From positions 22,294-86,293 of the forward strand of contig JACRCH010000016.1 in NCBI GenBank assembly GCA_016219115.1: a DNA stretch of 64,000 nt, given 5' to 3'. This DNA is from Deltaproteobacteria bacterium. Lineage in GTDB: Bacteria; Desulfobacterota; GWC2-55-46. The notes under the pieces are model-generated. The model saw only the letters and a list, made by a program, of their open reading frames with translations, made no database searches and was not told where the DNA came from. Shown in pieces: positions 1 to 64,000 of the stretch (position 1 is the first letter of the stretch; every line of letters begins with the position of its first letter). A program made the translations under genes and the position numbers.

Positions 1-86
1 AGTCTCGGGCACAAAGGTGGGGATGAGGGGCGCTACCAACATGATGAAGATAGACTGGATAGGGAGCGAGGAGTGCAAGCTCTATA

Positions 87-785
87 TCAAGAAGGAGGGG
101 GGGCCGGAGTAGGTCGCTCTTCCGGCTTTACCGGCTTTTCCTGCGCCCGTATCTCCTTGAGCCTTTCGAGCACCACCTCGGCCCTCCTTTTGTATTCTAC
201 GGCCGTTTTGTTGTCCCGGTCGAGCTCTATGGCGGCGTCCCATACCTTTATCGCCGTCTCAAGGTCCTCCGCCTGAAAATACGCTATCCCTTTCTTAAGG
301 TGTTCTTCCGACGACCTGACTCTCTGTTCCTTTGACATGTTGGGGAGGTCATCGACGACCCGGCGCTGCCTTTCGGGGACCTTTCCTTCGTGAAATTCGC
401 CAAGCCTTTCGAGGGCCTTCTTGAACGCCTCCGATTCAAGGGTCAGCAGGTCCTTGATGCTTTCGATCTTCGAGAGGTGATCGTCGCCTTTAGGCGCCGC
501 GGCGTCCTTGCCGAGAGCGTCTTTTGCCGAGAGCGTTTTGGCCGCCTGCTTGTACTCTTCCCTGAGCTCGGCGTGGCTTTGGGCTATCTGTGACGACAGG
601 GCGCTCACCTCGGAGATGCCTTGCGCCGCCTTCATGGCCTCTTCTTTCCTGACGCGCTCGCGGGTAACGGAACTCCGGTGTACGCCAAGGAGGTAGACAG
701 CGTCGGAGACGATGAACCGCCGACTGACCTCGGCGTCGATGACAAGGAGCAGGAAAAATAATATCAGAAGTGTTTTGAGGCACAT
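87..785 (-). CDS. hypothetical exported protein with a TPR-like C-terminal helix pair
   Basis: 232-aa ORF with a hydrophobic N-terminal signal-like segment (MCLKTLLILFFLLLVIDA). Family not recognised; the C-terminus has a TPR-like motif (IAYFQAEDLETAIKVWDAAIELD). Confidence 0.4.
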   Translation of the reverse strand: MCLKTLLILFFLLLVIDAEVSRRFIVSDAVYLLGVHRSSVTRERVRKEEAMKAAQGISEVSALSSQIAQSHAELREEYKQAAKTLSAKDALGKDAAAPKGDDHLSKIESIKDLLTLESEAFKKALERLGEFHEGKVPERQRRVVDDLPNMSKEQRVRSSEEHLKKGIAYFQAEDLETAIKVWDAAIELDRDNKTAVEYKRRAEVVLERLKEIRAQEKPVKPEERPTPAPPPS

Positions 786-1248
786 AACCGCACCCGTTTC
801 GGAAGGTCGATACGATACCGCGATTCTAAGACCTCAAGATTAAATTCATTGGAACGCCGGATTAAAAGAAATTTACCGCATAAGGGCGGGCTGCGGGTGG
901 TTAAATGTGTAACATTTTGCAATATGGGCTGTCTGTGGCAAACGGTCCGTTTCAGAAATTGCTGACCGCAAGGTACTGGCGTACGGCGGGTTGCAAGAAA
1001 ATATCCTTCTTAAATTTTCGAGCCCTGTCTTTCACAACCCGGCGGGGCGTAGGGTGAGGCCGCCTAAGGCGTAGGAGGGTGCGCGAGCGGGGAAGAATTA
1101 GCGCAGCGGTTAAGCGGGCGAAGCGCACGGGGCGGCGAGGGAGAAAGCGGCCAGAACCCTACCCCCAGGAAACGCACGGCAGTGCGGAAAAGACTCTTGG
1201 CACAGTGGCCGGATCAAGTCTTTTTCAATCGCTTAAGCACCAACAAAA

Positions 1249-1501
1249 TATCAAGGTTCAGGTTGCAAACCTGAACCGGCTTAAGATCTTTTGCGCGCTG
1301 CCGCGCGCTTTTCGGGGTATTGGACTCCGCTCGTTGTCAAGCTCTATCGCAATAGATACCGGAGCTTGCTCGTTCGCTCTCCTCATGCTCGCTACGCAAT
1401 ACCCCTCCGGTATTCTGTTAAAGAACAAAACAAAAACCTTCTTCAATGAAATTTGGAGATTTTTAAGATACCCCGTAGCCTGGCCTGCGGGGAGGTTCAT
1501 T
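1249..1501. repeat. composite intergenic repeat, family R4 (hairpin GGTTCAGGTT..AACCTGAACC plus GCGCGCTGCCGCGCGC module), ending in the R1 hairpin-GGTTCAT unit
   Basis: Near-identical modules recur at 28040-28265 (GCGCGCTGCCGCGCGCTT...CTCGCT...). The hairpin unit recurs at 32058-32124 and 33256-33325. Confidence 0.7.
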
Positions 1502-1520
1502 TTTCAAATGAAGGCGACGC

Positions 1521-3236
1521 TTATCTTATGTAGGCCTCCGTCACATACCTTCTCATCATCCTGTGCGTGTTGAAGTAGTAGGCGATCTTGCCTATCGAGC
1601 TCTCCATCATCTTTATCCAGCCCTTCCTGTCATTGTAGTAGGTCGGGATGACGAGCGTTTCAAGCTTGTGATACAGGTCCTCGGCGTCCATCAGGTCGGT
1701 GCTCTCCGTGAGGGTCACCTCCGTCGGGCTCGCCCCTATCGCCCAGCCCGTGTGCCCCTCGATGTGCCCCTCGATCCACCAGCCGTCAAGGACGCTGAAG
1801 TTGACGACCCCGTTGTGGGAGGCCTTCATGCCGCTTGTGCCCGAGGCCTCCCTCGGCCTCATCGGGGTGTTGAGCCATACGTCCACCCCGGAGACCATCT
1901 TGAGGGCGAGGTCCATGTTGTAGTTGTTGAGGTACACTATCTTTATGTCCTTCTTCAACAGTTGTATGGTCTTGAATATCTCCTCGATGTTCTTCTTGCC
2001 GTCGAAGTCCTTCGGGTGCGCCTTGCCGGCGTATATCACCTGGAGCTTCCCCTTCGCGATCTTCCTCAGCCGCTCCGTGTCGGATAAGAGGAGGTTCGCC
2101 CTCTTGTACGCCGTGGCCCTCCTGGCAAAGCCGATCGTGAGGGTATCGTAGTCCATGGCCGCGCCCGTTACGGAGTTGACATGGTCGATGAGCTTTTTTT
2201 TAGCCTCCATGTGCGCTCCCCAGAGTTCTTCCTCCGGGACCTTGTCTACCCTGACGAATATCTCCGGCTCGTTCGCCCAGCCGGGAAGGTACTTGTCGTA
2301 GAGCCTCGCGAAACTCTCGGAGGTCCACGTGAATGTGTGCACGCCGTTGGTTATCGCCCGGATCTGGTAGCCCGGGAAAAGGACCTTGGAGACCTCGCCG
2401 TGCTTTTTGGCCACGCCGTTTATGTACTGCGACAGGTTCATGGCCAGGAGCGTCATGTTGAGTTTGTCCTTGCCGGCAAGGTCCTTGAGGACTTCGATGG
2501 GGAAGAGGTCGCCGAGGACCTTTTTAACGATATCGTAGGAGAACCTGTCGTGGCCCGCATCAACGGGCGTGTGGGTCGTAAAGACGCAGAGGTCCTTTAC
2601 CCGTTCGATGTCCCAGATCTCGCGCTCGTCCCAGACGCTCTCGATGTCCCTTTTGTGCCTGTTGAGAAGCTCAAGCGTCAAAAGGCTGGCGTGTCCCTCG
2701 TTCATGTGGTACTTCTTGATCCTGAAGCCTAATGCCCTCAACATGGACACCCCTCCGAGGCCCAATACCGCCTCCTGCTTGAGCCTGTACCTCTCGTCGC
2801 CCCCGTAGAGGCTGTCGGTAAGGGTCCTGTCCTCCGGGTCGTTTTCAGGGAGGTTGGTGTCGAGGAAGAATATCGGCACGTTCCATTTTTCGACGAGGCT
2901 GGAGATGTTGTAGGCCCAGACCTGGATGGCAACGTCCCTGTCTTCAAGCCTTATCCTGACCTTCTGCGGCAGAAGCGTCATCTGCCCGGCCGGGTTCCAA
3001 TCCTCCGCGTGCTCTGTCTGGCGGCCGAATTCGTCGAGGTCCTGCCTGAAGTAGCCCTTCCTGTATATGAGCGTGACCGCCACCATCGGAAGGCTCAAGT
3101 CGGCGGCGCTCTTGATGGTGTCTCCCGCGAGCACCCCGAGGCCGCCGCTGTAGGTCGGGATGTCGTTCTTGAAGCCTATTTCCATCGAGAAATAGGCGAT
3201 CTTCGGCTCCGAAGTCAACTCCTGGATATATTTCAT
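1521..3236 (-). CDS. glgP: alpha-glucan (glycogen/maltodextrin) phosphorylase, GT35 family
   Basis: 571 aa. The N-terminal motif SMEIGF...YSGGLGVLAGD is typical of the alpha-glucan phosphorylase subfamily and the length is consistent. Confidence 0.8.
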   Translation of the reverse strand: MKYIQELTSEPKIAYFSMEIGFKNDIPTYSGGLGVLAGDTIKSAADLSLPMVAVTLIYRKGYFRQDLDEFGRQTEHAEDWNPAGQMTLLPQKVRIRLEDRDVAIQVWAYNISSLVEKWNVPIFFLDTNLPENDPEDRTLTDSLYGGDERYRLKQEAVLGLGGVSMLRALGFRIKKYHMNEGHASLLTLELLNRHKRDIESVWDEREIWDIERVKDLCVFTTHTPVDAGHDRFSYDIVKKVLGDLFPIEVLKDLAGKDKLNMTLLAMNLSQYINGVAKKHGEVSKVLFPGYQIRAITNGVHTFTWTSESFARLYDKYLPGWANEPEIFVRVDKVPEEELWGAHMEAKKKLIDHVNSVTGAAMDYDTLTIGFARRATAYKRANLLLSDTERLRKIAKGKLQVIYAGKAHPKDFDGKKNIEEIFKTIQLLKKDIKIVYLNNYNMDLALKMVSGVDVWLNTPMRPREASGTSGMKASHNGVVNFSVLDGWWIEGHIEGHTGWAIGASPTEVTLTESTDLMDAEDLYHKLETLVIPTYYNDRKGWIKMMESSIGKIAYYFNTHRMMRRYVTEAYIR

Positions 3237-3424
3237 TAGCTCCTCATTGAAAAGGGATGAGAATCATATTTACGGCCAATTAATAATTATACATAATCGA
3301 GGGTGTTAATCAAGAGGGGTTTTCTTCCGCAAACGGGCCTCAAGGCGGAAAAATCCGCGGAATTGCGCCCCTCTTGCGCCCTTTCCGTGATAAAAACCAC
3401 ATGTCAAAGACCGCTCTTCCGTGC

Positions 3425-3430
3425 TATAAT
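3425..3430 (+). promoter_or_regulatory. candidate -10 box (TATAAT) for the transglycosylase gene
   Basis: An exact TATAAT lies about 23 nt upstream of the ATG at 3453, followed by a GGGGGG-rich Shine-Dalgarno sequence. Confidence 0.3.
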
Positions 3431-3452
3431 GCGGCAAAGAGGGGGGGGTCTG

Positions 3453-5888
3453 ATGCGTCGTCATAGAGTCACGGTCGTCAATTATTCCTTGAGCGTCGTA
3501 GCTACGGCTCTGGCCTTATCCGCCTCCTCCTGTTCATTTAACAGGGGCGCGGCTCTGGAGGTCCCGGCTACCGCCGCCCAGCGTACCGAGGCGGCTGGCC
3601 TGACGCAAGAGGTTGACGGAGCATGCAGGCCTCAAGAGTGTTTCGGCTCGGCCATCGCCCTTTTGAGGTCCGGCGAGGCCGAGAGGGCGAAGCTTGGTCT
3701 GACGGAGCTTGCCGACCGGTATCCGGATACCGTCTGGGCCGCGCGCGCCTCGTTCGTTCTCGCCGACTTCGCCATCGAGGAGGGGAGCCGGGAAGCCCTG
3801 GGGCTCCTTGAAGACGCCTCGACGCTGACGGACATTGGCGACTATATCCTTCTAAACAAGGCGCGCGCTCTCAAAAACAGCGGCCTCCTCGATGCTTCGC
3901 TTGCCGCTTACGGCTCCCTGGACACGCTGTACCCTGACTCGGTCTTAAGGGCTGAGGCCCGGTTCCGCAAGGCCGTGGCCCTTATGGAGGCCGGCGACTA
4001 CACAAGGGCGCGCCGGGCCTTTTCGGACTTCATAAGAGACTTCCCTGACAATATCCTCGTCCCTGACGCCTTGCTCGACAGCGCCGTATCTTCTATCGTG
4101 CTCAATGAGACGACCGAGGCCGTAAAGGCGGCCAACGCGATACTCGTGCGCTACCCGGCGCACCCTCTGGCGAGATACGCCGAATCCATCGTCTCCCGGC
4201 TCAAAAAGGACGCTTCTGCGCCGGAGCTCACGACGGAGGAGAGGTTCATGAGGGCGGACAGGCTTTTTGCCAACGCCCGATACAATGACGCCGCGGCCGA
4301 GTACGCGTACATCGCTAAAAACGCCGGAGAGAGGGAGCGGCAACGCTCTACCTTCAGGCTGGCGGTCACACAGGTGCGTCTCAAGAAGTACGACCTGGCC
4401 GAGAAGACGCTCAATGGATATCTGGGGCTCAGGGAGCCTGAAAGGGAACGCGAGGCGCTCTACTGGCTCGCGTTTACGGCGGCGAGGCAGGGAAAGGAAG
4501 AGCTTTTGGGCGACACGGGAAAAAGGCTCGGGGTAAAGTACCCGAAGAGCGCGGAGAGGGCCAGGGCGATGCTCCTGCTCGCCAACCTCTATCAGGGGAG
4601 GGCCCGGCAAGATAAGGCCGTCTCCATATTCAGGCAGGTGGTAAACGAGTTCGGGGAGACCGACGCGTCGGACGAGGCGCTCTGGAGCATCGGGTGGAGC
4701 GCTTACCGCGCCGGCAGGTACCCGGAGGCGTTCAAAAGTTTCCAGTCATACCGGGATACGAACCCGAAAGGCAAAAGAAAGGGGCAGTTCCTGTACTGGT
4801 CCGGCAGAAGCCTTGAGAAGACGGGAAGGGGGAAAGAGGCCGCGGCCTACTACAACAGGGTATGCGCCGCGGACCCTGCCTATTACTGCCAGATGTCCAG
4901 AGGCCGTCTCGACGCCATTAACGGGATCAACATAAAGGCGGCTCTCACACCGCCTGAACCAATGGCCCCGAACGGCGCGCAAACCGCGGATGTCACGGCG
5001 GAGGCGCAGCGTAACGATGACTTCTACGCCGATGGGCGTAACGAAAGGACCGATGACCGGGGTGCGGACCCGCAGGAGGATCCCCGGAGCGAACTGTCGC
5101 TGGATGTCCATTATCTGGCGGCCAGGGAGCTGTTGATACTGGCCCTTCCCGCGTCAGCCTCAAAGGAACTCTCGGTACTCACCTCCATGTACACGGACGA
5201 CCCGGAGTCGCTGCAGGACCTGGCGGGCCTCTTCTATCAGGCCGAGGATTACTACAGCGCCCTAAGGATATACTATGATTATCTCTCGAAGACTGACCCC
5301 CACGAGCGGACGGACGCGGCAACAGAGCTGCGGGCGTACTCCTTCCCGCCAGGGCTTGTCGAATCGGTAAGGCATAAGGCCCCCGCGGGGGTCGACCCGT
5401 GCCTTGTGGCGGCCGTCATGAGGGAAGAGAGCTCGTTCAACCCGAAGGCCGTATCCGTCACCGGGGCCCTGGGCCTTATGCAGATAATGCCTTCCACCGG
5501 CATGTTCGTGGCGAAGGAACTCGGCAGAGCCGGCTTCGAGCCTAAGGAGCTATTGAATCCGGAGACGAACATAAGGATAGGCTCATGGTACCTGTGGTAT
5601 CTGGGAAGGAAGTACAATAACGATATAGTCCTTACCATAGCCGGCTATAACGCGGGGCCGGGGGCCGTAAAGAGGTGGCAGGAGACGCTCCCGTCGGAGT
5701 TCGACGAGTTTATAGAGTCGATCCCGTATACCGAGACGCGCAATTACGCCAAACGGGTCTTGAAGAGCTACAACGAGTTCCGCAGGGCCTCGGGGACCGC
5801 CTTTAGGCAGGGGGCGGCAATACCCGACATCCTCATACAAAAGAAGAGCCCGGCGGCCTTCGGGCGTGCCGATAAGGAAAGGTCCTGA
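3453..5888 (+). CDS. slt: soluble lytic murein transglycosylase (Slt family), TPR-rich N-terminal superhelix plus C-terminal SLT domain
   Basis: The C-terminus has the SLT catalytic region (AVMREESSFNPKAVSVTGALGLMQIMPSTG ... AGYNAGPGAV). The N-terminal signal peptide (MRRHRVTVVNYSLSVVATALALSASSC) starts at the internal ATG at 3453. The ORF-track start at 3303 is probably an upstream extension. Confidence 0.8.
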   Translation: MRRHRVTVVNYSLSVVATALALSASSCSFNRGAALEVPATAAQRTEAAGLTQEVDGACRPQECFGSAIALLRSGEAERAKLGLTELADRYPDTVWAARASFVLADFAIEEGSREALGLLEDASTLTDIGDYILLNKARALKNSGLLDASLAAYGSLDTLYPDSVLRAEARFRKAVALMEAGDYTRARRAFSDFIRDFPDNILVPDALLDSAVSSIVLNETTEAVKAANAILVRYPAHPLARYAESIVSRLKKDASAPELTTEERFMRADRLFANARYNDAAAEYAYIAKNAGERERQRSTFRLAVTQVRLKKYDLAEKTLNGYLGLREPEREREALYWLAFTAARQGKEELLGDTGKRLGVKYPKSAERARAMLLLANLYQGRARQDKAVSIFRQVVNEFGETDASDEALWSIGWSAYRAGRYPEAFKSFQSYRDTNPKGKRKGQFLYWSGRSLEKTGRGKEAAAYYNRVCAADPAYYCQMSRGRLDAINGINIKAALTPPEPMAPNGAQTADVTAEAQRNDDFYADGRNERTDDRGADPQEDPRSELSLDVHYLAARELLILALPASASKELSVLTSMYTDDPESLQDLAGLFYQAEDYYSALRIYYDYLSKTDPHERTDAATELRAYSFPPGLVESVRHKAPAGVDPCLVAAVMREESSFNPKAVSVTGALGLMQIMPSTGMFVAKELGRAGFEPKELLNPETNIRIGSWYLWYLGRKYNNDIVLTIAGYNAGPGAVKRWQETLPSEFDEFIESIPYTETRNYAKRVLKSYNEFRRASGTAFRQGAAIPDILIQKKSPAAFGRADKERS

Positions 5889-5994
5889 GGCGCGAAGCCG
5901 CCCGTGCAGTCAGTTTTTGATAACCGTTTTGACCGTATAATTAAAAAGCGGTAAACCCCGGCTCTGCCGTGGGTTTACGGAGTTTGGCAGTTCC

Positions 5995-6145
5995 GGGAAT
6001 CTGATTTCCTGTAGCCTCTCCTTGCGAAATCCTCCCGTTTGACGGGGTATACGGAGGGGGGAGTGACTCTTTACCCTCCCCTTGAGCCTCCTCGCCATCA
6101 AGGGAGGGGAGGTTTTAGGAGATACCCTGCGGTAAGGGTATCCTT
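5995..6145. repeat. composite intergenic repeat (G-rich palindromic GGGGGAGGG units, family R2, plus degenerate R1 hairpin)
   Basis: CCTCCCCTTGA...AAGGGAGGGGAGG inverted units shared with 11338-11580, 30737-30860, 33418-33624, 41255-41345 and 43151-43362. Confidence 0.6.
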
Positions 6146-6152
6146 CTCTATT

Positions 6153-6764
6153 CTAACGCCATGGCCCCCCGAAGCCGCCCGGCCCTGCGTTCAACTTGTA
6201 CCCCTTCGGGACCTCGAAGAGGGACCTTGGCTGCGGGCCGATCTTGAGACCTTGAAGCTCGGTGGAGACCTCGGTCCAGGGCCGCCCCCTCTCTCTTGAA
6301 ACCATCTTCAAAAGTATCCCCTCGCCGGTCACCCAGATGTATCCTTCGTAAACGGTCCCGTTCTGGCCGACCGCCTCCATGCGGCTCTTTATGGTGATGA
6401 TGCCGTTTATCAGCTCCGGGCCTAGCCGCGTATATTGATAGTCGAGGTCCTCTGGGCTCTGTGAGCGCTCCATCGCCTGTCTTACAGGTATCTCGATGTA
6501 GGTCTTTTCCCCCGGCATCAGCAGCCAGACGACCAATTTGTCCATCCGGGTTATAGTCACCTGCTCTTTACCCGGCGCTCTCTCCTCCCTTCTTTCCATA
6601 TAGGGGGCGTGGTAGACCTTGCCGGTCGAGAACAGTCCGCCCGTTATCGTCATGGTCTCGGCAGAGTACTCTACCATCGGCTCCGCCAGCCTGCCGGCCG
6701 ATGCCGTCGTTGAGATTGCCAGTAAGAATAAGAGGCTTGAAAAGAGTCGGGCTGACCTTCGCAT
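6153..6764 (-). CDS. hypothetical exported protein
   Basis: An ORF with a clear signal peptide from the internal start (MRRSARLFSSLLFLLAISTTASA). No recognisable catalytic motifs. Confidence 0.45.
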   Translation of the reverse strand: MRRSARLFSSLLFLLAISTTASAGRLAEPMVEYSAETMTITGGLFSTGKVYHAPYMERREERAPGKEQVTITRMDKLVVWLLMPGEKTYIEIPVRQAMERSQSPEDLDYQYTRLGPELINGIITIKSRMEAVGQNGTVYEGYIWVTGEGILLKMVSRERGRPWTEVSTELQGLKIGPQPRSLFEVPKGYKLNAGPGGFGGPWR

Positions 6765-7013
6765 GGCGCATACTCCTTTAGACGGGGTGTTGAAAAACAG
6801 CACGACCCACCCTACGGGTGGGTGCCCCGGCAATCCATGGACATGGTTAAAAAGCCATGGATGGACTTTTTCAACATCCTGCTCGACGGGGTGTCAACCG
6901 GCAGAAACGGTCTTGGGATAAGATTATAACAGAAGGAGCGGTTTTCCGCTATTATTCTTAGTTTTTTTCCGGATTACTGGTAAAATCAAACTTGACCGGC
7001 CACGGAGGGTCTA

Positions 7014-8267
7014 TTGATGGAGCACGCAAGGTTTTTATTCCTTTTCATCTATATCGCCATAGCAGCCTTCGGCTACGCGCTTGAGTATCTCAATATCAGG
7101 CACTTGAGGAGGCGTCATTCGCCTCTGCCTCAGGAGCTTGAAAGGGAGATAGACCCGGACCTGCTCTCAAGGGCGGAGGCGTACACCATTGGGAAGACGA
7201 AGTTCGGGATAGTCTCATCGCTCTGCAATAACTCGGTCTTCCTCGTCTTTTTCTTCGGGGGCGGGCTTGAGTGGTATGACCGCTGGATAAAGTCTTTGGG
7301 CCATGAGTTCATGCTCTCCGGGGTCCTCTTCTTTATACTGCTCTCTTTCGCCGTCTCGGTCCTGAATATCCCCTTCAAGCTCTACCATGCCTTCGTCATA
7401 GAGAAGAGGTACGGGTTTAATACGATGACCCCGCTGGTCTGGGCAGCCGATCTTGTCAAGGGAGCGGCCGTCTCAACGGCGCTTATGGTCGTCGCCGTCT
7501 CGGCGGCCCTCTGGCTATACGCGGAGAGCCCTGAGTTCTGGTGGGTGTGGCTTTGGTTTTTCTACCTCGGCCTGAGCATTTTCCTGATGTATGTCTCGCC
7601 GTATGTAATAGAGCCGCTCTTCAACAAGTTCGAGCCCGTTGGGGACCCCGCCCTCGAGGAGTCGATAAGAGGGCTCATGGGAAAGGCCGGGATAAAGGTA
7701 TCAAGGGTATTCAAGATGGACGCATCCAGGAGGACCGCGCACACGAACGCGTACTTCACGGGCATAGGCAGGGTCAAGAGGATAGTGCTCTATGACACGC
7801 TCCTGGAGAAGCTTACAGGCAAAGAGATAGCGGCGGTACTCGCCCACGAGACAGGGCACTGGAAAAAAAGGCACCTCCTCAAGGGCATAATGCTTTCAGA
7901 GGCCGTGGCCCTCATTTCGCTCTACCTCGCGCATATCCTCCTTAAGGGAGGGTTCTTGAACGAGCTCTTCGGGATAAGCGGCGGGTCTTTCTTTACCGGG
8001 GTCTTTATACTGGGATTTTTAGGGTCGATAGCGAGCTTCCCCTTCGAGCCCATCTTCTCTTACATCTCAAGGAGGCACGAGCGTGAGGCAGACAGGTTCT
8101 CATACGGGCTTACGGGGGACTCAAGGGCGATGATAGGATCGCTCGTGAAGTTGTCAAAGGACAACCTCTCGAACCTCCATCCGCATCCGCTCTATGTGGC
8201 AATCCATTACTCGCACCCGCCCGTGGCCGAGAGGATAAGGGACCTGCGGAAGCTCGAAGGCGGTTAA
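7014..8267 (+). CDS. M48 family zinc metallopeptidase (Ste24/HtpX-like), multi-pass membrane
   Basis: HEXXH motif (LAHETGHWKKRH) with flanking TM helices. The C-terminal half matches the M48/CAAX-protease fold pattern. Confidence 0.8.
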   Translation: MMEHARFLFLFIYIAIAAFGYALEYLNIRHLRRRHSPLPQELEREIDPDLLSRAEAYTIGKTKFGIVSSLCNNSVFLVFFFGGGLEWYDRWIKSLGHEFMLSGVLFFILLSFAVSVLNIPFKLYHAFVIEKRYGFNTMTPLVWAADLVKGAAVSTALMVVAVSAALWLYAESPEFWWVWLWFFYLGLSIFLMYVSPYVIEPLFNKFEPVGDPALEESIRGLMGKAGIKVSRVFKMDASRRTAHTNAYFTGIGRVKRIVLYDTLLEKLTGKEIAAVLAHETGHWKKRHLLKGIMLSEAVALISLYLAHILLKGGFLNELFGISGGSFFTGVFILGFLGSIASFPFEPIFSYISRRHEREADRFSYGLTGDSRAMIGSLVKLSKDNLSNLHPHPLYVAIHYSHPPVAERIRDLRKLEGG

Positions 8268-8289
8268 AGACGGAGCGCGCCGGCCTTCT

Positions 8290-9783
8290 TCAGCGCGAGA
8301 AGCGTCTTTTAGCCCTTACCATCTCCAGGTTCTCCATCGCCTCCTGCGCCGGATAGATGGCTATGGCGGCGAGATACTCCCTTTCGGCCTCCTCGTATCT
8401 GCCTTTCATCTCGTAAGCGTAACCGAGGTTGAGGCGCGCCTTGAACTGTCCCGGGGATTGTTTGGCGGTATCCTCCCAGAAGGCAAGCTCGTCTCTCCAT
8501 ACATCGAGGCGGTTGAAGGATACGGCCGAGTAAAAGATGACTATGGCGGCAAGTACCGCGTAAAAAGCGGCCCTGGCCGGGGCAAAGCCTCCGCGGATCA
8601 GGTACAGGCCTTCAAGGACCCGTCCGGCCATAACAAAAAACGCTATGGCCGGCAGATACATGTATCTGTCGGCGTAGAAGACCGGTATCGGGACGATGTT
8701 CGACACCGGCAGGAACCATATCCAGAACCAGAAGAACCAGAACCGCGTCTGCCGCGTCCCCTTCCGGAGTACGAGTATGAAGACTGCGGCCCACGCGGCG
8801 AGCGAGACCGCCACAACAGGGGTTAAAAAAGAGTTGTATACGGTGGTATCGTAGTAGCCGCTCAAGCCAAATGGCCAGATGATAAGTCCGACGTACTTCC
8901 AGAATATAGGGAGCATCGTGGGGTAGACCGCCCCGAAGAGCATCGATAAAGAGAGGTTCGCGCCTTCAACCGAACCTGCGCTCACATGGGCGTAGACGGC
9001 TATGACGGAAGCCGCCGCGCTGAGCGCGAAGAACGGGATGATAGCGAGCGACCTTCTTTCGCCTTTTTTGAAAAAAAGCTCGTATGCCGAGAGCACCAGG
9101 GGGAATGTGACCGTAAGCGGCTTGGACAGAAGGGCCAGGACAAAGAGGAGCAGCGCCGCGAGGTAAGAGGAGGCCGAACCCCGCTCGCGGAACCTTAAGT
9201 AGCTTAAGAGCGCGAAAAAGGAGAAGAACGCAGCAAGAAGCGTCTTTCTCTCAGAGACCCACGCGACGTTCTCGACATTGATCGCGTGGACGGCAAAGAG
9301 GGACGCCGCGGCAAAAGACGCAACCGGGCGGCCTGTTATCCGCTTTACCACGGCATAGACAAGGGCTCCGTTGGCGGCGTGAAGCGCTATGTTGGAGAGG
9401 TGATACCCGGCGGGGTTTAAACCCCACAAAGCGTAGTCCAGCGAGTAACTCAGGAGATGGAGCGGGGCGTAGTTGCCGAAGAAGGGCCGGCCTGATATGA
9501 CCTTGAGGTTTTCCGCGGTGAGGCCGCGGATGAAGGTGTTGTTTATGACATATTCGTAGTCGTCCCACGAGGAGATGAAATCAAAGCCCAGACTCTTGAA
9601 ATAAAGGAGAAAGGAAAAGAGAAAGAGGGCCGCGTACGGAAGGAGCTTCAGCAGGGCGTTTTGCTTAGGATCTTTAATCTCCCCGGTCATTACACTGAAT
9701 CCCTCTGACGGCAGCGTTAAAATCGAGTCAGTCACCTGAGTCCGGGTATTATCAAAAATTTTATCGGTTAAGTCAACCTTCAT
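8290..9783 (-). CDS. TMTC/PMT_2-like (DUF1736) integral membrane glycosyltransferase with C-terminal TPR repeats
   Basis: Multi-TM N-terminus with DDYEYVINN... and FAVHAINVENVAWVSERK motifs shared with its paralogue at 12236-13990. The C-terminus has a TPR hairpin (LNLGYAYEMKGRYEEAEREYLAAIAIYP). Confidence 0.65.
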   Translation of the reverse strand: MKVDLTDKIFDNTRTQVTDSILTLPSEGFSVMTGEIKDPKQNALLKLLPYAALFLFSFLLYFKSLGFDFISSWDDYEYVINNTFIRGLTAENLKVISGRPFFGNYAPLHLLSYSLDYALWGLNPAGYHLSNIALHAANGALVYAVVKRITGRPVASFAAASLFAVHAINVENVAWVSERKTLLAAFFSFFALLSYLRFRERGSASSYLAALLLFVLALLSKPLTVTFPLVLSAYELFFKKGERRSLAIIPFFALSAAASVIAVYAHVSAGSVEGANLSLSMLFGAVYPTMLPIFWKYVGLIIWPFGLSGYYDTTVYNSFLTPVVAVSLAAWAAVFILVLRKGTRQTRFWFFWFWIWFLPVSNIVPIPVFYADRYMYLPAIAFFVMAGRVLEGLYLIRGGFAPARAAFYAVLAAIVIFYSAVSFNRLDVWRDELAFWEDTAKQSPGQFKARLNLGYAYEMKGRYEEAEREYLAAIAIYPAQEAMENLEMVRAKRRFSR

Positions 9784-9821
9784 CTGCCGCGGCCCGTGAA
9801 GGCGGCACGGGGCCGATAAAA

Positions 9822-9856
9822 AAACCCCGCGGGCTGAATTGCCCGCGGGGTTTTAA
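9822..9856 (-). terminator. rho-independent terminator-like GC hairpin (bidirectional)
   Basis: AAAAACCCCGCGGGC-TGAATTG-CCCGCGGGGTTTTAA has a perfect 10-bp GC stem flanked by A/T runs. It lies downstream of the minus-strand gene that ends at 10130. Confidence 0.55.
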
Positions 9857-9859
9857 TAT

Positions 9860-10065
9860 TTCCTTCTGGTTGAATGGGTGTACCACTCCGCAATCCCGTC
9901 GCTTTAGCGGCGGGTCAAGGCTGGCAAATATATATGATTTTTCCCTACCATCAAAATTCTCTGTCATTCATGGCGGAGAATTTTGATTAAGCGTTGCTTG
10001 CCGCGTATATAAAAACAGATCTCCCTTTGGGTACCCCGCTGGCAAGGCTTGCGGGGTGGTTCGTG
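9860..10065 (+). repeat. about 200-bp MITE-like intergenic element (family R3) ending in an R1 hairpin
   Basis: The sequence GTTGAATGGGTGTACCACTCCGCAATCCCGTCGCTTTAGCGGCGGGTCAAGGCTGGCAAAT...CATGGCGGAGAATTTTGATTAAGCG...GCCGCGTATATAAAAACAGAT is about 90% identical to 39692-39898 and, as an inverted partial copy, to 34095-34215. Confidence 0.75.
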
Positions 10066-10129
10066 TCCTTTCAGGGTTACTCTTATAAAGTTTTAAAAGT
10101 CCGGGGCTTCAGGAACGCTTCCTCCACGG

Positions 10130-10657
10130 TCACCTGGCCGACGACACCTCGTCGTTGCCAGCGAGCGCTATAAAGGACCTGAAGGTCTCTTCGGTCTCGA
10201 AGTAGTGTACCCTGCCGGAGGCGTCCGAGTATATGACGGAGTCGGCCTTGTCTATCGGCCTGTTTGTAAACGGGTCGGCGGCGCGCGTAAGGGAGTGGTT
10301 CTTCAAGAGCGTCTGGGCGTAACCGGCGCCCGTACCGTAGTAGGTCTTGCCGTCTATCTTTACCCCGTCCTGTTTCTTCTTCTCGCGCCTGTTGGTGACC
10401 ATGTTCACCTCATCCGGGCTCACACGCTTTAGCCATGCGGAGGCGGGACCGGCCTGAAGGTCCTTGGGGATACTGTTTTGGGTCTTGAGCGCTTCGCAGC
10501 GCTGGCTAGCCAGACGGCACTCCCTGATTGTATCGAGTTTTACCTGGGCCTGACCCCTGGTCCGGCTGGTGGCGCCGGAGACCGCGGGCGCCAGTGTCAT
10601 CGCAAACGCCGCGAGTGCCGATAAGACGATGGTCTTTCCGTAAAGATTTTTTTTCAT
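10130..10657 (-). CDS. hypothetical exported protein
   Basis: 175 aa with an N-terminal signal peptide (MKKNLYGKTIVLSALAAFAMTLAPAVSGA). No recognisable domain. Confidence 0.45.
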   Translation of the reverse strand: MKKNLYGKTIVLSALAAFAMTLAPAVSGATSRTRGQAQVKLDTIRECRLASQRCEALKTQNSIPKDLQAGPASAWLKRVSPDEVNMVTNRREKKKQDGVKIDGKTYYGTGAGYAQTLLKNHSLTRAADPFTNRPIDKADSVIYSDASGRVHYFETEETFRSFIALAGNDEVSSAR

Positions 10658-11337
10658 ACAACCCTCCTGTTAAGTAAAAATATTCCGTCCACATTGCGAA
10701 CAAGGTCAGTATTATACACAATTCCCGCCGTAAATCAAGCATATAAAAATAGCATCTATATGATTTGCAAGAGAATTTTCAGGGGTGTAGGATTTTTGAC
10801 GCTTTTTAAGGGTTTTTTGGGAAATTTCACAGGGTGAGAACGAGGGCAAAAGGAGCGCCGCCGCTGTCAATAAAACGCGGCAAACTCACCCCCTGGAAGG
10901 GGATGGCAGCATAGCAGCTTGAGGCATATCTCGACCTCTGCCCGTGCGTTCAAGTAACAGTCCGCCTCATCAACCTTGCGCCCGCAAAGACCGATACTCA
11001 CCGGTCCTTCACCGCCCTGAAGGCGTCCTTGACCGTCCCGTCATCGCCTATGCAGACTGGCAGCGGGGTCTCACCCGTCAGGGCCGTTACGGCAGGGATG
11101 AAAAAAAGATTAAAGAGAGATCGCGGCAAGCACCCGTTCAGTTATCAGAACTTTAATGCGTCCGTCATATTCCCGCAACATAGCCCCCGTAAAATAGTGC
11201 TGAATACATTGAAGCTCCCTCCTAGCCAAAGCCGCGGGAGGCAAAAACGGGCATGAAGCCGAAGAAAAAACATTTACGCACAGTCTCCGTATCCGGCCCG
11301 GAGAATTCAGTGGCTGACCGTCTGTCTCAAAAAGAAT

Positions 11338-11580
11338 TAACTTGGAATTCCCTGTAGCTTGCCCTTGTAAAACCCTCCCCCTTGATGGGGGAGGGGAGGG
11401 GTGAAAATAATCTTTCAGCCTTCGGAATTTCACCCTCCCCGCTTCCCGTTGCATCGGAAGAGCGCAACGGGGGCCCAGCCCTCCCATCAAGGGAGGGGGT
11501 ACTGGCGTACGGCGGATCGAGAACAACCTCTTTTTGTTCGTTTGATACCCCGAAGCTTGCCGCGGGGTGGTTCATTGCGA
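11338..11580. repeat. composite intergenic repeat (R2 G-rich palindromes plus R1 hairpin-GGTTCAT)
   Basis: AATTCCCTGTAGCTTGCCC...CCCTCCCCCTTGATGGGGGAGGGGAGGGGTGAAAA...TTTCACCCTCCCCGCTTCCCGTTGCATCGGAAGAGCGCAACGGG is almost identical to 33418-33600 and 43151-43330. Confidence 0.7.
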
Positions 11581-11814
11581 GGAGCGATTTGTGCTACGAA
11601 GGAATCTATAACCGGTTGATTTATTTAAAGATGATATTGCAACGCTACGCTCGCAAAGACAACAAAAGCAGTTTTTCAGCACCCTGTTAAACTTTATATT
11701 AAAGACTTTTAATTTATTGATAAGCGTTTTTTAATGATAGCGGATTATATTGTGAGGAGTTTTACGGAGGGACTGGCGTAGATCTTTCAAGCTTAAGGGT
11801 GTCTATGTCGGACG

Positions 11815-12198
11815 GTGAAGAGTGAGATGAAAAAAAGAGTGCTTGTCGTCGACGACGACATATCCACCAGGGTGCTGTGCACGGAGGCTCTCAACCTGGC
11901 TGGCTACACGGTTGACAAAGCCGCTGACGGCGGCGAGGCTTTAAAAAACCTGGGCTGGCTCCGCTACGACCTTGTGATATCGGATGTGGAAATGCCCGTA
12001 TTGGACGGTATAGGGCTTTACGAGAATATCCTCAAGGAGCACCCGTACCTGAGGGACCGGGTGCTCTTCATAACCGGAAATGTCTCTAACGACAAGCTCT
12101 CCGCGCTGGAGCTTATGAAGCAAAGATATCTGCTAAAACCCTTTAAGGTGTCACACCTGCTGGATATGGCCGCGGAGATAACTAAAGACCGACCGTAA
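11815..12198 (+). CDS. single-domain response regulator (CheY-like receiver)
   Basis: All canonical receiver residues are present: VVDDD, the phospho-acceptor in LVISDVEMP, FITGN and LLKPF. Confidence 0.85.
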   Translation: MKSEMKKRVLVVDDDISTRVLCTEALNLAGYTVDKAADGGEALKNLGWLRYDLVISDVEMPVLDGIGLYENILKEHPYLRDRVLFITGNVSNDKLSALELMKQRYLLKPFKVSHLLDMAAEITKDRP

Positions 12199-12235
12199 AC
12201 CAATCTAACTGAACCGGCAAACCTGAAAAACAGGC

Positions 12236-13990
12236 GTGATTAAAATCACCGCCGCCTGCATAAATTACGCCGTATCATCCCCCGTACGGCGTAAGGGATA
12301 TTTTACCGGGGGGCGGGGATTGAGAGTCGTGGACGACAGAAAGACAAGCGCGGTATTCAGGGCCGTTATGCCGCTAGCCCTGGTGGTATTGACCGCCATG
12401 ATATATCTCAATACGCTCGGGAACGGTTTTGTCTACGACGACCACTCCCAGATAATCAGGAACCCGTGGATAAAGGACATAAGGTATCTGCCGAGCGTCT
12501 TTTCCTCCCATTCCTTCGGCTTCCTTAACAACAGCGCCGTGCCGCAATCCTACCGCCCGATGGTCTTTGTAGTCTATATGCTCGAGTACGCGGCGTTCGG
12601 GTTGCAGCCCCGGGGCTGGCACCTCCTTAACTCGGTCTTCCACGCGGTAAACAGCGTAATGGTCTTCGCATTGCTCTTAAGGCTCCTTGACGGCTACAGG
12701 CGCGGCGACTGGCAAGAGGCGCCGGTCATGCGCTATCTGCCGCCCTTTTTCGGCGCCGTGCTCTTCGCCGTTCACCCCGTAAACAGCGAACCCGTCTCAT
12801 GGGTCGGCTGCGTACCGGAACTTTTATACACATTTTTGTGCCTGACCATACTCTACTCGCACGTAAAGACCTCCGGGATAAGGCATTCACGGGACTTCAA
12901 TAACATAAGGTATTCGGTCCTGACGTCCCTGCTTTTCTTTCTCGCGATTCTTTTTAAGGAGACGGCGGTCTTCCTGCCGGCGGTCATCCTTGTATACGAT
13001 TACATGACGGCGGAAGACGGGAGGTTCCTGACCCGGCAAAGGGTCGTAAGCTACATCCCCTACGCGGCGGCATGCGCGGCGTACATCGCGGTAAGGATTT
13101 CGGCCATCGGGCATCTGGCCCCGGAGCGGCTGCACCACTCTTATCTGAGCGTATTCCAGAACCTGCTGAACGCCCCGGTGCTCCTTGCCGGGCACCTGAC
13201 GCATCTCATATTCCCCGCAGATATGCCTTTTCAGCTCTTCGCCCCGGTGCTCTCGGTGTACGAGCCCAAGTTCCTGTTGTCCGTAGCCTTTATCTCCGCG
13301 GCCTCGGCGCTTGTCATGCTCTTCTGGAAGAAGGTCCATCCGCTCTACATAATAGCGCTCTTCCTGATCCTTCTTCCGCTCATCCCTACCCTTTACACGT
13401 CGGCCATAAGCCTTTTCCCGCATGCGGACAGGTATCTCTATTTCCCGTCGATAGGGTTGTCACTCTTCCTGTCCACCGCGCTCAAGCGCTTCATGGACTA
13501 CAGTTTGAAGAACGGGAGGAGGCGCTATGTCTGGGGGGTCGCCGGGCTCTTTATGGCGGTTGCGATATTTTTTTCATGGTCAGCCGAGAAGAGGAGCCTT
13601 GTGTGGAAAGATGACTTTACACTGTGGAGCATGTCGGCCGATGGCGGGCCGGAGAATTATTTCGCCCTTTATAACATAGGCATAGTTTACTTCACGCAGA
13701 ACAGGATGGACGAAGGGATACGGAAGATGGAAGAGTCGCTTGAGGCGAACAAACTCAGGGCGCATCCGGATAAGACAATGCTTATCGGCGCCCACAGCAG
13801 TCTGGCCAGGGCCTACAAAGAGAAGGGGCTCATCCAAAAGGCGGCGGAAGAGTACCGCGAGATCCTCCGGTTTTTCCCCGAAGACGGCCAAGCCCTCCTA
13901 AACCTCAAGGCCCTATGCGCTGAAATGGAGCCGGCAGAGGGACTTGTCCCCGAGGTCTGCTCCATTTCAGCGAGGATGCCGCCCTTGTAA
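12236..13990 (+). CDS. TMTC/PMT_2-like (DUF1736) integral membrane glycosyltransferase with C-terminal TPR repeats (paralogue of 8290-9783)
   Basis: Motifs YDDHSQIIRNPWIKD, YRPMVFV...GWHLLNSVFHAVNS and FAVHPVNSEPVSWV are present, with about 11 TM helices and a C-terminal TPR region. The true start may be the internal Met near 12368. Confidence 0.65.
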   Translation: MIKITAACINYAVSSPVRRKGYFTGGRGLRVVDDRKTSAVFRAVMPLALVVLTAMIYLNTLGNGFVYDDHSQIIRNPWIKDIRYLPSVFSSHSFGFLNNSAVPQSYRPMVFVVYMLEYAAFGLQPRGWHLLNSVFHAVNSVMVFALLLRLLDGYRRGDWQEAPVMRYLPPFFGAVLFAVHPVNSEPVSWVGCVPELLYTFLCLTILYSHVKTSGIRHSRDFNNIRYSVLTSLLFFLAILFKETAVFLPAVILVYDYMTAEDGRFLTRQRVVSYIPYAAACAAYIAVRISAIGHLAPERLHHSYLSVFQNLLNAPVLLAGHLTHLIFPADMPFQLFAPVLSVYEPKFLLSVAFISAASALVMLFWKKVHPLYIIALFLILLPLIPTLYTSAISLFPHADRYLYFPSIGLSLFLSTALKRFMDYSLKNGRRRYVWGVAGLFMAVAIFFSWSAEKRSLVWKDDFTLWSMSADGGPENYFALYNIGIVYFTQNRMDEGIRKMEESLEANKLRAHPDKTMLIGAHSSLARAYKEKGLIQKAAEEYREILRFFPEDGQALLNLKALCAEMEPAEGLVPEVCSISARMPPL

Positions 13991-14192
13991 GCCGCGCTCA
14001 GTCCTCACCGTCAGTCTCCGGAGCCCTCCGGGGCTACAACTGATAGAGGTCCTCATAAGGCCCGTTTCTACGGAAAAAACCCGCCAAACGCACAATTCAG
14101 CATGTTTTCAATTGAATATTTTTGAAAGCGGATATACACTATTTATATCCGGAAAAATATTTTCGTTCAAAACCAGCGTCCCCTTAAACGAT

Positions 14193-15983
14193 ATGCTCAA
14201 AATCAAAGCGGCCGCCGTCGCCAAGATAACTCGTCCGAGTTACTTGAAGGTCCTTGACAGAAAGAGGCTTTTTACGCTCCTGGACCGATGCCGCAAGCGT
14301 CAAGCCGTATGGATAGCCGGCCCCCCTGGCTCGGGCAAGACCGTGCTTGTAAGCAGCTACATTGAAAAAAAAGGTCTTCCAGCGATCTGGTACCAGGTCG
14401 ACCCCGGCGACTCTGACGCCGCGACCTTCTTTTATTATATGCGGCTTGCGGCCCAGAAGGCCGTCCCCAGGAAGAAGACACGGCTCCCACTCTTGACCCC
14501 CGAATACATTCCCGGAATACGCGCCTTTACAAAGAGGTTCTTTGAAGGCCTCTATGCGACCGTAAAGGCCCCTTTCTGCCTGGTCTTCGACAATTACCAT
14601 GAGGTGGGCGGCTCGATCTTCCACCGGATAATAAAAGACGGACTCGAGGTCGTCCCCGAGGGCGTGAGCGTGATATTTTTAAGCAGGAGCGGACCACCGG
14701 CGGAGTTCACGAGGCTGCGGGTAAGCGGAGCCATGGAGGTCGTCGACAGGGATGAGCTGGACCTGACCGCGGAGGAGGCCCGGGCCATTACGCGCATAAA
14801 GTCCGGACCCGCCATCACGAAGCAGGCAGCTTCCGAGATGCACAAAAGGACAGAAGGGTGGGCGGCGGGCCTTATCCTCATGCTCGAGCAGGTCAAAAAT
14901 GGGGTCGCCGGCATAGAGGACTTCAAGGAGATGACCCCGAAGGCCATATTCGATTACTTCTTATCCGAGATATTCCAGAACATGGACGACGATACGCGGA
15001 CGGTGCTCCTGAAGACCGCGTTCCTGCCGGATATGGACTCAAGGATGGCGGAAAAGCTCACCCGGCTTCCGGGCGCAGGGGAAATACTCTCGAGGCTCAA
15101 CCGCAACAACTACTTTACCGAAAGGCGTTTCCAGGTCAACCCGGTCTACCAGTACCACCCGCTGTTCAAGGAGTTCCTCCTTGCAAAGGCCAGGGAATCT
15201 TTTACGGGGGCCGACATCATGGGGCTGTTAAGAAAGGCCGCGGAGATACTCGAGGAGTCGGCGAAGTACGAAGACGCCTTCAAGCTCCTGAGGGACGCCG
15301 GCGACTGGGAGGGGGTATCGCGTCTTATAGTCAGTCACGCCGGCTCGCTGGTGTCCCAGGGCAGGTGGGCCGTACTCGAAACATGGATAAGAAGCGTTCC
15401 GCCGGAGACGCTCTCCGAAGACCCGTGGCTCCGTTACTGGCTCGGCGCCTGCGGGATGCAGACCAACCCGGATGGGGCAAGGAAGGACTTCGAGGCCGCT
15501 TACGGCATATTTGCAGGCGAAGGGACCGATGTGGCGGGGATATTCCTCTCGTGGTGCGGCGCGGTGAACACCTTCCTGTACGCCTGGAGGGACTACCATC
15601 CGCTCGACGGCTGGATAGCCGGGTTCGAGGGGCTGAGGAAAAGATACGGGGAGCCGCTTCCCGAGGAGATCGAAGACAATATCGCCGCGTGCGTATTCGG
15701 GGCGCTGATGTTCCGCCAGCCCTCGCATCCCGACCTCCCGGTGTGGGAGGAGCGGGTAAAGCAGATACTCCATAGGTCAAAGGACGAAGTCGGCAGGATG
15801 AGCGTCGGCCATAACCTGATCCTCTATTACCTATGGACGGGGAGGAATTCAAAGGCGGGCCTCGTAATAGAGACTCTTTCGCCGGCGTTCAAGGGACTCA
15901 ACGCCCCGCCGCTGGCGGAGCTTATGTGGCACTTTTCCCGGGCCCTCTACTACTACCATATGGCCTCTACAGGGACGCCCTGA
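14193..15983 (+). CDS. STAND/AAA_16-type NTPase regulatory protein, N-terminal part (probably frameshifted, continues in 15833-17398)
   Basis: Walker A (GPPGSGKT) and Walker B-like (CLVFDNYHEV) motifs with a MalT/AfsR-like helical domain. The ORF ends where the +2 frame ORF takes over. The proposed start is the internal ATG at 14193; the track start at 13944 overlaps the upstream gene. Confidence 0.6.
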   Translation: MLKIKAAAVAKITRPSYLKVLDRKRLFTLLDRCRKRQAVWIAGPPGSGKTVLVSSYIEKKGLPAIWYQVDPGDSDAATFFYYMRLAAQKAVPRKKTRLPLLTPEYIPGIRAFTKRFFEGLYATVKAPFCLVFDNYHEVGGSIFHRIIKDGLEVVPEGVSVIFLSRSGPPAEFTRLRVSGAMEVVDRDELDLTAEEARAITRIKSGPAITKQAASEMHKRTEGWAAGLILMLEQVKNGVAGIEDFKEMTPKAIFDYFLSEIFQNMDDDTRTVLLKTAFLPDMDSRMAEKLTRLPGAGEILSRLNRNNYFTERRFQVNPVYQYHPLFKEFLLAKARESFTGADIMGLLRKAAEILEESAKYEDAFKLLRDAGDWEGVSRLIVSHAGSLVSQGRWAVLETWIRSVPPETLSEDPWLRYWLGACGMQTNPDGARKDFEAAYGIFAGEGTDVAGIFLSWCGAVNTFLYAWRDYHPLDGWIAGFEGLRKRYGEPLPEEIEDNIAACVFGALMFRQPSHPDLPVWEERVKQILHRSKDEVGRMSVGHNLILYYLWTGRNSKAGLVIETLSPAFKGLNAPPLAELMWHFSRALYYYHMASTGTP

Positions 15984-17398
15984 TGTCCGTCGAGGAGGGG
16001 CTCTGTCTGGCGGAAAAGACCGGGGTGCGCCTTGTAGACGAGATGCTTTTCGGGGCCGGCGCTTTAAGCAGCATCCCTCTTAACGATATCGACGGGGCGG
16101 CCAGGTTCCTTGGAAAGATGGCCGGGGTCTTGAAGGAAAAGAACTTCTTTGGAGCAATCTTCTATCACCACATTGCCTCCCTGGTGGCGCTCAACAGGGG
16201 TGATACGCTCTCAGCCGTCGAGCACGCGAGGACCTCATGGAAGATGTCGGATGAGTGCGGCGGGCCCTTTATCCAGAATATCATGCACTACGGCTTCACA
16301 TATACGCTCCTGGAGGCCGGCAAGTACAGGGGCGTGGCCAGGCGCATAGAGGAAGTGAGGAGTCTGTCGCGCCGCACTAAAAGCGCCCTCATGGAATACG
16401 CGTGTCTGCTCCTGGAGTCCCTGCTCGCGATGAAGACCGGGGACGAAAAGACATTCCTGAACAGGCTCGGCAAAGCCATGAAGCTCGGAAGCGCCCGGGG
16501 GATAAGGTTCTACACGCTCCTTCTCCACTCGTCGTCTTCCATGCTCTGCGACAGGGCTTTGAAAGAAGGGTTCGAGCCTGAGTACGTAAAGACCCTTATA
16601 AGGGCCAACAACCTCGCCGCGCCGGACCCGGAGGCCGAGGGGTGGCCGTGGCGCCTGAAGGTACACGCCCTCGGCGGTTTCGAGATGTACAGGGATGACA
16701 CGAAGATAGAGTTCTCAGGAAAGGCGCAGAAAAAACCCCTTGACCTCCTTAAGGCCGTTATCGCCATGGGCGGGCGCGACGTCAGGGAGGAGAAACTGAC
16801 CGACGCGCTCTGGCCTGATGCCGAAGGGGACGCCGCCCACAGGGCCTTTGCCACTACGCTGCACAGGCTCCGCGCCCTTTTGGGGATTGACGGAGCGATA
16901 CAGCTTAGAGAGGGGATGGTATCGCTCGACGGGAGGCGCTGCCGGGTAGATGTCCGGGAGTTTGAGCGCGCACTTGAAAAGGTCGATGAGAGGGTAAAGA
17001 AGCTCGGTTACTCTGACAGTACGGAGAACCTCCTGGAGAAGGCCCTGGGCCTGTACCGCGGCAGCTTCCTGCCGTCGGAGTCGGAGAAGGGCTGGACCGC
17101 TCCGATGAGGGAGAAGCTGAGGGGTAAGCTTTTAAGGCATATCAGGTCCGCCGGGATCTCGCTGGAGGAGGCCGGGGAGTTCTCGAAGGCGGTCGTCTGG
17201 TTCCAGACGGGTATCGAGATGGACCCGCTGGCCGAGGAACTCTACCGTCATTTAATGGTAAGTTTTACCAGGCTCGGGCAGAGGTCCGATGCCATGGCAG
17301 CGTACGAACAGCTTAAGAAAAACCTCTTTTCCAAGATAGGTTTACAGCCATCCCTGAAGACCAGGTCTGTCTATAAATCTATCTTTCCGGCCTCGTGA
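15833..17398 (+). CDS. C-terminal part of the same regulator: helical/TPR-like region plus SARP module (OmpR-type winged helix plus BTAD)
   Basis: WRLKVHALGGFEMYRDD...KPLDLLKAVIAMGGRDVREEKLTDALWPD...TTLHRLRALLG matches the OmpR/SARP wHTH. It is followed by a BTAD-like helical bundle (LEKALGLYRGSFL ... AYEQLKKNLFSKIGLQPS). It overlaps the upstream ORF by about 150 nt in another frame. Confidence 0.6.
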   Translation: MDGEEFKGGPRNRDSFAGVQGTQRPAAGGAYVALFPGPLLLPYGLYRDALMSVEEGLCLAEKTGVRLVDEMLFGAGALSSIPLNDIDGAARFLGKMAGVLKEKNFFGAIFYHHIASLVALNRGDTLSAVEHARTSWKMSDECGGPFIQNIMHYGFTYTLLEAGKYRGVARRIEEVRSLSRRTKSALMEYACLLLESLLAMKTGDEKTFLNRLGKAMKLGSARGIRFYTLLLHSSSSMLCDRALKEGFEPEYVKTLIRANNLAAPDPEAEGWPWRLKVHALGGFEMYRDDTKIEFSGKAQKKPLDLLKAVIAMGGRDVREEKLTDALWPDAEGDAAHRAFATTLHRLRALLGIDGAIQLREGMVSLDGRRCRVDVREFERALEKVDERVKKLGYSDSTENLLEKALGLYRGSFLPSESEKGWTAPMREKLRGKLLRHIRSAGISLEEAGEFSKAVVWFQTGIEMDPLAEELYRHLMVSFTRLGQRSDAMAAYEQLKKNLFSKIGLQPSLKTRSVYKSIFPAS

Positions 17399-17514
17399 CC
17401 GCTTGACAGAAGTCCAAATCCGTAGTATCACTAGTGCAACCAATATCAACCCTGTTTTTCAATCGGTAATTCATCCGTAACCTTTTCCGTGTAATAATAT
17501 AAAAGGGAGTTTCC

Positions 17515-17991
17515 ATGCGCCAAGGGTGTGTGAAGTGCTTAAAGTTGCCACGTATCGCGGAGGATACATTGGCAGGCGACATCAACCGGAAGAGGATTTT
17601 GGTTGTGGCCGGCGATGAGACTGTCCGGCATTTCTGCCGCGCTTCTCTCGCCCCGGACCTCTATCACGTAGAGCTTGTCTCGGGCATGCACGAGGCGCTC
17701 GGGTCCCTGAGGTCCGTGCCGTACGACCTTGTGATCTCGGATATAGAGGTCCCGAAGCTCGACGGGATAGACCTGTATATAATCATCCTCAAGAAGTACC
17801 CTTACCTCAAAAACAGATTCCTCTTCATAATCGGCGACTGCTCAACGGATCTGCCCTCGTTCTTAAGCTACGTACAGATCGGATACCTCGCGAAACCCAT
17901 AAAAATATCGGAACTTATCGAAGCCGTCGGCAAGGCCGCAGCAGAGCGGCCTATGACGCCGGGCTCAAGTTCGCGGGACCGTTCCCTGTAA
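17515..17991 (+). CDS. receiver-like protein with degenerate acidic pocket (pseudo-receiver), paralogue of 11815-12198
   Basis: YDLVISDIEVPKLDGIDLY and KKYPYLKNRFLFIIGD parallel the response regulator at 11815. The N-terminal DD pair is replaced (VVAGDE) and the conserved Thr is replaced (FIIGD). Confidence 0.55.
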   Translation: MRQGCVKCLKLPRIAEDTLAGDINRKRILVVAGDETVRHFCRASLAPDLYHVELVSGMHEALGSLRSVPYDLVISDIEVPKLDGIDLYIIILKKYPYLKNRFLFIIGDCSTDLPSFLSYVQIGYLAKPIKISELIEAVGKAAAERPMTPGSSSRDRSL

Positions 17992-18111
17992 CATCCGTGA
18001 TAATGCTCGCCGAGGGGGCCGGCACTGGGTCGAATTGACCGCAGAGGCGCAAAAAGGGGCAGGCAGGGAGTAGAGAGGGAAGGGTCATAATAACGCATAC
18101 TGGAGGTTTCA

Positions 18112-18318
18112 GTGTTTAAGATAGAGTGCGCAAGCTGCAACTCGTGGTTTCATCTCCCTTTCAACAGCGAAGGCGACGAGGTGGAATGCCCGAACTGCAG
18201 TAAAAAGACCCCGGCCAAGGACGTATACGTCGCGGCGGGGCCTTACATGATATTCAGGGAAGTGTTGATCAAAAACATGCCCAAGTACAGACGCCTCATA
18301 CTCGAGGCCGAGAAGTAG
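18112..18318 (+). CDS. zinc-ribbon domain protein (MJ0042-type CxxC...CxxC finger), possibly the N-terminal part of a disrupted gene
   Basis: MFKIECASCNSWF...ECPNCSKK has two CxxC pairs. A single TAG separates it in-frame from the EAL fragment. Confidence 0.35.
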   Translation: MFKIECASCNSWFHLPFNSEGDEVECPNCSKKTPAKDVYVAAGPYMIFREVLIKNMPKYRRLILEAEK

Positions 18319-18672
18319 ATACTCGACCTGCAGAAAAAGTCCGCGCTAAAGACCTACGACATATCAGCGAAAAGCGTCAACGCATTTATCGAAAACCTCA
18401 AGGAGATGAACGTTGACTATATCAAGATAGCCGGCTCGTTCATCAAGAACTTGAGACAGAACGTAAACGACCAGCTCTTCGTAAAGGCGATAAGCGATGT
18501 GGCCAGGGGGATGGGGATAAAGACCATAGCCGAGTTCGTGGAGTGCGTCGAGCTTCTGCCGGTACTCAAGGAGTACGGCGTGGATTACGCCCAGGGGTAC
18601 GCGATCGGCCGGCCCGCGCCCGCCCCGGAGTACAAGGGCGCCATGACGGATGCGCTCAAAGATATCGAATAA
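18319..18672 (+). pseudogene. EAL-domain (c-di-GMP phosphodiesterase) C-terminal remnant
   Basis: VDYIKIAGSFIKNL...VKAISDVARGMGIKTIAEFVECVE...GVDYAQGYAIGRP matches the last roughly 90 aa of EAL domains. The N-terminal two-thirds of the domain is absent. Confidence 0.5.
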
Positions 18673-18689
18673 TCCGCCTCAGCCCCGGG

Positions 18690-18722
18690 AGACAAAAACA
18701 CCGGGTCATTGAACCCGGTCCA
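18690..18722 (-). terminator. rho-independent terminator for the sigma factor gene
   Basis: On the minus strand ACCGGGTTCAATGACCCGGT forms a hairpin followed by GTTTTTGTCTCC. It lies about 125 nt downstream of the stop at 18847. Confidence 0.45.
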
Positions 18723-18846
18723 CGCTTCCATGCCGTCTTACGCGAGTCCTCCGTCATTTTTCCCGATCAGTCCGGAAGGCGCAACCACATAATACCGTTG
18801 CCGGCCTGACCGACTGTAAGGGGTGAGGGGCAGGGTTTTTAGCTCG

Positions 18847-19887
18847 TCAGATGTGCTCCATCGATGAAATGTCGGCGCGCCTTGCCAGGTCGCGGAGCTT
18901 TCCCAGGGCCTTGCACTCGATCTGCCTGACCCTTTCGCGTGTCACGCCGAAGGAGTTGCCTATCTCCTCGAGGGTGTGCGGCTCCTCATGGTCGAAGCCG
19001 AACCTGAGCTTGAGTATCGTCCTCTCGCTCTCGTCGAGTATGCCCAGGAGCTTTCTTATCTTCTCTACCCTGTCGGAGTCCTCAAGCGACCTCTCCGGTG
19101 TGGGGAACCTGTCGTCCTCCAGCCTGTCCAACAGCGTATGGTCTGAGTTCTCGTGAGTAAGTGATTCAAGCGAAAGAGACTTTCTCGATATAGTATCGAG
19201 TTTTTTCACGTACCTGCCGGAAAAGCCGGTCTTCTGGGCGATCTCCGAGAGGTCAGGCTCCCTGTGCAGGATGGCAAGAAGCTCCTTGGATGCCCTGGTG
19301 ACCTTGTAGAGGTCCGTTGAGATGTGTATCGGTAGCCTCACGGTGTTGGACTGGTTAGCCAGGGCGCGTTCTACCGTCTGTTTTATCCAGAAGGTGGCGT
19401 ATGTGGAGAACCTGCACCCCTTGGTGGCCTTGAACCTCTCAACGGCCTTGATGAGCCCCAGGTTGCCTTCCTCAATCAGGTCCTCGAATGAGAGCCCGCG
19501 GTTCAAGTACCGCCGCGCGATGTTGACGACAAGGCGCAGGTTCGAGCTTATCATGGCGTCGCGCGCTCCTGTGTCGCCTCTGGAGATCTTTCTCGCGAGC
19601 CTGATCTCGTCCTCTTGCGTAAGGAGCTTGAATCGCTTGATCGACCCGAAGTATATCTTTATCGATTCCCTCGCCGGTACAGGGCCTTCGTGCTCACGGG
19701 CGGGTTTTGCCTCCCTAAAAAGACCTGAGACCGGTTTTCCTTCCGGCGCATCGGGGTATGTACCCATCTTGTAGGGCATAGGATAACCTGAACCTTTGCC
19801 GATGCCGGAATCCTTTTTCCCGGTTTGCATCTTTGAAACAACAGGCCTTTTTTTAGACTTCGTCACGGTGACAGTTCTCCCAAGCAT
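18847..19887 (-). CDS. sigma-70 family RNA polymerase sigma factor (group 2, RpoS/RpoD-like) with Lys/Gly-rich N-terminal extension
   Basis: Region 2 (DLIEEGNLGLIKAVERFKATKGCRFSTYATFWIKQ), region 3 and region 4 (LEEIGNSFGVTRERVRQIECKALGKLR) are present. The total of 346 aa fits RpoS-size proteins. Confidence 0.8.
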   Translation of the reverse strand: MLGRTVTVTKSKKRPVVSKMQTGKKDSGIGKGSGYPMPYKMGTYPDAPEGKPVSGLFREAKPAREHEGPVPARESIKIYFGSIKRFKLLTQEDEIRLARKISRGDTGARDAMISSNLRLVVNIARRYLNRGLSFEDLIEEGNLGLIKAVERFKATKGCRFSTYATFWIKQTVERALANQSNTVRLPIHISTDLYKVTRASKELLAILHREPDLSEIAQKTGFSGRYVKKLDTISRKSLSLESLTHENSDHTLLDRLEDDRFPTPERSLEDSDRVEKIRKLLGILDESERTILKLRFGFDHEEPHTLEEIGNSFGVTRERVRQIECKALGKLRDLARRADISSMEHI

Positions 19888-20010
19888 AAGACCCTCCGTT
19901 TTTTTTGTCCGTGAATAGAATTAATACGGCCAGTTAAAACCGAAAGTTTTCTGGATAGCCTATATCGGCCAGGTCTGCATTTTAAAATATGTTTGAACAA
20001 AGGATATAAA

Positions 20011-20027
20011 TTGCAAGTGGCATGCCA
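20011..20027 (-). promoter_or_regulatory. sigma-54 (-24/-12) promoter upstream of the sigma factor gene
   Basis: The minus strand reads TGGCAT-GCCAC-TTGCA, matching TGGCAC-N5-TTGCW with correct GG/GC spacing. It lies about 120 nt upstream of the start at 19887 and next to the sigma-54 activator gene. Confidence 0.55.
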
Positions 20028-20159
20028 GAATTGAAGTCTATAAAAATCAATGTGTTAGTCCGGGTGGGAGAATAAATAAGAATTGAATGATAAGTTTATT
20101 ACCATGTAATATGGTAAGAAACTTATCGCCAAGAATGGATAGAAGCGCCTTTAACCCTT

Positions 20160-21548
20160 CTATTTGTCAGATAACAGGAGTTTTTTTCTGAGCGTAAGCC
20201 GTGAGATGCCGAGTATCTTTGAGGCGGCTGATTTGTTGCCCCGCACCTTGGCGAGGACCATATTGATGTGTTTTTTTTCGGCTTCTTTAAGCGTCATGTC
20301 CGACGCGGACATCGCTAAAGGTTGTGCGGAGGCGGTCTTTGAGAGCTCATCGGGCAGATGGGCAGGCAGTATATCTCCGTTGCCGGAGAGTATGGTAGCC
20401 CTTTCAATGGCGTTTTTAAGCTCCCTGACATTACCGGGCCAGTTGTATCCCAAAAGTATGCGGTGGCATTCTGGAGAAAGCCTCTTTACCGCTCCGAGCG
20501 AGTTCTCGTAGGTCGATATAAAATAACGGGCCAGCGGGAGTATGTCTTCTTTCCTATCCCTCAGGGGTGGTAAGTTTATTACCATGACCTTTAACCTGTA
20601 GTAGAGGTCTTCCCTGAAACGGTTCTCCCTGACAAGGGCCTCAAGGTCCTTGTTCGTGGCGGCTATCACCCTTAAGTCCACCTTTATGTCCTTTGTGCCG
20701 CCAATCTTTCTGAAGGTCCTGCTCTCAAGGAACTTAAGGAGCTTAGGCTGGATCCTCAACTCCATGTCACCTATCTCGTCGAGAAAGACGGTGCCTCCCT
20801 CGGCAAGCTCAAAGAGCCCCTTTTTGGTCTGCTTGGCGTCCGTGAAGGCGCCCTTTTCGTACCCGAACATCTCGGTCTCAAGAAGCGTGTCGGGGATGGC
20901 GCTGCAGTTTATCTCGATAAAAGGGTGGGTCCTTCTGTTGCTGGCGAAGTGTATCGCGTTGGCCACCAGCCCCTTGCCCGTCCCGGTCTCTCCCTGGAGG
21001 ATTACCGAGGTGTTCGAGGTCTGGGCCACCGTGCGCACCATCTCCTCGACCTCCTTGAAGGAGCTGCTCGAGCTTATCATCCTCAGGTCGCATCTCTGCT
21101 CGGCCATGTGCGTCATCGACTCGGACCTGAGTTTTTTCGCGTCCCGCTCCTCCGCCCTCCTTTTACGCTCCAGGGCGAAGCGTATCGCGCGCACCAGCAT
21201 GCTTGAGTCCGCATGGCCCTTTACGAGATAGTCCTGAGCACCGGCCCTCACGGCGTTCGCCGCCAGCATCTCGTCGTCGAGGCCCGTAAGCACCACTATC
21301 GGGGTGGAGCGCGCCTTCTCATAGACTTTGAGGAAGGTATCGATCCCGCTTGTCTCCGGAAGCGTGAGGTCAAGAAGTATTATGTCGTAGCCGCCGGCGG
21401 AAGCTTCCCTGACGGCGGCCTTGAGGGTGTGGGCCTCCGTGATACTGAAAAGGTCCCCGGCGCCGGAATCCGCGAGCATCTCCCTGACAAGCCGGGAGTC
21501 GGCCGGGTTGTCGTCTACAAGGAGTATATTCAAAGGTTCGATATTCAT
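20160..21548 (-). CDS. sigma-54-dependent response regulator (NtrC family: receiver + AAA+ sigma-54 activator + Fis-type HTH)
   Basis: Receiver (LLVDDNPAD...IILLDLTLP), Walker A (GETGTGKG), the GAFTDA loop (EMFGYEKGAFTDA) and a C-terminal HTH (SKILGISRLTLRKKL) are all present. Confidence 0.9.
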   Translation of the reverse strand: MNIEPLNILLVDDNPADSRLVREMLADSGAGDLFSITEAHTLKAAVREASAGGYDIILLDLTLPETSGIDTFLKVYEKARSTPIVVLTGLDDEMLAANAVRAGAQDYLVKGHADSSMLVRAIRFALERKRRAEERDAKKLRSESMTHMAEQRCDLRMISSSSSFKEVEEMVRTVAQTSNTSVILQGETGTGKGLVANAIHFASNRRTHPFIEINCSAIPDTLLETEMFGYEKGAFTDAKQTKKGLFELAEGGTVFLDEIGDMELRIQPKLLKFLESRTFRKIGGTKDIKVDLRVIAATNKDLEALVRENRFREDLYYRLKVMVINLPPLRDRKEDILPLARYFISTYENSLGAVKRLSPECHRILLGYNWPGNVRELKNAIERATILSGNGDILPAHLPDELSKTASAQPLAMSASDMTLKEAEKKHINMVLAKVRGNKSAASKILGISRLTLRKKLLLSDK

Positions 21549-21605
21549 TTTCTCTTAGGGTTGATACCCCGTAGCCAGCTACGACTATTTGGATCAGATG
21601 TCCTT

Positions 21606-21640
21606 AAGATACCCCGCTAGCAAGGCTAGCGGGGAGGTTC
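21606..21640. repeat. R1 hairpin-GGTTCAT REP-like unit
   Basis: ATACCCCGCTAGCAAGGCTAGCGGGGAGGTTCATTGCG. The same unit occurs at at least 11 other sites, for example 10024-10062, 39862-39898 and 43323-43362. Confidence 0.7.
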
Positions 21641-21708
21641 ATTGCGCTCTTGTATAAAAATCCTTTTTGCGGTTGCGACGCCCGGAGGCGGTTAAGCCGC
21701 GCCCGGGT

Positions 21709-22152
21709 TTACCTGGGCGGAAGCTTCACGACCGTAAGCCAGAAGTCCTCCACGGCCTCAACGATCTTTATGAACTGGTCGAGGTCGACCGGTTTTTTGA
21801 TGTACGCGTTGACATGCAGGTCGTAAGCGGTAAAGACATCCTTCTCGTCGTCCGAGGTCGTAAGTATCACGACCGGTATCCTTTTGAGGTCCGGGTCCGC
21901 CTTTATCTCCGAGAGGACTTCGCGCCCGTTTTTCTTCGGCAGGTTCAGGTCGAGAAGTATCAGGTCCGGCTTCAAGGCGTCCCTGTGTTTGCCCTCTTGC
22001 CTCAAGTACGCCATGGCGTCCTCTCCGTCCACAGCCACGTGCATCCTGTTACGCACCTTGGCGTCCTTGAAGGCCTCTCTCGTAAGACGCACGTCCGAAG
22101 GGTTGTCTTCGACCATCAGGATCTCTATCGGGTCACCGTTCATTCTGGACAT
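21709..22152 (-). CDS. single-domain response regulator (receiver)
   Basis: [30 protein letters not shown] and YIKKP motifs. It overlaps the stop of the upstream kinase gene, so the two are translationally coupled. Confidence 0.85.
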
Positions 22153-24349
22153 ATCTAACCTCTTTTCTGTCGGGGATATTGAAGTAAAAGGTCGAGCCCT
22201 CGCCCGGTCTCGACTCGACCCAGATCCTTCCGCCGTAATTCTCGATGACCTTCTTGCAAATCGAGAGGCCGATCCCGGTGCCGGGGTACTCGGTCTTGCC
22301 GTGCAGGCGCTGGAACATCTCGAAGACCCGGTCGTGGTGCCTGGGCTCTATGCCTATGCCGTTGTCCGAGACCGAAAACTGCCAGGAGTCGGCCACGCGC
22401 TCCGCAGCGATGCGTATCTGCGGCGGCAAGGAGCCCCGGTACTTGACGGCGTTTCCGATAAGGTTCATAAAGACGTTCACTATCTGGCTGCTGGCGCGTA
22501 TCTTCGGGAGACCGTCGTAAGTTATGACCGCTCCGCTCTCCTCTATCGACGACTTGAGGTTGGCCAGGGCCGAGCGCACGGCCTCCCCGGTGTCGACCGT
22601 AGTGAACTCCTTCTTACGGCCCACCCGTGAGTATGAAAGGAGGTCGCTGATGAGCCTCTGCATGCGGGTGGCGCCGTCCACGGCGTACCCTATGAACTCG
22701 TCAGCGTCCGAATCCAGCTTGCCCTTGTAGCGGCGGGACAACAGCTGCATGTACCCGGCCACTATGCGGAGCGGCTCCTGAAGGTCGTGGGAGGCGGAGT
22801 ATGTGAACGCCTCAAGCTCCCTGTTCAAGGTCTTCAGCTCGGCCGTGCGGGCGTCCACAAGCTCCTCGAGGTGTTCGCGGTACCTTGAAAGCTCCTTTTC
22901 CGCCATCATGCGCCTGGTTTCAATCTGCGCCGACTCTATGGCGAAAGAGAGGTCAGCCGCAAGCGAGCTTAAAAGGCTTATCTGCGACTCGTCGAAGAAG
23001 TTCGGCTCCCCCGAATAGAAAGAGAGGGCCCCCACAACGCGCTCGCCCGAGAAGAGCGGAAAGGCCGCGCTGGAGCGGTAGCCTCGTTTCAGCGCCTCTT
23101 CGCGCCGTACCGCAATGTCCGGGTCGCTCTCGAAGTCGTCGCAGACGTAATGCCTGCCCTCGCGTATCGCGCTCCCGGTCGGGCCTCTCCCCTCGGGAGA
23201 ATCGGCCACCGAGATCCGCACGCCGGCGAGATAGCCTTCCTCCTTCCCCCAATGCGCCACCGGCTTTATAAGGAGGGTCCCGGGGTCTGCCATGCCGACC
23301 CATGTCATGAGGAAATTCCCATCCTCAACCCCGATCCTGCATGCCTCCCTGAAAAGGGTCTCCGGCTCCCTTATGCGGACGATCGACTCGTTGATCTTGC
23401 TTAAGACCGAATATAACCTGTTTAAGCGCACTACCTTCTTCTCGGCCTCTCTCCTCTCGTCTATCTCGTGCTTGAGCCTCAGGTTGGCCGACTCAAGGTC
23501 CTTTCCCTTGAGGTTGGCGGCCTGGGCGAAGTAGACCGCCGAGACAAGCACAAAGGTCCAGACAAAGCCCAGCGCCAGCGCTGCCCCCGGAAGGTCCGAG
23601 CGGATACTGGAAAGGAACGCCCGGCTGGGCCCGATGCGAACGCGCCATGTCACGCCGTAAAGCGCGATCTCCTGTTCGGCGGTGAAATCCGGTTCGTACG
23701 AATTGCCGGAAGAGTTGGCGTAGAGTATGTCCTTTCCGTCGAGGACCTCTACCGCGTAGTTCTCGGTCTCAAGATGCCGCATCACGGCAAGGATGCCGTC
23801 AAACACCTCCCGGTTTTTAAATACCACAACGATGGAACCCTTGAACGCATCGTTGCGGAAAAGCGGAAGTGCCGCAAGAAAACCCTTTTTTCCCGACGGA
23901 AGGTCGAGCAGATGTGAGAAGACCGTCTCGCGGGTCTCTTTCGCCTTTTGAAGCGCGTCGGAGACCGTTTTGGACGCGCCGGACCTGTAATCGAACCCGA
24001 CTCTGGCCTCGTTGCCCTCATGAGGCTCCACCCAGCGGAGCCTCATGTCGGGGCCGACAAACTCGATGCTTTCAATGCTGGGGTAGTCCTTTAAGTACAA
24101 CCTCGCGTCGTACCCCCACGCATCTTTCGTGAGCGTGCCGTCGTGTTCCAGCCTTTTGGCCATCCTCGCGAGAGCCTCAACGCGGAAGACGATATGGTCA
24201 CGTATGTCCTCCTTAAAAGCAGACGACTTCTCAGTGATATCGTGCTTTATGCTCTGGCGTTCCCACGAGGCGAGCCTCTGCCAGAGTATGAATGTAACGG
24301 TTATGGAGACTACTGCGATGATAACGGGTAAATAGCGGTTAGATCTCAT
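22133..24349 (-). CDS. sensor histidine kinase (periplasmic sensor domain, GAF, HisKA, HATPase_c)
   Basis: Two TM segments flank a periplasmic domain of about 250 aa. It has a GAF-like region, an H-box ([14 protein letters not shown]) and G-boxes (DNGIGI...GTGIGLS). The proposed start is the internal ATG (MRSNRYL); the track start at 24400 is a TTG. Confidence 0.8.
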
Positions 24350-24595
24350 TTTAAATAAAACCGATGGTTTAACGGGGCGCACTGTAAATACCCGGAACAA
24401 ATGGCCTCAGGAAGGCCGTCACCGCTTATCTTGAAAAGGCTTGAAAAATTTAAGCCATATTGGGTTTGATGTATGAGTAGAATACTACGGGTGAGAGAAA
24501 AAAGCAAGTTTTGAGGGCACTTTAGAAGCCCCGGCAGGCAGGGCATAGGGCTTTGGCGGCGGCTGACAGGGTCTTTGCCGGCAAGAAGTCTTCCG

Positions 24596-25120
24596 TCAGG
24601 TGGCGTCCTTGAGGACCTCGCTTCTAACCAGCTCGGTATAATCGCTCATCGGCTCCATCGAACATGAGCGCAAAGAGACCGCGATATCGGCTATTTTCTT
24701 ACCAGACCCCGGAAGAACAAGTGCGTTGGCAAGCTCGTAGAGCGGCAGCGCCAGATACGGGCGGTTTGAGATATCGGGGTCCGGGATGGTAAGTGTGGCG
24801 GAGTTGACGGTCATGGAGCCGAAGATTATAAGGTCGAGGTCTATCGTCCTATTTTCGGACCTGTCGGAGGTCCTTTCCCTGCCCAAATCATCTTCGATAC
24901 GGCGGAGCACCTTGAGTTTGAAAGACTCCGGCTCCATGTCGGTGTCAAGCCTTACGACGCAGTTGAGGTACGGCGGGTCATGGGGCCTTCCCTCAGGCTC
25001 TGTCCTGTAGACGGTGGAGACCCCGGTGACCCTGTGCGACCGGGCCAGGAGGCAGAGCGCCTCAAGGAGATGTTTCTCCGGGTCTATGTTGGAGCCGACG
25101 GCTACAAAGGCCTGGGTCAA
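24596..25120 (-). CDS. folK: 2-amino-4-hydroxy-6-hydroxymethyldihydropteridine pyrophosphokinase (HPPK)
   Basis: AFVAVGSNIDPEKHL...TIDLDLIIFG and the overall 174 aa match HPPK. Confidence 0.8.
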   Translation of the reverse strand: MTQAFVAVGSNIDPEKHLLEALCLLARSHRVTGVSTVYRTEPEGRPHDPPYLNCVVRLDTDMEPESFKLKVLRRIEDDLGRERTSDRSENRTIDLDLIIFGSMTVNSATLTIPDPDISNRPYLALPLYELANALVLPGSGKKIADIAVSLRSCSMEPMSDYTELVRSEVLKDAT

Positions 25121-25123
25121 CGC

Positions 25124-25477
25124 CTACTCCCTTTCGCGTTTTATCTCGACCCCGACGGTCCTGGCGAACCTCAAGGCCGAGGGCTTGTCCACCCGGACCC
25201 GCACTTTCCTTACGGCAGGGTGCTCAAGGCACAGTCCGGCTATCTTTTCCGCGAGCGCCTCCACGAGGAAGTACTGAGACTCCTCGGCCATGGCGAGGAC
25301 CTTTTTCTTCATGGCCCTGTAATCCACGGTATCCTCGAAGCGGTCGCTCCTGCCGGCCTTCCTCAGGTCCGCGTAGATGGCGAGGTTGATGACCACATCC
25401 TGCCTTTCACGCCGCTCATCGTCGTTTATGCCGATGATGCAGCGCGCAGTGAGGTCGTTGATGAGGATTCTGTCCAT
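25124..25477 (-). CDS. folB: dihydroneopterin aldolase family protein (FolB / FolX-like epimerase)
   Basis: The 117 aa include IGINDDERRERQDVVINLAIYADLRKAGRSD...DYRAM, the FolB/FolX fold signature. This is closest to FolX-like sequences. Confidence 0.75.
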   Translation of the reverse strand: MDRILINDLTARCIIGINDDERRERQDVVINLAIYADLRKAGRSDRFEDTVDYRAMKKKVLAMAEESQYFLVEALAEKIAGLCLEHPAVRKVRVRVDKPSALRFARTVGVEIKRERE

Positions 25478-26217
25478 CAGCGGCCCTCCTTCAAGTGTCT
25501 TCCGCCGTCAACGGGTATGACCGTCCCGGTGAGAAAATCATTTTTGAGGAGGAATATGACGGCGGAGGCGACGTCTTCGGGGTCTCCGTGCCGTTTTAAC
25601 GGGACGGTGTGCGTGAGGCCCTCGATGTAGCTCTCGTCTTCTCCGGGCGGCGGGAGTATCAGCCCCGGTGCCACGGCGTTTATCCTCACATCCGGCGCGT
25701 ACTCAACGGCCGTCATCTTCGTGAGTACCGAGAGGACGTGTTTGCTCAATATGTAGGCGACATGCTTCCAGTCGTAGTCCGCAAGCCTCGTGTCCAGGAT
25801 GTTTATGACGTCGCCTTTTTTGGAGAGCCTCAGAAGGTCCCGCGAGAGCGAAAAAGGGACCCACGCGTTGACCGTCATGGAGCTTAAGAGGTCTTCAAAG
25901 CTCAAGTCGCTCAAGGTGGACGGCGGGAACACGGAGGCGTTGTTGACGATGATGTCGATTTTGCCGGCGGCTTTCGCGGCCCTCTCCACGAGCGTCGAGC
26001 GCTCATCCGGCCTTTCAAGGTCGGCCTTTACCAGCCACGCCTCGACTCCGCAGGCCCTTAATTCCCCGGCCAAAGCGGCGGCCTCTGCCTCAGAGCGGTT
26101 GTAGTGGATGACGATATTCGCGCCTTCGCCAGAGAGCGCCATGGCGACCGCGCGCCCGATCCTTTTTCCCGCGCCCGTTATCAGGGCGGTCCTCCCCTTA
26201 AGACTATTTACCGCCAT
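25477..26217 (-). CDS. folM: short-chain dehydrogenase, FolM/pteridine reductase-like
   Basis: The NADP-binding motif TGAGKRIG resembles FolM ITGGGRRIG. NNAS and the catalytic Y...K (YILSK) are present. The C-terminus (PVDGGRHLKEG) mirrors FolM DGGRHLR. Confidence 0.65.
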   Translation of the reverse strand: MAVNSLKGRTALITGAGKRIGRAVAMALSGEGANIVIHYNRSEAEAAALAGELRACGVEAWLVKADLERPDERSTLVERAAKAAGKIDIIVNNASVFPPSTLSDLSFEDLLSSMTVNAWVPFSLSRDLLRLSKKGDVINILDTRLADYDWKHVAYILSKHVLSVLTKMTAVEYAPDVRINAVAPGLILPPPGEDESYIEGLTHTVPLKRHGDPEDVASAVIFLLKNDFLTGTVIPVDGGRHLKEGR

Positions 26218-26389
26218 TCTGTCAAGATTCCCTTCCCAGTATTTTTATTGTAAGACCGCTGAAGAAGACTGTTTTGGGGACCGTGCGGTCGGCGGATTAA
26301 AAGCTGACCGTACGACGGTATGAATAATATGGTCAAAAGGTTCGTCCGTCCATCCGCCGTCCGCGGGACGCTTTTGCGGAAAGTTTCCC

Positions 26390-26746
26390 TCAAACCATTC
26401 CCGGCAGCCTGTCTATTTTTGACGCGAGTATGAAGTCGTTACGCGTAAGGCCGCCGACCTTGTGAGTTGTGAGGGTCAGGCGGACCTTACTGTATAAGAT
26501 AAGGATGTCCGGGTGGTGTCCCTGAGATTCCGCAAGCTCGGCCACCCTGTTCACGAACGCCATCGAACCTTTGAAGTCGCCGAACTTGAACTCCCGTTCC
26601 ATAGAGCCTTCTTTAAGGACCCAGCCGGGGACTTCTCGGGCACGGCGCAGGGCCTCGTCTTTGCCGAGCGGGAGTTCGCCTGGCCGCGGGGGGGTGCAGT
26701 CTTCTCGGAAAAGTCTCATGTCATGTCCGCTGAAGTCGGCCGTCAC
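26390..26746 (-). CDS. phhB: pterin-4-alpha-carbinolamine dehydratase (PCD/DCoH)
   Basis: EREFKFGDFKGSMAFVNRVAELAESQGHHPDILILYSKVRLTLTTHKVGGLTRNDFILASKID contains the PCD signature [EDKH]-x(3)-H-H-P. Confidence 0.8.
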   Translation of the reverse strand: MTADFSGHDMRLFREDCTPPRPGELPLGKDEALRRAREVPGWVLKEGSMEREFKFGDFKGSMAFVNRVAELAESQGHHPDILILYSKVRLTLTTHKVGGLTRNDFILASKIDRLPGMV

Positions 26747-27939
26747 AGCGCGCCCCGGAGGTTTTTCCCATCGAAGCGGACCTTTCTCTTTATCAGCTCG
26801 CGAGCCGCGGGGACCTTATCCCAGACGTTGCACATCATGACGCCCCTGACGACCTTGTCCTTAAGGTAGTAGATGACCCCCGTGTCGTTTTCCTTTTGCC
26901 AGTCGGCGAAGGTCTCCATCGCTGAATCGACCTCGCCTACGGCCTCGTACCCGAAGTCGAACAAGTCGGAGAAGAAGTACGGCATGTAGGTGAATTCTTC
27001 GTTCGCGCCGGCCATGTTCCTTCCGGCCAGCGCGCCCTGGTTCAACGAGTTGTCCCAGTGCTCGATGCGCGTGGATTTTTGAAGCGCCGCGTACGGGAAG
27101 AAGGCGATGTCGCCGGCGGCGTAGATGTCGGCCTCCGAGGTCTGAAGAAGCCCGTTGACCTCGACACCGTTGCCGGTCTTCAGCCCTGCGCCTTCGGCCA
27201 GCTCGACGGAGGGGATTATCCCCGCTCCGACTATAACGGAGTCGGACTCTATCTCGGCGCCGCTGTCGGTCTTTGTGACGAAGCGGCGCCCTTTTTTCGT
27301 AAACGAAGCGGGCTTCACGCCTGAGAGTATCCTGATGCCGCGTTCGACGTAATGGCTCTGAAGCGCTCTGCCGAGCCCTTCGGGGAAGACCCTGTCGACA
27401 AGATAAGGCGAGGGGTAGACCATCGTGACGGCTACCTTGTTCCTGTTGAGAGCGGCGGCCAGCTCCGAGCCGATGAAGCCGCCGCCTATGATGACGGCTC
27501 TCATGCCCTCTGCCGCCGATGCCCTGACCTTCAGGTAGTCATCGAGGTAGCGGTAGTAGGAGATGCCGTCTAAATCCCCGCCGGGGACCTTTAGCCTCTT
27601 GGGTACGCCGCCCGTTGCCAGAAGGAGCCTGCCGTACCCGTAAGTCTCCGTCCCGGCGGTCACGGTCCTGTTTTTGGGGTCGATTGAAGAGGCCCTGGTG
27701 GAAAGGGCGAGAGTCACCGAGTGGTTCTTGTAGTAGTCGGGGTCGTGGAGGAAAATTTCCTCGATTTTTTTTTGGCCGAACCAGAGCTTTTTGGAAAGAG
27801 GAGGGCGGTCGTACGGGAGGTGCTTCTCGTTCCCGATCAAGAGGATGGAGCCTTTTGTGTCTATCTCTCTTATCCCCTGCACGGCCGAGGCCCCCGCGAG
27901 CCCTCCTCCGACGATCACATAATCGTAACGATTAGCCAT
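26743..27939 (-). CDS. FAD/NAD(P)-dependent oxidoreductase (pyridine nucleotide-disulfide oxidoreductase, AIF/ferredoxin-reductase-like)
   Basis: An FAD Rossmann motif (YDYVIVGGGLAGASA), the PYDRPPLSK motif typical of AIF and ferredoxin-reductase enzymes, and a second Rossmann motif (AVIIGGGFIGSELAAAL). Confidence 0.75.
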   Translation of the reverse strand: MANRYDYVIVGGGLAGASAVQGIREIDTKGSILLIGNEKHLPYDRPPLSKKLWFGQKKIEEIFLHDPDYYKNHSVTLALSTRASSIDPKNRTVTAGTETYGYGRLLLATGGVPKRLKVPGGDLDGISYYRYLDDYLKVRASAAEGMRAVIIGGGFIGSELAAALNRNKVAVTMVYPSPYLVDRVFPEGLGRALQSHYVERGIRILSGVKPASFTKKGRRFVTKTDSGAEIESDSVIVGAGIIPSVELAEGAGLKTGNGVEVNGLLQTSEADIYAAGDIAFFPYAALQKSTRIEHWDNSLNQGALAGRNMAGANEEFTYMPYFFSDLFDFGYEAVGEVDSAMETFADWQKENDTGVIYYLKDKVVRGVMMCNVWDKVPAARELIKRKVRFDGKNLRGAL

Positions 27940-28039
27940 GGATGACCTCCGGGATTTTTTAAAAGTCTGAAAACCCCCGTGTTTTTGAAGCCTCCGGAGG
28001 GCTTATTCTCTCATAGGGTAAATACCCTGCGGCTTGCCC

Positions 28040-28265
28040 CGCGCAATACATTAGGCCTTCTTGCGCGCTGCCGCGCGCTTCGGGGCGATTGCTCCTCGCT
28101 TGCAAGCCCGCTCGCAACGAATACAGAGGCTTGCTCGCTTGCTTTCCTTTATGCCCGCTTCGCAATGGACCTGGTGTTTTGTTAAAAAATACAAAAGACC
28201 TTCTGAAACAGGACATTGGCTGTTTTCATATACCCCGGAGCTTCTTGCGGGGAGGTCCATTGCCT
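28040..28265. repeat. composite intergenic repeat, family R4 plus R1, paralogous to 1290-1500
   Basis: GCGCGCTGCCGCGCGCTTCGGGG...CTCGCTTGC...CGCTTCGCAATG...ATACCCCGGAGCTTCTTGCGGGGAGGTCCAT shares the same module order as 1290-1500. Confidence 0.7.
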
Positions 28266-28310
28266 TTCCCATATTACAATCCCGTGCCTCTCATGTAAAG
28301 TCTTTTAGGG

Positions 28311-29165
28311 TCACGGTTTGGAAGTGACGACCCTTCCCCAGAGGTCTTTCGTCCCCCAAATACCCGAGCGCAGCGATTCGAGCAGTATTATCTGGCTGTG
28401 GTCCACGAAGAGGTTCACCTCCGGGCCATAGTTTTTTATGTACCAGCCGAAGACCTCCGGGTCGGCGGCCTCGAACATCGTCTTCTCAAGCCCCAATTCC
28501 TTGACAAAGGCCGTTATGATGTCTGTCCTCCATGAGCGGACCTGCTCGGTTATCCCTTCGGACTCGATCATTATCATATAGGCGCCGGCGTCAAGGTGCT
28601 TTTTCGCCTGCTCGACGGCCCAGCCCGGGTCGCTCGTACCCTCGGCCTCCAACTCCGCGACGGCGCTTGCTCCGCCGGAGCCGAATTGCACCCCGACCTC
28701 GGCCTTTACCTCGAGGCCCGCTTTGCGCGCCCTCTTCGTCAGGCGGACAAGGTCGTCCGCGGGGACCGTGATGAAGCCCTTTGATATCTCTATTATGTCG
28801 AAGCCGATGTTTTTGCACTCAAGGATGTATCTTTCCACGGCGTCTTTGCCGAGCGTGAGGACATGTTCGATGTAGCCGCCGGTGTCGGCCTTGACATCGT
28901 ATCTGTGGCAGAGGTCGATGAGTTCCATGACGGCCTTTTTCGGCATGAGGCTGAAGGACCCTCCGGCGAACTTCAGGATGTCGATGTATTGGCCCATCGT
29001 CTCAAGGATGTCTTCGAGGTAGCGCTTGCCCATCGGGGTGTAGTAGGGGCCGCGTATCTCGGTGACGCCGCGCTTGCGGGGTTTACCCTCCCGCTCGTTT
29101 AAAGGGAGAAAGGAGAAGGCCCTTTCCGTCGCGTTGCCCTTCGCCCTTTTTTTCTCGTCGGCCAT
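28311..29165 (-). CDS. phosphosulfolactate synthase (ComA) family protein
   Basis: GVTEIRGPYY...YIDILKFAGGSFSL...GFDIIEISKGFITVP...AGLEVKAEVGVQFG parallels the ComA/(2R)-phospho-3-sulfolactate synthase fold. It runs block by block with the ComA pattern G.T...DKG...YID.VKFGWGTS...GF..VEISDG. Confidence 0.65.
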   Translation of the reverse strand: MADEKKRAKGNATERAFSFLPLNEREGKPRKRGVTEIRGPYYTPMGKRYLEDILETMGQYIDILKFAGGSFSLMPKKAVMELIDLCHRYDVKADTGGYIEHVLTLGKDAVERYILECKNIGFDIIEISKGFITVPADDLVRLTKRARKAGLEVKAEVGVQFGSGGASAVAELEAEGTSDPGWAVEQAKKHLDAGAYMIMIESEGITEQVRSWRTDIITAFVKELGLEKTMFEAADPEVFGWYIKNYGPEVNLFVDHSQIILLESLRSGIWGTKDLWGRVVTSKP

Positions 29166-29227
29166 CGTTAGCCTCCTTTGTCTGTCGTCTCTGCCGGTCC
29201 CGTACGCCCGAAGCGGTCCGGGCGGGT

Positions 29228-29275
29228 GCGGTTTTAATCACAAAATTCCATGTAGCTTGCTCCGGGGTGGTTCAT
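29228..29275. repeat. short leader (TTTTAATCACAAAATTCC) plus R1 hairpin unit
   Basis: The same 18-nt leader precedes the repeats at 30737, 33418 and 43151. Confidence 0.6.
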
Positions 29276-30642
29276 GGCCGGGCCGCCTTTGAGAGCGGCT
29301 CCATCAGTTCCGCCGCGGTGATCCCCTCGATATTTTTCACCCGCCCGATGATGTCGGCCTGAAGCCTGGCGTCGATAAAAGGCCCGGTGAGCCTTATAAA
29401 CTTCTCCTCGACCCGTTCCCAGCCCATGGGGCTGGTGCGGAAGCCCTCGTAGCCTGTCTTCTCTCTTGTAAGGGTCCGCCCGTCCTTAAGCCTTACCGTG
29501 AGGCCGCAGGCGTGTCTTTCGGGAAAGAGCCGGGTAAGCTTCTCACTCGGGCGGACAATGACTTTTTTGAGAAGCCGCTGCACGTCGTCTCTTATTATCC
29601 TCTCGGGGGCGTACTCTTCGGGCATCACCTTGCCGTCAAGAAGCGCGACGGCCACCAGGAACTTAAGGCTGTGGTCGGCCTCTTCCTTCGTCCTGACCCT
29701 TGTCTTGTCGCCCTCAACGCCGCCGCCTATGATATCATAGGCGGCCTGAAAGATATCTATCTCGACGGAATCGACATCACGGGCCGAAAAACAGTGCTCT
29801 GCCTGAAGCTCGAGCGCGCCTTCAATCGCGGACTGCGAGTGTATCTCGGCGTTGTACTTCTTGAGTATCGTCCATGTCACCCGCTCAAGGTTCTCGTTCG
29901 ACCAGTCGATGACGAACTTCCCGGAGATGGATTCCATAAAGCCTTTGTTCCCCTCGAAGACCTCTTTCGGCCCCGTTACTCCCCTCATGGCGAGAAAAGC
30001 GGCGTTAGAGCAGCAGAAGGCGGCGTTCGGGTACGCCAGCCCCTTCCAGTGGCTGAGTTCCCCGGTGCGGGTCACCCTGAGCGCGTTGAAGGCCGTGCCT
30101 GAGATGGCGACGGCGTTTGTGGTCTGTTCGCCGTTTAAGCCCAATGCCTTTGAGACCCCGGCGGCCAGAGCGAAGGAGCCCTGAGTAGTGTGGTCAAAAC
30201 CCTTTGAGCGCACGGGGGCGACGTCACTTAGCCTGCATTGGACCTGGTAAGCCACGGCCAGCGCCGTCAGGAGGTCTTTCCCGCTTGCCCCTTTGTACTC
30301 GGCGGCGGAGAGCACAGCCCCGAGGTTGTCGCTCGGGTGGCAGGTCTCTCCCGGGGCCATGTAGCTGTCGTTAAAGTCGAGGTAGCGGACAAGGGCGCTG
30401 TTGTAGAAGGCCGCCTGAGAGGGCGAGGTCTTGCCGCCGCCTATGAGCGTAGAGAGGGGGTTGCCGCCGAACTCTTCTATCTGGGCTCTTATCATCCGCA
30501 CGGGCGGTTCGTTTCGCGCTCCGACGGCGCACCCCAGCGAGTCAAGCAGACGGAGCTTCAGCTGGACCAGTGCCTCCCTGGAGATATCCTCGTAGGAGGC
30601 CGATACGACGAAGTCCGCAAGTCTTTGAGCGTCGGTCATCAC
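29272..30642 (-). CDS. MmgE/PrpD family protein (2-methylcitrate dehydratase-like)
   Basis: The N-terminus (LADFVVSASYEDISREALVQLKLRLLDSLGCAVGA) is the MmgE/PrpD signature. 456 aa. Confidence 0.8.
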   Translation of the reverse strand: MMTDAQRLADFVVSASYEDISREALVQLKLRLLDSLGCAVGARNEPPVRMIRAQIEEFGGNPLSTLIGGGKTSPSQAAFYNSALVRYLDFNDSYMAPGETCHPSDNLGAVLSAAEYKGASGKDLLTALAVAYQVQCRLSDVAPVRSKGFDHTTQGSFALAAGVSKALGLNGEQTTNAVAISGTAFNALRVTRTGELSHWKGLAYPNAAFCCSNAAFLAMRGVTGPKEVFEGNKGFMESISGKFVIDWSNENLERVTWTILKKYNAEIHSQSAIEGALELQAEHCFSARDVDSVEIDIFQAAYDIIGGGVEGDKTRVRTKEEADHSLKFLVAVALLDGKVMPEEYAPERIIRDDVQRLLKKVIVRPSEKLTRLFPERHACGLTVRLKDGRTLTREKTGYEGFRTSPMGWERVEEKFIRLTGPFIDARLQADIIGRVKNIEGITAAELMEPLSKAARP

Positions 30643-30736
30643 GGCATAAGCCCTTTCGGATCCTGAGCCCCGGTGTTGCGGACGGGGCGTTTATTGACAA
30701 GTATAGCATGTAAAAAGACTTTCTTCCCGTCTTGAA

Positions 30737-30860
30737 GCGTTTTAATCACAAAATTCCCTCTAGCTTGCCAGAGGGTTTCCTTGTAAAAACCCTCCCCCTC
30801 TATGGGGGAGGGGAGGTTTAAAGAGATACCCCGCGGCTTGGCTGGCAGGGAGATTCAATC
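30737..30860. repeat. composite intergenic repeat (leader + R2 + degenerate R1)
   Basis: TTTTAATCACAAAATTCCCTCTAGCTTGCCAGAGGG...CCCTCCCCCTCTATGGGGGAGGGGAGG...GATACCCCGCGG. Confidence 0.65.
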
Positions 30861-31008
30861 CTTGAGAAATCAACCCCTTAAGGCGCGTGCCTGAGGTCTT
30901 GATGAAGGAGCTCTATCGAAAATCTCGACAAACGGCAAAAAATTTACTACATTAGATAGCTTGAGAATATCCTGAAAAAAGATAAGAGGAAGAAGAGAGG
31001 AAAGCAAG

Positions 31009-31983
31009 ATGAGCAAGGGTCCCGTATCACAGTTTATTGAAAGGCATTATCTCCATTTCAATTCGGCGGCGCTCGTTGACGCGGCCAGGGCGTACGAGGC
31101 GCATCTGGTCAAGGGAGGCAAGATGATGGTGACGCTCGCGGGCGCCATGAGCACTGCCGAACTCGGCAAATCCCTGGCCGAGATGATACGCCAGGGCAAG
31201 GTAGACATAATCACCTGCACGGGGGCGAACCTCGAAGAGGACGTCTTCAACCTCGTGGCGCATACGCACTACAAGAGGATCCCCAATTACAGGGACTTGA
31301 CCCCCGGGGAGGAATGGGAACTCCTGCAGAAGGGTTTTAACAGGGTCACCGACACCTGCATCCCCGAAGGCGAGGCGATAAGGAGGATCGAGCACCATAT
31401 CTACAAGCTCTGGCAGGAAGCCAACGACAAGGGTGAGGAGTACCTGCCGCACCAGTTCTTCTACGCGTTACTCCGCAGCGGTGTCCTTCAGCAGTACTAC
31501 GAGATTGACACAAAGGACAGCTGGCTTCTGGCGGCCTCTGAAAGGGACCTGCCGATAATAGTGCCGGGCTGGGAGGACTCCACGCTCGGCAACATCTTCG
31601 CCTCATACTGCATAACCGGGGAGCTCAAGCAGTCCACCGTCAGGTCGGGAATAGGCTACATGACGTTCCTGGCTGACTGGTACACGAAGAACAGCAAGGG
31701 CGCCGGAATAGGCTTCTTTCAGATAGGCGGAGGCATAGCCGGGGACTTCCCGATATGCGTCGTTCCGATGCTCCAGCAGGACCTGAAGAAAAAGGAGACC
31801 CCCTTCTGGGCGTACTTCTGCCAGATATCGGACTCCACCACGAGCTACGGGTCGTACTCCGGGGCCGTGCCGAACGAGAAGATAACATGGGGCAAACTCT
31901 CGGCCGAGACCCCGAGGTTCATAGTCGAGTCAGACGCTACGATAGTCGCCCCGCTCATCTTCGCGTGGATATTGGGCTGGTAA
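31009..31983 (+). CDS. deoxyhypusine synthase-like (DHS-like) NAD-binding protein
   Basis: MVTLAGAMSTAELGKSLAEMIRQGKVDIITCTGANLEEDVF matches the DHS-family pattern (TSNLISSG...VDVIVTTAGGIEED). The length of 324 aa is typical of bacterial DHS-like proteins. Confidence 0.75.
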   Translation: MSKGPVSQFIERHYLHFNSAALVDAARAYEAHLVKGGKMMVTLAGAMSTAELGKSLAEMIRQGKVDIITCTGANLEEDVFNLVAHTHYKRIPNYRDLTPGEEWELLQKGFNRVTDTCIPEGEAIRRIEHHIYKLWQEANDKGEEYLPHQFFYALLRSGVLQQYYEIDTKDSWLLAASERDLPIIVPGWEDSTLGNIFASYCITGELKQSTVRSGIGYMTFLADWYTKNSKGAGIGFFQIGGGIAGDFPICVVPMLQQDLKKKETPFWAYFCQISDSTTSYGSYSGAVPNEKITWGKLSAETPRFIVESDATIVAPLIFAWILGW

Positions 31984-32057
31984 CGGCCATAATAACCCGG
32001 AACGGAATAAAGAAGCTGGGCTTTGGATACGCAAAGCCCAGCGTTTGTTTTGTAGAG

Positions 32058-32124
32058 TACTGTATATTGAGGTTCAGGTTGTAAACCTGAACCCGCTGAA
32101 GTGCCGGCGCACGGCGGATATGGA
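32058..32124. repeat. R4 hairpin unit (GAGGTTCAGGTTGTAAACCTGAACC) plus conserved tail ...CGGATATGAC
   Basis: Copies are present at 33256-33325 and 1249-1284. Confidence 0.7.
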
Positions 32125-32153
32125 CGAAGGAAACAAACAAGGGGCTATCCAAT

Positions 32154-33110
32154 ATGACGGAAACGACGACCAAACTCCAGGGGACGCTTGCCGCTCCGGC
32201 GGATAAAAGTAACGCTCCAGCCGGTGATGACGAGACAGGGAGTCATTACCTTGGACAGTTCATCCCGCTGCACTACCACCACAACATGCTGATGGACGAG
32301 CACCGCATGGGCGCTTTCAAAGCCGCCATAGACCATGTTGTTTTCGACGGCGCAAGAGTTTTGGAGCTAGGCGGGGGTACGGGTGTGCTCTCGTGTTTCG
32401 CGGCGTCCAGGGCGAGCAAGGTATGGTGCGTGGAGTTTAATCCCGAACTTGTGGCGGAAGCGCGCCGCCTGCTCCCGCTCAACCGGGACGGGCACAAGGT
32501 GGAGGTCGTCCACGCGGATGCTTTCGATTACTTGCCGCCTGAACCAGTGGACGTGGTGATCTGCGAAATGCTCCATGTCGGAATGCTCCGGGAAAAGCAG
32601 GTGGAAGTGATCGAAGCGTTCAAGGAACGCTACCGCCGTCGCTTCGGCGGACCACAGCCGGTTTTCATTCCTGCGGCCGCCATTCTGGCTGTTCAGCCGC
32701 TGCAGCAGGCTTATGACTTCTTTGGCTTTCACGCGCCCATCATCCAGTTCCAGCAGCCGCAAGTGATCCAGGCAGGGACTATCGAGCTGGCTGCGCCGGC
32801 GGTCTACAGCATCATGGATATGTCACAGCCTGTCTCTCGCGACATTCGATGGAAGGGCACTTTCGTACTTGAGCGGGACGGCACGGTGAACGCCCTGCGC
32901 TTCGTCACCAAGAACATACTGGCGGTGGTGCCCCGGCAATCCGCCACTATAGACTGGATAATCAGCTACCTTGTGCTGCCCTTAGGCGAGCCGGTGGAAG
33001 CCAAAGCCGGCGACGCGCTCCAGGTGACTTTCAGCTACCTGGCGGGAGGGTCGATCCGGTCATTGGAGAAGAACATGAGAGCCGTGGTGAAGGCGGCAGG
33101 CAAAGGCTGA
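32154..33110 (+). CDS. class I SAM-dependent methyltransferase, PRMT-like (protein arginine methyltransferase fold)
   Basis: Motif I (VLELGGGTGVLSCFAA), the post-I acidic residue (CVEF), and the double-E-like loop (VVICEMLHVGMLRE, compared with PRMT IISEWMGY). A roughly 150-aa C-terminal barrel-like region follows. Confidence 0.6.
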   Translation: MTETTTKLQGTLAAPADKSNAPAGDDETGSHYLGQFIPLHYHHNMLMDEHRMGAFKAAIDHVVFDGARVLELGGGTGVLSCFAASRASKVWCVEFNPELVAEARRLLPLNRDGHKVEVVHADAFDYLPPEPVDVVICEMLHVGMLREKQVEVIEAFKERYRRRFGGPQPVFIPAAAILAVQPLQQAYDFFGFHAPIIQFQQPQVIQAGTIELAAPAVYSIMDMSQPVSRDIRWKGTFVLERDGTVNALRFVTKNILAVVPRQSATIDWIISYLVLPLGEPVEAKAGDALQVTFSYLAGGSIRSLEKNMRAVVKAAGKG

Positions 33111-33255
33111 ACAAGACGGGCGCGCATCCAAAGTCCCTCAGGCCGGGTTACGGAAGCGCGGCCCGACAACTCCATCCTCCGTTCAAAAAGCCACAACCGT
33201 CAAAACCAATCTTTGCGGTGTCAATTGTGTAAATTAAACCCATAGTTGCCCGGTA

Positions 33256-33325
33256 CGAATATTGAGGTTCAGGTTCATAACCTGAACCCGCTAAAGCTAC
33301 TGTTGCGGCGACTGCGGATATGACC
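33256..33325. repeat. R4 hairpin unit copy
   Basis: ATTGAGGTTCAGGTTCATAACCTGAACCCGCTAAAG...CGGATATGAC. Confidence 0.7.
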
Positions 33326-33417
33326 TCCTTCAAAACCGTCCTTTTAATAAGCCACCTCAAAACCGCTCACAAGTTTTTTTGCCCCTTGTCCGTCACGGAT
33401 ACTCCACCTGGTTCTTT

Positions 33418-33624
33418 AAATCACAAAATTCCCTGTAGTTTTCTACAGGGTTTACTTGTAAAATCCTCCCCCTCGATGGGGGAGGGAAGGGTGGGGGTGA
33501 AAACAGGTTTTCACCCTCCCCGCTTCCCGTTGCATCGGAAGAGCGCAACGGGAGCCCAGCCCTCGCAATCGAGGGAGGGCTGGGTTTAAGGAGATACCCC
33601 GGAGAAAAGCTCCGGGGTGGTTCA
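33418..33624. repeat. composite intergenic repeat (leader + R2 palindromes + R1 hairpin)
   Basis: Near-identical to 11338-11580 and 43151-43362. Confidence 0.75.
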
Positions 33625-33744
33625 TATCCTTCCGTTACAAGAGACATCCGGTCTAATCGCCCTTTAATCAGCGATAGGTATAATGGAGTCGTAAGAAAGG
33701 GATTTGAAAGACTTTAGAACGGAAACAGAAAAGGAGGCGGATAA

Positions 33745-33831
33745 AATGAGAGACGCGGGCGGGATACTTTCAATAGTGGTGATAATCGTAAATATCGGTG
33801 TCATGGGTACCATACTCTCGGCGCTGGTATA
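33745..33831 (+). CDS. putative 28-aa hydrophobic micropeptide
   Basis: A strong SD (AAGGAGG) sits 8 nt upstream of the ATG. The product is MRDAGGILSIVVIIVNIGVMGTILSALV, a single TM helix. Confidence 0.3.
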
Positions 33832-33855
33832 GCTGAGAAAAAAACGGAGGCGTCA

Positions 33856-33957
33856 GGTGAGCAAAATACAAGGTAATATTGAGGTCATCGCCACACTAAG
33901 CTACGCGGCGGTCTTCGCGGTAATATCCTTCGTGGCCGTATATTCGATGACCGCTTA
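33856..33957 (+). CDS. putative 33-aa hydrophobic micropeptide (GTG start)
   Basis: An SD (ACGGAGG) lies upstream. The product VSKIQGNIEVIATLSYAAVFAVISFVAVYSMTA is followed immediately by a terminator. Confidence 0.3.
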
Positions 33958-33980
33958 AAAAGAGGCACGAGGCCTGAAGA

Positions 33981-34020
33981 GGGGCGGCGGGAGTTGACTT
34001 CCGCCGCCCCTCTGTTTTCG
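33981..34020 (+). terminator. rho-independent terminator
   Basis: AGGGGCGGCGG-GAGTTGACTTC-CCGCCGCCCCT followed by CTGTTTTCG. Confidence 0.6.
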
Positions 34021-34094
34021 CGCCTCGGATTTGCTCTTAGGCAAGGTACGGAATTGTAAAAAATTTCTTTACAATCGTGTTGAAGAATCTATAT

Positions 34095-34215
34095 ATTAAA
34101 ATTCTCCGCCATAAATGACGGAGAATTTTGATGGTATGGAAAGATCATTTGTATTTGCCAGCCTTGACCCGCCGCTAAAGCGACGGGATTGCGCAGTGGC
34201 ACACCCATTCAACAA
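34095..34215 (-). repeat. inverted partial copy of the R3 MITE-like element
   Basis: It is the reverse complement of GTTGAATGGGTGTGCCACTGCGCAATCCCGTCGCTTTAGCGGCGGGTCAAGGCTGGCAAAT...CCATCAAAATTCTCCGTCATTTATGGCGGAGAATTTT. Confidence 0.7.
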
Positions 34216-34426
34216 ATCCCATCTATGACAAAACGCTATATCATGCTAAAAAGGCGTATTGAACGCCGGGGACTGAAAATCAAGCAGCCTCAGGTGAACT
34301 GACACCGCCGACTCATAGAGAAGCGTAAAGAACACCGGTCCAGGAGATAAGGTACACTTCTATCGGCGAGACCGGGCAAAAGGGGCCTCAATACGCAAAA
34401 CATGGCAGAGGGGTGGCATACGATCC

Positions 34427-35140
34427 GTGAGTCCGAAAGAAGCCGTATTCAGGGTAAGGGGCCTCACAAAGGTCTATGAGATGGGCACGGTGAAGGTGCA
34501 CGCCTTGAGGGGCGTGGACCTTGAACTTTATGAAAGAGAGCTTGTCGTGATGCTCGGGCCTTCGGGGAGCGGGAAGTCCACGCTCCTCAATATCCTCGGC
34601 GGGCTCGATACCGCTACCGGCGGGCTGGTCGAGTACCGCGGGAGGGATTTCACGAGGGCCGGCGAGTTGGAGTTGACCGAGTACCGGAGGTTCCACGTGG
34701 GCTTCGTCTTCCAGTTCTACAACCTCATCCCCAGCCTCACGGCCCGCGAAAACGTCGCCGTGGTCACCGAGATAGCGAAAAGACCGATGAAGCCCGAAGA
34801 CGCGCTCGCCCTTGTGGGCCTTAATGAAAGGCTCGACCACTTCCCGGCCCAGCTCTCCGGAGGCGAGCAGCAGCGGGTGGCCATAGCACGCGCCATCTCA
34901 AAAAACCCCGAGGTGCTTCTGTGCGACGAGCCGACCGGCGCGCTGGACTTCGCCACGGGGATCGTGGTCCTCGATGCCATTGAGAGAATAAACAGGGAGC
35001 TCGGCACCGCCACCGCCATCATCACCCACAACGCGGACATCGCTGCGATGGCGGACCGCGTAGTGCATCTGAGTAACGGCATGATCTCCGAGATCGGCGT
35101 CAACGCGGTTAAAAAACCGCCGGGGGAACTTCACTGGTGA
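34427..35140 (+). CDS. ABC transporter ATP-binding protein (MacB/LolD family)
   Basis: Walker A (GPSGSGKST), the ABC signature ([14 protein letters not shown]), Walker B ([11 protein letters not shown]) and an H-loop (ITHN). Confidence 0.9.
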
Positions 35141-35144
35141 GAGC

Positions 35145-37508
35145 ATGAAGGCGCTCGACCGCAAGCTTCTGAGGGACATGTGGAAGATGAAGGGGCAGGT
35201 CCTCGCAATCGTCCTCGTCATCGCGGGCGGCGTGTCGGCCTTTGTGATGCTCATAAGCACGATGATGTCGCTGAACCTGACGAGGGACAAGTTTTACAGG
35301 GAGTACGCCTTCGCCGATGCCTTCGCGTCGCTCAAACGCGCCCCGGAAGGCCTCAAGTACCGCATAAAGGAGATACCCGGAGTAAAGGAAGTCGAGACCC
35401 GCGTAGTCGCCGGGGTGAAGCTCGACATCAAGGGCTTCACGGAGCCGGTGACGGCCAGGGTGGTCTCCGTGCCCGACGCCGGAACGCCGCTGCTGAACAG
35501 GCTTTATCTCAGGCGCGGTCGTCTGGTGGACCCGTGGAGGGACGACGAGGCCGTCGTGAGCGAGGCCTTCGCCGAGGCGCACGGGTTCAACCCCGGCGAC
35601 CGCTTCGGCGCGGTCATCAACGGCAGGCGGAAATCCCTCACCGTAGTCGGCATAGCCCTCTCGCCGGAGTTCGTCCTGCAGACAAGGCCCGGGGCGATAA
35701 GCCCGGATTACAAGCGGTACGCGATACTGTGGATGGGCAGGAACGCGCTCTCGAACGCCTACGACATGAAGGGGGCGTTCAACGACGTCGTGCTGGCGCT
35801 AGACGGGGACGCCGACTTGAACGATGTCCTGGCGAGGCTTGACAGCCTCCTTGACCGCTACGGCGGCCTGGGCGCGTACGGCCGCAAGGACCAGATGTCA
35901 AACCGCTTCCTGCATGAAGAGTTCCGGCAGCTGCAAAGGAGCGCCGAGATATTCCCGACTGTATTCATAGCGGTAGCAGCCTTTCTCCTTAATGTGGTCA
36001 TCGGCAGGACCGTACTCACGCAGAGAGAGCAGATAGCGGCCCTGAAGGCGTTCGGCTACGGCAACGCCGCAATCGGGGCGCATTATATCAAGCTCGTGTT
36101 TTTGATCGTGCTCGCCGGCGCCGCGGGGGGGATCATTGCCGGCGTCTGGTTCGGTAAAGGGCTCGGAAGGATATACATGGAGTTCTACCGTTTCCCTTAC
36201 CTCATCTATGAGCTCAAGCCGTCGGTAGCCGCCACGGCGGTCCTCATCACGGCGGCCTCGGCGCTCGCTGGCACGCTCCATTCGGTGAGAAAAGCGGCTA
36301 TGCTGCCGCCGGCGGAGGCGATGCGGCCGGAGCCGCCGGCGCGCTACAGGAAGACGATAATAGACCGCCTGGGCCTGGGCCGTTTTTTATCCCAGCCCGG
36401 CCTGATGATAATCCGCGACATCGAGCGGCGTCCGGTAAGGGCCCTCCTCTCAACGACCGGCATAGCCCTTTCGTGCGCCATAATGCTGGCGGGGACATTC
36501 TCGACTGATGCCGTCGATTTCATGATAAACGTGCAGTTCAAGCTCTCGCAGAAAGAGGACATGACCGTCGTTTTTACGGAGCCTGCGTCGAGGAAGGCGG
36601 TCTACGAACTGGCGGGCTTGAGGGGCGTGGAGTACGCCGAGGTCTTCAGGACCGTCCCGGTGCGCCTTAAGTTCGGGCGGCAAAGCTACCGCACGACCAT
36701 ACAGGGCACGGAGAAAGGCAACCGCCTGCACCCGCTCATCGACACGCGCCTCAAGCCGGTGGAGCTTGCATCCGAGGGGATCGTGCTTACCGATTATCTG
36801 GGTGATATTCTCGGCGTAAAGCCGGGTGACATGCTGACGGTAGAGGTCCTTGAGGGGAGCAGGCCCGTAAGGCAGGTCCCCGTGACTGGGCTCGCCGGGC
36901 AGTACCTCGGGGTGATGGGCTATATGGACATGACCGCCTTGAACCGCCTTATGAGAGAGGGCAACTCCGTCTCCGGGGCCTATCTGAGCGTGGACGCCCT
37001 CCATCAGGAAGAGCTGTACGGGAAGCTGATAGAGATGCCGCGGGTAGCGGGGACGGTAGTGAGGAAGGACGAGATAAGGAACTTTTATGAGACACAGGCC
37101 AAGGTGCTCCTCTTTTTCACCTTTATGACGAGTCTGCTTGCGGGGACCATCGCCTTCGGTGTAGTCTATAACAGCGCCAGGATCGCGCTCTCCGAGAGGA
37201 GCAGGGAGCTGGCGAGCCTCAGGGTCCTCGGTTACACCAGGGCGGAGATCTCGTACATACTTCTCGGGGAGCTGGCCGTCTTTACGCTTGCAGCCATACC
37301 GCTGGGGTTTGTCCTGGGGCGGGTCCTGTGCGCGTACATAGCCCGGTCTCTGAGTTCAGACCTTTTCAGGGTACCTGTCGTTGTGAACCCGGCCACCTAT
37401 TCGCTGGCGGCCACGGTCGTGGTCGTGTCGGCCTGCGTTTCGGGCCTGATAGTGCGCCATAGACTCGATCATCTGGACCTAGTCGAGGTCTTGAAGTCAA
37501 AGGAGTAA
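35145..37508 (+). CDS. ABC transporter permease with two FtsX-like 4-TM modules (MacB/YbbP-type)
   Basis: 787 aa. An N-terminal TM, a large periplasmic domain and a TM bundle are each duplicated. It is translationally coupled to the ATPase. Confidence 0.8.
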   Translation: MKALDRKLLRDMWKMKGQVLAIVLVIAGGVSAFVMLISTMMSLNLTRDKFYREYAFADAFASLKRAPEGLKYRIKEIPGVKEVETRVVAGVKLDIKGFTEPVTARVVSVPDAGTPLLNRLYLRRGRLVDPWRDDEAVVSEAFAEAHGFNPGDRFGAVINGRRKSLTVVGIALSPEFVLQTRPGAISPDYKRYAILWMGRNALSNAYDMKGAFNDVVLALDGDADLNDVLARLDSLLDRYGGLGAYGRKDQMSNRFLHEEFRQLQRSAEIFPTVFIAVAAFLLNVVIGRTVLTQREQIAALKAFGYGNAAIGAHYIKLVFLIVLAGAAGGIIAGVWFGKGLGRIYMEFYRFPYLIYELKPSVAATAVLITAASALAGTLHSVRKAAMLPPAEAMRPEPPARYRKTIIDRLGLGRFLSQPGLMIIRDIERRPVRALLSTTGIALSCAIMLAGTFSTDAVDFMINVQFKLSQKEDMTVVFTEPASRKAVYELAGLRGVEYAEVFRTVPVRLKFGRQSYRTTIQGTEKGNRLHPLIDTRLKPVELASEGIVLTDYLGDILGVKPGDMLTVEVLEGSRPVRQVPVTGLAGQYLGVMGYMDMTALNRLMREGNSVSGAYLSVDALHQEELYGKLIEMPRVAGTVVRKDEIRNFYETQAKVLLFFTFMTSLLAGTIAFGVVYNSARIALSERSRELASLRVLGYTRAEISYILLGELAVFTLAAIPLGFVLGRVLCAYIARSLSSDLFRVPVVVNPATYSLAATVVVVSACVSGLIVRHRLDHLDLVEVLKSKE

Positions 37509-37513
37509 ACAGG

Positions 37514-38707
37514 ATGCGCCTTCAGAGATGGATAATCATGTTTTTGATAGCGTCCGCCGTCGTGCTGGCGATAGTCTACGGGTTCATGCCCGGGGCCGTG
37601 CCAGCCGATGTCGCAAAAGTTGCGCGCGGGGTCCTGCGGGTCACGGTGGAAGAGGAGGGAAGGACGCGGGTGGTGGAGAGGTTCGTCGTGTCGGCTCCCG
37701 TGGCCGGGTACATGCGCAGGCTTAAACTCGACGTCGGCGATCCCGTAAAAAAGGGACAGACCGTGGCCGAGCTTGAGCCCCTGAGGTCTGCCGTGCTTGA
37801 CCCCAGGAGCCGCGCCGCCGCGGAGGCCGCGGTGCGTTCGGCCGCGGCGGCGTTGAAATCAGCTCAGGAGAACGCCCGCGCAAGCGTCGCCGACGCTGAG
37901 TTCGCGGTGGCAAGGCTTGAGAGGACGAGGAAGCTCTATGAGGGCGGTTTTGTCCCGAAAAACACGATGGACCAGGTGGAGAGCGAGGCGAAACGCTTGG
38001 AGGCCGCGCGCCTGGCCTACGAGGCTTCCGAAAAGACAGCGCTCCATGAGCTTGAAAAGGCCCGTACCGCCCTCGGGTACTCCGCAGCCGAGGGTTCAAA
38101 GGACCATGGCCGGGTGGTGGCCGTGCGCGCGCCCGTCAAGGGAAGGGTCCTCAAGGTACATCACGAGAGCGCCGGGGTGGTAAACCCCGGAGAACCCCTT
38201 GTCGACATAGGGGACCCCGGGAGACTCGAGGTCAAGGTGGAGGTCTTGAGCGCGGACGCGGTCAAGATATCTCCGGGCACCACGGTGCTCTTCGAACGCT
38301 GGGGAGACGAGGGGGCGCTGACCGGCAGGGTGAGGGTTGTGGAGCCGGCCGGGTTCACGAAGATATCGAGTCTGGGGGTGGAGGAGCAGAGGGTGAATGT
38401 CATAGCCGACATCACTTCGCAGGCTGAGAGCCTGCAGAGGATGGGTGACGGATTCAAGGCGGACGCGCGCTTTGTCATCTGGGAGGGTAAAGGCGTGCTG
38501 CAGGTACCGGCAAGCTCGCTTTTCCGCAGACGCGATGCCTGGGCCGTATTCGTGGTCGGAAACGGCCGGGCGCGCGAACAAAAGGTGGAAGTCGGACACT
38601 CCAACGGGCTTGCCGCCGAGATACTTTCAGGGGTCGCCGAGGGTGAGACTGTCGTCACCCGCCCCGACGACTCGATACGGGACGGCACCCGCGTTACCCC
38701 GAGGTGA
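37514..38707 (+). CDS. efflux transporter periplasmic adaptor subunit (HlyD/MFP family)
   Basis: An N-terminal TM anchor, then biotinyl-lipoyl-like motifs (APVAGYMRRLKLDVGDPVKKGQTVAEL), a long coiled-coil region, a beta-barrel and an MP domain. Confidence 0.8.
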   Translation: MRLQRWIIMFLIASAVVLAIVYGFMPGAVPADVAKVARGVLRVTVEEEGRTRVVERFVVSAPVAGYMRRLKLDVGDPVKKGQTVAELEPLRSAVLDPRSRAAAEAAVRSAAAALKSAQENARASVADAEFAVARLERTRKLYEGGFVPKNTMDQVESEAKRLEAARLAYEASEKTALHELEKARTALGYSAAEGSKDHGRVVAVRAPVKGRVLKVHHESAGVVNPGEPLVDIGDPGRLEVKVEVLSADAVKISPGTTVLFERWGDEGALTGRVRVVEPAGFTKISSLGVEEQRVNVIADITSQAESLQRMGDGFKADARFVIWEGKGVLQVPASSLFRRRDAWAVFVVGNGRAREQKVEVGHSNGLAAEILSGVAEGETVVTRPDDSIRDGTRVTPR

Positions 38708-38877
38708 CGAGGCTCAGGCAAGAAGATGGTTTCTTCCCGGCGTAGATAAGCAGACGCCTTGTTTTACGGGTATAATTGCGGGTAGTTTTTCATAAGCCGG
38801 CTAAAACGTAAACATTTGACAAAACTTCTGCTATACTGTCAACAAGTAAAAAAAATAATATTTTGGGGGTATGTAAA

Positions 38878-39132
38878 ATGAACCTGCAAGAAGAGATCTC
38901 GAAAGTGGCTTATGAGCTCTATCAAAAAAGCGGCAAAATAGGCAGGGACCTGGAAAACTGGCTTGAGGCCGAAAAGATCGTTATGGCAAAATACGCCAAA
39001 AAAGAGGCGGCCGCCGCGAAACAGATAGAAGATGTGGCCGGGGCCGCGGCGCAAAAGGTCAAAAAAGCGGTGAAAGAAACGGTAGCAGGCATAAAGACAG
39101 CCGCGAAAAAGAGCCTGTCAAAGAGTAAATAA
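38878..39132 (+). CDS. DUF2934-like small protein with Lys/Ala-rich tail
   Basis: EISKVAYELYQKSGKIGRDLENWLEAEKIV matches the DUF2934 core (Y..G...G.D...W..AE). Confidence 0.45.
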   Translation: MNLQEEISKVAYELYQKSGKIGRDLENWLEAEKIVMAKYAKKEAAAAKQIEDVAGAAAQKVKKAVKETVAGIKTAAKKSLSKSK

Positions 39133-39691
39133 CAGACAGTCTTAAAAGACTTGCAGCGTAAGTATCTTCCTGAGCCCCCGTTCGGCCCGCGTTGCCAGTT
39201 TGAGACCCATGAAAAGTCCTTTTTTCCGTCATTGCGGGCGTGACGCCGCAATCCCGTTTTAAGGAAATCAGACGCCTGGAGATTGCCTCGTCGCTTACGC
39301 CCCTCGCAATGGCTACAAAAACAGGGTTTTTCAGCGTTCTCAAGTTGCGCCATCCTTGAGCGTCCGGGTTTTTTCAATGACCTCATCAGCGACCCTTTGC
39401 CGCACCCATCCGGTGAGGGCTCAAGGGTCTGTCTTTTTGACGGTCCGCCGCGCACCCGCGCCGGGGTCGAGTTCTGGCAATGGAATAACAGTATAAAAAG
39501 CACTTGGCTTGAGTCAGCCGGGTGCTTTTTTGTTTTTTGACCCTCCCGCAAGGCTTTCGTTCCATGGTTTTTGGCCTTCAGGGCGCTTTCCCTGCCTTGA
39601 CAAAATCCAAACAGGTGCTATCCTGCAATATATACGGCCCCGCATAGCTCAAGGGGCGTTCTTCACTCTACATAATCTAACCCTTTCATAT

Positions 39692-39898
39692 TTCCTCCGG
39701 GTTGAATGGGTGTGCCACTCCGCAATCCCGTCGCTTTAGCGGCGGGTCAAGGCTGGCAAATGCAAATGATCTTCCATACCATCAAAATTCTACGTCATTT
39801 ATGGCGGAGAATTTTAATTAAGCGCGGCTTGCCGCGTATATAAAAACAGATTTTCCAACGGAAACCCCGCTAGCCTTGCTAGCGGGGTGGTTCATAGC
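39692..39898 (+). repeat. R3 MITE-like element copy ending in an R1 hairpin
   Basis: About 90% identical to 9860-10065. Confidence 0.75.
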
Positions 39899-39996
39899 AT
39901 TAAAACATCCTATCTTTAACATCGTATGACGGGATACGAGGTCTTCGTCTTTTTTCAGCCCTTCTGAGGTCTTTTCTAAAGCAAAGGGGGAAAGCC

Positions 39997-41145
39997 ATGA
40001 AGTCAGGGTCAGGGCCGTTCAAAGGTTTCCCGGTAGAAAGAGAAGAGAAGAAAGCCGAGAACGATTTTTTCAAGCTCCTTGAACTGAAAGGCATATCGAG
40101 GAGAAGTTTTTTAAAGTACTGCGCCTCCACGGCCGCCCTTTTAGGTCTATCCGGCCTCCATGCGCCCATGATAGCCGAAGCCATCGAGAAGATGGCAAAA
40201 CGCCCGTCCGTAGTATGGCTCTGCTTCATGGAATGCCTCGGCTGCACCGAGTCCTTCGCCAACGCCACATACCCCGAGATAGACAAACTCATACTCGAGA
40301 TGATAAGCCTCGAGTACCACGAGGCCCTGATGGCCGCCGCCGGAGAGCGGGCCCATGAGAACCTCTGGAACGCCGTCAAGGAAGGCGGATACCTCTGCAT
40401 CGTCGAAGGCGCGGTGGCCACGAAGATCCCGAGCGCCATGACCGTAGGCGGCATGACCTCTATCGAGATAATGGAGAAGGTCGGCAGGAAGGCCAAAGCC
40501 GTGATAGCCGTAGGCACGTGCGCCACCCACGGGGGCACGCAGGGCGCCTCCCCTAACCCGACCGGGGCCGTGGGGATAGTCGAATTTTTCAAGACGAAGT
40601 CCATCGCTACACCTGTCATCAACCTCACGGGCTGTCCGGTGAACCCCGAAAATATCATCTCTACGGTACTCCATGTGCTGCTCCTCAACAAGCTCCCGGA
40701 GCTCGATGCTTACCAGAGGCCCTTGGAGCTGTACGGCCAGACTATCCACGACAACTGCCCGAGAAGGGCGCACTTCGACGAGGGACGCTTTGTGGAGGTC
40801 CTCGGGAGCAAGGAAGAATCCCTCGGGTACTGTCTCTACAAGGTAGGGTGCAGGGGCCCCCAGACCTACGCAAACTGCCCGAAGGTCCTCTGGAACAACC
40901 GCCAGAACTGGTGCATAGGCGTGGCCCCGTGCATCGGATGTTTTGAGCCGTACTTCTGGGACAGGTTCAGGGACTTCTATAAACCCCTGCCCGATGTGAA
41001 GCTCCCGGGCGTCACCACGAGCGCGGATAAGATAGGCATGGGCATAGCCGCGGCTACGGCCGCAGGGGTCGGGGCGCACCTCATCGGAAAGGCCCTCAAG
41101 GGAAAGAAGAAGGAGGGGGACTCCGAAGGGGAGGAGAAGAAGTAG
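39997..41145 (+). CDS. [NiFe]/[NiFeSe] hydrogenase small subunit with Tat signal peptide
   Basis: A twin-arginine motif (SRRSFLKYCASTAALLGL), the N-terminal Cys cluster (CFMECLGCTES) and further Cys motifs (GTCATHGG, CPVNPE, CPRRAHFDEG, CLYKVGCRGP, CPKVLW, CIGCFEP). Confidence 0.9.
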   Translation: MKSGSGPFKGFPVEREEKKAENDFFKLLELKGISRRSFLKYCASTAALLGLSGLHAPMIAEAIEKMAKRPSVVWLCFMECLGCTESFANATYPEIDKLILEMISLEYHEALMAAAGERAHENLWNAVKEGGYLCIVEGAVATKIPSAMTVGGMTSIEIMEKVGRKAKAVIAVGTCATHGGTQGASPNPTGAVGIVEFFKTKSIATPVINLTGCPVNPENIISTVLHVLLLNKLPELDAYQRPLELYGQTIHDNCPRRAHFDEGRFVEVLGSKEESLGYCLYKVGCRGPQTYANCPKVLWNNRQNWCIGVAPCIGCFEPYFWDRFRDFYKPLPDVKLPGVTTSADKIGMGIAAATAAGVGAHLIGKALKGKKKEGDSEGEEKK

Positions 41146-41206
41146 TAGGTATTTGAAGGCAAGAAGTCCTTTGAACCGGGGATTGCTTGCGCTCGTACCT
41201 TATAAG

Positions 41207-41345
41207 GCGTTTATGAGACACCCCGGAGCTTGGCTACCGGGGTGTCTCATAAAACCTACTCTCCCTTGAGGGGAGGGTGAAATGACCGGATGGTCAAAGA
41301 CTATTTTCACCCCCCTGCCCGCCTTCTTTCAGGGGGAGGGTTATG
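41207..41345. repeat. R1 hairpin plus partial R2 unit inside the hydrogenase operon spacer
   Basis: GACACCCCGGAGCTTGGCTACCGGGGTGTCTCAT followed by CTCCCTTGAGGGGAGGGTGAAA...TTTCACCCCCCTGCC...CAGGGGGAGGG. Confidence 0.6.
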
Positions 41346-41516
41346 TATGGACAAGCTACATGGAATTCCCGGATCGAAGAACCCCGCCATGAATGACGGG
41401 GGTTCTTCACGGTAAGGTGATTGTCATTTTTACAGCCCGCCTTGCCCCGCTTATAAAGCGGCGGGATCGCGGCGGGTACCCGTTCAATATCACATGACAA
41501 AAAGGAGTGTGAGGCG

Positions 41517-43136
41517 ATGGGGCAAAGGATAGTAATAGACCCGATAACGAGGATCGAGGGCCATCTGAGGATAGAGGTCGAGATAGCGGGCGGCAAAGTA
41601 ACAAACGCCTGGAATACGACCACGCTTTTCAGGGGCTACGAGATAATACTGCAGGGCAGGGACCCCAGGGACGCCTGGCACTTCTCCCACAGGATCTGCG
41701 GCATATGCCCCACGTCGCACGGACACACGGCCTCGATGAGTCTCGAGGATTCCTTCAAAGTAAAGCCGCCGGACAACGCGAGGATCATCAGGAACCTGAT
41801 GGAGGCCGCCCAGATAGGATACGACCACATACTCTGGTTCTATATCCTGAACGGCTTCGACTATGTCGATGTGGTCAGCGCCCTGAAGGCCAGGCCGAAA
41901 TCGCCGTCATTGAAGAAAGTCCAGGAGAGGATAAAGGCCTACGTTGACAGCGGGCAGCTCGGATTCCTCGGTAACGCCTACTGGGGCGCCCCCGAATACA
42001 AGCTCCCTCCGGAATTAAACCTCGAGCTTGTGGCGCACTACCTCGAATCGATCAAGGTGAAATCGCTGGCCACCGAAGCCGCGGCGGTATTCGGCGGCAA
42101 GTTCCCTTATGTGATGAGCACCCCTCCGGGAGGCGTGACCTGCGTGCCGACGCTCACGATGATAGCCGACTATCAGGACAAGATGAACAAGGTCAGGGCA
42201 TTCGTGGACGATACGGTCATCCCGGACCTGCTGGCGATAGCGCCGTACTACCTCTATCTTAAGGACTACGGGCCGGGGCACAAAAACTATCTCTCGATGG
42301 GCGTGCTCGACAGTAAGAGTCAGGACCCGTACGAGAGGCTCTTCCCCAGGGGCGCCATATTCTCGGACGCGCTGAAAATAGAGAAGGTGGACCTCCTCAA
42401 GGATATCGAGGAGTATGTCGGCCACAGCTGGTACACGGACCAGAGCGGCGGCGGCAGAAACCCCATGAACGGCGTGACGGAGCCGAAGTTTACCGGGCAG
42501 GAAGGGATAAAGGAGATAGACCACGAAGGCAAGTACGACTGGACAAAGGCCGTAAGGTTCAGGGGCAAGCCCATGGAGGGCGGCCCGCTGGCGCAGATGC
42601 TCACGGCGTACCTTGCCGGCAGGCCCCAGGCCAAAAAGCTCGTCGACGGTCTCCTCTCGGCCGTGGGCGCCCCTGGCAAGCTCAATATACTCCACTCCAT
42701 CCTCGGAAGGGTGGCTGCCAGGGTCTTAAAGCTCAAGATGACACTCGATGAGGTGGACGGCTGGGTCAACGAGCTTGTGGCCAACATCAAGGGCGGCGAC
42801 ATGCGTTTTTACACGCCTTACGAGATACCGGATTCGGCCAGCGGGGTAGCCGGGTGGGACGCCCCGAGGGGCTGCATAACCGACTACAATGTGATAGAGG
42901 GCGGGAAGCTCAAGCTCTGGCAGGCAGTACCGGCGTCGAACTGGAACTTCTCGCCGAGGGACGACAAGGGGGTAAGGGGGCCCGCCGAGGAGGCCCTGAT
43001 AGGAGTGCCGGTCCAGGACCCGAAGAAGCCGCTCGAGGTCTTGCGATTGATACACTCCTTCGACCCCTGAATGGCCTGCGCGGTTCACGTGATTGAACCG
43101 GAGACAAACGAGATACTCAAGTTCAGGGTAAGATGA
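41517..43136 (+). CDS. [NiFeSe] hydrogenase large subunit; selenocysteine encoded by in-frame TGA at 43068-43070
   Basis: The N-terminal Ni-binding motif RICGICPTSHGH is present. The annotated ORF stops at a TGA located exactly where the first Cys of the C-terminal DPCxxCxxH motif should be; read-through gives DP-U-MACAVHV-IEPETNEILKFRVR before the real stop at 43134-43136. A hairpin follows 11 nt later. Confidence 0.8.
43081..43100 (+). promoter_or_regulatory. SECIS-like hairpin downstream of the UGA
   Basis: CGGTTCA-CGTGAT-TGAACCG forms a 7-bp stem with a 6-nt loop, starting 11 nt 3' of the TGA. Confidence 0.5.
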
Positions 43137-43150
43137 CTCCCTGAGTGACT

Positions 43151-43362
43151 TTTAATCACAAAATTCCCTGTAGCTTGCCGCAGGGTTTCCTTGTAAAATC
43201 CTCCCCCTTTATGGTGACGGGGGAGGGGGGGGGTGAAAAAATGTTTTCACCCTCCCCGCTTCCCGTTGTATCGGAAGAGCGCAACGGGAGCCCAGCCCTC
43301 CCATCAAGGGAGGGCTGGGCTTAAGGAGATACCCCGCTGGCAAGGCTAGCGGGGTGGTTCAT
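43151..43362. repeat. composite intergenic repeat (leader + R2 + R1) between the large-subunit and cytochrome b genes
   Basis: TTTTAATCACAAAATTCCCTGTAGCTTGCC...GGGGGAGGGGGGGGTGAAAAAATGTTTTCACCCTCCCCGCTTCCCGTTGTATCGGAAGAGCGCAACGGGAGCCCAGCCCTCCC...GATACCCCGCTGGCAAGGCTAGCGGGGTGGTTCAT. Confidence 0.75.
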
Positions 43363-43411
43363 GGGTAAGGACAAAGGCCGGTAAGCTCCTGACGGCTATA
43401 CCCGAAAGGGG

Positions 43412-44002
43412 GTGCTCACGATGGGAGAACGGTACTTGAGGCATGATTTTTTTGAGAGGGCCGTCCATTGGGTGATGGCCCTCTCGGTAATACTGCTCAT
43501 CCCGAGCGGCCTTGACATCCGCTTTCCGGGCCTCATCCCCTGGGGCTTCGGTACGATGAACTCGGCCCGGTTCATCCACTTCGTCTCGATGTACGCGCTC
43601 ATATTCTCGTGGCTGGCGTACACCATTCATCTCATCGTTGATGAGTTCAAAACGGAGATAATCCGCTGGAGCGACATAAAGGGGCTGCCGGAGATGGTGA
43701 GGCACTATCTCTTCCTCACGGAGAAGCGCCCGGCCTATCCAAAGTACAACCCCTTGCAGAAGCTTGCTTTCAATATCGTATGGGTTATGATACTCATACA
43801 GGCCGCGACCGGTGCCATGCTCTACTGGCCCGCCCTGACCATGGGGATAACGAGCTACTTCGGGGGCCTGATGGCCGTGAGGGTCCTCCATGATTTCATG
43901 ACATATATCTTCATTTCCTTTATAATAATCCACATATACCTTGTATTAAGCTCGGATATAAGAAATCTGTGGGCCATGATCAACGGTTACTCGTACAGAT
44001 GA
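43412..44002 (+). CDS. Ni/Fe-hydrogenase b-type cytochrome subunit (HyaC/HupC-like)
   Basis: 196 aa, four TM helices with conserved His residues (HWVMA, HFVSMY, HDFMTYIFISFIIIHIY). Its position after the large subunit supports the call. Confidence 0.7.
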   Translation: MLTMGERYLRHDFFERAVHWVMALSVILLIPSGLDIRFPGLIPWGFGTMNSARFIHFVSMYALIFSWLAYTIHLIVDEFKTEIIRWSDIKGLPEMVRHYLFLTEKRPAYPKYNPLQKLAFNIVWVMILIQAATGAMLYWPALTMGITSYFGGLMAVRVLHDFMTYIFISFIIIHIYLVLSSDIRNLWAMINGYSYR

Positions 44003-44174
44003 TCTTTTGAGGAACGGGGTCCGGCCTTTTGGCAGCGTCGGAGAAACTATGGACGGATTGCCAAATTGCGAGACTAAAAAAGTCGAGCAATTTGTAAGAT
44101 TTGGACGAATTCATTTCGGCCAAATCGTGGTTGAAAAAGCCAGGGAGGGACTTTTTTAACATCCTGCTAGATAA

Positions 44175-44681
44175 ATGGCTAAAGCGAAGAAGGACAAGAG
44201 ATATCTGGTGCTCGGGGTAGGCAACATCCTCTTAAAAGACGAGGGCCTCGGCGTAAGGGCCATTGAGTACATCCGGGAAAGATACTCGGTCCCGGAATCC
44301 GTCAGCGTCGTCGACGGCGGGACCGGGGGCTTGAACCTTTTATCCCTCATAAGGGACTTCGACCACATAATCATCGTCGACGCCGTAGCCCCGAGGACCA
44401 CTCCCGGCGCTCTCTACAGAATACCCGGCAAGATGCTGCCCAAGAGTCCGCCTCTCATGACCACGGCGCACCAGCTCGGCGTCAGTGACATGCTGGCCAT
44501 AGCGGACCTCGAAGGCTACGACCCGGATGTCGTCGTTATAGGGATGGAACCCAAGGAGATCTCCGTCAGCCTGGAGCTGTCAAGCGTCATAAGGGAGAAG
44601 CTCCCGGAGGTAGCCGAGATGGTGGCTAAAGAGCTTGAGGGGTTCGGGGTCGTCCTGAGGGAGAGAAGCGGGCGTGCATGA
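44175..44681 (+). CDS. hydrogenase maturation endopeptidase (HyaD/HybD family)
   Basis: YLVLGVGNILLKDEGLGVRAIEYI...VVDGGTGGLNLL...IIIVDAV matches the HybD family. Confidence 0.85.
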   Translation: MAKAKKDKRYLVLGVGNILLKDEGLGVRAIEYIRERYSVPESVSVVDGGTGGLNLLSLIRDFDHIIIVDAVAPRTTPGALYRIPGKMLPKSPPLMTTAHQLGVSDMLAIADLEGYDPDVVVIGMEPKEISVSLELSSVIREKLPEVAEMVAKELEGFGVVLRERSGRA

Positions 44682-45015
44682 GATGTCGATCACTATGAGC
44701 ATGATGGAGATAGTCAAGGAGCAGATGATTAAACACGGCGTCAAGGACCTCAAAAGGCTCAAGGTCCGGGTCGGGGAACTGACGGCCGTGGAGCCTGAGG
44801 CCTTGCAGTTCTGTTTCGAGGTATACGTGAAGGGCACGCCTATGGAAGGGGCCGCCCTCGAGATAGAAGAAGCGCCGTTGATGGGAAGGTGCGTTGATTG
44901 CGATGAGGAGTTCCGGATGGAGTACTTCCTGCAAGCATGCCCCAGGTGCGAAGGCGGCGCGGTAACGAAAACAACGGGCCACGAGCTCGACATAGTGTCC
45001 ATGGAGGCGGAGTAA
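44674..45015 (+). CDS. hypA: hydrogenase nickel incorporation protein HypA
   Basis: MHEMSI N-terminus and C-terminal zinc-finger pairs (CVDCDEEF ... CPRCEGG). 113 aa. Confidence 0.85.
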   Translation: MHEMSITMSMMEIVKEQMIKHGVKDLKRLKVRVGELTAVEPEALQFCFEVYVKGTPMEGAALEIEEAPLMGRCVDCDEEFRMEYFLQACPRCEGGAVTKTTGHELDIVSMEAE

Positions 45016-45018
45016 GAT

Positions 45019-45693
45019 ATGCACGACATCCTGATAGAAGAAGGCGTCCTGGCGAAGAACGACGGGATAGCCGGGGAGAACAGGGAGATGCTCCGCGGCA
45101 GGGGGATATACTCCATTAACATGGTAAGCTCGCCGGGCTCGGGTAAGACCTCGATAATAGAAAAGACGGCCGGGCTTCTTGACGGGCTCTTGAGGCTCGC
45201 GGTGATAGAGGGCGACATCGAGACCGACCTCGACGCTGAGAGGATAAGGAGGCACGGCGTCCCGGCAAAGCAGATAACTACGGGGAGGGCATGCCACCTT
45301 GACGCACACCATGTGCACCACGCGCTCCCGTGGCTCTTTGAGCAGGACGGGATAAGGCTTCTTATAATAGAGAATGTCGGCAACATGGTCTGCCCCGCCG
45401 AGTACGACCTCGGCGAAGAGATGAAGGTAGCGGTTATGAGCGTTGCCGAGGGGGACGACAAGCCGCTTAAGTACCCGGCCCTCTTCAGCGCCTCGCAGGC
45501 GCTCATCATAAACAAGACGGACCTCCTGCCCTACACGGACTTCAACATGCACAGGGCGAGGGAGAACGCATTGCGGATAAACCCGGAGTTAAAGGTTTTT
45601 GAGACCTCGTGCACGAAGGGGACGGGGCTTCAGGAGTGGTGCGGGTTTCTTCTCAGTTCCGCCGGAGCGGCGGCAAAGGCGCCGGTGAAATAA
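45019..45693 (+). CDS. hypB: hydrogenase nickel incorporation GTPase HypB
   Basis: P-loop (SSPGSGKTS), a CH motif (GRACHLDAHHV), ENVGNMVCP and NKTDL. Confidence 0.9.
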   Translation: MHDILIEEGVLAKNDGIAGENREMLRGRGIYSINMVSSPGSGKTSIIEKTAGLLDGLLRLAVIEGDIETDLDAERIRRHGVPAKQITTGRACHLDAHHVHHALPWLFEQDGIRLLIIENVGNMVCPAEYDLGEEMKVAVMSVAEGDDKPLKYPALFSASQALIINKTDLLPYTDFNMHRARENALRINPELKVFETSCTKGTGLQEWCGFLLSSAGAAAKAPVK

Positions 45694-45818
45694 AAGCGGC
45701 CGCCTGCGGATGGAAGGAAGGGAACGGGGGCGGCCCGGCGCCGGGGGCGGAAATAAAAGAGTACAAGGAGAGGGCCGGCGGCGCATTCCAAGCGGCGTTT
45801 AAGGCTGCGTATAAAACC

Positions 45819-47114
45819 ATGTGTCTGACCATACCGGCGAAAGTCATAGCGATCGATAATCCGGTGCCGGGCTTTCCGGTAGCGAACATCACCGTCGAGG
45901 ACTCAAAGGGCAGGAAGGAAATAAAATCCCTGTGGCTGCCGGAGCTCAAGGTCGGCGACTGGGTGCTCTATGCCTACGACACGGCGATACGCAAGGTAAG
46001 CGAGGAGGACGCCAGAGAGATACTGGAGCTGCTCGAGCCCAAAAAGCATATCGACATATCCGCTTTGGACACCGGCTTCCTCGAAGTCCTGAAGGGCCAT
46101 TCCACGGGTAATCTCTCAAGGGACGGGATAGTGAGGCTTTTGAAGACCGAAGACCCCTTGGAGATGGAGACCCTCTTTGCCGAGGCCAATACCGTAAGGC
46201 AGGCTTCCTTGAGGGATTTTTTCTGTATCCACGGGATAATGGAGTTCTCGAACCACTGCGCCATGAACTGCTTCTACTGCGGCTTGAGGAGAGACTCCGC
46301 TGACGTGGTTCGCTACAGGATGACCCCGGATGAGATAGTGGGCGCGGTCGAAGACGCCGTCAACAGGCGCGGGTACAAGCTCATAGTGCTGCAGTCAGGC
46401 GATGACTTCCATTATACCGACATCAAGCTCGTGGAGATAATCAGGAGGATAAAAAAGTCCTCCAAGGTCTTTATCTTCATGAGCGTGGGGGAGCGCAGTA
46501 TCGAGTGCTACCGGAGGATGAAGGCTGCCGGGGCCAGCGGCGTGCTCTTCCGCTTCGAGACGTCCAACCGGGAGATCTACAACCTGATACATCCGGGCCA
46601 GTCATATGACCGGAGGATGGAGCTGTTGAAGGGGATGAAAGAGCTCGGTTACTACATAGCCTCAGGTTTTCTCATCGGCCTGCCGGGCCAGACGGCGGAA
46701 GACATCGCCGATGACATACTCGCCATGAAGGCGCTGAAAGTCAACATGGCCTCCATAGGCCCCTTCATCCCGTGCGCCTCGACTCCCCTGGCGACGCATC
46801 AGGCCGGGAGCGCGGAAATGACCCTGAAGGTGACCGCTGTCCTGAGGCTGCTGATGCCAAGGGCGAAGATCCCGGTCACGACAGCCCTTGAAACCATTGA
46901 GAGCGAAGAGGGCAGGAGGCTCGGGCTCTCCTCCGGGGCGAATTCGCTCATGTTCAACCTCACGCCCGAGAGATACAGGGGCGACTACAGGATATATCCG
47001 AACAAGTACCACGGCAAGGAGGAGGTCTGGGAGAAGTACGGTCTCTTTAACGAAGAACTCAGCTACAGGATGCTCGAGAAGAAGATGTTCGAGGCCTTCG
47101 AGGTGCTGAAATGA
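45819..47114 (+). CDS. HypC-like chaperone domain fused in-frame to a HydE-like radical SAM enzyme
   Basis: N-terminus: MCLTIPAKVIAIDN...KVGDWVLYAYDTAI...EDAREILELLE matches the HypC/HupF signature (MC[LI]..P, KVGD[WY]VL). It continues without a stop into LSRDGIVRLLKTEDPLEMETLF...IMEFSNHCAMNCFYCGLRRDSADVVRYRMTPDEI...IVLQSGDD...GPFIP, matching HydE (CxxxCxYCGLRRDN, VLQSGED). The start is placed at the Met of MCLTIP (coordinate derived from ORF-track residue count, about +/-3 nt). The 70 codons upstream in the track overlap hypB. Confidence 0.65.
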   Translation: MCLTIPAKVIAIDNPVPGFPVANITVEDSKGRKEIKSLWLPELKVGDWVLYAYDTAIRKVSEEDAREILELLEPKKHIDISALDTGFLEVLKGHSTGNLSRDGIVRLLKTEDPLEMETLFAEANTVRQASLRDFFCIHGIMEFSNHCAMNCFYCGLRRDSADVVRYRMTPDEIVGAVEDAVNRRGYKLIVLQSGDDFHYTDIKLVEIIRRIKKSSKVFIFMSVGERSIECYRRMKAAGASGVLFRFETSNREIYNLIHPGQSYDRRMELLKGMKELGYYIASGFLIGLPGQTAEDIADDILAMKALKVNMASIGPFIPCASTPLATHQAGSAEMTLKVTAVLRLLMPRAKIPVTTALETIESEEGRRLGLSSGANSLMFNLTPERYRGDYRIYPNKYHGKEEVWEKYGLFNEELSYRMLEKKMFEAFEVLK

Positions 47115-48502
47115 CAACCGGCGCATGGACGGAGACATTCATAGACGATAGAAGGATCGGCTCGGCGCTCGAGAAGTCCGCAAAGCCCTCGAAAAAAGCT
47201 GTGACGGAACTCCTCGCCAAAGGGCGCTCCCTTGCCGGGCTTACCCCCGAAGAGGCCGCGGTCCTGTTAAACGCCGAAGGTGAAGAGGCAAGGGCCGCGA
47301 TATTCGAGACCGCGACCCGCATCAAGAACGCCATATACGGCGACAGGCTGGTCTTTTTCGCCCCGCTCTACCTGAGCAACTACTGCGTGAACGACTGCGT
47401 TTACTGCGGGTTTCATTCCAGCAACAAGGCCGTCCGCAAAAAACTGACGATGGACGAGATAAGGGGGCAGGTCCGCCTGCTGATAGAGATGGGCCACAAG
47501 AGGCTGCTGCTTGAGGCCGGCGAGGACCCCGTGCACAACCCCATAGACTATCTCCTCGAAGCCGTAGACACTATCTACTCCGTCAAGACCGACAAGGGCG
47601 AGATAAGACGCCTGAACGTAAACATCGCCGCCACGAGCGTGGAGGACTACAGGCTCCTGAAAGCCAGGGGTATCGGCACATATCAGCTCTTCCAGGAGAC
47701 CTACCACAGGGCCACCTTTGAACGGCTGCACAGGGGGCCAAAGGGCGACTACCGCAGACAGCTCTATGCCATGGACAAGGCCTTCGAGGCCGGTATTGAC
47801 GATGTCGGCCTCGGTGTCCTCTTCGGCCTCCATGACTGGCGGTTCGAGGCGCTCGGGCTCGTCTCGCACGCCGAGTACCTCTCGAAGGCATTCGGAGTGG
47901 GCCCCCATACCATCTCGGTTCCGAGGTTCAGGCCCGCCGCGTCGGTGGAGCTTACGCCCGGATTTCCAGTAAGCGACGAAGACTTCCTGAAGCTCATAGC
48001 GGTCTTGAGGATAGCGGTCCCTTATACGGGGATGATAATAACTACACGGGAGAGGCCTGAGATAAGGGAGGCCGCCTTCAGGATAGGCATAAGCCAGACG
48101 AGCGCCGCGTCTTCTACTACCCCCGGCGGCTTCGGCCAGAAGGGAGAGCAGGGGGTGGAGCAGTTCGCGCTCTCGGACAAAAGGACCCTCGATGAGATAG
48201 CGATAAGCGTCATGAAGCAGGGCTACACCCCGAGCTTCTGCACCGCCTGCTACCGGAAAAAGAGGACAGGCGGTACATTCATGGACCTGGCCAGGCCCGG
48301 CGACATACAAGAGTTCTGCACTCCCAACAGCATCCTGACGCTCTTTGAATATATCGAAGACATCGCCTCTCCGGAGAGCAAGGCCCTCGGCATGGAGATA
48401 ATAAGGAAATCGCTTGAAAGCATCGAAAACCCCACTATAAAAGAAGAGACGGAAAAAAAACTTGAGAGGATCAGGCGGGGCGAAAGGGACCTTTATTTCT
48501 GA
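47111..48502 (+). CDS. HydG-like radical SAM tyrosine lyase (ThiH/HydG family with C-terminal CX2CX22C auxiliary-cluster motif)
   Basis: A radical SAM motif (CVNDCVYCGFHS). The C-terminus has SFCTACYRKKRTGGTFMDLARPGDIQEFC, which is exactly C-x2-C-x22-C as in HydG; this is absent from ThiH. The ATG overlaps the stop of the upstream gene. Confidence 0.75.
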   Translation: MTTGAWTETFIDDRRIGSALEKSAKPSKKAVTELLAKGRSLAGLTPEEAAVLLNAEGEEARAAIFETATRIKNAIYGDRLVFFAPLYLSNYCVNDCVYCGFHSSNKAVRKKLTMDEIRGQVRLLIEMGHKRLLLEAGEDPVHNPIDYLLEAVDTIYSVKTDKGEIRRLNVNIAATSVEDYRLLKARGIGTYQLFQETYHRATFERLHRGPKGDYRRQLYAMDKAFEAGIDDVGLGVLFGLHDWRFEALGLVSHAEYLSKAFGVGPHTISVPRFRPAASVELTPGFPVSDEDFLKLIAVLRIAVPYTGMIITTRERPEIREAAFRIGISQTSAASSTTPGGFGQKGEQGVEQFALSDKRTLDEIAISVMKQGYTPSFCTACYRKKRTGGTFMDLARPGDIQEFCTPNSILTLFEYIEDIASPESKALGMEIIRKSLESIENPTIKEETEKKLERIRRGERDLYF

Positions 48503-48680
48503 CAGACGAAAGACCTCTCCGGCGGACAACGGGTCTTTTTCCGTCCTCCCCTTAAGCGCGGAAAAGCGGTCCCCGGGCACGAAAACCGTCTTCTGTTAAA
48601 GAGGCAACAAAGTAACGGTCGGCACGGTTTTGCGGTTGAGACGGGTTTCCTTGCCGTACAAAGATATACGCAGAGACTGA

Positions 48681-48722
48681 AAAAGCGTTTAGCCTTAGAA
48701 GGCTAAACGCTTTTTCAGTCCC
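48681..48722. terminator. bidirectional rho-independent terminator
   Basis: AAAAAGCGTTTAGCCTT-CTAGAA-GGCTAAACGCTTTTT is a perfect palindrome with flanking A/T runs. Confidence 0.55.
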
Positions 48723-48910
48723 CCGGGGCGCAACATCCGCCGGAGCCTTTCTTGCGCCGTCCGCCAGGACCTTTTTCATCCCTTATTGCTTTAGGCGATG
48801 ACGCTCTCGCCAAAAACCGTTATACGGCGGGTTCCAACGAGCATAGACAGTTGTCAGGTTGACCGTATACCGTCGTTGGAGTATAATCATCTCTGGCCCC
48901 TTGGCGGCTG

Positions 48911-50707
48911 ATGTATCACAGGAAAAGACCGATGTTTCTGCCGACGACAAAAAAGGAGATGGAGGCGCTTGGCTGGGAGGGCCTCGATATAATACTGGTA
49001 ACGGGCGACAGCTATATCGATTCGCCCTTCGTCGGAGTGGCCGTAATAGGCAAGGTCCTCCTTGACTCCGGTTACAGGGTCGGCGTAATAGGGCAGCCGG
49101 AAATAAGTTCCGATGTTGACATCCTGCGCCTCGGCGAGCCGCGTCTGTTCTGGGGCGTTACTGGCGGCTGTATCGACTCCATGGTCGCCAACCGTACGGC
49201 GACAGGCCGCAGACGCAAGAGCGACGACTATACTCCCGGCGCCGTAAACAACCGGCGTCCGGACCGGGCCGTCATCGCCTACGCCAATCTCATCAGAAGA
49301 TATTGTAAAAAAGGGAGCCGCCCTATCGTCCTGGGAGGGATCGAAGCGAGTCTGCGCCGGATAGCCCATTATGATTTCTGGACAGACAGGATAAGAAGGT
49401 CCATCCTCTTTGACGCGAAAGCCGATTACCTTCTTTACGGGATGGCGGAGCGTTCCGTCGTTGAACTGGCCGAACGCTTAAAGGAAGGGAAAGACCCCGG
49501 AAGCGTGCGCGGACTCTGCTATATCTCCAAAGACCTCCCGGATGGCTGTCTGGAGCTTTCCGCGTTCGAGGAGTCTTCAAAAGACAAGGACGCTTTCACG
49601 AGGGTCTTCCAGGCATTCTACGATAACAACGACCCGGCTACGGCCCGCCAGCTGGCCCAAAAGCACGACACCCGTTATCTCATCCAGAACCCCCCGGCGT
49701 TCTATCTCTCACAGAAGGAACTTGACAGGGTATACGGCCTGGGATACGAGCGGGACGCCCACCCCTACCACCTTAAGGACGGCGAGGTAAAGGCCCTTGA
49801 GACGATCCGTTTCTCCATTTCCACGCACCGCGGATGTTACGGTGAATGCGGTTTTTGCGCCATCGCCGTTCACGAAGGCCGCCGCGTGAGGAGCAGGAGC
49901 AAGGAGTCGATCCTTGCCGAGGCCGGGGAGATGACCCGGCACCCCCTGTTTAAGGGAAGGATCCATGACGCGGGCGGACCGTCGGCGAATATGTACGGGT
50001 CCGGCTGCGAGCGGATGGAGAAAAAAGGCTGCTGTCCGAAGAAGAGCTGCATCTCCCCGAAGGTCTGTCCCCTTCTCAAATTAGGCCACGCTGAACTGCT
50101 GTCGCTGCTTAAGGCGCTGCGAGCCGTCAAGGGGGTTAAAAAGGTCGTCGTTGCCTCGGGACTGCGCCACGACCTGGTGCTGGCGGACAAAAAAGACGGA
50201 GAGAGATACCTTAAGGAGTTGGTCCTGCACCATGTCTCCGGACAGATGAAGATAGCCCCCGAGCACTCGGAGGCCAACGTGCTCGAGAAGATGGGCAAAC
50301 CCGGCTGCGACCGGGACGCCCTTATAAAGTTCAAGGAGCTTTTTTACAGGTTTACGCAGGAGGCTGGGCTGAAGCAGTTTTTATCCTACTACCTGATGGC
50401 CGCCCATCCCGGCTGTGACATTAGCGATATGAAAAGGCTCAAGTCGTTTGCCTTGAAAGAGCTCGGCACGCTGCCGGAGCAGGTCCAGGTATTCACGCCC
50501 ACCCCATCGACATATTCCACCCTCATCTACTGGACCGAACACGACCCCAAAACCGGCAAACCCTGTTTTGTGGAAAAGAGCGAGAGAGGCAGGGAAGAAC
50601 AGAAGTCCATACTGGCGGGTCCGAATATCAGGAACGAGAAGAAGCGAGAGCAGGACCCTAAAAGACATGGTCTTAAAAAGACTCACTTCAGGGGGAGGGG
50701 GAGATAA
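48911..50707 (+). CDS. YgiQ family (UPF0313) radical SAM protein
   Basis: The N-terminal domain (LDIILVTGDSYIDSPFVGVAVIGKVL) and the radical SAM cluster motif (HRGCYGECGFCAI) in its characteristic position. The C-terminal domain is Lys/Arg-rich. Confidence 0.8.
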   Translation: MYHRKRPMFLPTTKKEMEALGWEGLDIILVTGDSYIDSPFVGVAVIGKVLLDSGYRVGVIGQPEISSDVDILRLGEPRLFWGVTGGCIDSMVANRTATGRRRKSDDYTPGAVNNRRPDRAVIAYANLIRRYCKKGSRPIVLGGIEASLRRIAHYDFWTDRIRRSILFDAKADYLLYGMAERSVVELAERLKEGKDPGSVRGLCYISKDLPDGCLELSAFEESSKDKDAFTRVFQAFYDNNDPATARQLAQKHDTRYLIQNPPAFYLSQKELDRVYGLGYERDAHPYHLKDGEVKALETIRFSISTHRGCYGECGFCAIAVHEGRRVRSRSKESILAEAGEMTRHPLFKGRIHDAGGPSANMYGSGCERMEKKGCCPKKSCISPKVCPLLKLGHAELLSLLKALRAVKGVKKVVVASGLRHDLVLADKKDGERYLKELVLHHVSGQMKIAPEHSEANVLEKMGKPGCDRDALIKFKELFYRFTQEAGLKQFLSYYLMAAHPGCDISDMKRLKSFALKELGTLPEQVQVFTPTPSTYSTLIYWTEHDPKTGKPCFVEKSERGREEQKSILAGPNIRNEKKREQDPKRHGLKKTHFRGRGR

Positions 50708-51192
50708 AACAAACCGCGTGCAACAGATGCCCCCCGGGCATCTGTGAAGCGATTGCTTCTTTCTGAATAAACACCTCCGAACACCGCAACCGAATGTAAT
50801 GCTTCAAGCGTAATAGATATTTCCCGGAAAGTAACAGTCTATCAAACCGGGTGAAGTCCATCAACACGTCTAATTTCCTCAAAGATATTTTCGTCGGTGG
50901 CGTTGGCGGGTAAAAAATTAAGGTCGATTTTCATAGTTCCATAGGGTAGGCTGAGCCACCATGCCCTGCGCCCTGCCAGCCGTAACCAGCGAAAAAACCA
51001 ATAAAAACGCCCCACCGCGAACGGTGAGGCGTTAACAAGCCCAGACGTGGGTTCGTCTGAGCGTCCAGTCTGGCTCCCCGACTTTCCCATAATACTAACC
51101 GCAATAAGATAGCCGAGCCGGAAGTCTGGTTCCGCATCGTCCATGTAACTCCCGAAGATACCAATGATTTTTCCACTCACCAGGAACAGACC

Positions 51193-51642
51193 GTGGAAAT
51201 AGCCCTCGGCCCGAAGGTGGCGTTCGAAAACGGAAACATCGGGATCGTAAAACGGCGGGTGGCGCTTAACGGAGTGGTTAACGCCCTGCCGCGATCTGTG
51301 GTAAAGCTTAAGCCTCCGAAGACTCCGAGGGTGACGGAACTTCTACGGAAGGCGATGGAGTGGAAGGAACTTCTCGACGCAGGCGAGGTGCCTACCTTGG
51401 TTGAAATAGCTCGCCGAGAAGGCCTATCAAGGGCCAGAATCACTCAGATCATGAGCCTCTTGCGTCTGGCACCGGATATCCGGAACTATATCCTCTCGAT
51501 GCCTCGGGTCACTAAAAGGCCGGTGGTTACAGAGCGCTTGCTGCGCCCTATCGTAAGAGTTGAAAACCTGTTGGTGCAAGCAGAAAGGTTTCAGCAATTG
51601 CTGCGCCATAGAGGCAAGACATCAAACCTTTATCCCATGTGA
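51193..51642 (+). CDS. hypothetical protein with ParB-like HTH; possible mobile-element or partition remnant
   Basis: LVEIARREGLSRARITQIMSLLRLAPDIRNYIL resembles the ParB/Spo0J HTH (LSxxELAxxxGKSRSxVxNxLRLLxLP). There is no ParB nuclease N-terminal domain, the start is GTG, and the surrounding ORFs are fragmented. Confidence 0.3.
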   Translation: MEIALGPKVAFENGNIGIVKRRVALNGVVNALPRSVVKLKPPKTPRVTELLRKAMEWKELLDAGEVPTLVEIARREGLSRARITQIMSLLRLAPDIRNYILSMPRVTKRPVVTERLLRPIVRVENLLVQAERFQQLLRHRGKTSNLYPM

Positions 51643-51657
51643 CAATTCTTTTCTTTT

Positions 51658-52368
51658 TCATGAAACCGTGGATTGTCTAAGTATCTCCTCGACTTCCTCT
51701 GGGGAGAGGCTCAATTTGATTTCCTTGTTGTGCTTGTCGATATGCCCCACCTTTTTTCCGCCGAGCACCACATCCATACGCCATGTGCCGTGCTCGAAGT
51801 CTATATGAGGTTCAACTTCCATCTTCTGGACGATTTTGTTTTTTTCTTCCTCGGTCAGGTCGTAAATAGTGCCTTCTATTGCGGTAGGCACGTCAAGATA
51901 TCCCTTCGGGTCTTTACGGTATGCGTGGGCTTTGCCCTCCTTGCTCAAAATATCCGCTCTGCTCGCCTTCCATGGGCAGTCTATAACTTCAAAATGAAGG
52001 TGGCTTGGGTCCTTACCGGTTTTGCTGTAGGCATACCCGCTATGGCCGACCGTGCCGATAGTCTTTCCTTTTTTGACTATGTCTCCTACCCCCGCGCCTA
52101 TTGTGTTGAGATGCGCATACAGTGTATATATGTGGCGTTCGTTGTCCTTTGCCTTTGGGGCATGGTCAATGATCACGTGGTCCCCATAGCCGGGGACGTT
52201 GGCTTCCGAAGCTATAACGTCACCGCTTTCGCTCGCCTCAACAGGCGTGCCCTTTGGAGCGCCGTAGTCTATACCTTTGTGTTTTCTTCCCCCGGGCCTT
52301 GCCTCGTCGAATACTGAAGTGATATTGAAGCTGCCATGTACAGGCTCTTTAAATGTCAGTTCACCCAT
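51658..52368 (-). CDS. M23 family metallopeptidase (LytM-like) without signal peptide
   Basis: HKGIDYGAPKGTPVEASESGDVI and HSGYAYSKTGKDPSHLHFEV match the M23 HxxxD / HxH active-site motifs. It sits in a low-GC segment. Confidence 0.75.
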   Translation of the reverse strand: MGELTFKEPVHGSFNITSVFDEARPGGRKHKGIDYGAPKGTPVEASESGDVIASEANVPGYGDHVIIDHAPKAKDNERHIYTLYAHLNTIGAGVGDIVKKGKTIGTVGHSGYAYSKTGKDPSHLHFEVIDCPWKASRADILSKEGKAHAYRKDPKGYLDVPTAIEGTIYDLTEEEKNKIVQKMEVEPHIDFEHGTWRMDVVLGGKKVGHIDKHNKEIKLSLSPEEVEEILRQSTVS

Positions 52369-52425
52369 CGTCTTCCCCCTTCAAAAAACAGGAACGTACT
52401 CGGTTTAAATTGGCTTAAGACCTGG

Positions 52426-52959
52426 CTACTTGCAGAGATCAAGCAACCGTTTGGCGCGGACCATATTCCTGCGTAGTGCTTGCTCGCCCTCTTCAGTAAG
52501 CTCCCACGGCCTTGGATTCGAAACCTCGCTTTCGGCTTCTTTCAAGAATTCTTTCAACGCATAAAAAGCCTTCCTTTTTTCACCGCCAAGGAGATAAGCC
52601 CTTCCTAAAGGCAGAAGAACCTCATAACTTGAAACCTCATACCTTGTAACTTTGTATGCTTTTTTATAAAATCCGGCTGCATCAGCAAACCTCTTCTTTT
52701 TTTCTTCTTCAAGCCCTTTCAGCCAAAGTCCATAGAAATCAATATCTCCCTGAGCCCATGGTGCATCTTTATTCCTTCCAACTAACTCCAGGTTTTCTTT
52801 GACAAGTAAGGATTCTTCATAGATGGCCCTGAGAATATCTTGTCCGTCTTCAGGAGGCACATAGGACTTAGCGCATCCCAGAGGTCCAAAAAACAAGAAG
52901 AGTGACCACAAGGATATACAAAGAGAAATTAACGCAGGATTTTTGCACGCCTTATTCAT
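52426..52959 (-). CDS. hypothetical lipoprotein
   Basis: A signal peptide with a lipobox (LFLFFGPLGCAKS). Helical and TPR-like, with no catalytic motifs. It lies immediately downstream of the M23 peptidase gene on the same strand. Confidence 0.4.
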   Translation of the reverse strand: MNKACKNPALISLCISLWSLFLFFGPLGCAKSYVPPEDGQDILRAIYEESLLVKENLELVGRNKDAPWAQGDIDFYGLWLKGLEEEKKKRFADAAGFYKKAYKVTRYEVSSYEVLLPLGRAYLLGGEKRKAFYALKEFLKEAESEVSNPRPWELTEEGEQALRRNMVRAKRLLDLCK

Positions 52960-53066
52960 CTGTTTTACCTTTTCCCGCCGAATACGGAGCTGACATAGCT
53001 GCCTGTCAGCCGTATAAACGTCAACTCTCCCATTTGTCTTCCTCTTTTTGTGCAGTTTGGTATAAA

Positions 53067-53780
53067 TCAGTCTATTACATTTGGCCCACATTTTACCGTG
53101 CCGCTGGAGAGGTCTTCATGAAATTTCCACTCCCCTTTTTCCAACTTCAAGATCACAGGATATGTCATATCGGACGTTTTGGGACAAAGCTTCCTGTCTG
53201 AACGGGTGTACTTGTCAAGCAGTACGGTCTGGCTGTCCTTCCACTCGATAAATCGGTACAATGCGTATTCATTTACTGGAGGGTCAAAGGGCCTGTACGA
53301 GAGCTCCGGCACAATTCCATCGTCCTCAAAACGGTCTACAAAAACCCCGTTTTCGTTATAGCCGGAATCGTTTGCCGAGACTGAGACAAAACGTTTTCTG
53401 TCGGGTGAAAACTCCGGGAAGGCTGGCACCATATACTTCTCTCCGCTTTTATCGGATATCATCGAATACTCAAAACCTTCATAGTAGCCAATGAAAACAA
53501 GATAAAACCCGATATCCTTGTAGTAATCAACGAACTGATACAACGCACATGTTTCCCCTCTTGTGCAATCACTTGAATCAGAAAGGGTAACAAAAGAGCC
53601 GGACTTCAAGCGAAGGCGCAGCACATTGCCGTCTCTTTTGACATATGGCGCAAACTTCTTTAACTGTTCTTGTTCCTTAGCGCTTATGTCCTCGATAAGC
53701 TCTGCTTCTGACGGTAGCGCATGAACAAACGTCAGCAAAAAAAGTATAGTTGCAGAAAATAAAAAAATGCTCTTTTTCAT
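53067..53780 (-). CDS. hypothetical exported protein
   Basis: A signal peptide (MKKSIFLFSATILFLLTFVHALPSEA). 237 aa, low GC. Confidence 0.45.
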   Translation of the reverse strand: MKKSIFLFSATILFLLTFVHALPSEAELIEDISAKEQEQLKKFAPYVKRDGNVLRLRLKSGSFVTLSDSSDCTRGETCALYQFVDYYKDIGFYLVFIGYYEGFEYSMISDKSGEKYMVPAFPEFSPDRKRFVSVSANDSGYNENGVFVDRFEDDGIVPELSYRPFDPPVNEYALYRFIEWKDSQTVLLDKYTRSDRKLCPKTSDMTYPVILKLEKGEWKFHEDLSSGTVKCGPNVID

Positions 53781-54134
53781 TCAAAAGCTCCATTTGGTAT
53801 GATTGCCATGCAACCGCGTAGTCTTGCCTTTACCTCATGAGCCGAAGTTCAGTTCTTGTGCCGCTCCCGATTATAACAAGAGGGGACGTATGTGCAAAGC
53901 GCATATACGATAGTGTATTTTTTCTACCCCTGATTTTGCATCTAGGCTGTTTTAAAGCAAAATAGGGCGGAAATTATTCTACCCCGAAGCCTACTCGGTT
54001 TTAAAGGAGCTTGTACGATTTTACCAGAAATGAGTTTTCGGAGGAACATTGAAGTCAGCGGTTCGTATACCGGGTAATTCATTTTTGCGCGCTAACCAAA
54101 ATTCGACTTTAAGACCTGAATTCACCTTAAAATA

Positions 54135-54166
54135 AAGGGGGTTGCGACACTTACCGCAACCCCCTA
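54135..54166 (-). terminator. rho-independent terminator directly 3' of the tRNA fragment
   Basis: The minus strand reads GGGGGTTGCG-GTAAGTGT-CGCAACCCCC followed by TTTATTTTAAGG. Confidence 0.45.
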
Positions 54167-54178
54167 CAAATCTGGCTC

Positions 54179-54226
54179 CCAGGGAGGGATTCGAACCCCC
54201 GACCCGGTGGTTAACAGTCTGAAACT
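54179..54226 (-). tRNA. tRNA 3'-half fragment (T-arm + acceptor 3' strand + CCA); no 5' half present
   Basis: The minus strand reads ...CACCGGGTCGGGGGTTCGAATCCCTCCCTGGGAGCCA, with a GGTTCGAATCC T-loop and a CCA end. No complementary 5' acceptor strand is found upstream. Confidence 0.4.
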
Positions 54227-55023
54227 TTAAAAATTTGTAACTGAGCCTTCTGCCTGCACTTTTAAGAAAAAAACGAATTTTCAAACATTTGCGCCATTAT
54301 GTCCTTTGCGGCATTTTCCGTCCCTTAAGACCGATTCGGACGCTTTCGGCTACGTTTTGGTTACGTTGACAACTATTCGGAGTTAAGTAAGGGCCGTCCA
54401 TTCCTGCTGCAAAATACGCTGTCTCATCACTTATTGCTCCACTCCCCCCAACTGATATCGACAGAGCGTACTCCTTGCCGTCCATTATGTAACCACTCAC
54501 TTTAATTTATCGACTCGTCAGGGGTGCTGCAAGTCAGGGTTATACATTCTGATGGGTTAGAAATTCATTCGAGAGGGGTCATGGGTTTGCTTTGCCAAAT
54601 GGCAGCGTGACGTCAGTAAGCGTCCCGGTGACCTTTAATGCTCTGAATTTTGGCGGGTACTGGATTGAATACGTTCAAAATGATGAAACCAAAATGGGGA
54701 AGAAAAGTTCGATATATGTTCCTAATTATCGCATGGCACTGCTACGAGGCAACCCCTGGAAAATCAATGGACTCAAACCTGAACCAGCTTCTGCTGGTTC
54801 TTAGTTAATGGGAAACCAATGTTTTCAAGATAACCTGTCCTAAAGTACAGGTTCAAAAAACAGGAGTTTATATTATAAAATGACGATACTACCTCTAATA
54901 AATTTCGAAAAATAGTGTATATTTGCAGTTTGCATGATATGTCTGTTTATAAAGTGATAGAGTTTCTCTTACACAGAAAATTTCACCGGCGACATTGAAA
55001 AATAAACCGTATCTATGGTGTGA

Positions 55024-56928
55024 TTGATGGCACAGAAAGCTTCATGGCGTGAAATTAATATTGTATTAGCAATACTAGTTATAATCACCGTCTTCACCGC
55101 GCTCCCTGCCAATGCCGACAGCACCTTAAACCCTGAGGTACTAAAAGAGTCCGCTACCCTGCCATCAGTCAAAAGTCCCATCGGGGCTGCCCACCGCAAG
55201 GCCCTCAAGGCATATCAGACTACAAAAGACCCGAAGCATTCTATCAAGATACTGGAAGACGCAGGGGTAGCCGGACTTGCCGGCAAGGACCCTGAAACAG
55301 CCTCTCTTACAAAGGGTCAATATGCCGCCGTGCTCAACGACTACGCCTATTTTCTTTATCTTGCAGGGCAGAAGACAAGGGCTCTTCCCATACTTAACAG
55401 GGTCATAGAGGTCGACCCCGAAAGGGTGGCCGCATATCTAAACCGGGGCGATATCTATGGGGAGGTATACGGCAGGACAAAAGACATCCGCGACAAGGAA
55501 CTGTATGTAGCCGACTACAGGGCCTACAACGAGCGGATGATAAGGGATAAGAAGTCCTTCCTCGTCCCAGAGCGTGTAGAGCGGGGGCTTTATGCCCTTG
55601 AGATAAAACAACCGCCCGTGGAAAAGGAAAAGAGGCGGGAGTTGGAGGAGAAGCTCTACGAGGCCGCCAAGATGAACAACATCGAAGAGGTTGTAAGGCT
55701 TCTGAAGGAAGGAGCAGACCCTAACGCAGGAGCCTATGTTGCGCCCCTGCGTTACTCTGACAACGATGTGCTTCTCTACCAGAGCAAAAGCTACGAAACA
55801 CCGCTGGACTTTGCGGCCTTACAGAACAATATCGAGATGGCGAAGTACCTTATCTATAACGGCGCCACGGTGCATATGAGGTCTCTACAACGCAACACCC
55901 CCCTGCACTATGCCGCGTGTGGGGGAGACCTTGAAATGGTTAAGTACCTCTTGGGGAAAGGCGCCATATACGACTACCCGAACAACAACTCCTTTATGCC
56001 TGTCGGTTGGGCCATCGGCTGCAAGGACGGAGAGCATGAGGAGGAAGTCTTCGACTTCCTCCTGAGCATAAATAACGGAAGGTATATAAACGGGGCGACC
56101 TTAGACGAGATAATAAAGAATGCCGGGGGTCTTAAGGACAGGGAGAGGGGCCTGCGGGTAGTGCGCGACATTTTCACAAGGTTCAGGAAGCGCATTTCAA
56201 CAAAGGCCCTTGGTGAGAGTTATGTAAAAGCCGTGATGACTGACAACAGGAAGCTTGTCGATTTTTACAGAAAAAATAAAGTCAAGATAGATACTGACGA
56301 GTACATAGGGGCCCTTATAAGGGGGAAGAAGTTCGATGAGGCGAAGAAGGTTATTGAGTCGGCTAAGAAGCTCGGGAGAGAGACTTTTTCGAGTATAAGC
56401 TTAATACCTGTCTACAAAACAGATTGGAAGTGCGAGCGTGGGCAGGAGAGGTATGAAGGTAATGAGGTGGAGGAGTTATTGCTGCCTGCCATAAAGGCAT
56501 ACAATCTGAGTAAGCCTACGGAGTCTAACAACCATGACCTTATCTTTTCCCGGTTTTTAGACCAGCTCAGCTCTTATTCTTTCAAATATCCACTATGTTT
56601 TAATAAGGCGAGGACAATTAAAGTTGTCCGGTTGATGCTGGAAAATGGACTTAATCCAGCATTCCTCAATTCGGGATTCCATTATATTGTCGCACTCAAT
56701 GATCTTGAACTGGCAAAAGAGGTGCTTGAAAAAATAAGTGTTGATGAAAAAATTTGTTATTATTTATTTGCTAATGCAAGGTCGATGGAGATGGTCAGGT
56801 TTCTGGAGTCTCATGGATTCAGCCTTTCCAATGAAGAGTACAAGAGACTTGTCGAACATATGGAGAAAAAAACTTTCCCAGATACAGACCGGAGCGTTAT
56901 CGTGCATTATAAAACAAAAATCAAATAG
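55024..56928 (+). CDS. exported ankyrin-repeat / TPR-repeat protein
   Basis: A signal peptide (ILVIITVFTALPANA), TPR-like helices, then at least 3 ankyrin repeats (TPLDFAALQNNIEMAKYLIYNGATVH..RNTPLHYAACGGDLEMVKYLLGKGA). Confidence 0.75.
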   Translation: MMAQKASWREINIVLAILVIITVFTALPANADSTLNPEVLKESATLPSVKSPIGAAHRKALKAYQTTKDPKHSIKILEDAGVAGLAGKDPETASLTKGQYAAVLNDYAYFLYLAGQKTRALPILNRVIEVDPERVAAYLNRGDIYGEVYGRTKDIRDKELYVADYRAYNERMIRDKKSFLVPERVERGLYALEIKQPPVEKEKRRELEEKLYEAAKMNNIEEVVRLLKEGADPNAGAYVAPLRYSDNDVLLYQSKSYETPLDFAALQNNIEMAKYLIYNGATVHMRSLQRNTPLHYAACGGDLEMVKYLLGKGAIYDYPNNNSFMPVGWAIGCKDGEHEEEVFDFLLSINNGRYINGATLDEIIKNAGGLKDRERGLRVVRDIFTRFRKRISTKALGESYVKAVMTDNRKLVDFYRKNKVKIDTDEYIGALIRGKKFDEAKKVIESAKKLGRETFSSISLIPVYKTDWKCERGQERYEGNEVEELLLPAIKAYNLSKPTESNNHDLIFSRFLDQLSSYSFKYPLCFNKARTIKVVRLMLENGLNPAFLNSGFHYIVALNDLELAKEVLEKISVDEKICYYLFANARSMEMVRFLESHGFSLSNEEYKRLVEHMEKKTFPDTDRSVIVHYKTKIK

Positions 56929-56939
56929 GGAGGTAGAAC

Positions 56940-59900
56940 ATGGCGGTATTTAATACAACACAGCAAGAGACGGACTTCAAGAATCTGCTTCGGGAGGTTT
57001 ACTTACGGAATGAAGCACAACCTAATGAGTGGTATGTATTTACAAGTAATGCGGGTACGGGCACTAGCGGCTGGAGCTTCGGCCCGGCGCAGTGGGATGT
57101 GAGAAATAATCCTTCGGTCGCTATACCTATTTTAGATAAGATGAAAGATAGTAATGGAGTAAAATTATTTAGTGATACTGATATTAGTAAATTAAGAGGC
57201 TCTGAAAACATTACTGCTTCTGACCTGGAAAGATATAACGCTATACTTAATGCTAATCAGGTGTTGATTAATGCAGAATTTGAGCAGCATCTTAATAACG
57301 ATGTTGCTCTCATTGAAAACCTTGTTTCAGAACTTAGCGCATCAGGCAATCAACAGACGGCCGATTATATAACAAGCAACAAACTGGCACAAGTGATGTT
57401 GGTGGATTACAATAATCAATTCAAGATCAGTGGGGTTGACAGCAACGGAACAGTTAACGGTGCCAATGACGGCAAGATGATGAAATTTTTAAAAGGTCTT
57501 CAGGTTGATGATTACGGCGGTGGAAAGATGGATACGGGCCCAAGCTTTGATGTGACGGACATTATGAAGTTCTTAACAGGGACTAAATGGGCTTACAATT
57601 ATGAAAACGATGGTCAGGGTCCAAGAGATATATATAGAAGGCTTACAAACATCAGGGATACAGTCGGATCATTTTTAACAGATGCGGAACGTCAACTGAT
57701 AAATACTTTTTTAGGTATTCAAAGGCTCGGTTTGCTGGGTGATGCTATTCATGATGCTTGGCTGAACTATTTTAATACGGCAAAGACGGTAATAGTCACT
57801 CCAAGTTCGCATTGTCCACTAATTTTTGATTTGGATGGAGACGGCGTTGAGACAACGAATGTCAAGGCTGGCTATTATTTTGACCATGATGGTGATGGTT
57901 TCGCCCAACAGACCGGGTGGGCCGGACAGGATGATGGCGTACTGTTTAGAGACCTTAATGGAAACGGACTTATTGATAACGGAGCAGAATTGTTCGGGAA
58001 TGAAACTATCCTAACAAGCGGTGCAAAGGCGGCCAATGGATTTTTGGCGCTGGCTGAACTGGACAACAATGCTGACGGCAAGATAGACTCGAATGATACC
58101 GCATGGGGTGAGCTGAAAATATGGCAAGATAACAACAACGATGGATATACCACGGTTGATGAGATGCTTACGCTTGATGCATTAGGCATTCAGTCGATAA
58201 ATACCGGCTACACTACATCAGCCATGGTCGATACCCAGGGCAATGAACATCGTCAAACAGGCAGTTTTACTAAGACGGACGGAACAACAGGAACGGTTTC
58301 TGATGTGTGGTTCCGGACTGATAACGCATTTGCAATGGCAAAAGAATGGCTTGATGTGCCTCAGGATATTGCCGCCCTGCCTGATTTGAAGGGTGGCGGA
58401 ACTGTCTATGATTTGCACCAAGCGATGGTACGCGATACGAGCGGAGCATTGAAAACACTGGTTCAGAGTTTTATTGCCGAGGCTGATCCCATTATACGCG
58501 GCAATTTGATGGAGCAGATACTTATAAAGTGGACCGGAAGCGATGATATCGACCCTAATAGCAGGGGGCAATGGATTGATGCACGAAATTTGAGTGCCCT
58601 AGAGAAATTATTCAACAACCAATTTGTAGATATTAACGGCAATACAGACCCCAATACTATGAATGCGATCCTATTAAGGCAAGCGTTTCAGGGAGTGGTT
58701 GAAAAAAATTACGCACAGTTAATTGCCCAGACTCATATTCAAAACCTTGTCAATATGATCACATATTCCTGGGATGCTACTGCATCGGACCTTAAGGGTG
58801 ACTTGAGTGCTGTACAAACAGAAATACAGACCCAAATTAATACAAACTATGATACGGGCAAGCAGTTCCTTTCCGAATTCTCTCGAATTCTGAAAGGACT
58901 TAACGCAGAAGGAATAACAGACTTCACAAATTTCAGAGATTATTTTGCGTCTCAGAGTGAAGATTTGGCGTGGACAATCGATGCCGCAGGAAAATATTTA
59001 ATAAGCGGAACAGCCGGTAACGATGCTTTCAATGCAGCAGATATTAATAGCGCTTTGACCGGAGGTGACGGGAATGACACTTTATCTGGGCTAGATGGAA
59101 ACGATACGATATACGGGAATGCCGGTGTAGACTATTTAAACGGAGGCAACGGGGATGATTTGATTGCTGGTGGGGCCGGCAATGACTTCTTATACGGAGA
59201 GACCGGCAATGATACCCTTTACGGGGGCGATGGGAACGACAATATAGATGGCGGCGATGGCTCTGATTTTCTTTATGGTGGAGCTGGAGACGATTATATC
59301 GCTGGCGGAGCCGGCAGCGATACCTATCTATTCAACCTTGGAGACGGTCAAGACACCATAAGCGAGGGTGACTGGCCGGGGATTGATATAGACGTGCTCA
59401 GGTTCGGGAGTGGCATAACGAGTGCGGATCTTCTTATCGGAAGAGATATGAACAATCTTTACAACCTTACGGTCGGTATAAGCGGTACCTCTGACAAGAT
59501 CACGGTGGAGAACTGGTACGGTGACAATGCTTACAAGCTTGAGCGTTTCGACTTTGCCAACGGTACAAGCCTTACGGGAGCCGAGGTAGAGGCGATGGCA
59601 GTTATAAGGGGGACTGCCGGTGATGACTGGATTTATGGTAGTCCCGAGAATGAGAAATTCGAGGGTGGTTTAGGCAACGACTATATCTCAGGCGATGGGG
59701 GAAATGATACATACCTCTTCCAGCGTGGAGGCGGGCAGGATACTATAACTGATTATGACACGATAGTAGGCAATACGGATGTTGTCCAGTTCGACGTTAA
59801 TCCCCTTGATTTGATCTTTTCCCAATCAGGCAATAACCTCAGCCTCTCGATAAGTGGCTCTTCCGACAGTCTTAACGTGCAGAACTGGTATTCAGGCATA

Positions 59901-60089
59901 GATAACCAAACCGAGATATTTAAGGCTGCGGATGGAAGTCAGCTTCTGAGTACTCAAGTCGACCAGCTTGTCCAGGCCATGGCGTCGTTCTGCTCCAGCA
60001 ACGGTATAAGCTGGGAGCAGGCGATACAAACCAACCCACAAGATGTCCAGCAGATACTCGCTCAGAATTGGAGTCAACCTCAACCATAA
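56940..60089 (+). CDS. large RTX-family calcium-binding repeat protein (type I secretion substrate)
   Basis: Tandem GGxGxDxUx nonapeptides (GGDGNDTLSGLDGNDTIYGNAGVDYLNGGNGDDLIAGGAGNDFLYGETGNDTLYGGDGND...). Two HCBP-related modules (ITVENWYGDN...ERFDFANGTSL; LNVQNWYSG...IFKAADGSQL). An N-terminal acidic DxDGDG domain. No N-terminal signal peptide, consistent with a C-terminal secretion signal. Confidence 0.85.
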   Translation: MAVFNTTQQETDFKNLLREVYLRNEAQPNEWYVFTSNAGTGTSGWSFGPAQWDVRNNPSVAIPILDKMKDSNGVKLFSDTDISKLRGSENITASDLERYNAILNANQVLINAEFEQHLNNDVALIENLVSELSASGNQQTADYITSNKLAQVMLVDYNNQFKISGVDSNGTVNGANDGKMMKFLKGLQVDDYGGGKMDTGPSFDVTDIMKFLTGTKWAYNYENDGQGPRDIYRRLTNIRDTVGSFLTDAERQLINTFLGIQRLGLLGDAIHDAWLNYFNTAKTVIVTPSSHCPLIFDLDGDGVETTNVKAGYYFDHDGDGFAQQTGWAGQDDGVLFRDLNGNGLIDNGAELFGNETILTSGAKAANGFLALAELDNNADGKIDSNDTAWGELKIWQDNNNDGYTTVDEMLTLDALGIQSINTGYTTSAMVDTQGNEHRQTGSFTKTDGTTGTVSDVWFRTDNAFAMAKEWLDVPQDIAALPDLKGGGTVYDLHQAMVRDTSGALKTLVQSFIAEADPIIRGNLMEQILIKWTGSDDIDPNSRGQWIDARNLSALEKLFNNQFVDINGNTDPNTMNAILLRQAFQGVVEKNYAQLIAQTHIQNLVNMITYSWDATASDLKGDLSAVQTEIQTQINTNYDTGKQFLSEFSRILKGLNAEGITDFTNFRDYFASQSEDLAWTIDAAGKYLISGTAGNDAFNAADINSALTGGDGNDTLSGLDGNDTIYGNAGVDYLNGGNGDDLIAGGAGNDFLYGETGNDTLYGGDGNDNIDGGDGSDFLYGGAGDDYIAGGAGSDTYLFNLGDGQDTISEGDWPGIDIDVLRFGSGITSADLLIGRDMNNLYNLTVGISGTSDKITVENWYGDNAYKLERFDFANGTSLTGAEVEAMAVIRGTAGDDWIYGSPENEKFEGGLGNDYISGDGGNDTYLFQRGGGQDTITDYDTIVGNTDVVQFDVNPLDLIFSQSGNNLSLSISGSSDSLNVQNWYSGIDNQTEIFKAADGSQLLSTQVDQLVQAMASFCSSNGISWEQAIQTNPQDVQQILAQNWSQPQP

Positions 60090-60235
60090 CGAGTTTTTGT
60101 TATATGTTTTTGTGTAGCTTCCAGTTAATTTCACTCATCCCTATCAATACACATGGGGAGAGGATTGAAACACCACATTGAAGAATAGTATCGTTATTAA
60201 AGGTCGTATTTTATGGAAAGCGCGCAAGAGGTTAT

Positions 60236-62392
60236 GTGGACACGGAACAGCAAAAGGATGCCGGCGGTGACCATAAGAAGATAGATAGCGGTTTACACTG
60301 CCTTGTAACGATAGCGAAGTTTCATGGTGTTGCCGCAGATCCTGCCCAGATAAAACACACCTTTGCCATCGGATCGGATGGCATGAGTACCATTGATATA
60401 TTAAGAGCCTCCAGAGAATTAGGATTCAAGTCAAAAGCAGCAATAGTAAGATACGAAAGGCTACAAAGACTCCCGCTTCCAGCGATTGTAGAGGCTGAAG
60501 GCGGTGGGTATTTTATTCTTGCCAAAGTTGAAGGCGAGCAATTACTTGCCTTGAATCCTTTGGAAGGCAAGCCTAAGATTTTAAAAAAAGAAGAATTCTT
60601 AAGAGCATGGAAAGGCGGGATAATTCTTTTATCATATAGAGGTTCAGGATTTTTGTATTCAGAGGAAATCTTTGGGCTCAAATGGTTCATTCCCGCGATA
60701 TGGAAATACAGAAGAGCACTCAGAGACGTGTTGATTGCCTCTTTTGTACTTCAGATTTTTGCCCTTATCACTCCCATATTCACCCAAGTCATAATCGATA
60801 AAGTCCTTGTCCATAACGGTGTAACTACACTTGACGTCCTTGCCATTGGGTTAATAACGATTGCCCTCTTTGAGGCAATTCTGAATATTTTGAGGACATT
60901 CGTTTTCACCCATACCACAAGCCAGATAGATGTCACGCTTGGTGCGAAGCTGTTCAAACATCTAATGGCGCTACCTCTCAGATATTTTGAGGTTCGGAGA
61001 GTGGGAGATACCGTTGCCAGGGTACGGGAGCTTGAGAACATAAGGCAATTCCTTACGGGTGCGCCGCTTACGTCCATTCTGGATGTAATGTTCATAGCCG
61101 TGTTTGTGATAGTAATGTTTTTCTACAGTGCAACTTTATCACTGGTTGCCTTGGCGGCGCTCCCTTTTTTTGCTCTGCTATCAGCGATTGTCACTCCCAT
61201 GCTACGACACAGACTTGACGAGAGGTTCAACAGAGGCGCAGACGCACAGTCGTATCTGGTTGAAGCAGTTAACGGAATACAAACGGTAAAATCGTTTGCA
61301 CTTGAGCCTGAGGCTCAGAAAAAATGGGAAAGTCTTCTTGCAAATTACATCAAAGCAAGCTTTAAGACATACCAGTTGTCTGGCATTGCAGGAGGCATCG
61401 GGCAACTGATACAAAAATTATCTTATCTTGTTATTCTATGGGTAGGAGCGAAGCTAGTAATGGATGGGCAATTGACCGTCGGGCAGTTGATCGCCTTTCA
61501 GATGTTGTCGGGAAGAGTCAGCGACCCAGTACTAAGGCTTGTTCAAATGTGGCAGGAGTTCCAGCAAGCTGGTCTTTCCATAAGAAGGCTTGGCGACATA
61601 TTTAATACTAAGCCGGAACCGGCGATTGCCGCTACTAAAATGAGACTTCCATCCATCAAGGGAAGTGTCAGGCTTGAAGGGGTTAGGTTCAGGTATCGTA
61701 TCGACGGCTCTGAGGTGCTTAGGAACATTTCGCTTCATGTTGAACCTGGGACAACCATAGGGATTGTCGGAAGAAGCGGATCGGGGAAGAGCACTATCGC
61801 CAAGCTCATACAGAGACTCTACCTTCCAGAATCAGGCAAAATACTTATTGATGGTGTAGACATATCACTTGCGGACCCTGCTTGGCTTAGACGTCAGATA
61901 GGTGTTGTGCTGCAGGAAAACTATCTTTTTAATAGCAGCGTAAGAGATAATATTGCGATTCATTATCCTTCCGCGCAGATGGAAGAGATCATCAGGGCCG
62001 CACAGCTTGCCGGTGCCCATGAGTTTATCCTTGAACTTCCGGAAGGATACGACACCACAGTAGGAGAAAAAGGTACTGCTCTTTCGGGTGGGCAGAGACA
62101 GAGGGTTGCCATTGCGAGGGCGCTTCTTATGAATCCACGAATTCTTATATTCGACGAAGCAACCTCGGCGCTGGATTACGAGTCTGAAAGTATAATTCAG
62201 AGTAATCTTAAAAGAATATGCCATGGTAGGACCGTAATAATAATAGCACACAGGCTTTCCACTTTAAGGAACGCGGATAAAACAATAATGATAGACAGAG
62301 GTGAACTCATAGAATCTGGAAGTCATGAAGAATTAATTTCCAGGAAAGGACTATATTGCCATCTCTATAGCCAGCAGGAAAGGCATGTGTAA
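60236..62392 (+). CDS. type I secretion system ABC transporter (HlyB family) with N-terminal C39-like domain lacking the catalytic Cys
   Basis: A C39-like domain (DSGLHCLVTIAKFHG, Cys to Ser at the catalytic position), six TM helices, Walker A (GRSGSGKST), signature ([14 protein letters not shown]) and Walker B (ILIFDEATS). Confidence 0.9.
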   Translation: MDTEQQKDAGGDHKKIDSGLHCLVTIAKFHGVAADPAQIKHTFAIGSDGMSTIDILRASRELGFKSKAAIVRYERLQRLPLPAIVEAEGGGYFILAKVEGEQLLALNPLEGKPKILKKEEFLRAWKGGIILLSYRGSGFLYSEEIFGLKWFIPAIWKYRRALRDVLIASFVLQIFALITPIFTQVIIDKVLVHNGVTTLDVLAIGLITIALFEAILNILRTFVFTHTTSQIDVTLGAKLFKHLMALPLRYFEVRRVGDTVARVRELENIRQFLTGAPLTSILDVMFIAVFVIVMFFYSATLSLVALAALPFFALLSAIVTPMLRHRLDERFNRGADAQSYLVEAVNGIQTVKSFALEPEAQKKWESLLANYIKASFKTYQLSGIAGGIGQLIQKLSYLVILWVGAKLVMDGQLTVGQLIAFQMLSGRVSDPVLRLVQMWQEFQQAGLSIRRLGDIFNTKPEPAIAATKMRLPSIKGSVRLEGVRFRYRIDGSEVLRNISLHVEPGTTIGIVGRSGSGKSTIAKLIQRLYLPESGKILIDGVDISLADPAWLRRQIGVVLQENYLFNSSVRDNIAIHYPSAQMEEIIRAAQLAGAHEFILELPEGYDTTVGEKGTALSGGQRQRVAIARALLMNPRILIFDEATSALDYESESIIQSNLKRICHGRTVIIIAHRLSTLRNADKTIMIDRGELIESGSHEELISRKGLYCHLYSQQERHV

Positions 62393-62470
62393 ATGGTTGC
62401 ATTTGAATATTCTGAATTCTATTATTCGATTTTTTCGCCCTCTTGATTACGGCTTATTAGAGGTGTTGCT

Positions 62471-63799
62471 ATGATAGAATGGCTTAAAAAGGCATTAAGA
62501 AAGGATAAGCTTGAATATGAGTTCTTGCCTCCAGTCCTTGAAATAATCGAGACCCCGCCATCTCCATTTAAAAGCCTATTGATCTGGGTTGTTTTTTTAA
62601 TGGTTCTCATAGCCTTTGCTTGGGCCTATTTCGGTACGGTTGACGAAGTGGCTACGGCCAGAGGAAGAGTAATACCTGATGGAAGATTAAAGGTAGTACA
62701 GCCTATAGAAGCGGGCGTAATCAGGGGCATACATGTTCGGGAGGGACAGAGTGTTAAGGAAGGAGATGTGCTAATTGAACTTGACCCAACGATAAAGCTC
62801 GCAGATGTTGAAAGTAACGAAAAATCACTTTCAATTCATCAGGTGGACAGAGAAAGGCTTTTGGCAGAACTCCGAAGCGGCAATATGATTATCAAGGGAA
62901 GAGGAGAATTATTTGAATTACAGAAAAAATTAAAGGATGCAAGGGAGTCTGAATACAATGCAAGGGAAGAAGCAATTAAGTCTGTCATTGCTCAAAAGGA
63001 CAATGAGATTCGGGCTTCAGAGGCTATATTGGTGAAGCTGGAAAAAACATATTTGATTTTAAAAGAGCAGGAGAGTTCCCTTAGGAGCCTTTTCGAGCAG
63101 GGTTATCTTACCAAAAAGGATCTACTCGACAAACAGTTGCAGTTGTATGCATCTGAGCAGGAAGCTGAGGCGCAGAAAAAGACGGTACTGCAGGTGAGGG
63201 AAGGGTTGAATGAAAAAAAGATGAATCTCGATGCGCTCAAAAAAGAACGGGAGAAAGTGATACTCAACGATATTGTGGATAGTGAAAAGACAATTGCTCC
63301 GATAGAGGGAGAGGTAAGGAAGGCACGGAGAAAATATGAACTTGAAAGACTGAGTTCTCCGGTAGATGGTACTGTCCACGGTATTTCCGCGCATACAATT
63401 GGAGGAGTTGTAACGCCGGCACAGCCCGTTGTCACCGTTGTCCCGGTAGGAACACCTCTTATAGTTGAGGCAACAGCGCTTAACAGGGACATCGGATTTT
63501 TAGAAGTCGGACAGGAAGTAAATATCAAATTCGATACCTTTCCATTTCAGAAGTACGGCACTATTCAAGGAAAGGTTGTATGGATAAGCCCTGATTCCTT
63601 TGATGATGAAAAGCTTGGCCCTATTTACAAGATGAAGGTTGAGATGGAAAAGCGGAGTATGAATATTGACAATAGGGTTGCGTCAATCACGCCAGGGATG
63701 ACCGTATCCGTTGATGTTAAGACTGGTAAAAGGCGCGTAATAGAATTTTTCCTCTCACCTATAGTAAAATACACAAAAGAGAGTCTCATACTTAGATAA
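62471..63799 (+). CDS. type I secretion periplasmic adaptor (HlyD family)
   Basis: An N-terminal TM, the HlyD motif (TARGRVIPDGRLKVVQPIEAGVIRGIHVREGQSVKEGDVLIELDP), a long coiled-coil and a C-terminal beta domain. Confidence 0.9.
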   Translation: MIEWLKKALRKDKLEYEFLPPVLEIIETPPSPFKSLLIWVVFLMVLIAFAWAYFGTVDEVATARGRVIPDGRLKVVQPIEAGVIRGIHVREGQSVKEGDVLIELDPTIKLADVESNEKSLSIHQVDRERLLAELRSGNMIIKGRGELFELQKKLKDARESEYNAREEAIKSVIAQKDNEIRASEAILVKLEKTYLILKEQESSLRSLFEQGYLTKKDLLDKQLQLYASEQEAEAQKKTVLQVREGLNEKKMNLDALKKEREKVILNDIVDSEKTIAPIEGEVRKARRKYELERLSSPVDGTVHGISAHTIGGVVTPAQPVVTVVPVGTPLIVEATALNRDIGFLEVGQEVNIKFDTFPFQKYGTIQGKVVWISPDSFDDEKLGPIYKMKVEMEKRSMNIDNRVASITPGMTVSVDVKTGKRRVIEFFLSPIVKYTKESLILR

Positions 63800-64000
63800 C
63801 ACCGCCAATACGGCAACTGGTAGGGCGACAGCTTGGTGTCCAAGAAAAGTCTGGTTGCACTCAATTTTCTGGTAGAATGCAAGAGCAGGCCTCTGACGCT
63901 TGTCAAGCTAAATACTAAATCCGCCAAGGCTACATATAAGGCAGCTGTGAAGAGGCTAAAGGGCCTAACAGCAAGGGGCAGAAGGACCTTGTCCATGGGG

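Follow-up and report, generated by a model that had tools for sequence, protein, structure and literature searches.

Displaced parts of a tRNA-Asn gene point to repeated insertion at one site in an uncultured deltaproteobacterium

The right-hand part of the 64-kb window (the whole stretch of DNA that was analysed) carries a 45-nt orphan 3' fragment of a tRNA-Asn(GUU) gene and, to its left, a second, much shorter remnant of the same tRNA (positions in Table 1). Both remnants are followed by a predicted terminator, in each case a hairpin with a T-run on the minus strand, as are the remnants themselves. Between them lie a ParB-type HTH gene, an M23 peptidase gene and two genes without a family match, which we treat as parts of an older insert, X. 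To the right of the fragment lie an arm with homology to DNA in a related contig and a block of type I secretion genes, which are treated, the latter presumptively, as parts of an integrative island, Y.

Table 1. Features of the tRNA-Asn region, in window positions. L-numbers, here and in the text, denote loci or contigs taken from genome and metagenome collections for comparison.
Feature	Position	Strand	Description or basis
Native tRNA-Asn trailer with intrinsic terminator	50974..51066	minus	Stem-loop 51006-51033 and T-run, predicted
Short tRNA-Asn scar, core GGGAGCCAGACT	51067..51078	minus	Last 8 tRNA nt and 4 trailer nt
GGGAGCCA	51078-51071	minus	Last 8 nt of the tRNA
ParB-type HTH gene	51082..51642	plus	5' end abuts the short core; distal end gene of X
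Annotated ParB-type ORF	51193-51642		NCBI protein P0121, hypothetical protein HY889_01600
X cargo	51658..53780	minus	M23 peptidase and two proteins without family match
M23 peptidase gene	51658-52368	minus	Pfam
Two X genes without family match	52426-53091, 53067-53780	minus	
Hairpin terminator	54136..54165	minus	13-bp stem and T-run (terminator scan), predicted
Orphan 3' fragment of tRNA-Asn(GUU)	54173..54217	minus	tRNA positions 32-76
Terminal arm of island Y	54218..54442	minus	Homologous to the L008 arm
Arm motif AGTTACAAATTTTTAA	54227-54242		
Tandem 11-mers GTAACCAAAAC/GTAGCCGAAAG	54344-54365		In the Y arm
Presumed Y cargo	55024..63799	plus	Ank/TPR protein, RTX calcium-binding protein, C39-peptidase ABC exporter, HlyD adaptor

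The fragment, CTGTTAACCACCGGGTCGGGGGTTCGAATCCCTCCCTGGGAGCCA, reads from 54217 to 54173 and fits canonical tRNA numbering without a gap. It starts with C32-U33-GUU-A37-A38 of the anticodon loop and the 3' anticodon stem CCACC, continues through the variable loop GGGTC and the T arm GGGGG/TTCGAAT/CCCTC, and ends with the 3' acceptor strand CCTGGGA, the discriminator G and CCA. A preliminary description of this DNA had recognised an orphan piece, and in this it was right, but had limited it to the T arm, the acceptor 3' strand and CCA, and so had placed its start too far 3'. All 45 positions are identical to positions 32-76 of 12 complete tRNA-Asn genes in related Deltaproteobacteria/Thermodesulfobacteriota assemblies; the identical 45-mer is carried by the complete tRNA-Asn(GUU) genes of L002-L007, L009, L013, L014, L015 and L018. 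An exact scan of the genome and metagenome collections with the 45-mer yielded 13 loci, all of them in Deltaproteobacteria/Thermodesulfobacteriota-type assemblies where the record names an organism. These comprise nine complete tRNA-Asn(GUU) genes (L002-L007, L009, L013, L014), three orphan fragments resembling that of the window (L008, L010, L011) and one tRNA-Asn copy cut by the contig end (L012); L015 and L018 were added to the complete-gene set later, from outside these first 13. Besides its complete tRNA-Asn, L006 holds a degenerate second copy of positions 32-76, 1.5 kb downstream.

ARAGORN detected no tRNA in the whole 64-kb window, and Rfam gave no match there at the gathering score and chance-level matches only when the threshold was relaxed around the fragment. 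Alignment of the 31 nt 5' of the fragment with the tRNA 5' half showed no match, and the fragment folded together with its upstream sequence gave no cloverleaf (z -0.55). Because none of these searches recovered a tRNA, its 5' half or a cloverleaf fold, the fragment is a true orphan and not an overlooked tRNA, a doubt that the preliminary description had left standing. The 45-mer occurs once in the window and in none of 100 shuffles, and no second window copy was found at up to 3 mismatches with 45-mer and 25-mer queries. A blastn-short search of the window with the whole tRNA returned 11-nt chance matches only, and the 45-mer had no match in viral contigs.

All orphan copies begin at C32 in the anticodon loop, namely those of the window, L008, L010/L011 and, in degenerate form, L006; the tRNA-Arg fragment in L018 likewise begins at C32, so that the crossover sublocation is reproduced between independent insertions. 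On the 5' side of the fragment, window 54218-54442 aligns with L008 1-226 at 77.7% identity over 220 aligned nt, and at about 87% over the 170 nt nearest the fragment. L010/L011 carry a counterpart of the arm motif, AGTTATGATTTTTTAA, at the same motif-to-core distance as the window, and the tRNA-Arg island of L018 carries a variant at a matching distance from its core. Arms of the window, L010/L011 and L018 have the motif AGTTAyrrwTTTTTAr in common, and L006 aligns only loosely at this position. The tandem 11-mers lie further out and are present in L010/L011 as well; together with the arm motif they are candidate IHF or arm-type integrase sites. DNA 3' of the orphan fragments varies between contigs. 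In L008 the fragment is followed on this side by a terminator and core cytochrome oxidase genes, with the arm on the 5' side, from which it follows that the inserted DNA lies 5' of the fragment. From comparison with these contigs, the fragment is taken as the attR-type junction at the distal end of Y, an integrative element of the anticodon-loop class that extends rightwards toward the type I secretion genes. The attachment-site scar proposed in the preliminary description is thus borne out by a displaced tRNA 3' part whose counterparts elsewhere share its first base and are flanked 5' by related arms, and the L008 orientation agrees with its view that the inserted DNA runs toward higher coordinates.

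Tyrosine integrases lie directly 3' of a complete tRNA-Asn, within a few bases, in L002, L004 and L012; they share 70-82% mutual identity and have Phage_integrase, SAM-like and Int_N domains. The L004 integrase ORF continues through a hairpin into the tRNA-derived core. The order in L015 is cargo, an HTH_17 excisionase-like gene (xis), integrase and tRNA-Asn, followed by the core genes mfd, surA and pdxA. L018 holds an island at a tRNA-Arg(ACG), with an integrase 65% identical to that of L004, an HTH_17 gene and CopCD and ZnuABC cargo; tRNA-Arg positions 32-76 are repeated, as 45 nt preceded by the arm motif, about 10.9 kb away. L006 is a mini-islet composed of tRNA-Asn, an integrase remnant, an ATPase, an arm and the degenerate fragment. 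The integrase family has 3,419 matches at E<=1e-30, and the best 120 of them include none on the source contig of the window, so the Y integrase, if of this family, is probably elsewhere, or it is more divergent. In the window itself, tblastn found no tyrosine integrase in 54218-64000 and none elsewhere in the 64 kb. Integrase relatives were not found in viral contigs either, and neither these searches nor those with the 45-mer gave evidence among viral contigs that the element is a phage.

Near 51 kb, window 51003-51078 is 98.7% identical to L014, a metagenome contig, over the last 8 nt of its complete tRNA-Asn and its 68-nt trailer, which ends in a terminator. Window 50974-51077 is 86.8% identical to L017 13576-13680, where the trailer likewise stops at the core. 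Folding of the trailer RNA (50990-51078) gives -41 kcal/mol (z -4.8). From these alignments the short scar is a second tRNA-Asn remnant, and the trailer and terminator joined to it are best regarded as native. In four further contigs, each with a trailer of its own, a ParB-like gene likewise abuts the core, which is therefore regarded as a live crossover site. A random deletion endpoint that happened to truncate the ParB-like gene was considered for the 8-nt scar and rejected, since the junction recurs with different trailers (L017, L019, L020/L021). Two scars of one tRNA gene, 3 kb apart, show that insertions have piled up there.

The hairpin at 54136-54165 folds at -22.8 kcal/mol (z -5.0), and the preliminary description was correct that a hairpin with a T-run follows the fragment. 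Past CCA, the first 18-19 nt can be aligned with L004 and L015 at their integrase-proximal ends (89-92% over 64 nt, a count that includes the 45-mer itself). Against the native trailer of L014 the hairpin scores at chance level (z -0.1), and against element-borne hairpin modules it scores z 1.7-4.4. Since the native trailer, of L014 type, is found at the second scar and the hairpin resembles it no more than chance would allow, the hairpin is, as judged by these alignments, not the native tRNA-Asn terminator that it had been taken for. That it would be derived from an element is no more than moderately supported, as terminators tend to look alike. To the left of the hairpin, a sensitive tblastn search recovered integrase sequence only in the 27-28 codons over the hairpin and the tRNA part.

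The GC content of the window is 0.566 in 1-50973, 0.470 in 51079-54172 and 0.448 in 54218-64000, and the fall begins between 51.1 and 52.4 kb. The rightward drop in GC noted in the preliminary description is therefore real, but it starts near the short scar, at about 51.1-51.6 kb, some 3 kb to the left of the fragment. The fragment had also been taken for the island boundary; on its far side the low-GC DNA continues for another 3.1 kb (51079-54172). Because this block between the scars is older inserted DNA, the boundary between chromosome and foreign DNA is placed at about 51078, not at 54.2 kb.

Within X, the cargo (51658-53780) has a GC content of 0.454, against 0.566 in the core. PADLOC, NCBIfam and PHROGs searches of the X genes returned only the M23 peptidase domain and a weak ParB HTH, and the cargo shows no similarity to any of the loci compared. 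The ParB-type gene matches PHROG 14161 and, weakly, TIGR00180, and its L005 homolog matches Pfam HTH_ParB. Homologs are about 180-195 aa long and cover 93-97% of the extended frame 51082-51642; no ATG, GTG or TTG lies between the scar and 51193 in the window. The N-termini of the homologs (MAPQ... and ...LAPR...) correspond to the reverse complement of the tRNA 3' end, ...GGGAGCCA(T), and the junction of the ParB-type gene with GGGAGCCA is also present in L017, L019, L020 and L021. L005 has the order tRNA-Asn, hairpin, cargo, ParB-type gene; a reading of its ParB-like gene as conserved core synteny was dropped, as the gene sits inside the insert. X may be one recombinase-less cassette with the hairpin as its proximal end, in which case L005 would be an analogue of the state before Y, or it may be what is left of two elements after decay.

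A large serine recombinase (Resolvase, Recombinase and Zn_ribbon_recom domains) is present in full at the core in L003, abutting a complete tRNA-Asn, and as remnants at the core in L010/L011 and L017. Four kinds of junction surround a common core of 8 bp in every junction and 12 bp in the set formed by the window, L014, L017 and L010/L011. In L014, the tRNA, the core GGGAGCCAGACT and the trailer follow one another (B-O-B', attB-like). The window has the ParB-like side, the core and an L014-type trailer (P-O-B', hybrid). In L017 the ParB-like side and the core are followed by the 3' end of a serine recombinase (P-O-P', attP-like or tandem), and L010/L011 have the 45-nt tRNA fragment, the core and an L017-type serine recombinase 3' end (B-O-P', hybrid). 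The four come from different genomes and not from one excision event. This four-way set indicates a second recombination system, probably based on a serine recombinase, that would act at the extreme 3' end of the tRNA. A serine recombinase with Resolvase, Recombinase and Zn_ribbon_recom domains was not found in the 64-kb window, and among the compared loci no single one has a serine recombinase at one end and a ParB-like gene at the other; the putative link between the two is made through the shared core and the L017 junction.

Genes associated with defence accompany the ParB-type gene in several contigs: in L019 it is followed by a DISARM-like set, in L020 two tandem ParB-type cassettes lie next to Wadjet-like genes, and in L005 a PLD-helicase-DUF3427 gene is the cargo beside it. 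We consider it possible, if short of probable, that the tRNA-Asn 3' end GGGAGCCA (8-12 bp) serves as attB for serine-recombinase elements whose far end is a ParB-type gene and which deliver small defence cassettes, often in tandem, and that 51067-54172 is a cassette of this sort, subsequently covered by an island with a tyrosine integrase. If so, the first codons of the ParB-type gene, ATG GCT CCC, would be the reverse complement of ...GGGAGCCA plus one base, and the cargo would consist of DISARM-like sets, Mrr/Vsr, PLD-helicase genes and toxin-antitoxin pairs. As of 2015, tRNA genes were not known as targets of serine integrases (PMC4383910). The rumA ICEs of Streptococcus (PMC4701971), large-serine-recombinase elements with one of their direct repeats inside the 3' end of the recombinase gene, resemble the present case in that the 3' end of the recombinase gene abuts the core, so that its C-terminal tail changes on integration, and in their short direct repeats (2-21 bp; here the core is 8-12 bp); the present case differs in its target, a tRNA gene's 3' end, and in that the window is without a serine recombinase.

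The presumed cargo of Y was delimited from Pfam matches and gene calls on a Logan contig and has a GC content of 0.452. That contig, of 10,109 nt, spans window 54342 to 64450 and breaks inside the arm on one side; its 450 nt past the window hold a terminator, followed by the beginning of another gene, and no tRNA, and a tRNA search of 54218-64450 returned nothing else. The secretion block is also present, at 100% identity, in SRR12113407. The nearest HlyD homologs beyond the window's own copy are only 64% identical and come mostly from Nitrospirota MAGs, that is, from another phylum, and the cargo is without a counterpart in any other island compared. From its position, its uniformly low GC without an intervening junction and its distant HlyD relatives, we infer that the type I secretion block belongs to Y and was probably acquired horizontally. 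By analogy with L002, L004, L012, L015 and L018, the intact tRNA-Asn and the integrase of Y are expected beyond 64 kb, in line with the preliminary description.

Taken together, the two scars, their neighbours and the relatives are probably explained by a tRNA-Asn(GUU) gene that was hit repeatedly by integrative elements, of which the window holds the distal part of the stack. Simpler histories can be proposed. In one, a single island entered, and the fragment, still with its native terminator, is where the foreign DNA ends. This account asks for the fragment, the hairpin and a lower GC to the right, and all three are real, yet the low GC runs on for 3.1 kb past the fragment, the second 3'-end scar is the one that joins the L014-type trailer, and the hairpin is unlike that trailer, which together make a single island very improbable. 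The opposite simplification sees in the fragment a mere tRNA pseudogene, produced by ordinary deletion or rearrangement and not by site-specific recombination. No recombinase lies near it in the window, which would fit, but the break falls at C32 in independent contigs with homologous arm DNA adjoining, a complete island at tRNA-Arg, whose integrase is related, repeats the 45-nt geometry, and shared descent from a single deletion is excluded by the different 3' flanks, so that we give this account hardly any credence.

A further alternative concerns only what lies to the right. Y might be a stub, its arm and fragment a relic, with the secretion block an independent or resident low-GC locus, no integrase or intact tRNA just beyond the window and the functional tRNA-Asn elsewhere. 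Neither the 9.8 kb next to the junction nor the whole window holds an integrase, the best 120 integrase homologs include none on the source contig, mini-islets with deleted interiors exist (L006), and relatives commonly show decay at this locus (L005 and L006 have integrase remnants, L010/L011 a truncated serine recombinase). Against a stub, the GC remains evenly low from the arm as far as the end of the window, with no high-GC core segment or second junction in between, the tRNA search of this stretch finds nothing else, and islands of this architecture normally extend over tens of kb and have their integrase at the far end (L018, L015). We regard the stub as unlikely.

Under repeated insertion at tRNA-Asn(GUU), the order along the minus strand would run as follows. 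An intact tRNA-Asn, probably with an integrase, would lie beyond 64 kb, followed by island Y, of which the type I secretion genes would be members. The arm of Y (54442-54218) comes next and is followed by the displaced 45-nt tRNA part (54217-54173). Then comes the older insert X (54172-51079), which includes the hairpin (54165-54136), the origin of the latter in an earlier element being moderately supported. The 12-nt core (51078-51067) and the true trailer and terminator (51066-50974) close the series. X would be the earlier arrival, having entered by recombination at the extreme tRNA 3' end, within GGGAGCCAGACT, most likely through a large serine recombinase of the kind seen in L003, L010/L011 and L017, and its distal end would be the ParB-type HTH gene. 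For Y, a heterobivalent tyrosine integrase of the L002/L004/L012/L015 family would have recombined an attP carrying tRNA positions 32-76 into the gene. The crossover would have taken place in the anticodon loop, with the element's copy completing the gene and the old 3' part carried to the element's other end, there to be kept as an unexpressed relic.

The displaced fragment is an ordinary member of a well-known class of scars and does not represent a new mechanism. In islands at tRNA genes (tDNAs), the regenerated gene and the displaced fragment mark the two ends, a textbook signature on which programs such as Islander rely (PMC4383910). Anticodon-centred sites are the commonest class, with 2083 of 3919 islands (Hudson, Lau and Williams 2015, PMC4383910), the sublocation classes being those of Williams 2002, as cited in PMC4383910, and 125 cases of tandem arrays are known (PMC4383910). 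Y resembles the Islander islands in its proposed attP with a 3' tDNA fragment and in a displaced fragment that would lie at its far end, oriented like the intact gene, and further in the 45-nt repeat from the anticodon loop and the related integrases beside a regenerated tRNA with an HTH_17 excisionase-like gene. It differs in that the window shows the distal junction only and that the host is an uncultured deltaproteobacterium; a further difference is the L004 integrase ORF, which runs through the hairpin into the tRNA-derived core. The same isoacceptor is a target in Enterobacteriaceae, where the Yersinia HPI and the pks island sit at asn tRNA genes and where the asn tDNAs of Klebsiella pneumoniae are reportedly hot spots for islands. 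[quoted passage not shown]

For annotation, these results make it probable that a type I secretion/RTX locus lies in horizontally acquired DNA, and they move the true boundary between chromosome and island to about 51078. They also mean that a hairpin beside a tRNA fragment is not necessarily the native one. The locus offers a stratigraphic example in which the anticodon loop and the last 8-12 nt of one tRNA gene were used successively, and its sole part that is possibly new is the ParB-ended cassettes at the short core, which may be moved by serine recombinases together with defence genes. A third class of scar also occurs among the relatives, in the form of 19-nt T-loop scars.

In relatives carrying the 45-nt 3' part of tRNA-Asn(GUU), a third kind of tRNA-Asn scar was found, in which positions 58-76, from the T loop to CCA, recur as 19-nt stretches (Table). 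In every case the scar stands 160-270 nt downstream of the preceding tRNA or fragment, delimiting very short tandem islets. On the evidence of these scars, a T-loop-class integrase may be a further user of the tRNA-Asn gene. At two of the relatives' loci, a recombinase ORF continues across the tRNA 3' part in reverse complement, and the two use different frames: a tyrosine integrase (L004) reads ...MAPREGFEPPTRWLTA... and a large serine recombinase (L003) reads ...IWLPGRDSNPRPGG*. Since both ORFs cross the tRNA 3' part, their C-terminal tails must differ between the integrated and excised states.

A complete 10.9-kb island in tRNA-Arg(ACG) occupies L018 (ENA ERZ25039477 contig_85443 = CAVSHY010000027.1), flanked by a 45-nt repeat of positions 32-76 and carrying a related integrase, an HTH_17 gene and copper/zinc cargo (CopCD, ZnuABC). 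An element-type hairpin is again found after the displaced tRNA-Arg fragment, suggesting earlier occupancy of this site too. A second island in the same contig, at tRNA-Asn, faces the first from 7 kb away.

Coordinates of scars, recombinase genes, islands, cassettes, TPR/ankyrin and RTX genes, and repeats
Feature	Locus	Positions
19-nt tRNA-Asn scar	L007	3962-3980
19-nt tRNA-Asn scar	L008	429-447
19-nt tRNA-Asn scars	L009	2241-2259, 1970-1988
Tyrosine integrase ORF	L004	1122-2303
Large serine recombinase ORF	L003	2067-3623
tRNA-Arg island	L018	about 265-11195
ParB-headed cassettes	L020 (also L021, L022)	4716-6698
ParB-headed cassette	L019	10001-20495
ParB-headed cassette	L005	2784-8000
TPR/ankyrin and RTX genes	window	55024-60089
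Repeat family A	window	9852-10062, 39684-39893, 34095-34213
Repeat family B	window	11344-11497, 30740-30816, 33414-33625, 43149-43362, 41270-41369
Related repeat copies	L002	3747-4226
Related repeat copies	L008	6356-6458

The ParB-type HTH gene is the repeated head of defence-type cassettes. In L020 it occurs in two tandem copies beside Wadjet-like genes, one cassette having an MNT/HepT toxin-antitoxin pair and the other Vsr and an Mrr-helicase; it accompanies a DISARM-like set (PLDc_2, helicase, DrmE_C) in L019 and a PLD-helicase-DUF3427 gene in L005.

Right of the arm that adjoins the 45-nt tRNA-Asn scar, the first gene specifies a TPR/ankyrin-repeat protein of 634 aa and the second an RTX protein of 1049 aa (HemolysinCabind and HCBP_related domains, plus a precomputed SPM-domain match), followed by a C39-peptidase ABC exporter and HlyD. 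For a free-living deltaproteobacterium, it is unusual to have an ankyrin protein adjoining type I secretion genes. In an independent Logan assembly of SRR12113407, the contig (L001) stops within the arm, at its tandem 11-mers (window 54342), and its other end lies at 64450, 450 nt beyond the window; these breaks suggest that the sequences at both places are common to other elements or strains in that sample.

Within the window's high-GC part, two families of intergenic repeats occur, with copies of 75-215 nt at 78-97% identity, for which Rfam returned 0 families at gathering score. Related copies are present at loci of other deltaproteobacterial MAGs (L002, L008), and family B repeats contain G-run/C-run palindromes, CCCTCCCCC...GGGGGAGGG.

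Follow-up and report, generated by a model that had tools for sequence, protein, structure and literature searches.

Near one end of the 64,000-nucleotide window analyzed here (the whole stretch from Deltaproteobacteria bacterium, GCA_016219115.1, JACRCH010000016.1:22294-86293), four genes probably form an FrpC-class module, gained by horizontal transfer, for making a calcium-activated toxin and secreting it by the type I route; in it, a lysozyme-like head would be directed at the peptidoglycan of competitors and an ankyrin/TPR partner would most likely confer immunity. What we infer in this reading is the activity of the head, the immunity role, and cleavage. The features of the locus are collected in Table 1.

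Table 1 Features of the type I secretion locus and of its left flank.
Feature	Position (nt)	Strand	Evidence
Intrinsic terminator	54136-54165	-	T-run and 13-bp stem (8 GC pairs); immediately following the CCA of the tRNA fragment
tRNA-Asn(GTT), 3' part (presumed identity)	54173-54218	-	Anticodon loop CTGTTAA, T-arm GGGGGTTCGAATCCCTC, acceptor 3' strand, CCA; read from sequence
Ankyrin/TPR protein, 634 aa from TTG	55024-56928	+	Ank_2 82 bits, Ank 67 bits, TPR_14 24.0 bits (cutoff 23.5)
RTX ORF, 1049 aa	56940-60089	+	HemolysinCabind (PF00353) 112 bits, 6 stretches; HCBP_related 72 bits, 2 stretches
Toxin head, RTX protein residues 1-292	56940-57815	+	Unannotated lysozyme-superfamily-like domain (predicted fold)
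FrpC-type self-processing module (PF26745), residues 293-464	57816-58331	+	PDB 6SJW/6SJX, E 4.5e-45
Linker after the self-processing module, residues 465 to ~689	58332-59006	+	Conserved in the proteins of related loci L004, L009, L003, and L011; no Pfam family match
RTX beta-roll blocks, two HCBP_related modules, and C-terminal secretion region, residues ~690-1049	59007-60089	+	Pfam
HlyB-family ABC transporter, 718 aa	60236-62392	+	TIGR01846, 977.2 bits (cutoff 725.55)
HlyB N-terminal C39-like domain, residues 14-137	60275-60646	+	Peptidase_C39, 68 bits
HlyD-family periplasmic adaptor, 442 aa	62471-63799	+	TIGR01843, 376.9 bits (cutoff 208.65); Pfam HlyD_3

Genomic setting and secretion genes

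The locus (55024-63799) consists of the genes for the ankyrin/TPR protein, the RTX protein, HlyB, and HlyD, and every piece that the original prediction had described was found in its place. All four ORFs are intact and tightly spaced, and an independent read set (a 10-kb Logan contig, L001) carries the identical sequence, with 0 mismatches over 9659 nt. The locus comes from a Deltaproteobacteria MAG of environmental origin in which NiFe hydrogenase genes occur.

The foreign composition proposed earlier held when GC and codon usage were computed. From ~51 kb onward, the GC content falls from 0.55-0.60 to 0.42-0.47; the GC3 of the locus genes is 0.41-0.57 compared to 0.753 ± 0.049 for 28 core ORFs, and their codon-usage JS divergence is 0.065-0.152 compared to a core mean of 0.039. 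The tRNA scar that had been noticed beside the locus is likewise present: a 3' part of a tRNA, which we take to be tRNA-Asn from a reading of the sequence and its alignment to E. coli tRNA-Asn. Neither ARAGORN nor Rfam called this fragment or any complete tRNA. The terminator behind it was probably that of the original tRNA gene, and the fragment itself resembles an att-type scar at the left edge of the island in which the locus lies. The locus was probably acquired horizontally and sits in a low-GC island beside the 3' half of tRNA-Asn. Within the window, the fragment and its terminator are the only representatives of the ends expected of a tRNA-associated island, and the ORFs inspected from 51.6 to 64 kb included no integrase; the intact tRNA-Asn, TolC, and any integrase should lie beyond 64 kb (past 64.45 kb). 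A 12-nt inverted match between the tRNA junction (54217-54228) and a site ~400 nt past the window end is too short to interpret.

The type I translocator was identified as predicted, including its C39-like domain. The best PDB match of this domain is the C39-like domain of HlyB (3ZUA, E 9e-18). Ser18 aligns with the catalytic Cys of PCAT1 and where the catalytic His would be, the GGGYF stretch lacks one, so that the domain is predicted to be non-catalytic. The outer-membrane component is indeed absent from the window, as had been said: no TolC-like factor is encoded within it, and the 650 nt that follow hlyD on the identical Logan contig contain no ORF. An OEP gene adjoins one related locus (L013); here the outer-membrane factor may be unlinked, as tolC is in E. 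coli. A scan of genome contigs with HlyD found one distant locus only (L002).

Pfam matches also bear out the RTX substrate with its two HCBP modules. The protein has the tandem GGxGxD nonapeptide repeats and the predicted uncleaved C-terminal secretion region of RTX exoproteins; its RTX region matches the RTX blocks of CyaA, and its C-terminal segment (query 944-1044) aligns with the CyaA C terminus (i-Evalue 1e-6). The degenerate C39-like domain, the HlyD adaptor, the beta-roll, and the CyaA-like C-terminal segment are thus shared with the HlyA-HlyB-HlyD system of E. coli and the CyaA system of B. pertussis. Unlike these systems, the locus has no acyltransferase (HlyC/CyaC) gene and its RTX protein lacks a hydrophobic pore-forming domain, carrying instead a putative glycosidase head as cargo. 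The earlier description of the substrate as adhesin-like finds no support, as Pfam detected no adhesin domains and the N terminus is occupied by a lysozyme-superfamily-like head whose family is tied to peptidoglycan-binding domains and antibacterial type IV signals.

The head and its upstream partner

The head matched nothing in Pfam, NCBIfam, PHROGs, or a PDB profile search, and belongs to no curated glycoside-hydrolase family. A word-index homology search with the head likewise returned nothing; only an exhaustive search uncovered its family, which comprises 86 representatives with the match at or near the N terminus in all but one. The invariant residues are E25, S43, F47, G48, Q51, D53, D156, and N159. 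An AF2 model of the head (pLDDT 89.9) matched GH46 chitosanases in the PDB (probability up to 0.94, TM 0.44-0.54) and a phage endolysin, a VgrG-like lysozyme, and GH46 in BFVD (probability up to 0.97). The E-values of these fold searches are weak (0.05-0.6) and the best PDB matches are chitosanases, not muramidases; lysozyme-superfamily enzymes are the only coherent matches. As in GH46 chitosanases, T4-type lysozymes, and phage virion lysozymes, an invariant Glu closes the first long helix of the predicted fold, and the small beta-sheet that comes after this helix bears an invariant Asp. By sequence, the head does not detectably resemble any curated family. E25 directly follows helix 7-24 and D53 follows strand 45-47; from a presumed equivalence to the GH46 catalytic residues, E25 is likely the catalytic acid and D53 a putative second catalytic residue.

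The domain partners of the family point in the same direction. Among 63 full-length members, 13 carry PG_binding_1, 6 PG_binding_3, 9 XVIPCD, and 10 RTX repeats. XVIPCD is the secretion signal of the type IV effectors with which Xanthomonads kill bacteria. In Luteibacter, an effector with the order head-PG_binding-XVIPCD follows a gene of the LprI lysozyme-inhibitor family (PF07007, E 1.2e-8) by 49 nt. From fold, domain partners, and gene neighbors, the head is probably a previously unannotated lysozyme-superfamily glycosidase. Given the chitosanase matches, we also considered a secreted polysaccharide hydrolase serving nutrition or matrix remodeling, with the ankyrin gene encoding a chaperone or being unrelated. 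This is unlikely, since the relatives of the head are fused to peptidoglycan-binding domains and XVIPCD, the LprI gene is adjacent in Luteibacter, other heads found on the same self-processing module are peptidoglycan peptidases (M23, NlpC/P60), and exported upstream partners are conserved in the pattern of immunity genes. We rejected membership of the Smlt3024 family, published as the "N-terminal domain of RTX proteins" (hhalign probability 0.1%).

The protein encoded upstream combines TPR and ankyrin repeats and is apparently Sec-exported, as first proposed: by eye, its signal peptide has the hydrophobic core INIVLAILVIITVFTAL and an A-N-A-D motif with cleavage before the D. As deposited, it has 633 aa from an ATG at 55027. 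It has no lipobox; AF2 models it as an all-alpha protein, with long ankyrin solenoids as structural matches. In other metagenomes (L004/L005, L009, and L010), the same gene for head, self-processing module, and RTX repeats is directly preceded by that of a full-length homolog (42-55% identity), whereas the homolog in L007 is not beside any toxin. A second clade of heads has a different conserved upstream family, and more distant heads have non-ankyrin partners, so that the link between ankyrin protein and head rests on four loci; a signal peptide is present in all upstream partners. The second partner family (324 aa, L011) was not found to be Smlt3025- or FrpD-like by sequence, its only matches being to designed beta-propeller ("Cake") repeats (whole-sequence E ~1e-3, no individually significant stretch).

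Because its homologs occur directly upstream of the head in other metagenomes, the ankyrin/TPR protein is probably the periplasmic immunity protein of the head rather than a host effector. The support for this role comes from the conserved adjacency, the signal peptides, and the LprI neighbor. Ankyrin immunity proteins are known (Imm-ank, PMC3482391). The original prediction had favored a role toward a host or eukaryote, in which case the RTX protein would be an adhesin or cytotoxin against a eukaryotic host and the ankyrin/TPR protein a host-interaction effector. The ankyrin repeats do match Legionella Dot/Icm Ank effector models, if weakly (32.7 bits against a cutoff of 600); moreover, FrpC and ApxIVA come from animal pathogens, and deletion of the self-processing module of ApxIVA attenuates virulence (PMC7078468). 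We nevertheless hold this reading to be quite improbable: the ankyrin protein carries a signal peptide for Sec but no secretion signal of type I or type IV, its gene is co-inherited with that of the head, the RTX protein lacks adhesin domains, the family of the head is linked to peptidoglycan-binding domains, an LprI neighbor, and an interbacterial type IV signal, and the organism is environmental.

The self-processing module and the exchange of heads

After the head comes a self-processing module (SPM), to which PF26745 is also assigned (precomputed) on the identical Logan gene. The "unusual N-terminal acidic DxDGDG domain" of the original prediction is this well-characterized module; the string quoted for it, CPLIFDLDGDGVETTN, is at residues 292-307 of the RTX protein and is therefore internal, not N-terminal. 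Aligned to FrpC (PMC7078468), the module keeps the equivalents of W451, D456, D462-E474, G477, G491, W519, D521-E532, and D579, and with them the EF-hand-like calcium sites and the W451/W519 pair; the equivalent of D478 is Asn. What is unusual is the change from Asp to Cys, as Cys292-Pro293 stands at the position of the scissile Asp-Pro.

In FrpC, the substitution D414A abolishes both cleavage and linkage (PMC7846742). With Cys292 in place of the Asp that the FrpC mechanism requires, the aspartic-anhydride "clip-and-link" reaction cannot, judging from the sequence, be expected here, and in view of the D414A result the Cys-Pro module may not cleave at all. More speculatively, the SPM could still release or activate the head in another way, by hydrolysis of a strained X-Pro amide or through an ester or thioester intermediate. 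The replacement is no oddity of this locus: of 83 family members, 71 have Ser, Thr, or Cys ahead of Pro, 11 have Asp, and 1 has Glu, so that the Asp form is the minority. Asp-Pro defines the SPM in the literature and underlies NeissLock protein ligation, yet it is the minority state, and the S/T/C-Pro modules either do not cleave or use a chemistry so far undescribed.

Two further readings turn on this module. In one, the ankyrin protein would capture the head at the envelope in the manner of FrpD and FrpC, and the SPM would link it covalently to the surface for adhesion or biofilm formation. The operon logic is that of frpDC, an exported partner followed by head, SPM, and RTX repeats, and the fold residues of the SPM are conserved. 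We give this reading little credence, as the anhydride-forming Asp is absent, the loss of which kills cleavage and linkage in FrpC (PMC7846742), the ankyrin protein has no lipobox and so no outer-membrane anchoring, and the head, with its invariant Glu and Asp, looks enzymatic. The other takes the locus for a decaying or inactive island remnant and the Cys-Pro module for a dead relic within a non-functional system. The window does lack an outer-membrane factor, an integrase, and an intact tRNA, and the related loci L003, L010, and L011 are fragmented. This is very improbable given the intact, tightly spaced ORFs and their exact recurrence in the independent reads; S/T/C ahead of Pro is conserved in most of the family and is no one-off mutation, and the fold-critical SPM residues checked are all kept except for D478, whose change to Asn only moderately slows FrpC cleavage.

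The heads found on the SPM are lysozyme-like, M23, NlpC/P60, and PF22322. In L004, a displaced cassette encodes a signal-peptide protein and an NlpC/P60-SPM protein, whose SPM shares 88% identity with the one in the main gene. The SPM appears from these sequences to be a conserved joint at which cell-wall-hydrolase heads and their upstream partner genes are exchanged. Within the window, tblastn found no further SPM or head cassettes, and an M23 gene at 51658-52368, considered as a displaced SPM-type head, was rejected for want of similarity to any SPM protein.

The related loci amount to an N-terminal polymorphic-toxin arrangement. As in the polymorphic toxins (CDI, Rhs, and MafB), a conserved carrier bears variable toxin domains, candidate cognate immunity genes are adjacent, displaced "orphan" toxin-immunity cassettes occur, the recombination joint is conserved, and ankyrin repeats are a known immunity class. 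The classical arrangement has a C-terminal toxin, whereas here the head is N-terminal with the putative immunity gene upstream, and the joint is the SPM, not VENN, PxxxxDPxGL, or similar. This mirror-image layout is imposed by the type I secretion signal being C-terminal.

Proposed mechanism and relation to FrpC

By analogy with its families, the 1049-aa protein would remain unfolded in the low-calcium cytosol, be recognized by the non-catalytic C39-like domain of HlyB, and leave the cell C terminus first, by way of HlyB-HlyD and an outer-membrane factor whose gene lies elsewhere; once outside, the RTX beta-roll and the SPM, which joins the head to its RTX carrier, would be folded by calcium. 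As fold, domain partners, and gene neighbors suggest, the head would then attack the peptidoglycan of competing bacteria, and the Sec-exported TPR/ankyrin solenoid would be its cognate periplasmic binding partner, most likely for immunity. We know of no route by which a type I-secreted protein of 1049 aa, or a released head, crosses the outer membrane of a Gram-negative target.

The closest parallels are FrpC of Neisseria meningitidis, encoded by frpDC, and ApxIVA of A. pleuropneumoniae, which share the order of N-terminal head, SPM, RTX repeats, and C-terminal type I signal and have a homologous SPM (E 4.5e-45) with the calcium sites and the Trp pair conserved. As in frpDC, the gene of an exported, putative binding partner lies immediately upstream; FrpD binds the FrpC head at 0.2 nM (PMC5233953). 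The present locus differs in the replacement of the scissile Asp by Cys, in its unrelated, lysozyme-like head, in the linked hlyB and hlyD, and in its host, an environmental deltaproteobacterium; the partner is a soluble ankyrin/TPR solenoid instead of the FrpD lipoprotein fold. A second parallel is given by the type IV effectors with which Xanthomonads kill bacteria (X-Tfe/X-Tfi), Smlt3024/Smlt3025 being an example, with an N-terminal effector domain common to RTX proteins and XVIPCD effectors, an immunity gene upstream, and a periplasmic site of action, the last two putative here; the head is not homologous to Smlt3024, however, and secretion is by type I and not by the contact-dependent type IV route.

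The head represents a new candidate glycoside-hydrolase family that occurs in antibacterial effectors of both type I and type IV. Decades of work on FrpC-class proteins have brought no agreement on their function; in 2019, the paper on Smlt3024/Smlt3025 proposed that FrpC might be an antibacterial type I effector and FrpD its immunity protein (PMC6759196). The locus and its relatives give this idea concrete support, because the same SPM carries peptidoglycan-hydrolase heads (M23, NlpC/P60, and the new lysozyme-like head), each with an exported upstream partner gene. We tentatively raise the further possibility that the S/T/C-Pro SPM is the ancestral as well as the majority form, that it frees hydrolase heads from RTX carriers by a different calcium-triggered autoprocessing (candidate chemistries are strained X-Pro amide hydrolysis and an N-to-O/S acyl shift), that it serves as the recombination joint of an unrecognized mirror-image, N-terminal polymorphic toxin system, and that FrpC/FrpD is derived. 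If true, this would resolve the long-standing puzzle of FrpC function.

The type I secretion locus and its genomic setting

All four ORFs of the secretion locus are present, the transporter and the adaptor scoring above the NCBIfam cutoffs, and the ankyrin/RTX/HlyB/HlyD locus of the original prediction is real (see table). Besides its ankyrin repeats, the first protein carries a single borderline TPR unit (TPR_14, 24.0 bits, cutoff 23.5). The database entry of the RTX protein is MBI5587048.1 ("hypothetical protein [Deltaproteobacteria bacterium]"), from a MAG contig of 88 kb. For the transporter's N-terminal domain, the best alignment was to the C39-like domain of Escherichia coli HlyB (3ZUA, E 9e-18). 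Since Ser18 occupies the catalytic Cys position and no His stands at the catalytic His position, it is a non-proteolytic substrate-docking domain. An outer-membrane factor is indeed absent from the window, and the downstream search for a TolC-like gene met no ORF in the 650 nt 3′ of hlyD on a Logan contig that is identical over 9659 nt.

Features of the secretion locus, its left flank, and a related locus
Feature	Location	Strand	Content or evidence
Three-gene operon	51658-53780	-	237-aa signal-peptide protein; 221-aa protein, possible lipobox; 236-aa M23 peptidase
tRNA-Asn(GTT), 3′ part, anticodon loop to CCA	54173-54218	-	read from sequence
Secretion locus	55024-63799	+	four co-directional ORFs
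Ankyrin protein, 634 aa	first ORF of locus	+	Ank_2, 82 bits; N-terminal signal peptide
RTX protein, 1049 aa	start 11 nt downstream of ankyrin ORF	+	6 HemolysinCabind stretches, 2 HCBP_related modules
ABC transporter HlyB, 718 aa	third ORF	+	NCBIfam type I secretion HlyB, 977 bits (cutoff 726)
Adaptor HlyD, 442 aa	fourth ORF	+	NCBIfam HlyD, 377 bits (cutoff 209)
Displaced cassette of L004 (GCA_040960625.1)	7835-9571 of JBFOMW010000330.1		just upstream of the ankyrin/head-SPM-RTX operon

From about 51 kb up to the window end, GC content drops from 0.55-0.60 to 0.42-0.47. GC3 is 0.41-0.57 in the four locus genes compared to 0.753 ± 0.049 in 28 core ORFs, and their codon usage lies at a Jensen-Shannon (JS) distance of 0.065-0.152 from the core, whose leave-one-out mean is 0.039. 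As both measures deviate from the core, the horizontal acquisition proposed in the original prediction is supported. ARAGORN and Rfam called no tRNA in the window; the tRNA-Asn fragment is followed immediately after its CCA by a strong terminator. Its orientation places the inserted DNA to its right, the side holding the secretion locus, so that the intact tRNA and any integrase are expected beyond the window. A 12-nt inverted match (GTCTGAAACTTT / AAAGTTTCAGAC) has one copy exactly at the tRNA-fragment junction (54217-54228) and the other about 400 nt past the window end, just before a new gene start beyond hlyD (10053-10064 of the Logan contig); with an E of 2.2 for the whole search, it may be due to chance.

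Elsewhere in the window lie genes for a NiFe hydrogenase and its maturation and for radical-SAM proteins. Positions 39997-50707 hold the small and large hydrogenase subunits, a cytochrome b, a HycI protease, and three radical-SAM proteins, one of them fused to HupF/HypC; upstream, 35145-38707 encode an FtsX-type permease and a second HlyD-family adaptor. The gene content of 35145-50707 fits an anaerobic deltaproteobacterium. A single ORF among the 28 long core ORFs (window 1-50800) has a GC3 of 0.571 against 0.71-0.85 in the others and may represent a second small foreign insert. The low-GC operon left of the tRNA scar may encode a separate cell-wall effector with partners. Its M23 peptidase lacks a signal peptide and has endolysin-like PHROG matches, and showed no homology to the M23 heads found on proteins with the module described below.

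A self-processing module with cysteine before proline

The "unusual" acidic DxDGDG domain of the original prediction turned out to be the FrpC self-processing module (SPM): residues 293-464 of the RTX protein match the solved Neisseria meningitidis module (6SJW/6SJX, E 4.5e-45), and the precomputed Pfam family of the identical Logan gene is PF26745:SPM. What had been observed was correct, and its interpretation was right in part: horizontal acquisition stood, the unusual character of the domain did not. The SPM is defined by calcium-induced Asp-Pro cleavage, in which attack of the Asp side chain on the carbonyl of the same residue yields an anhydride able to link onto lysine (PMC7078468), and both cleavage and linkage are lost in FrpC D414A (PMC7846742). 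Aligned with the residues named in PMC7078468, the module of the RTX protein retains the Trp pair W451/W519, the EF-hand-like sites, the "narrow port" glycines, and D579. At the position of D478 it has Asn, a change that slows FrpC only moderately (PMC7078468). The residue preceding Pro293 is Cys292, so this protein cannot carry out the canonical Asp-anhydride chemistry.

Across 83 SPM sequences, the residue before Pro was Ser in 53, Thr in 14, Asp in 11, Cys in 4, and Glu in 1, and never any other. This set comprises the module homologues and head-family members that have upstream sequence, and is skewed to short, partly truncated metagenomic proteins. Asp is the minority form in this set, and the nearest relatives of the module (59-68% identity) have Ser or Thr and never Asp. 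The restriction to nucleophilic or carboxylate residues argues, from the alignment, for a chemical or precise structural role. That the locus is a decaying remnant has a low probability and is at odds with several observations on it and its relatives. Among metagenomic proteins, a large, more distant SPM branch carries the motif [ST]-P-[IV]-[LIV]-[IV]-D-x-x-G-[ND]-G-F, as a rule with Cys-rich segments ahead of it; some members bear metalloprotease-like HExxH heads, and Asp precedes Pro in none.

A predicted lysozyme-like head

For residues 1-292, the head, neither Pfam, NCBIfam, and PHROGs nor a profile search of the PDB gave a match, and a word-index homology search returned nothing. When 1.84 billion representatives were searched exhaustively with HMMER, 86 relatives emerged, of which 85 match at or close to their own N-terminus. 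E25, S43, F47, G48, Q51, D53, D156, and N159 are invariant, and the consensus is NE...SGYSFGxxQWD...DYxNQF. An AlphaFold2 model built from the family alignment (pLDDT 89.9) matched GH46 chitosanases in the PDB (probability up to 0.94, TM 0.44-0.54) and, among viral models, a phage endolysin, a VgrG-like lysozyme, an "effector/immunity/peptidoglycan" protein, and GH46 (probability up to 0.97). The only coherent matches were lysozyme-superfamily enzymes; because their E-values are weak (0.05-0.6), our confidence in a predicted lysozyme-superfamily fold is moderate rather than strong. In the model, the first long helix ends at the invariant Glu and the next small sheet holds the invariant Asp, as in the lysozyme superfamily. 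The GH46 matches could also be taken to indicate a nutritional chitosanase, an improbable reading with which several features of the locus and its relatives disagree. A candidate relationship to the Smlt3024 type of "N-terminal domain of RTX proteins", published in 2019, was rejected (hhalign probability 0.1%).

Among 63 full-length family members, domain partners include PG_binding_1 (13/63), PG_binding_3 (6/63), RTX repeats (10/63), and XVIPCD (9/63), the signal by which Xanthomonad type IV effectors that kill bacteria are secreted. These partners support a lysozyme-like head independently of the fold. In Luteibacter sp. 22Crub2.1 (FUYT01000009.1, 3254-5419), a type IV effector composed of head, PG_binding_1, and XVIPCD is preceded, at a distance of 49 nt, by a gene of the LprI lysozyme-inhibitor family (E 1.2e-8, above cutoff). 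This pair is a culturable, ready-made system for studying head activity and immunity. In another related locus (L013, 6001-17920), a 2213-aa head/BapA_N-like/RTX protein without SPM precedes HlyB, HlyD, and OEP/TolC genes; the head thus also rides type I carriers that lack the module.

A putative immunity partner and the FrpC class

The ankyrin gene shows a conserved pairing with the head. The protein has five full-length homologues (42-55% identity), and the neighborhoods of four were inspected. In GCA_040960625 (L004/L005) the genes run ankyrin, head-SPM-RTX (2484 aa), HlyB, HlyD; in L009, the ankyrin gene precedes, by 12 nt, that of a head-SPM-RTX protein with a length of at least 1977 aa; in L010, a 56-aa head fragment follows; and in L007, the ankyrin gene is an orphan amid defence-type genes. 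In a more distant head clade (L003 and L011), a different conserved family is the upstream partner. All these partners have signal peptides. The ankyrin protein is predicted to form an elongated solenoid, all-alpha and similar to long ankyrin arrays, a type of scaffold for protein binding. Ankyrin repeats already count among the immunity classes of polymorphic toxin systems (PMC3482391), and in the frpDC operon an exported partner binds the head of the SPM-RTX protein at 0.2 nM (PMC5233953). A putative periplasmic immunity function is the most economical reading of the ankyrin protein. FrpD-like tethering and the host-directed adhesin with an ankyrin effector suggested by the original prediction are both of low probability, each conflicting with several observations on the locus and its relatives.

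Upstream of the ankyrin gene, L004 encodes a signal-peptide protein of 193 aa and an NlpC/P60-SPM protein of 376 aa. Over 185 residues the module of the latter shares 88% identity with the one in the main gene, after which the sequence stops. In L010, the head fragment is likewise followed by a homologue of the 193-aa protein. L010 and L011 show similar arrays, with partner genes and truncated heads, and other metagenomic SPM proteins bear M23, NlpC/P60, or PF22322 heads. The SPM is probably the joint at which heads are exchanged. SPM loci share this displaced-cassette pattern with polymorphic toxins, but in mirrored form, with the toxin N-terminal and the partner gene upstream, as expected because the secretion signal must remain C-terminal. 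We found no paper tying the SPM to polymorphic toxins; the 2012 survey mentions type I secretion in its background section only (PMC3482391), and a 2019 proposal holds that FrpC is possibly an antibacterial type I effector and FrpD its immunity protein (PMC6759196).

From family knowledge, the RTX protein would be exported via HlyB-HlyD and an unlinked outer-membrane factor and would then undergo calcium-gated folding. Fold and context suggest that the head would cleave the glycan strands of peptidoglycan and that the ankyrin protein would neutralize it in the periplasm; more speculatively, the SPM might still release the head. That there is a putative periplasmic partner suggests that a type I-secreted protein would reach the periplasm of a Gram-negative target. 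The locus is a variant within the FrpC class and no new kind of system, set apart by its non-Asp SPM, a new family of lysozyme-like heads, and an ankyrin-solenoid partner. RTX proteins and type IV antibacterial effectors have this head family in common.
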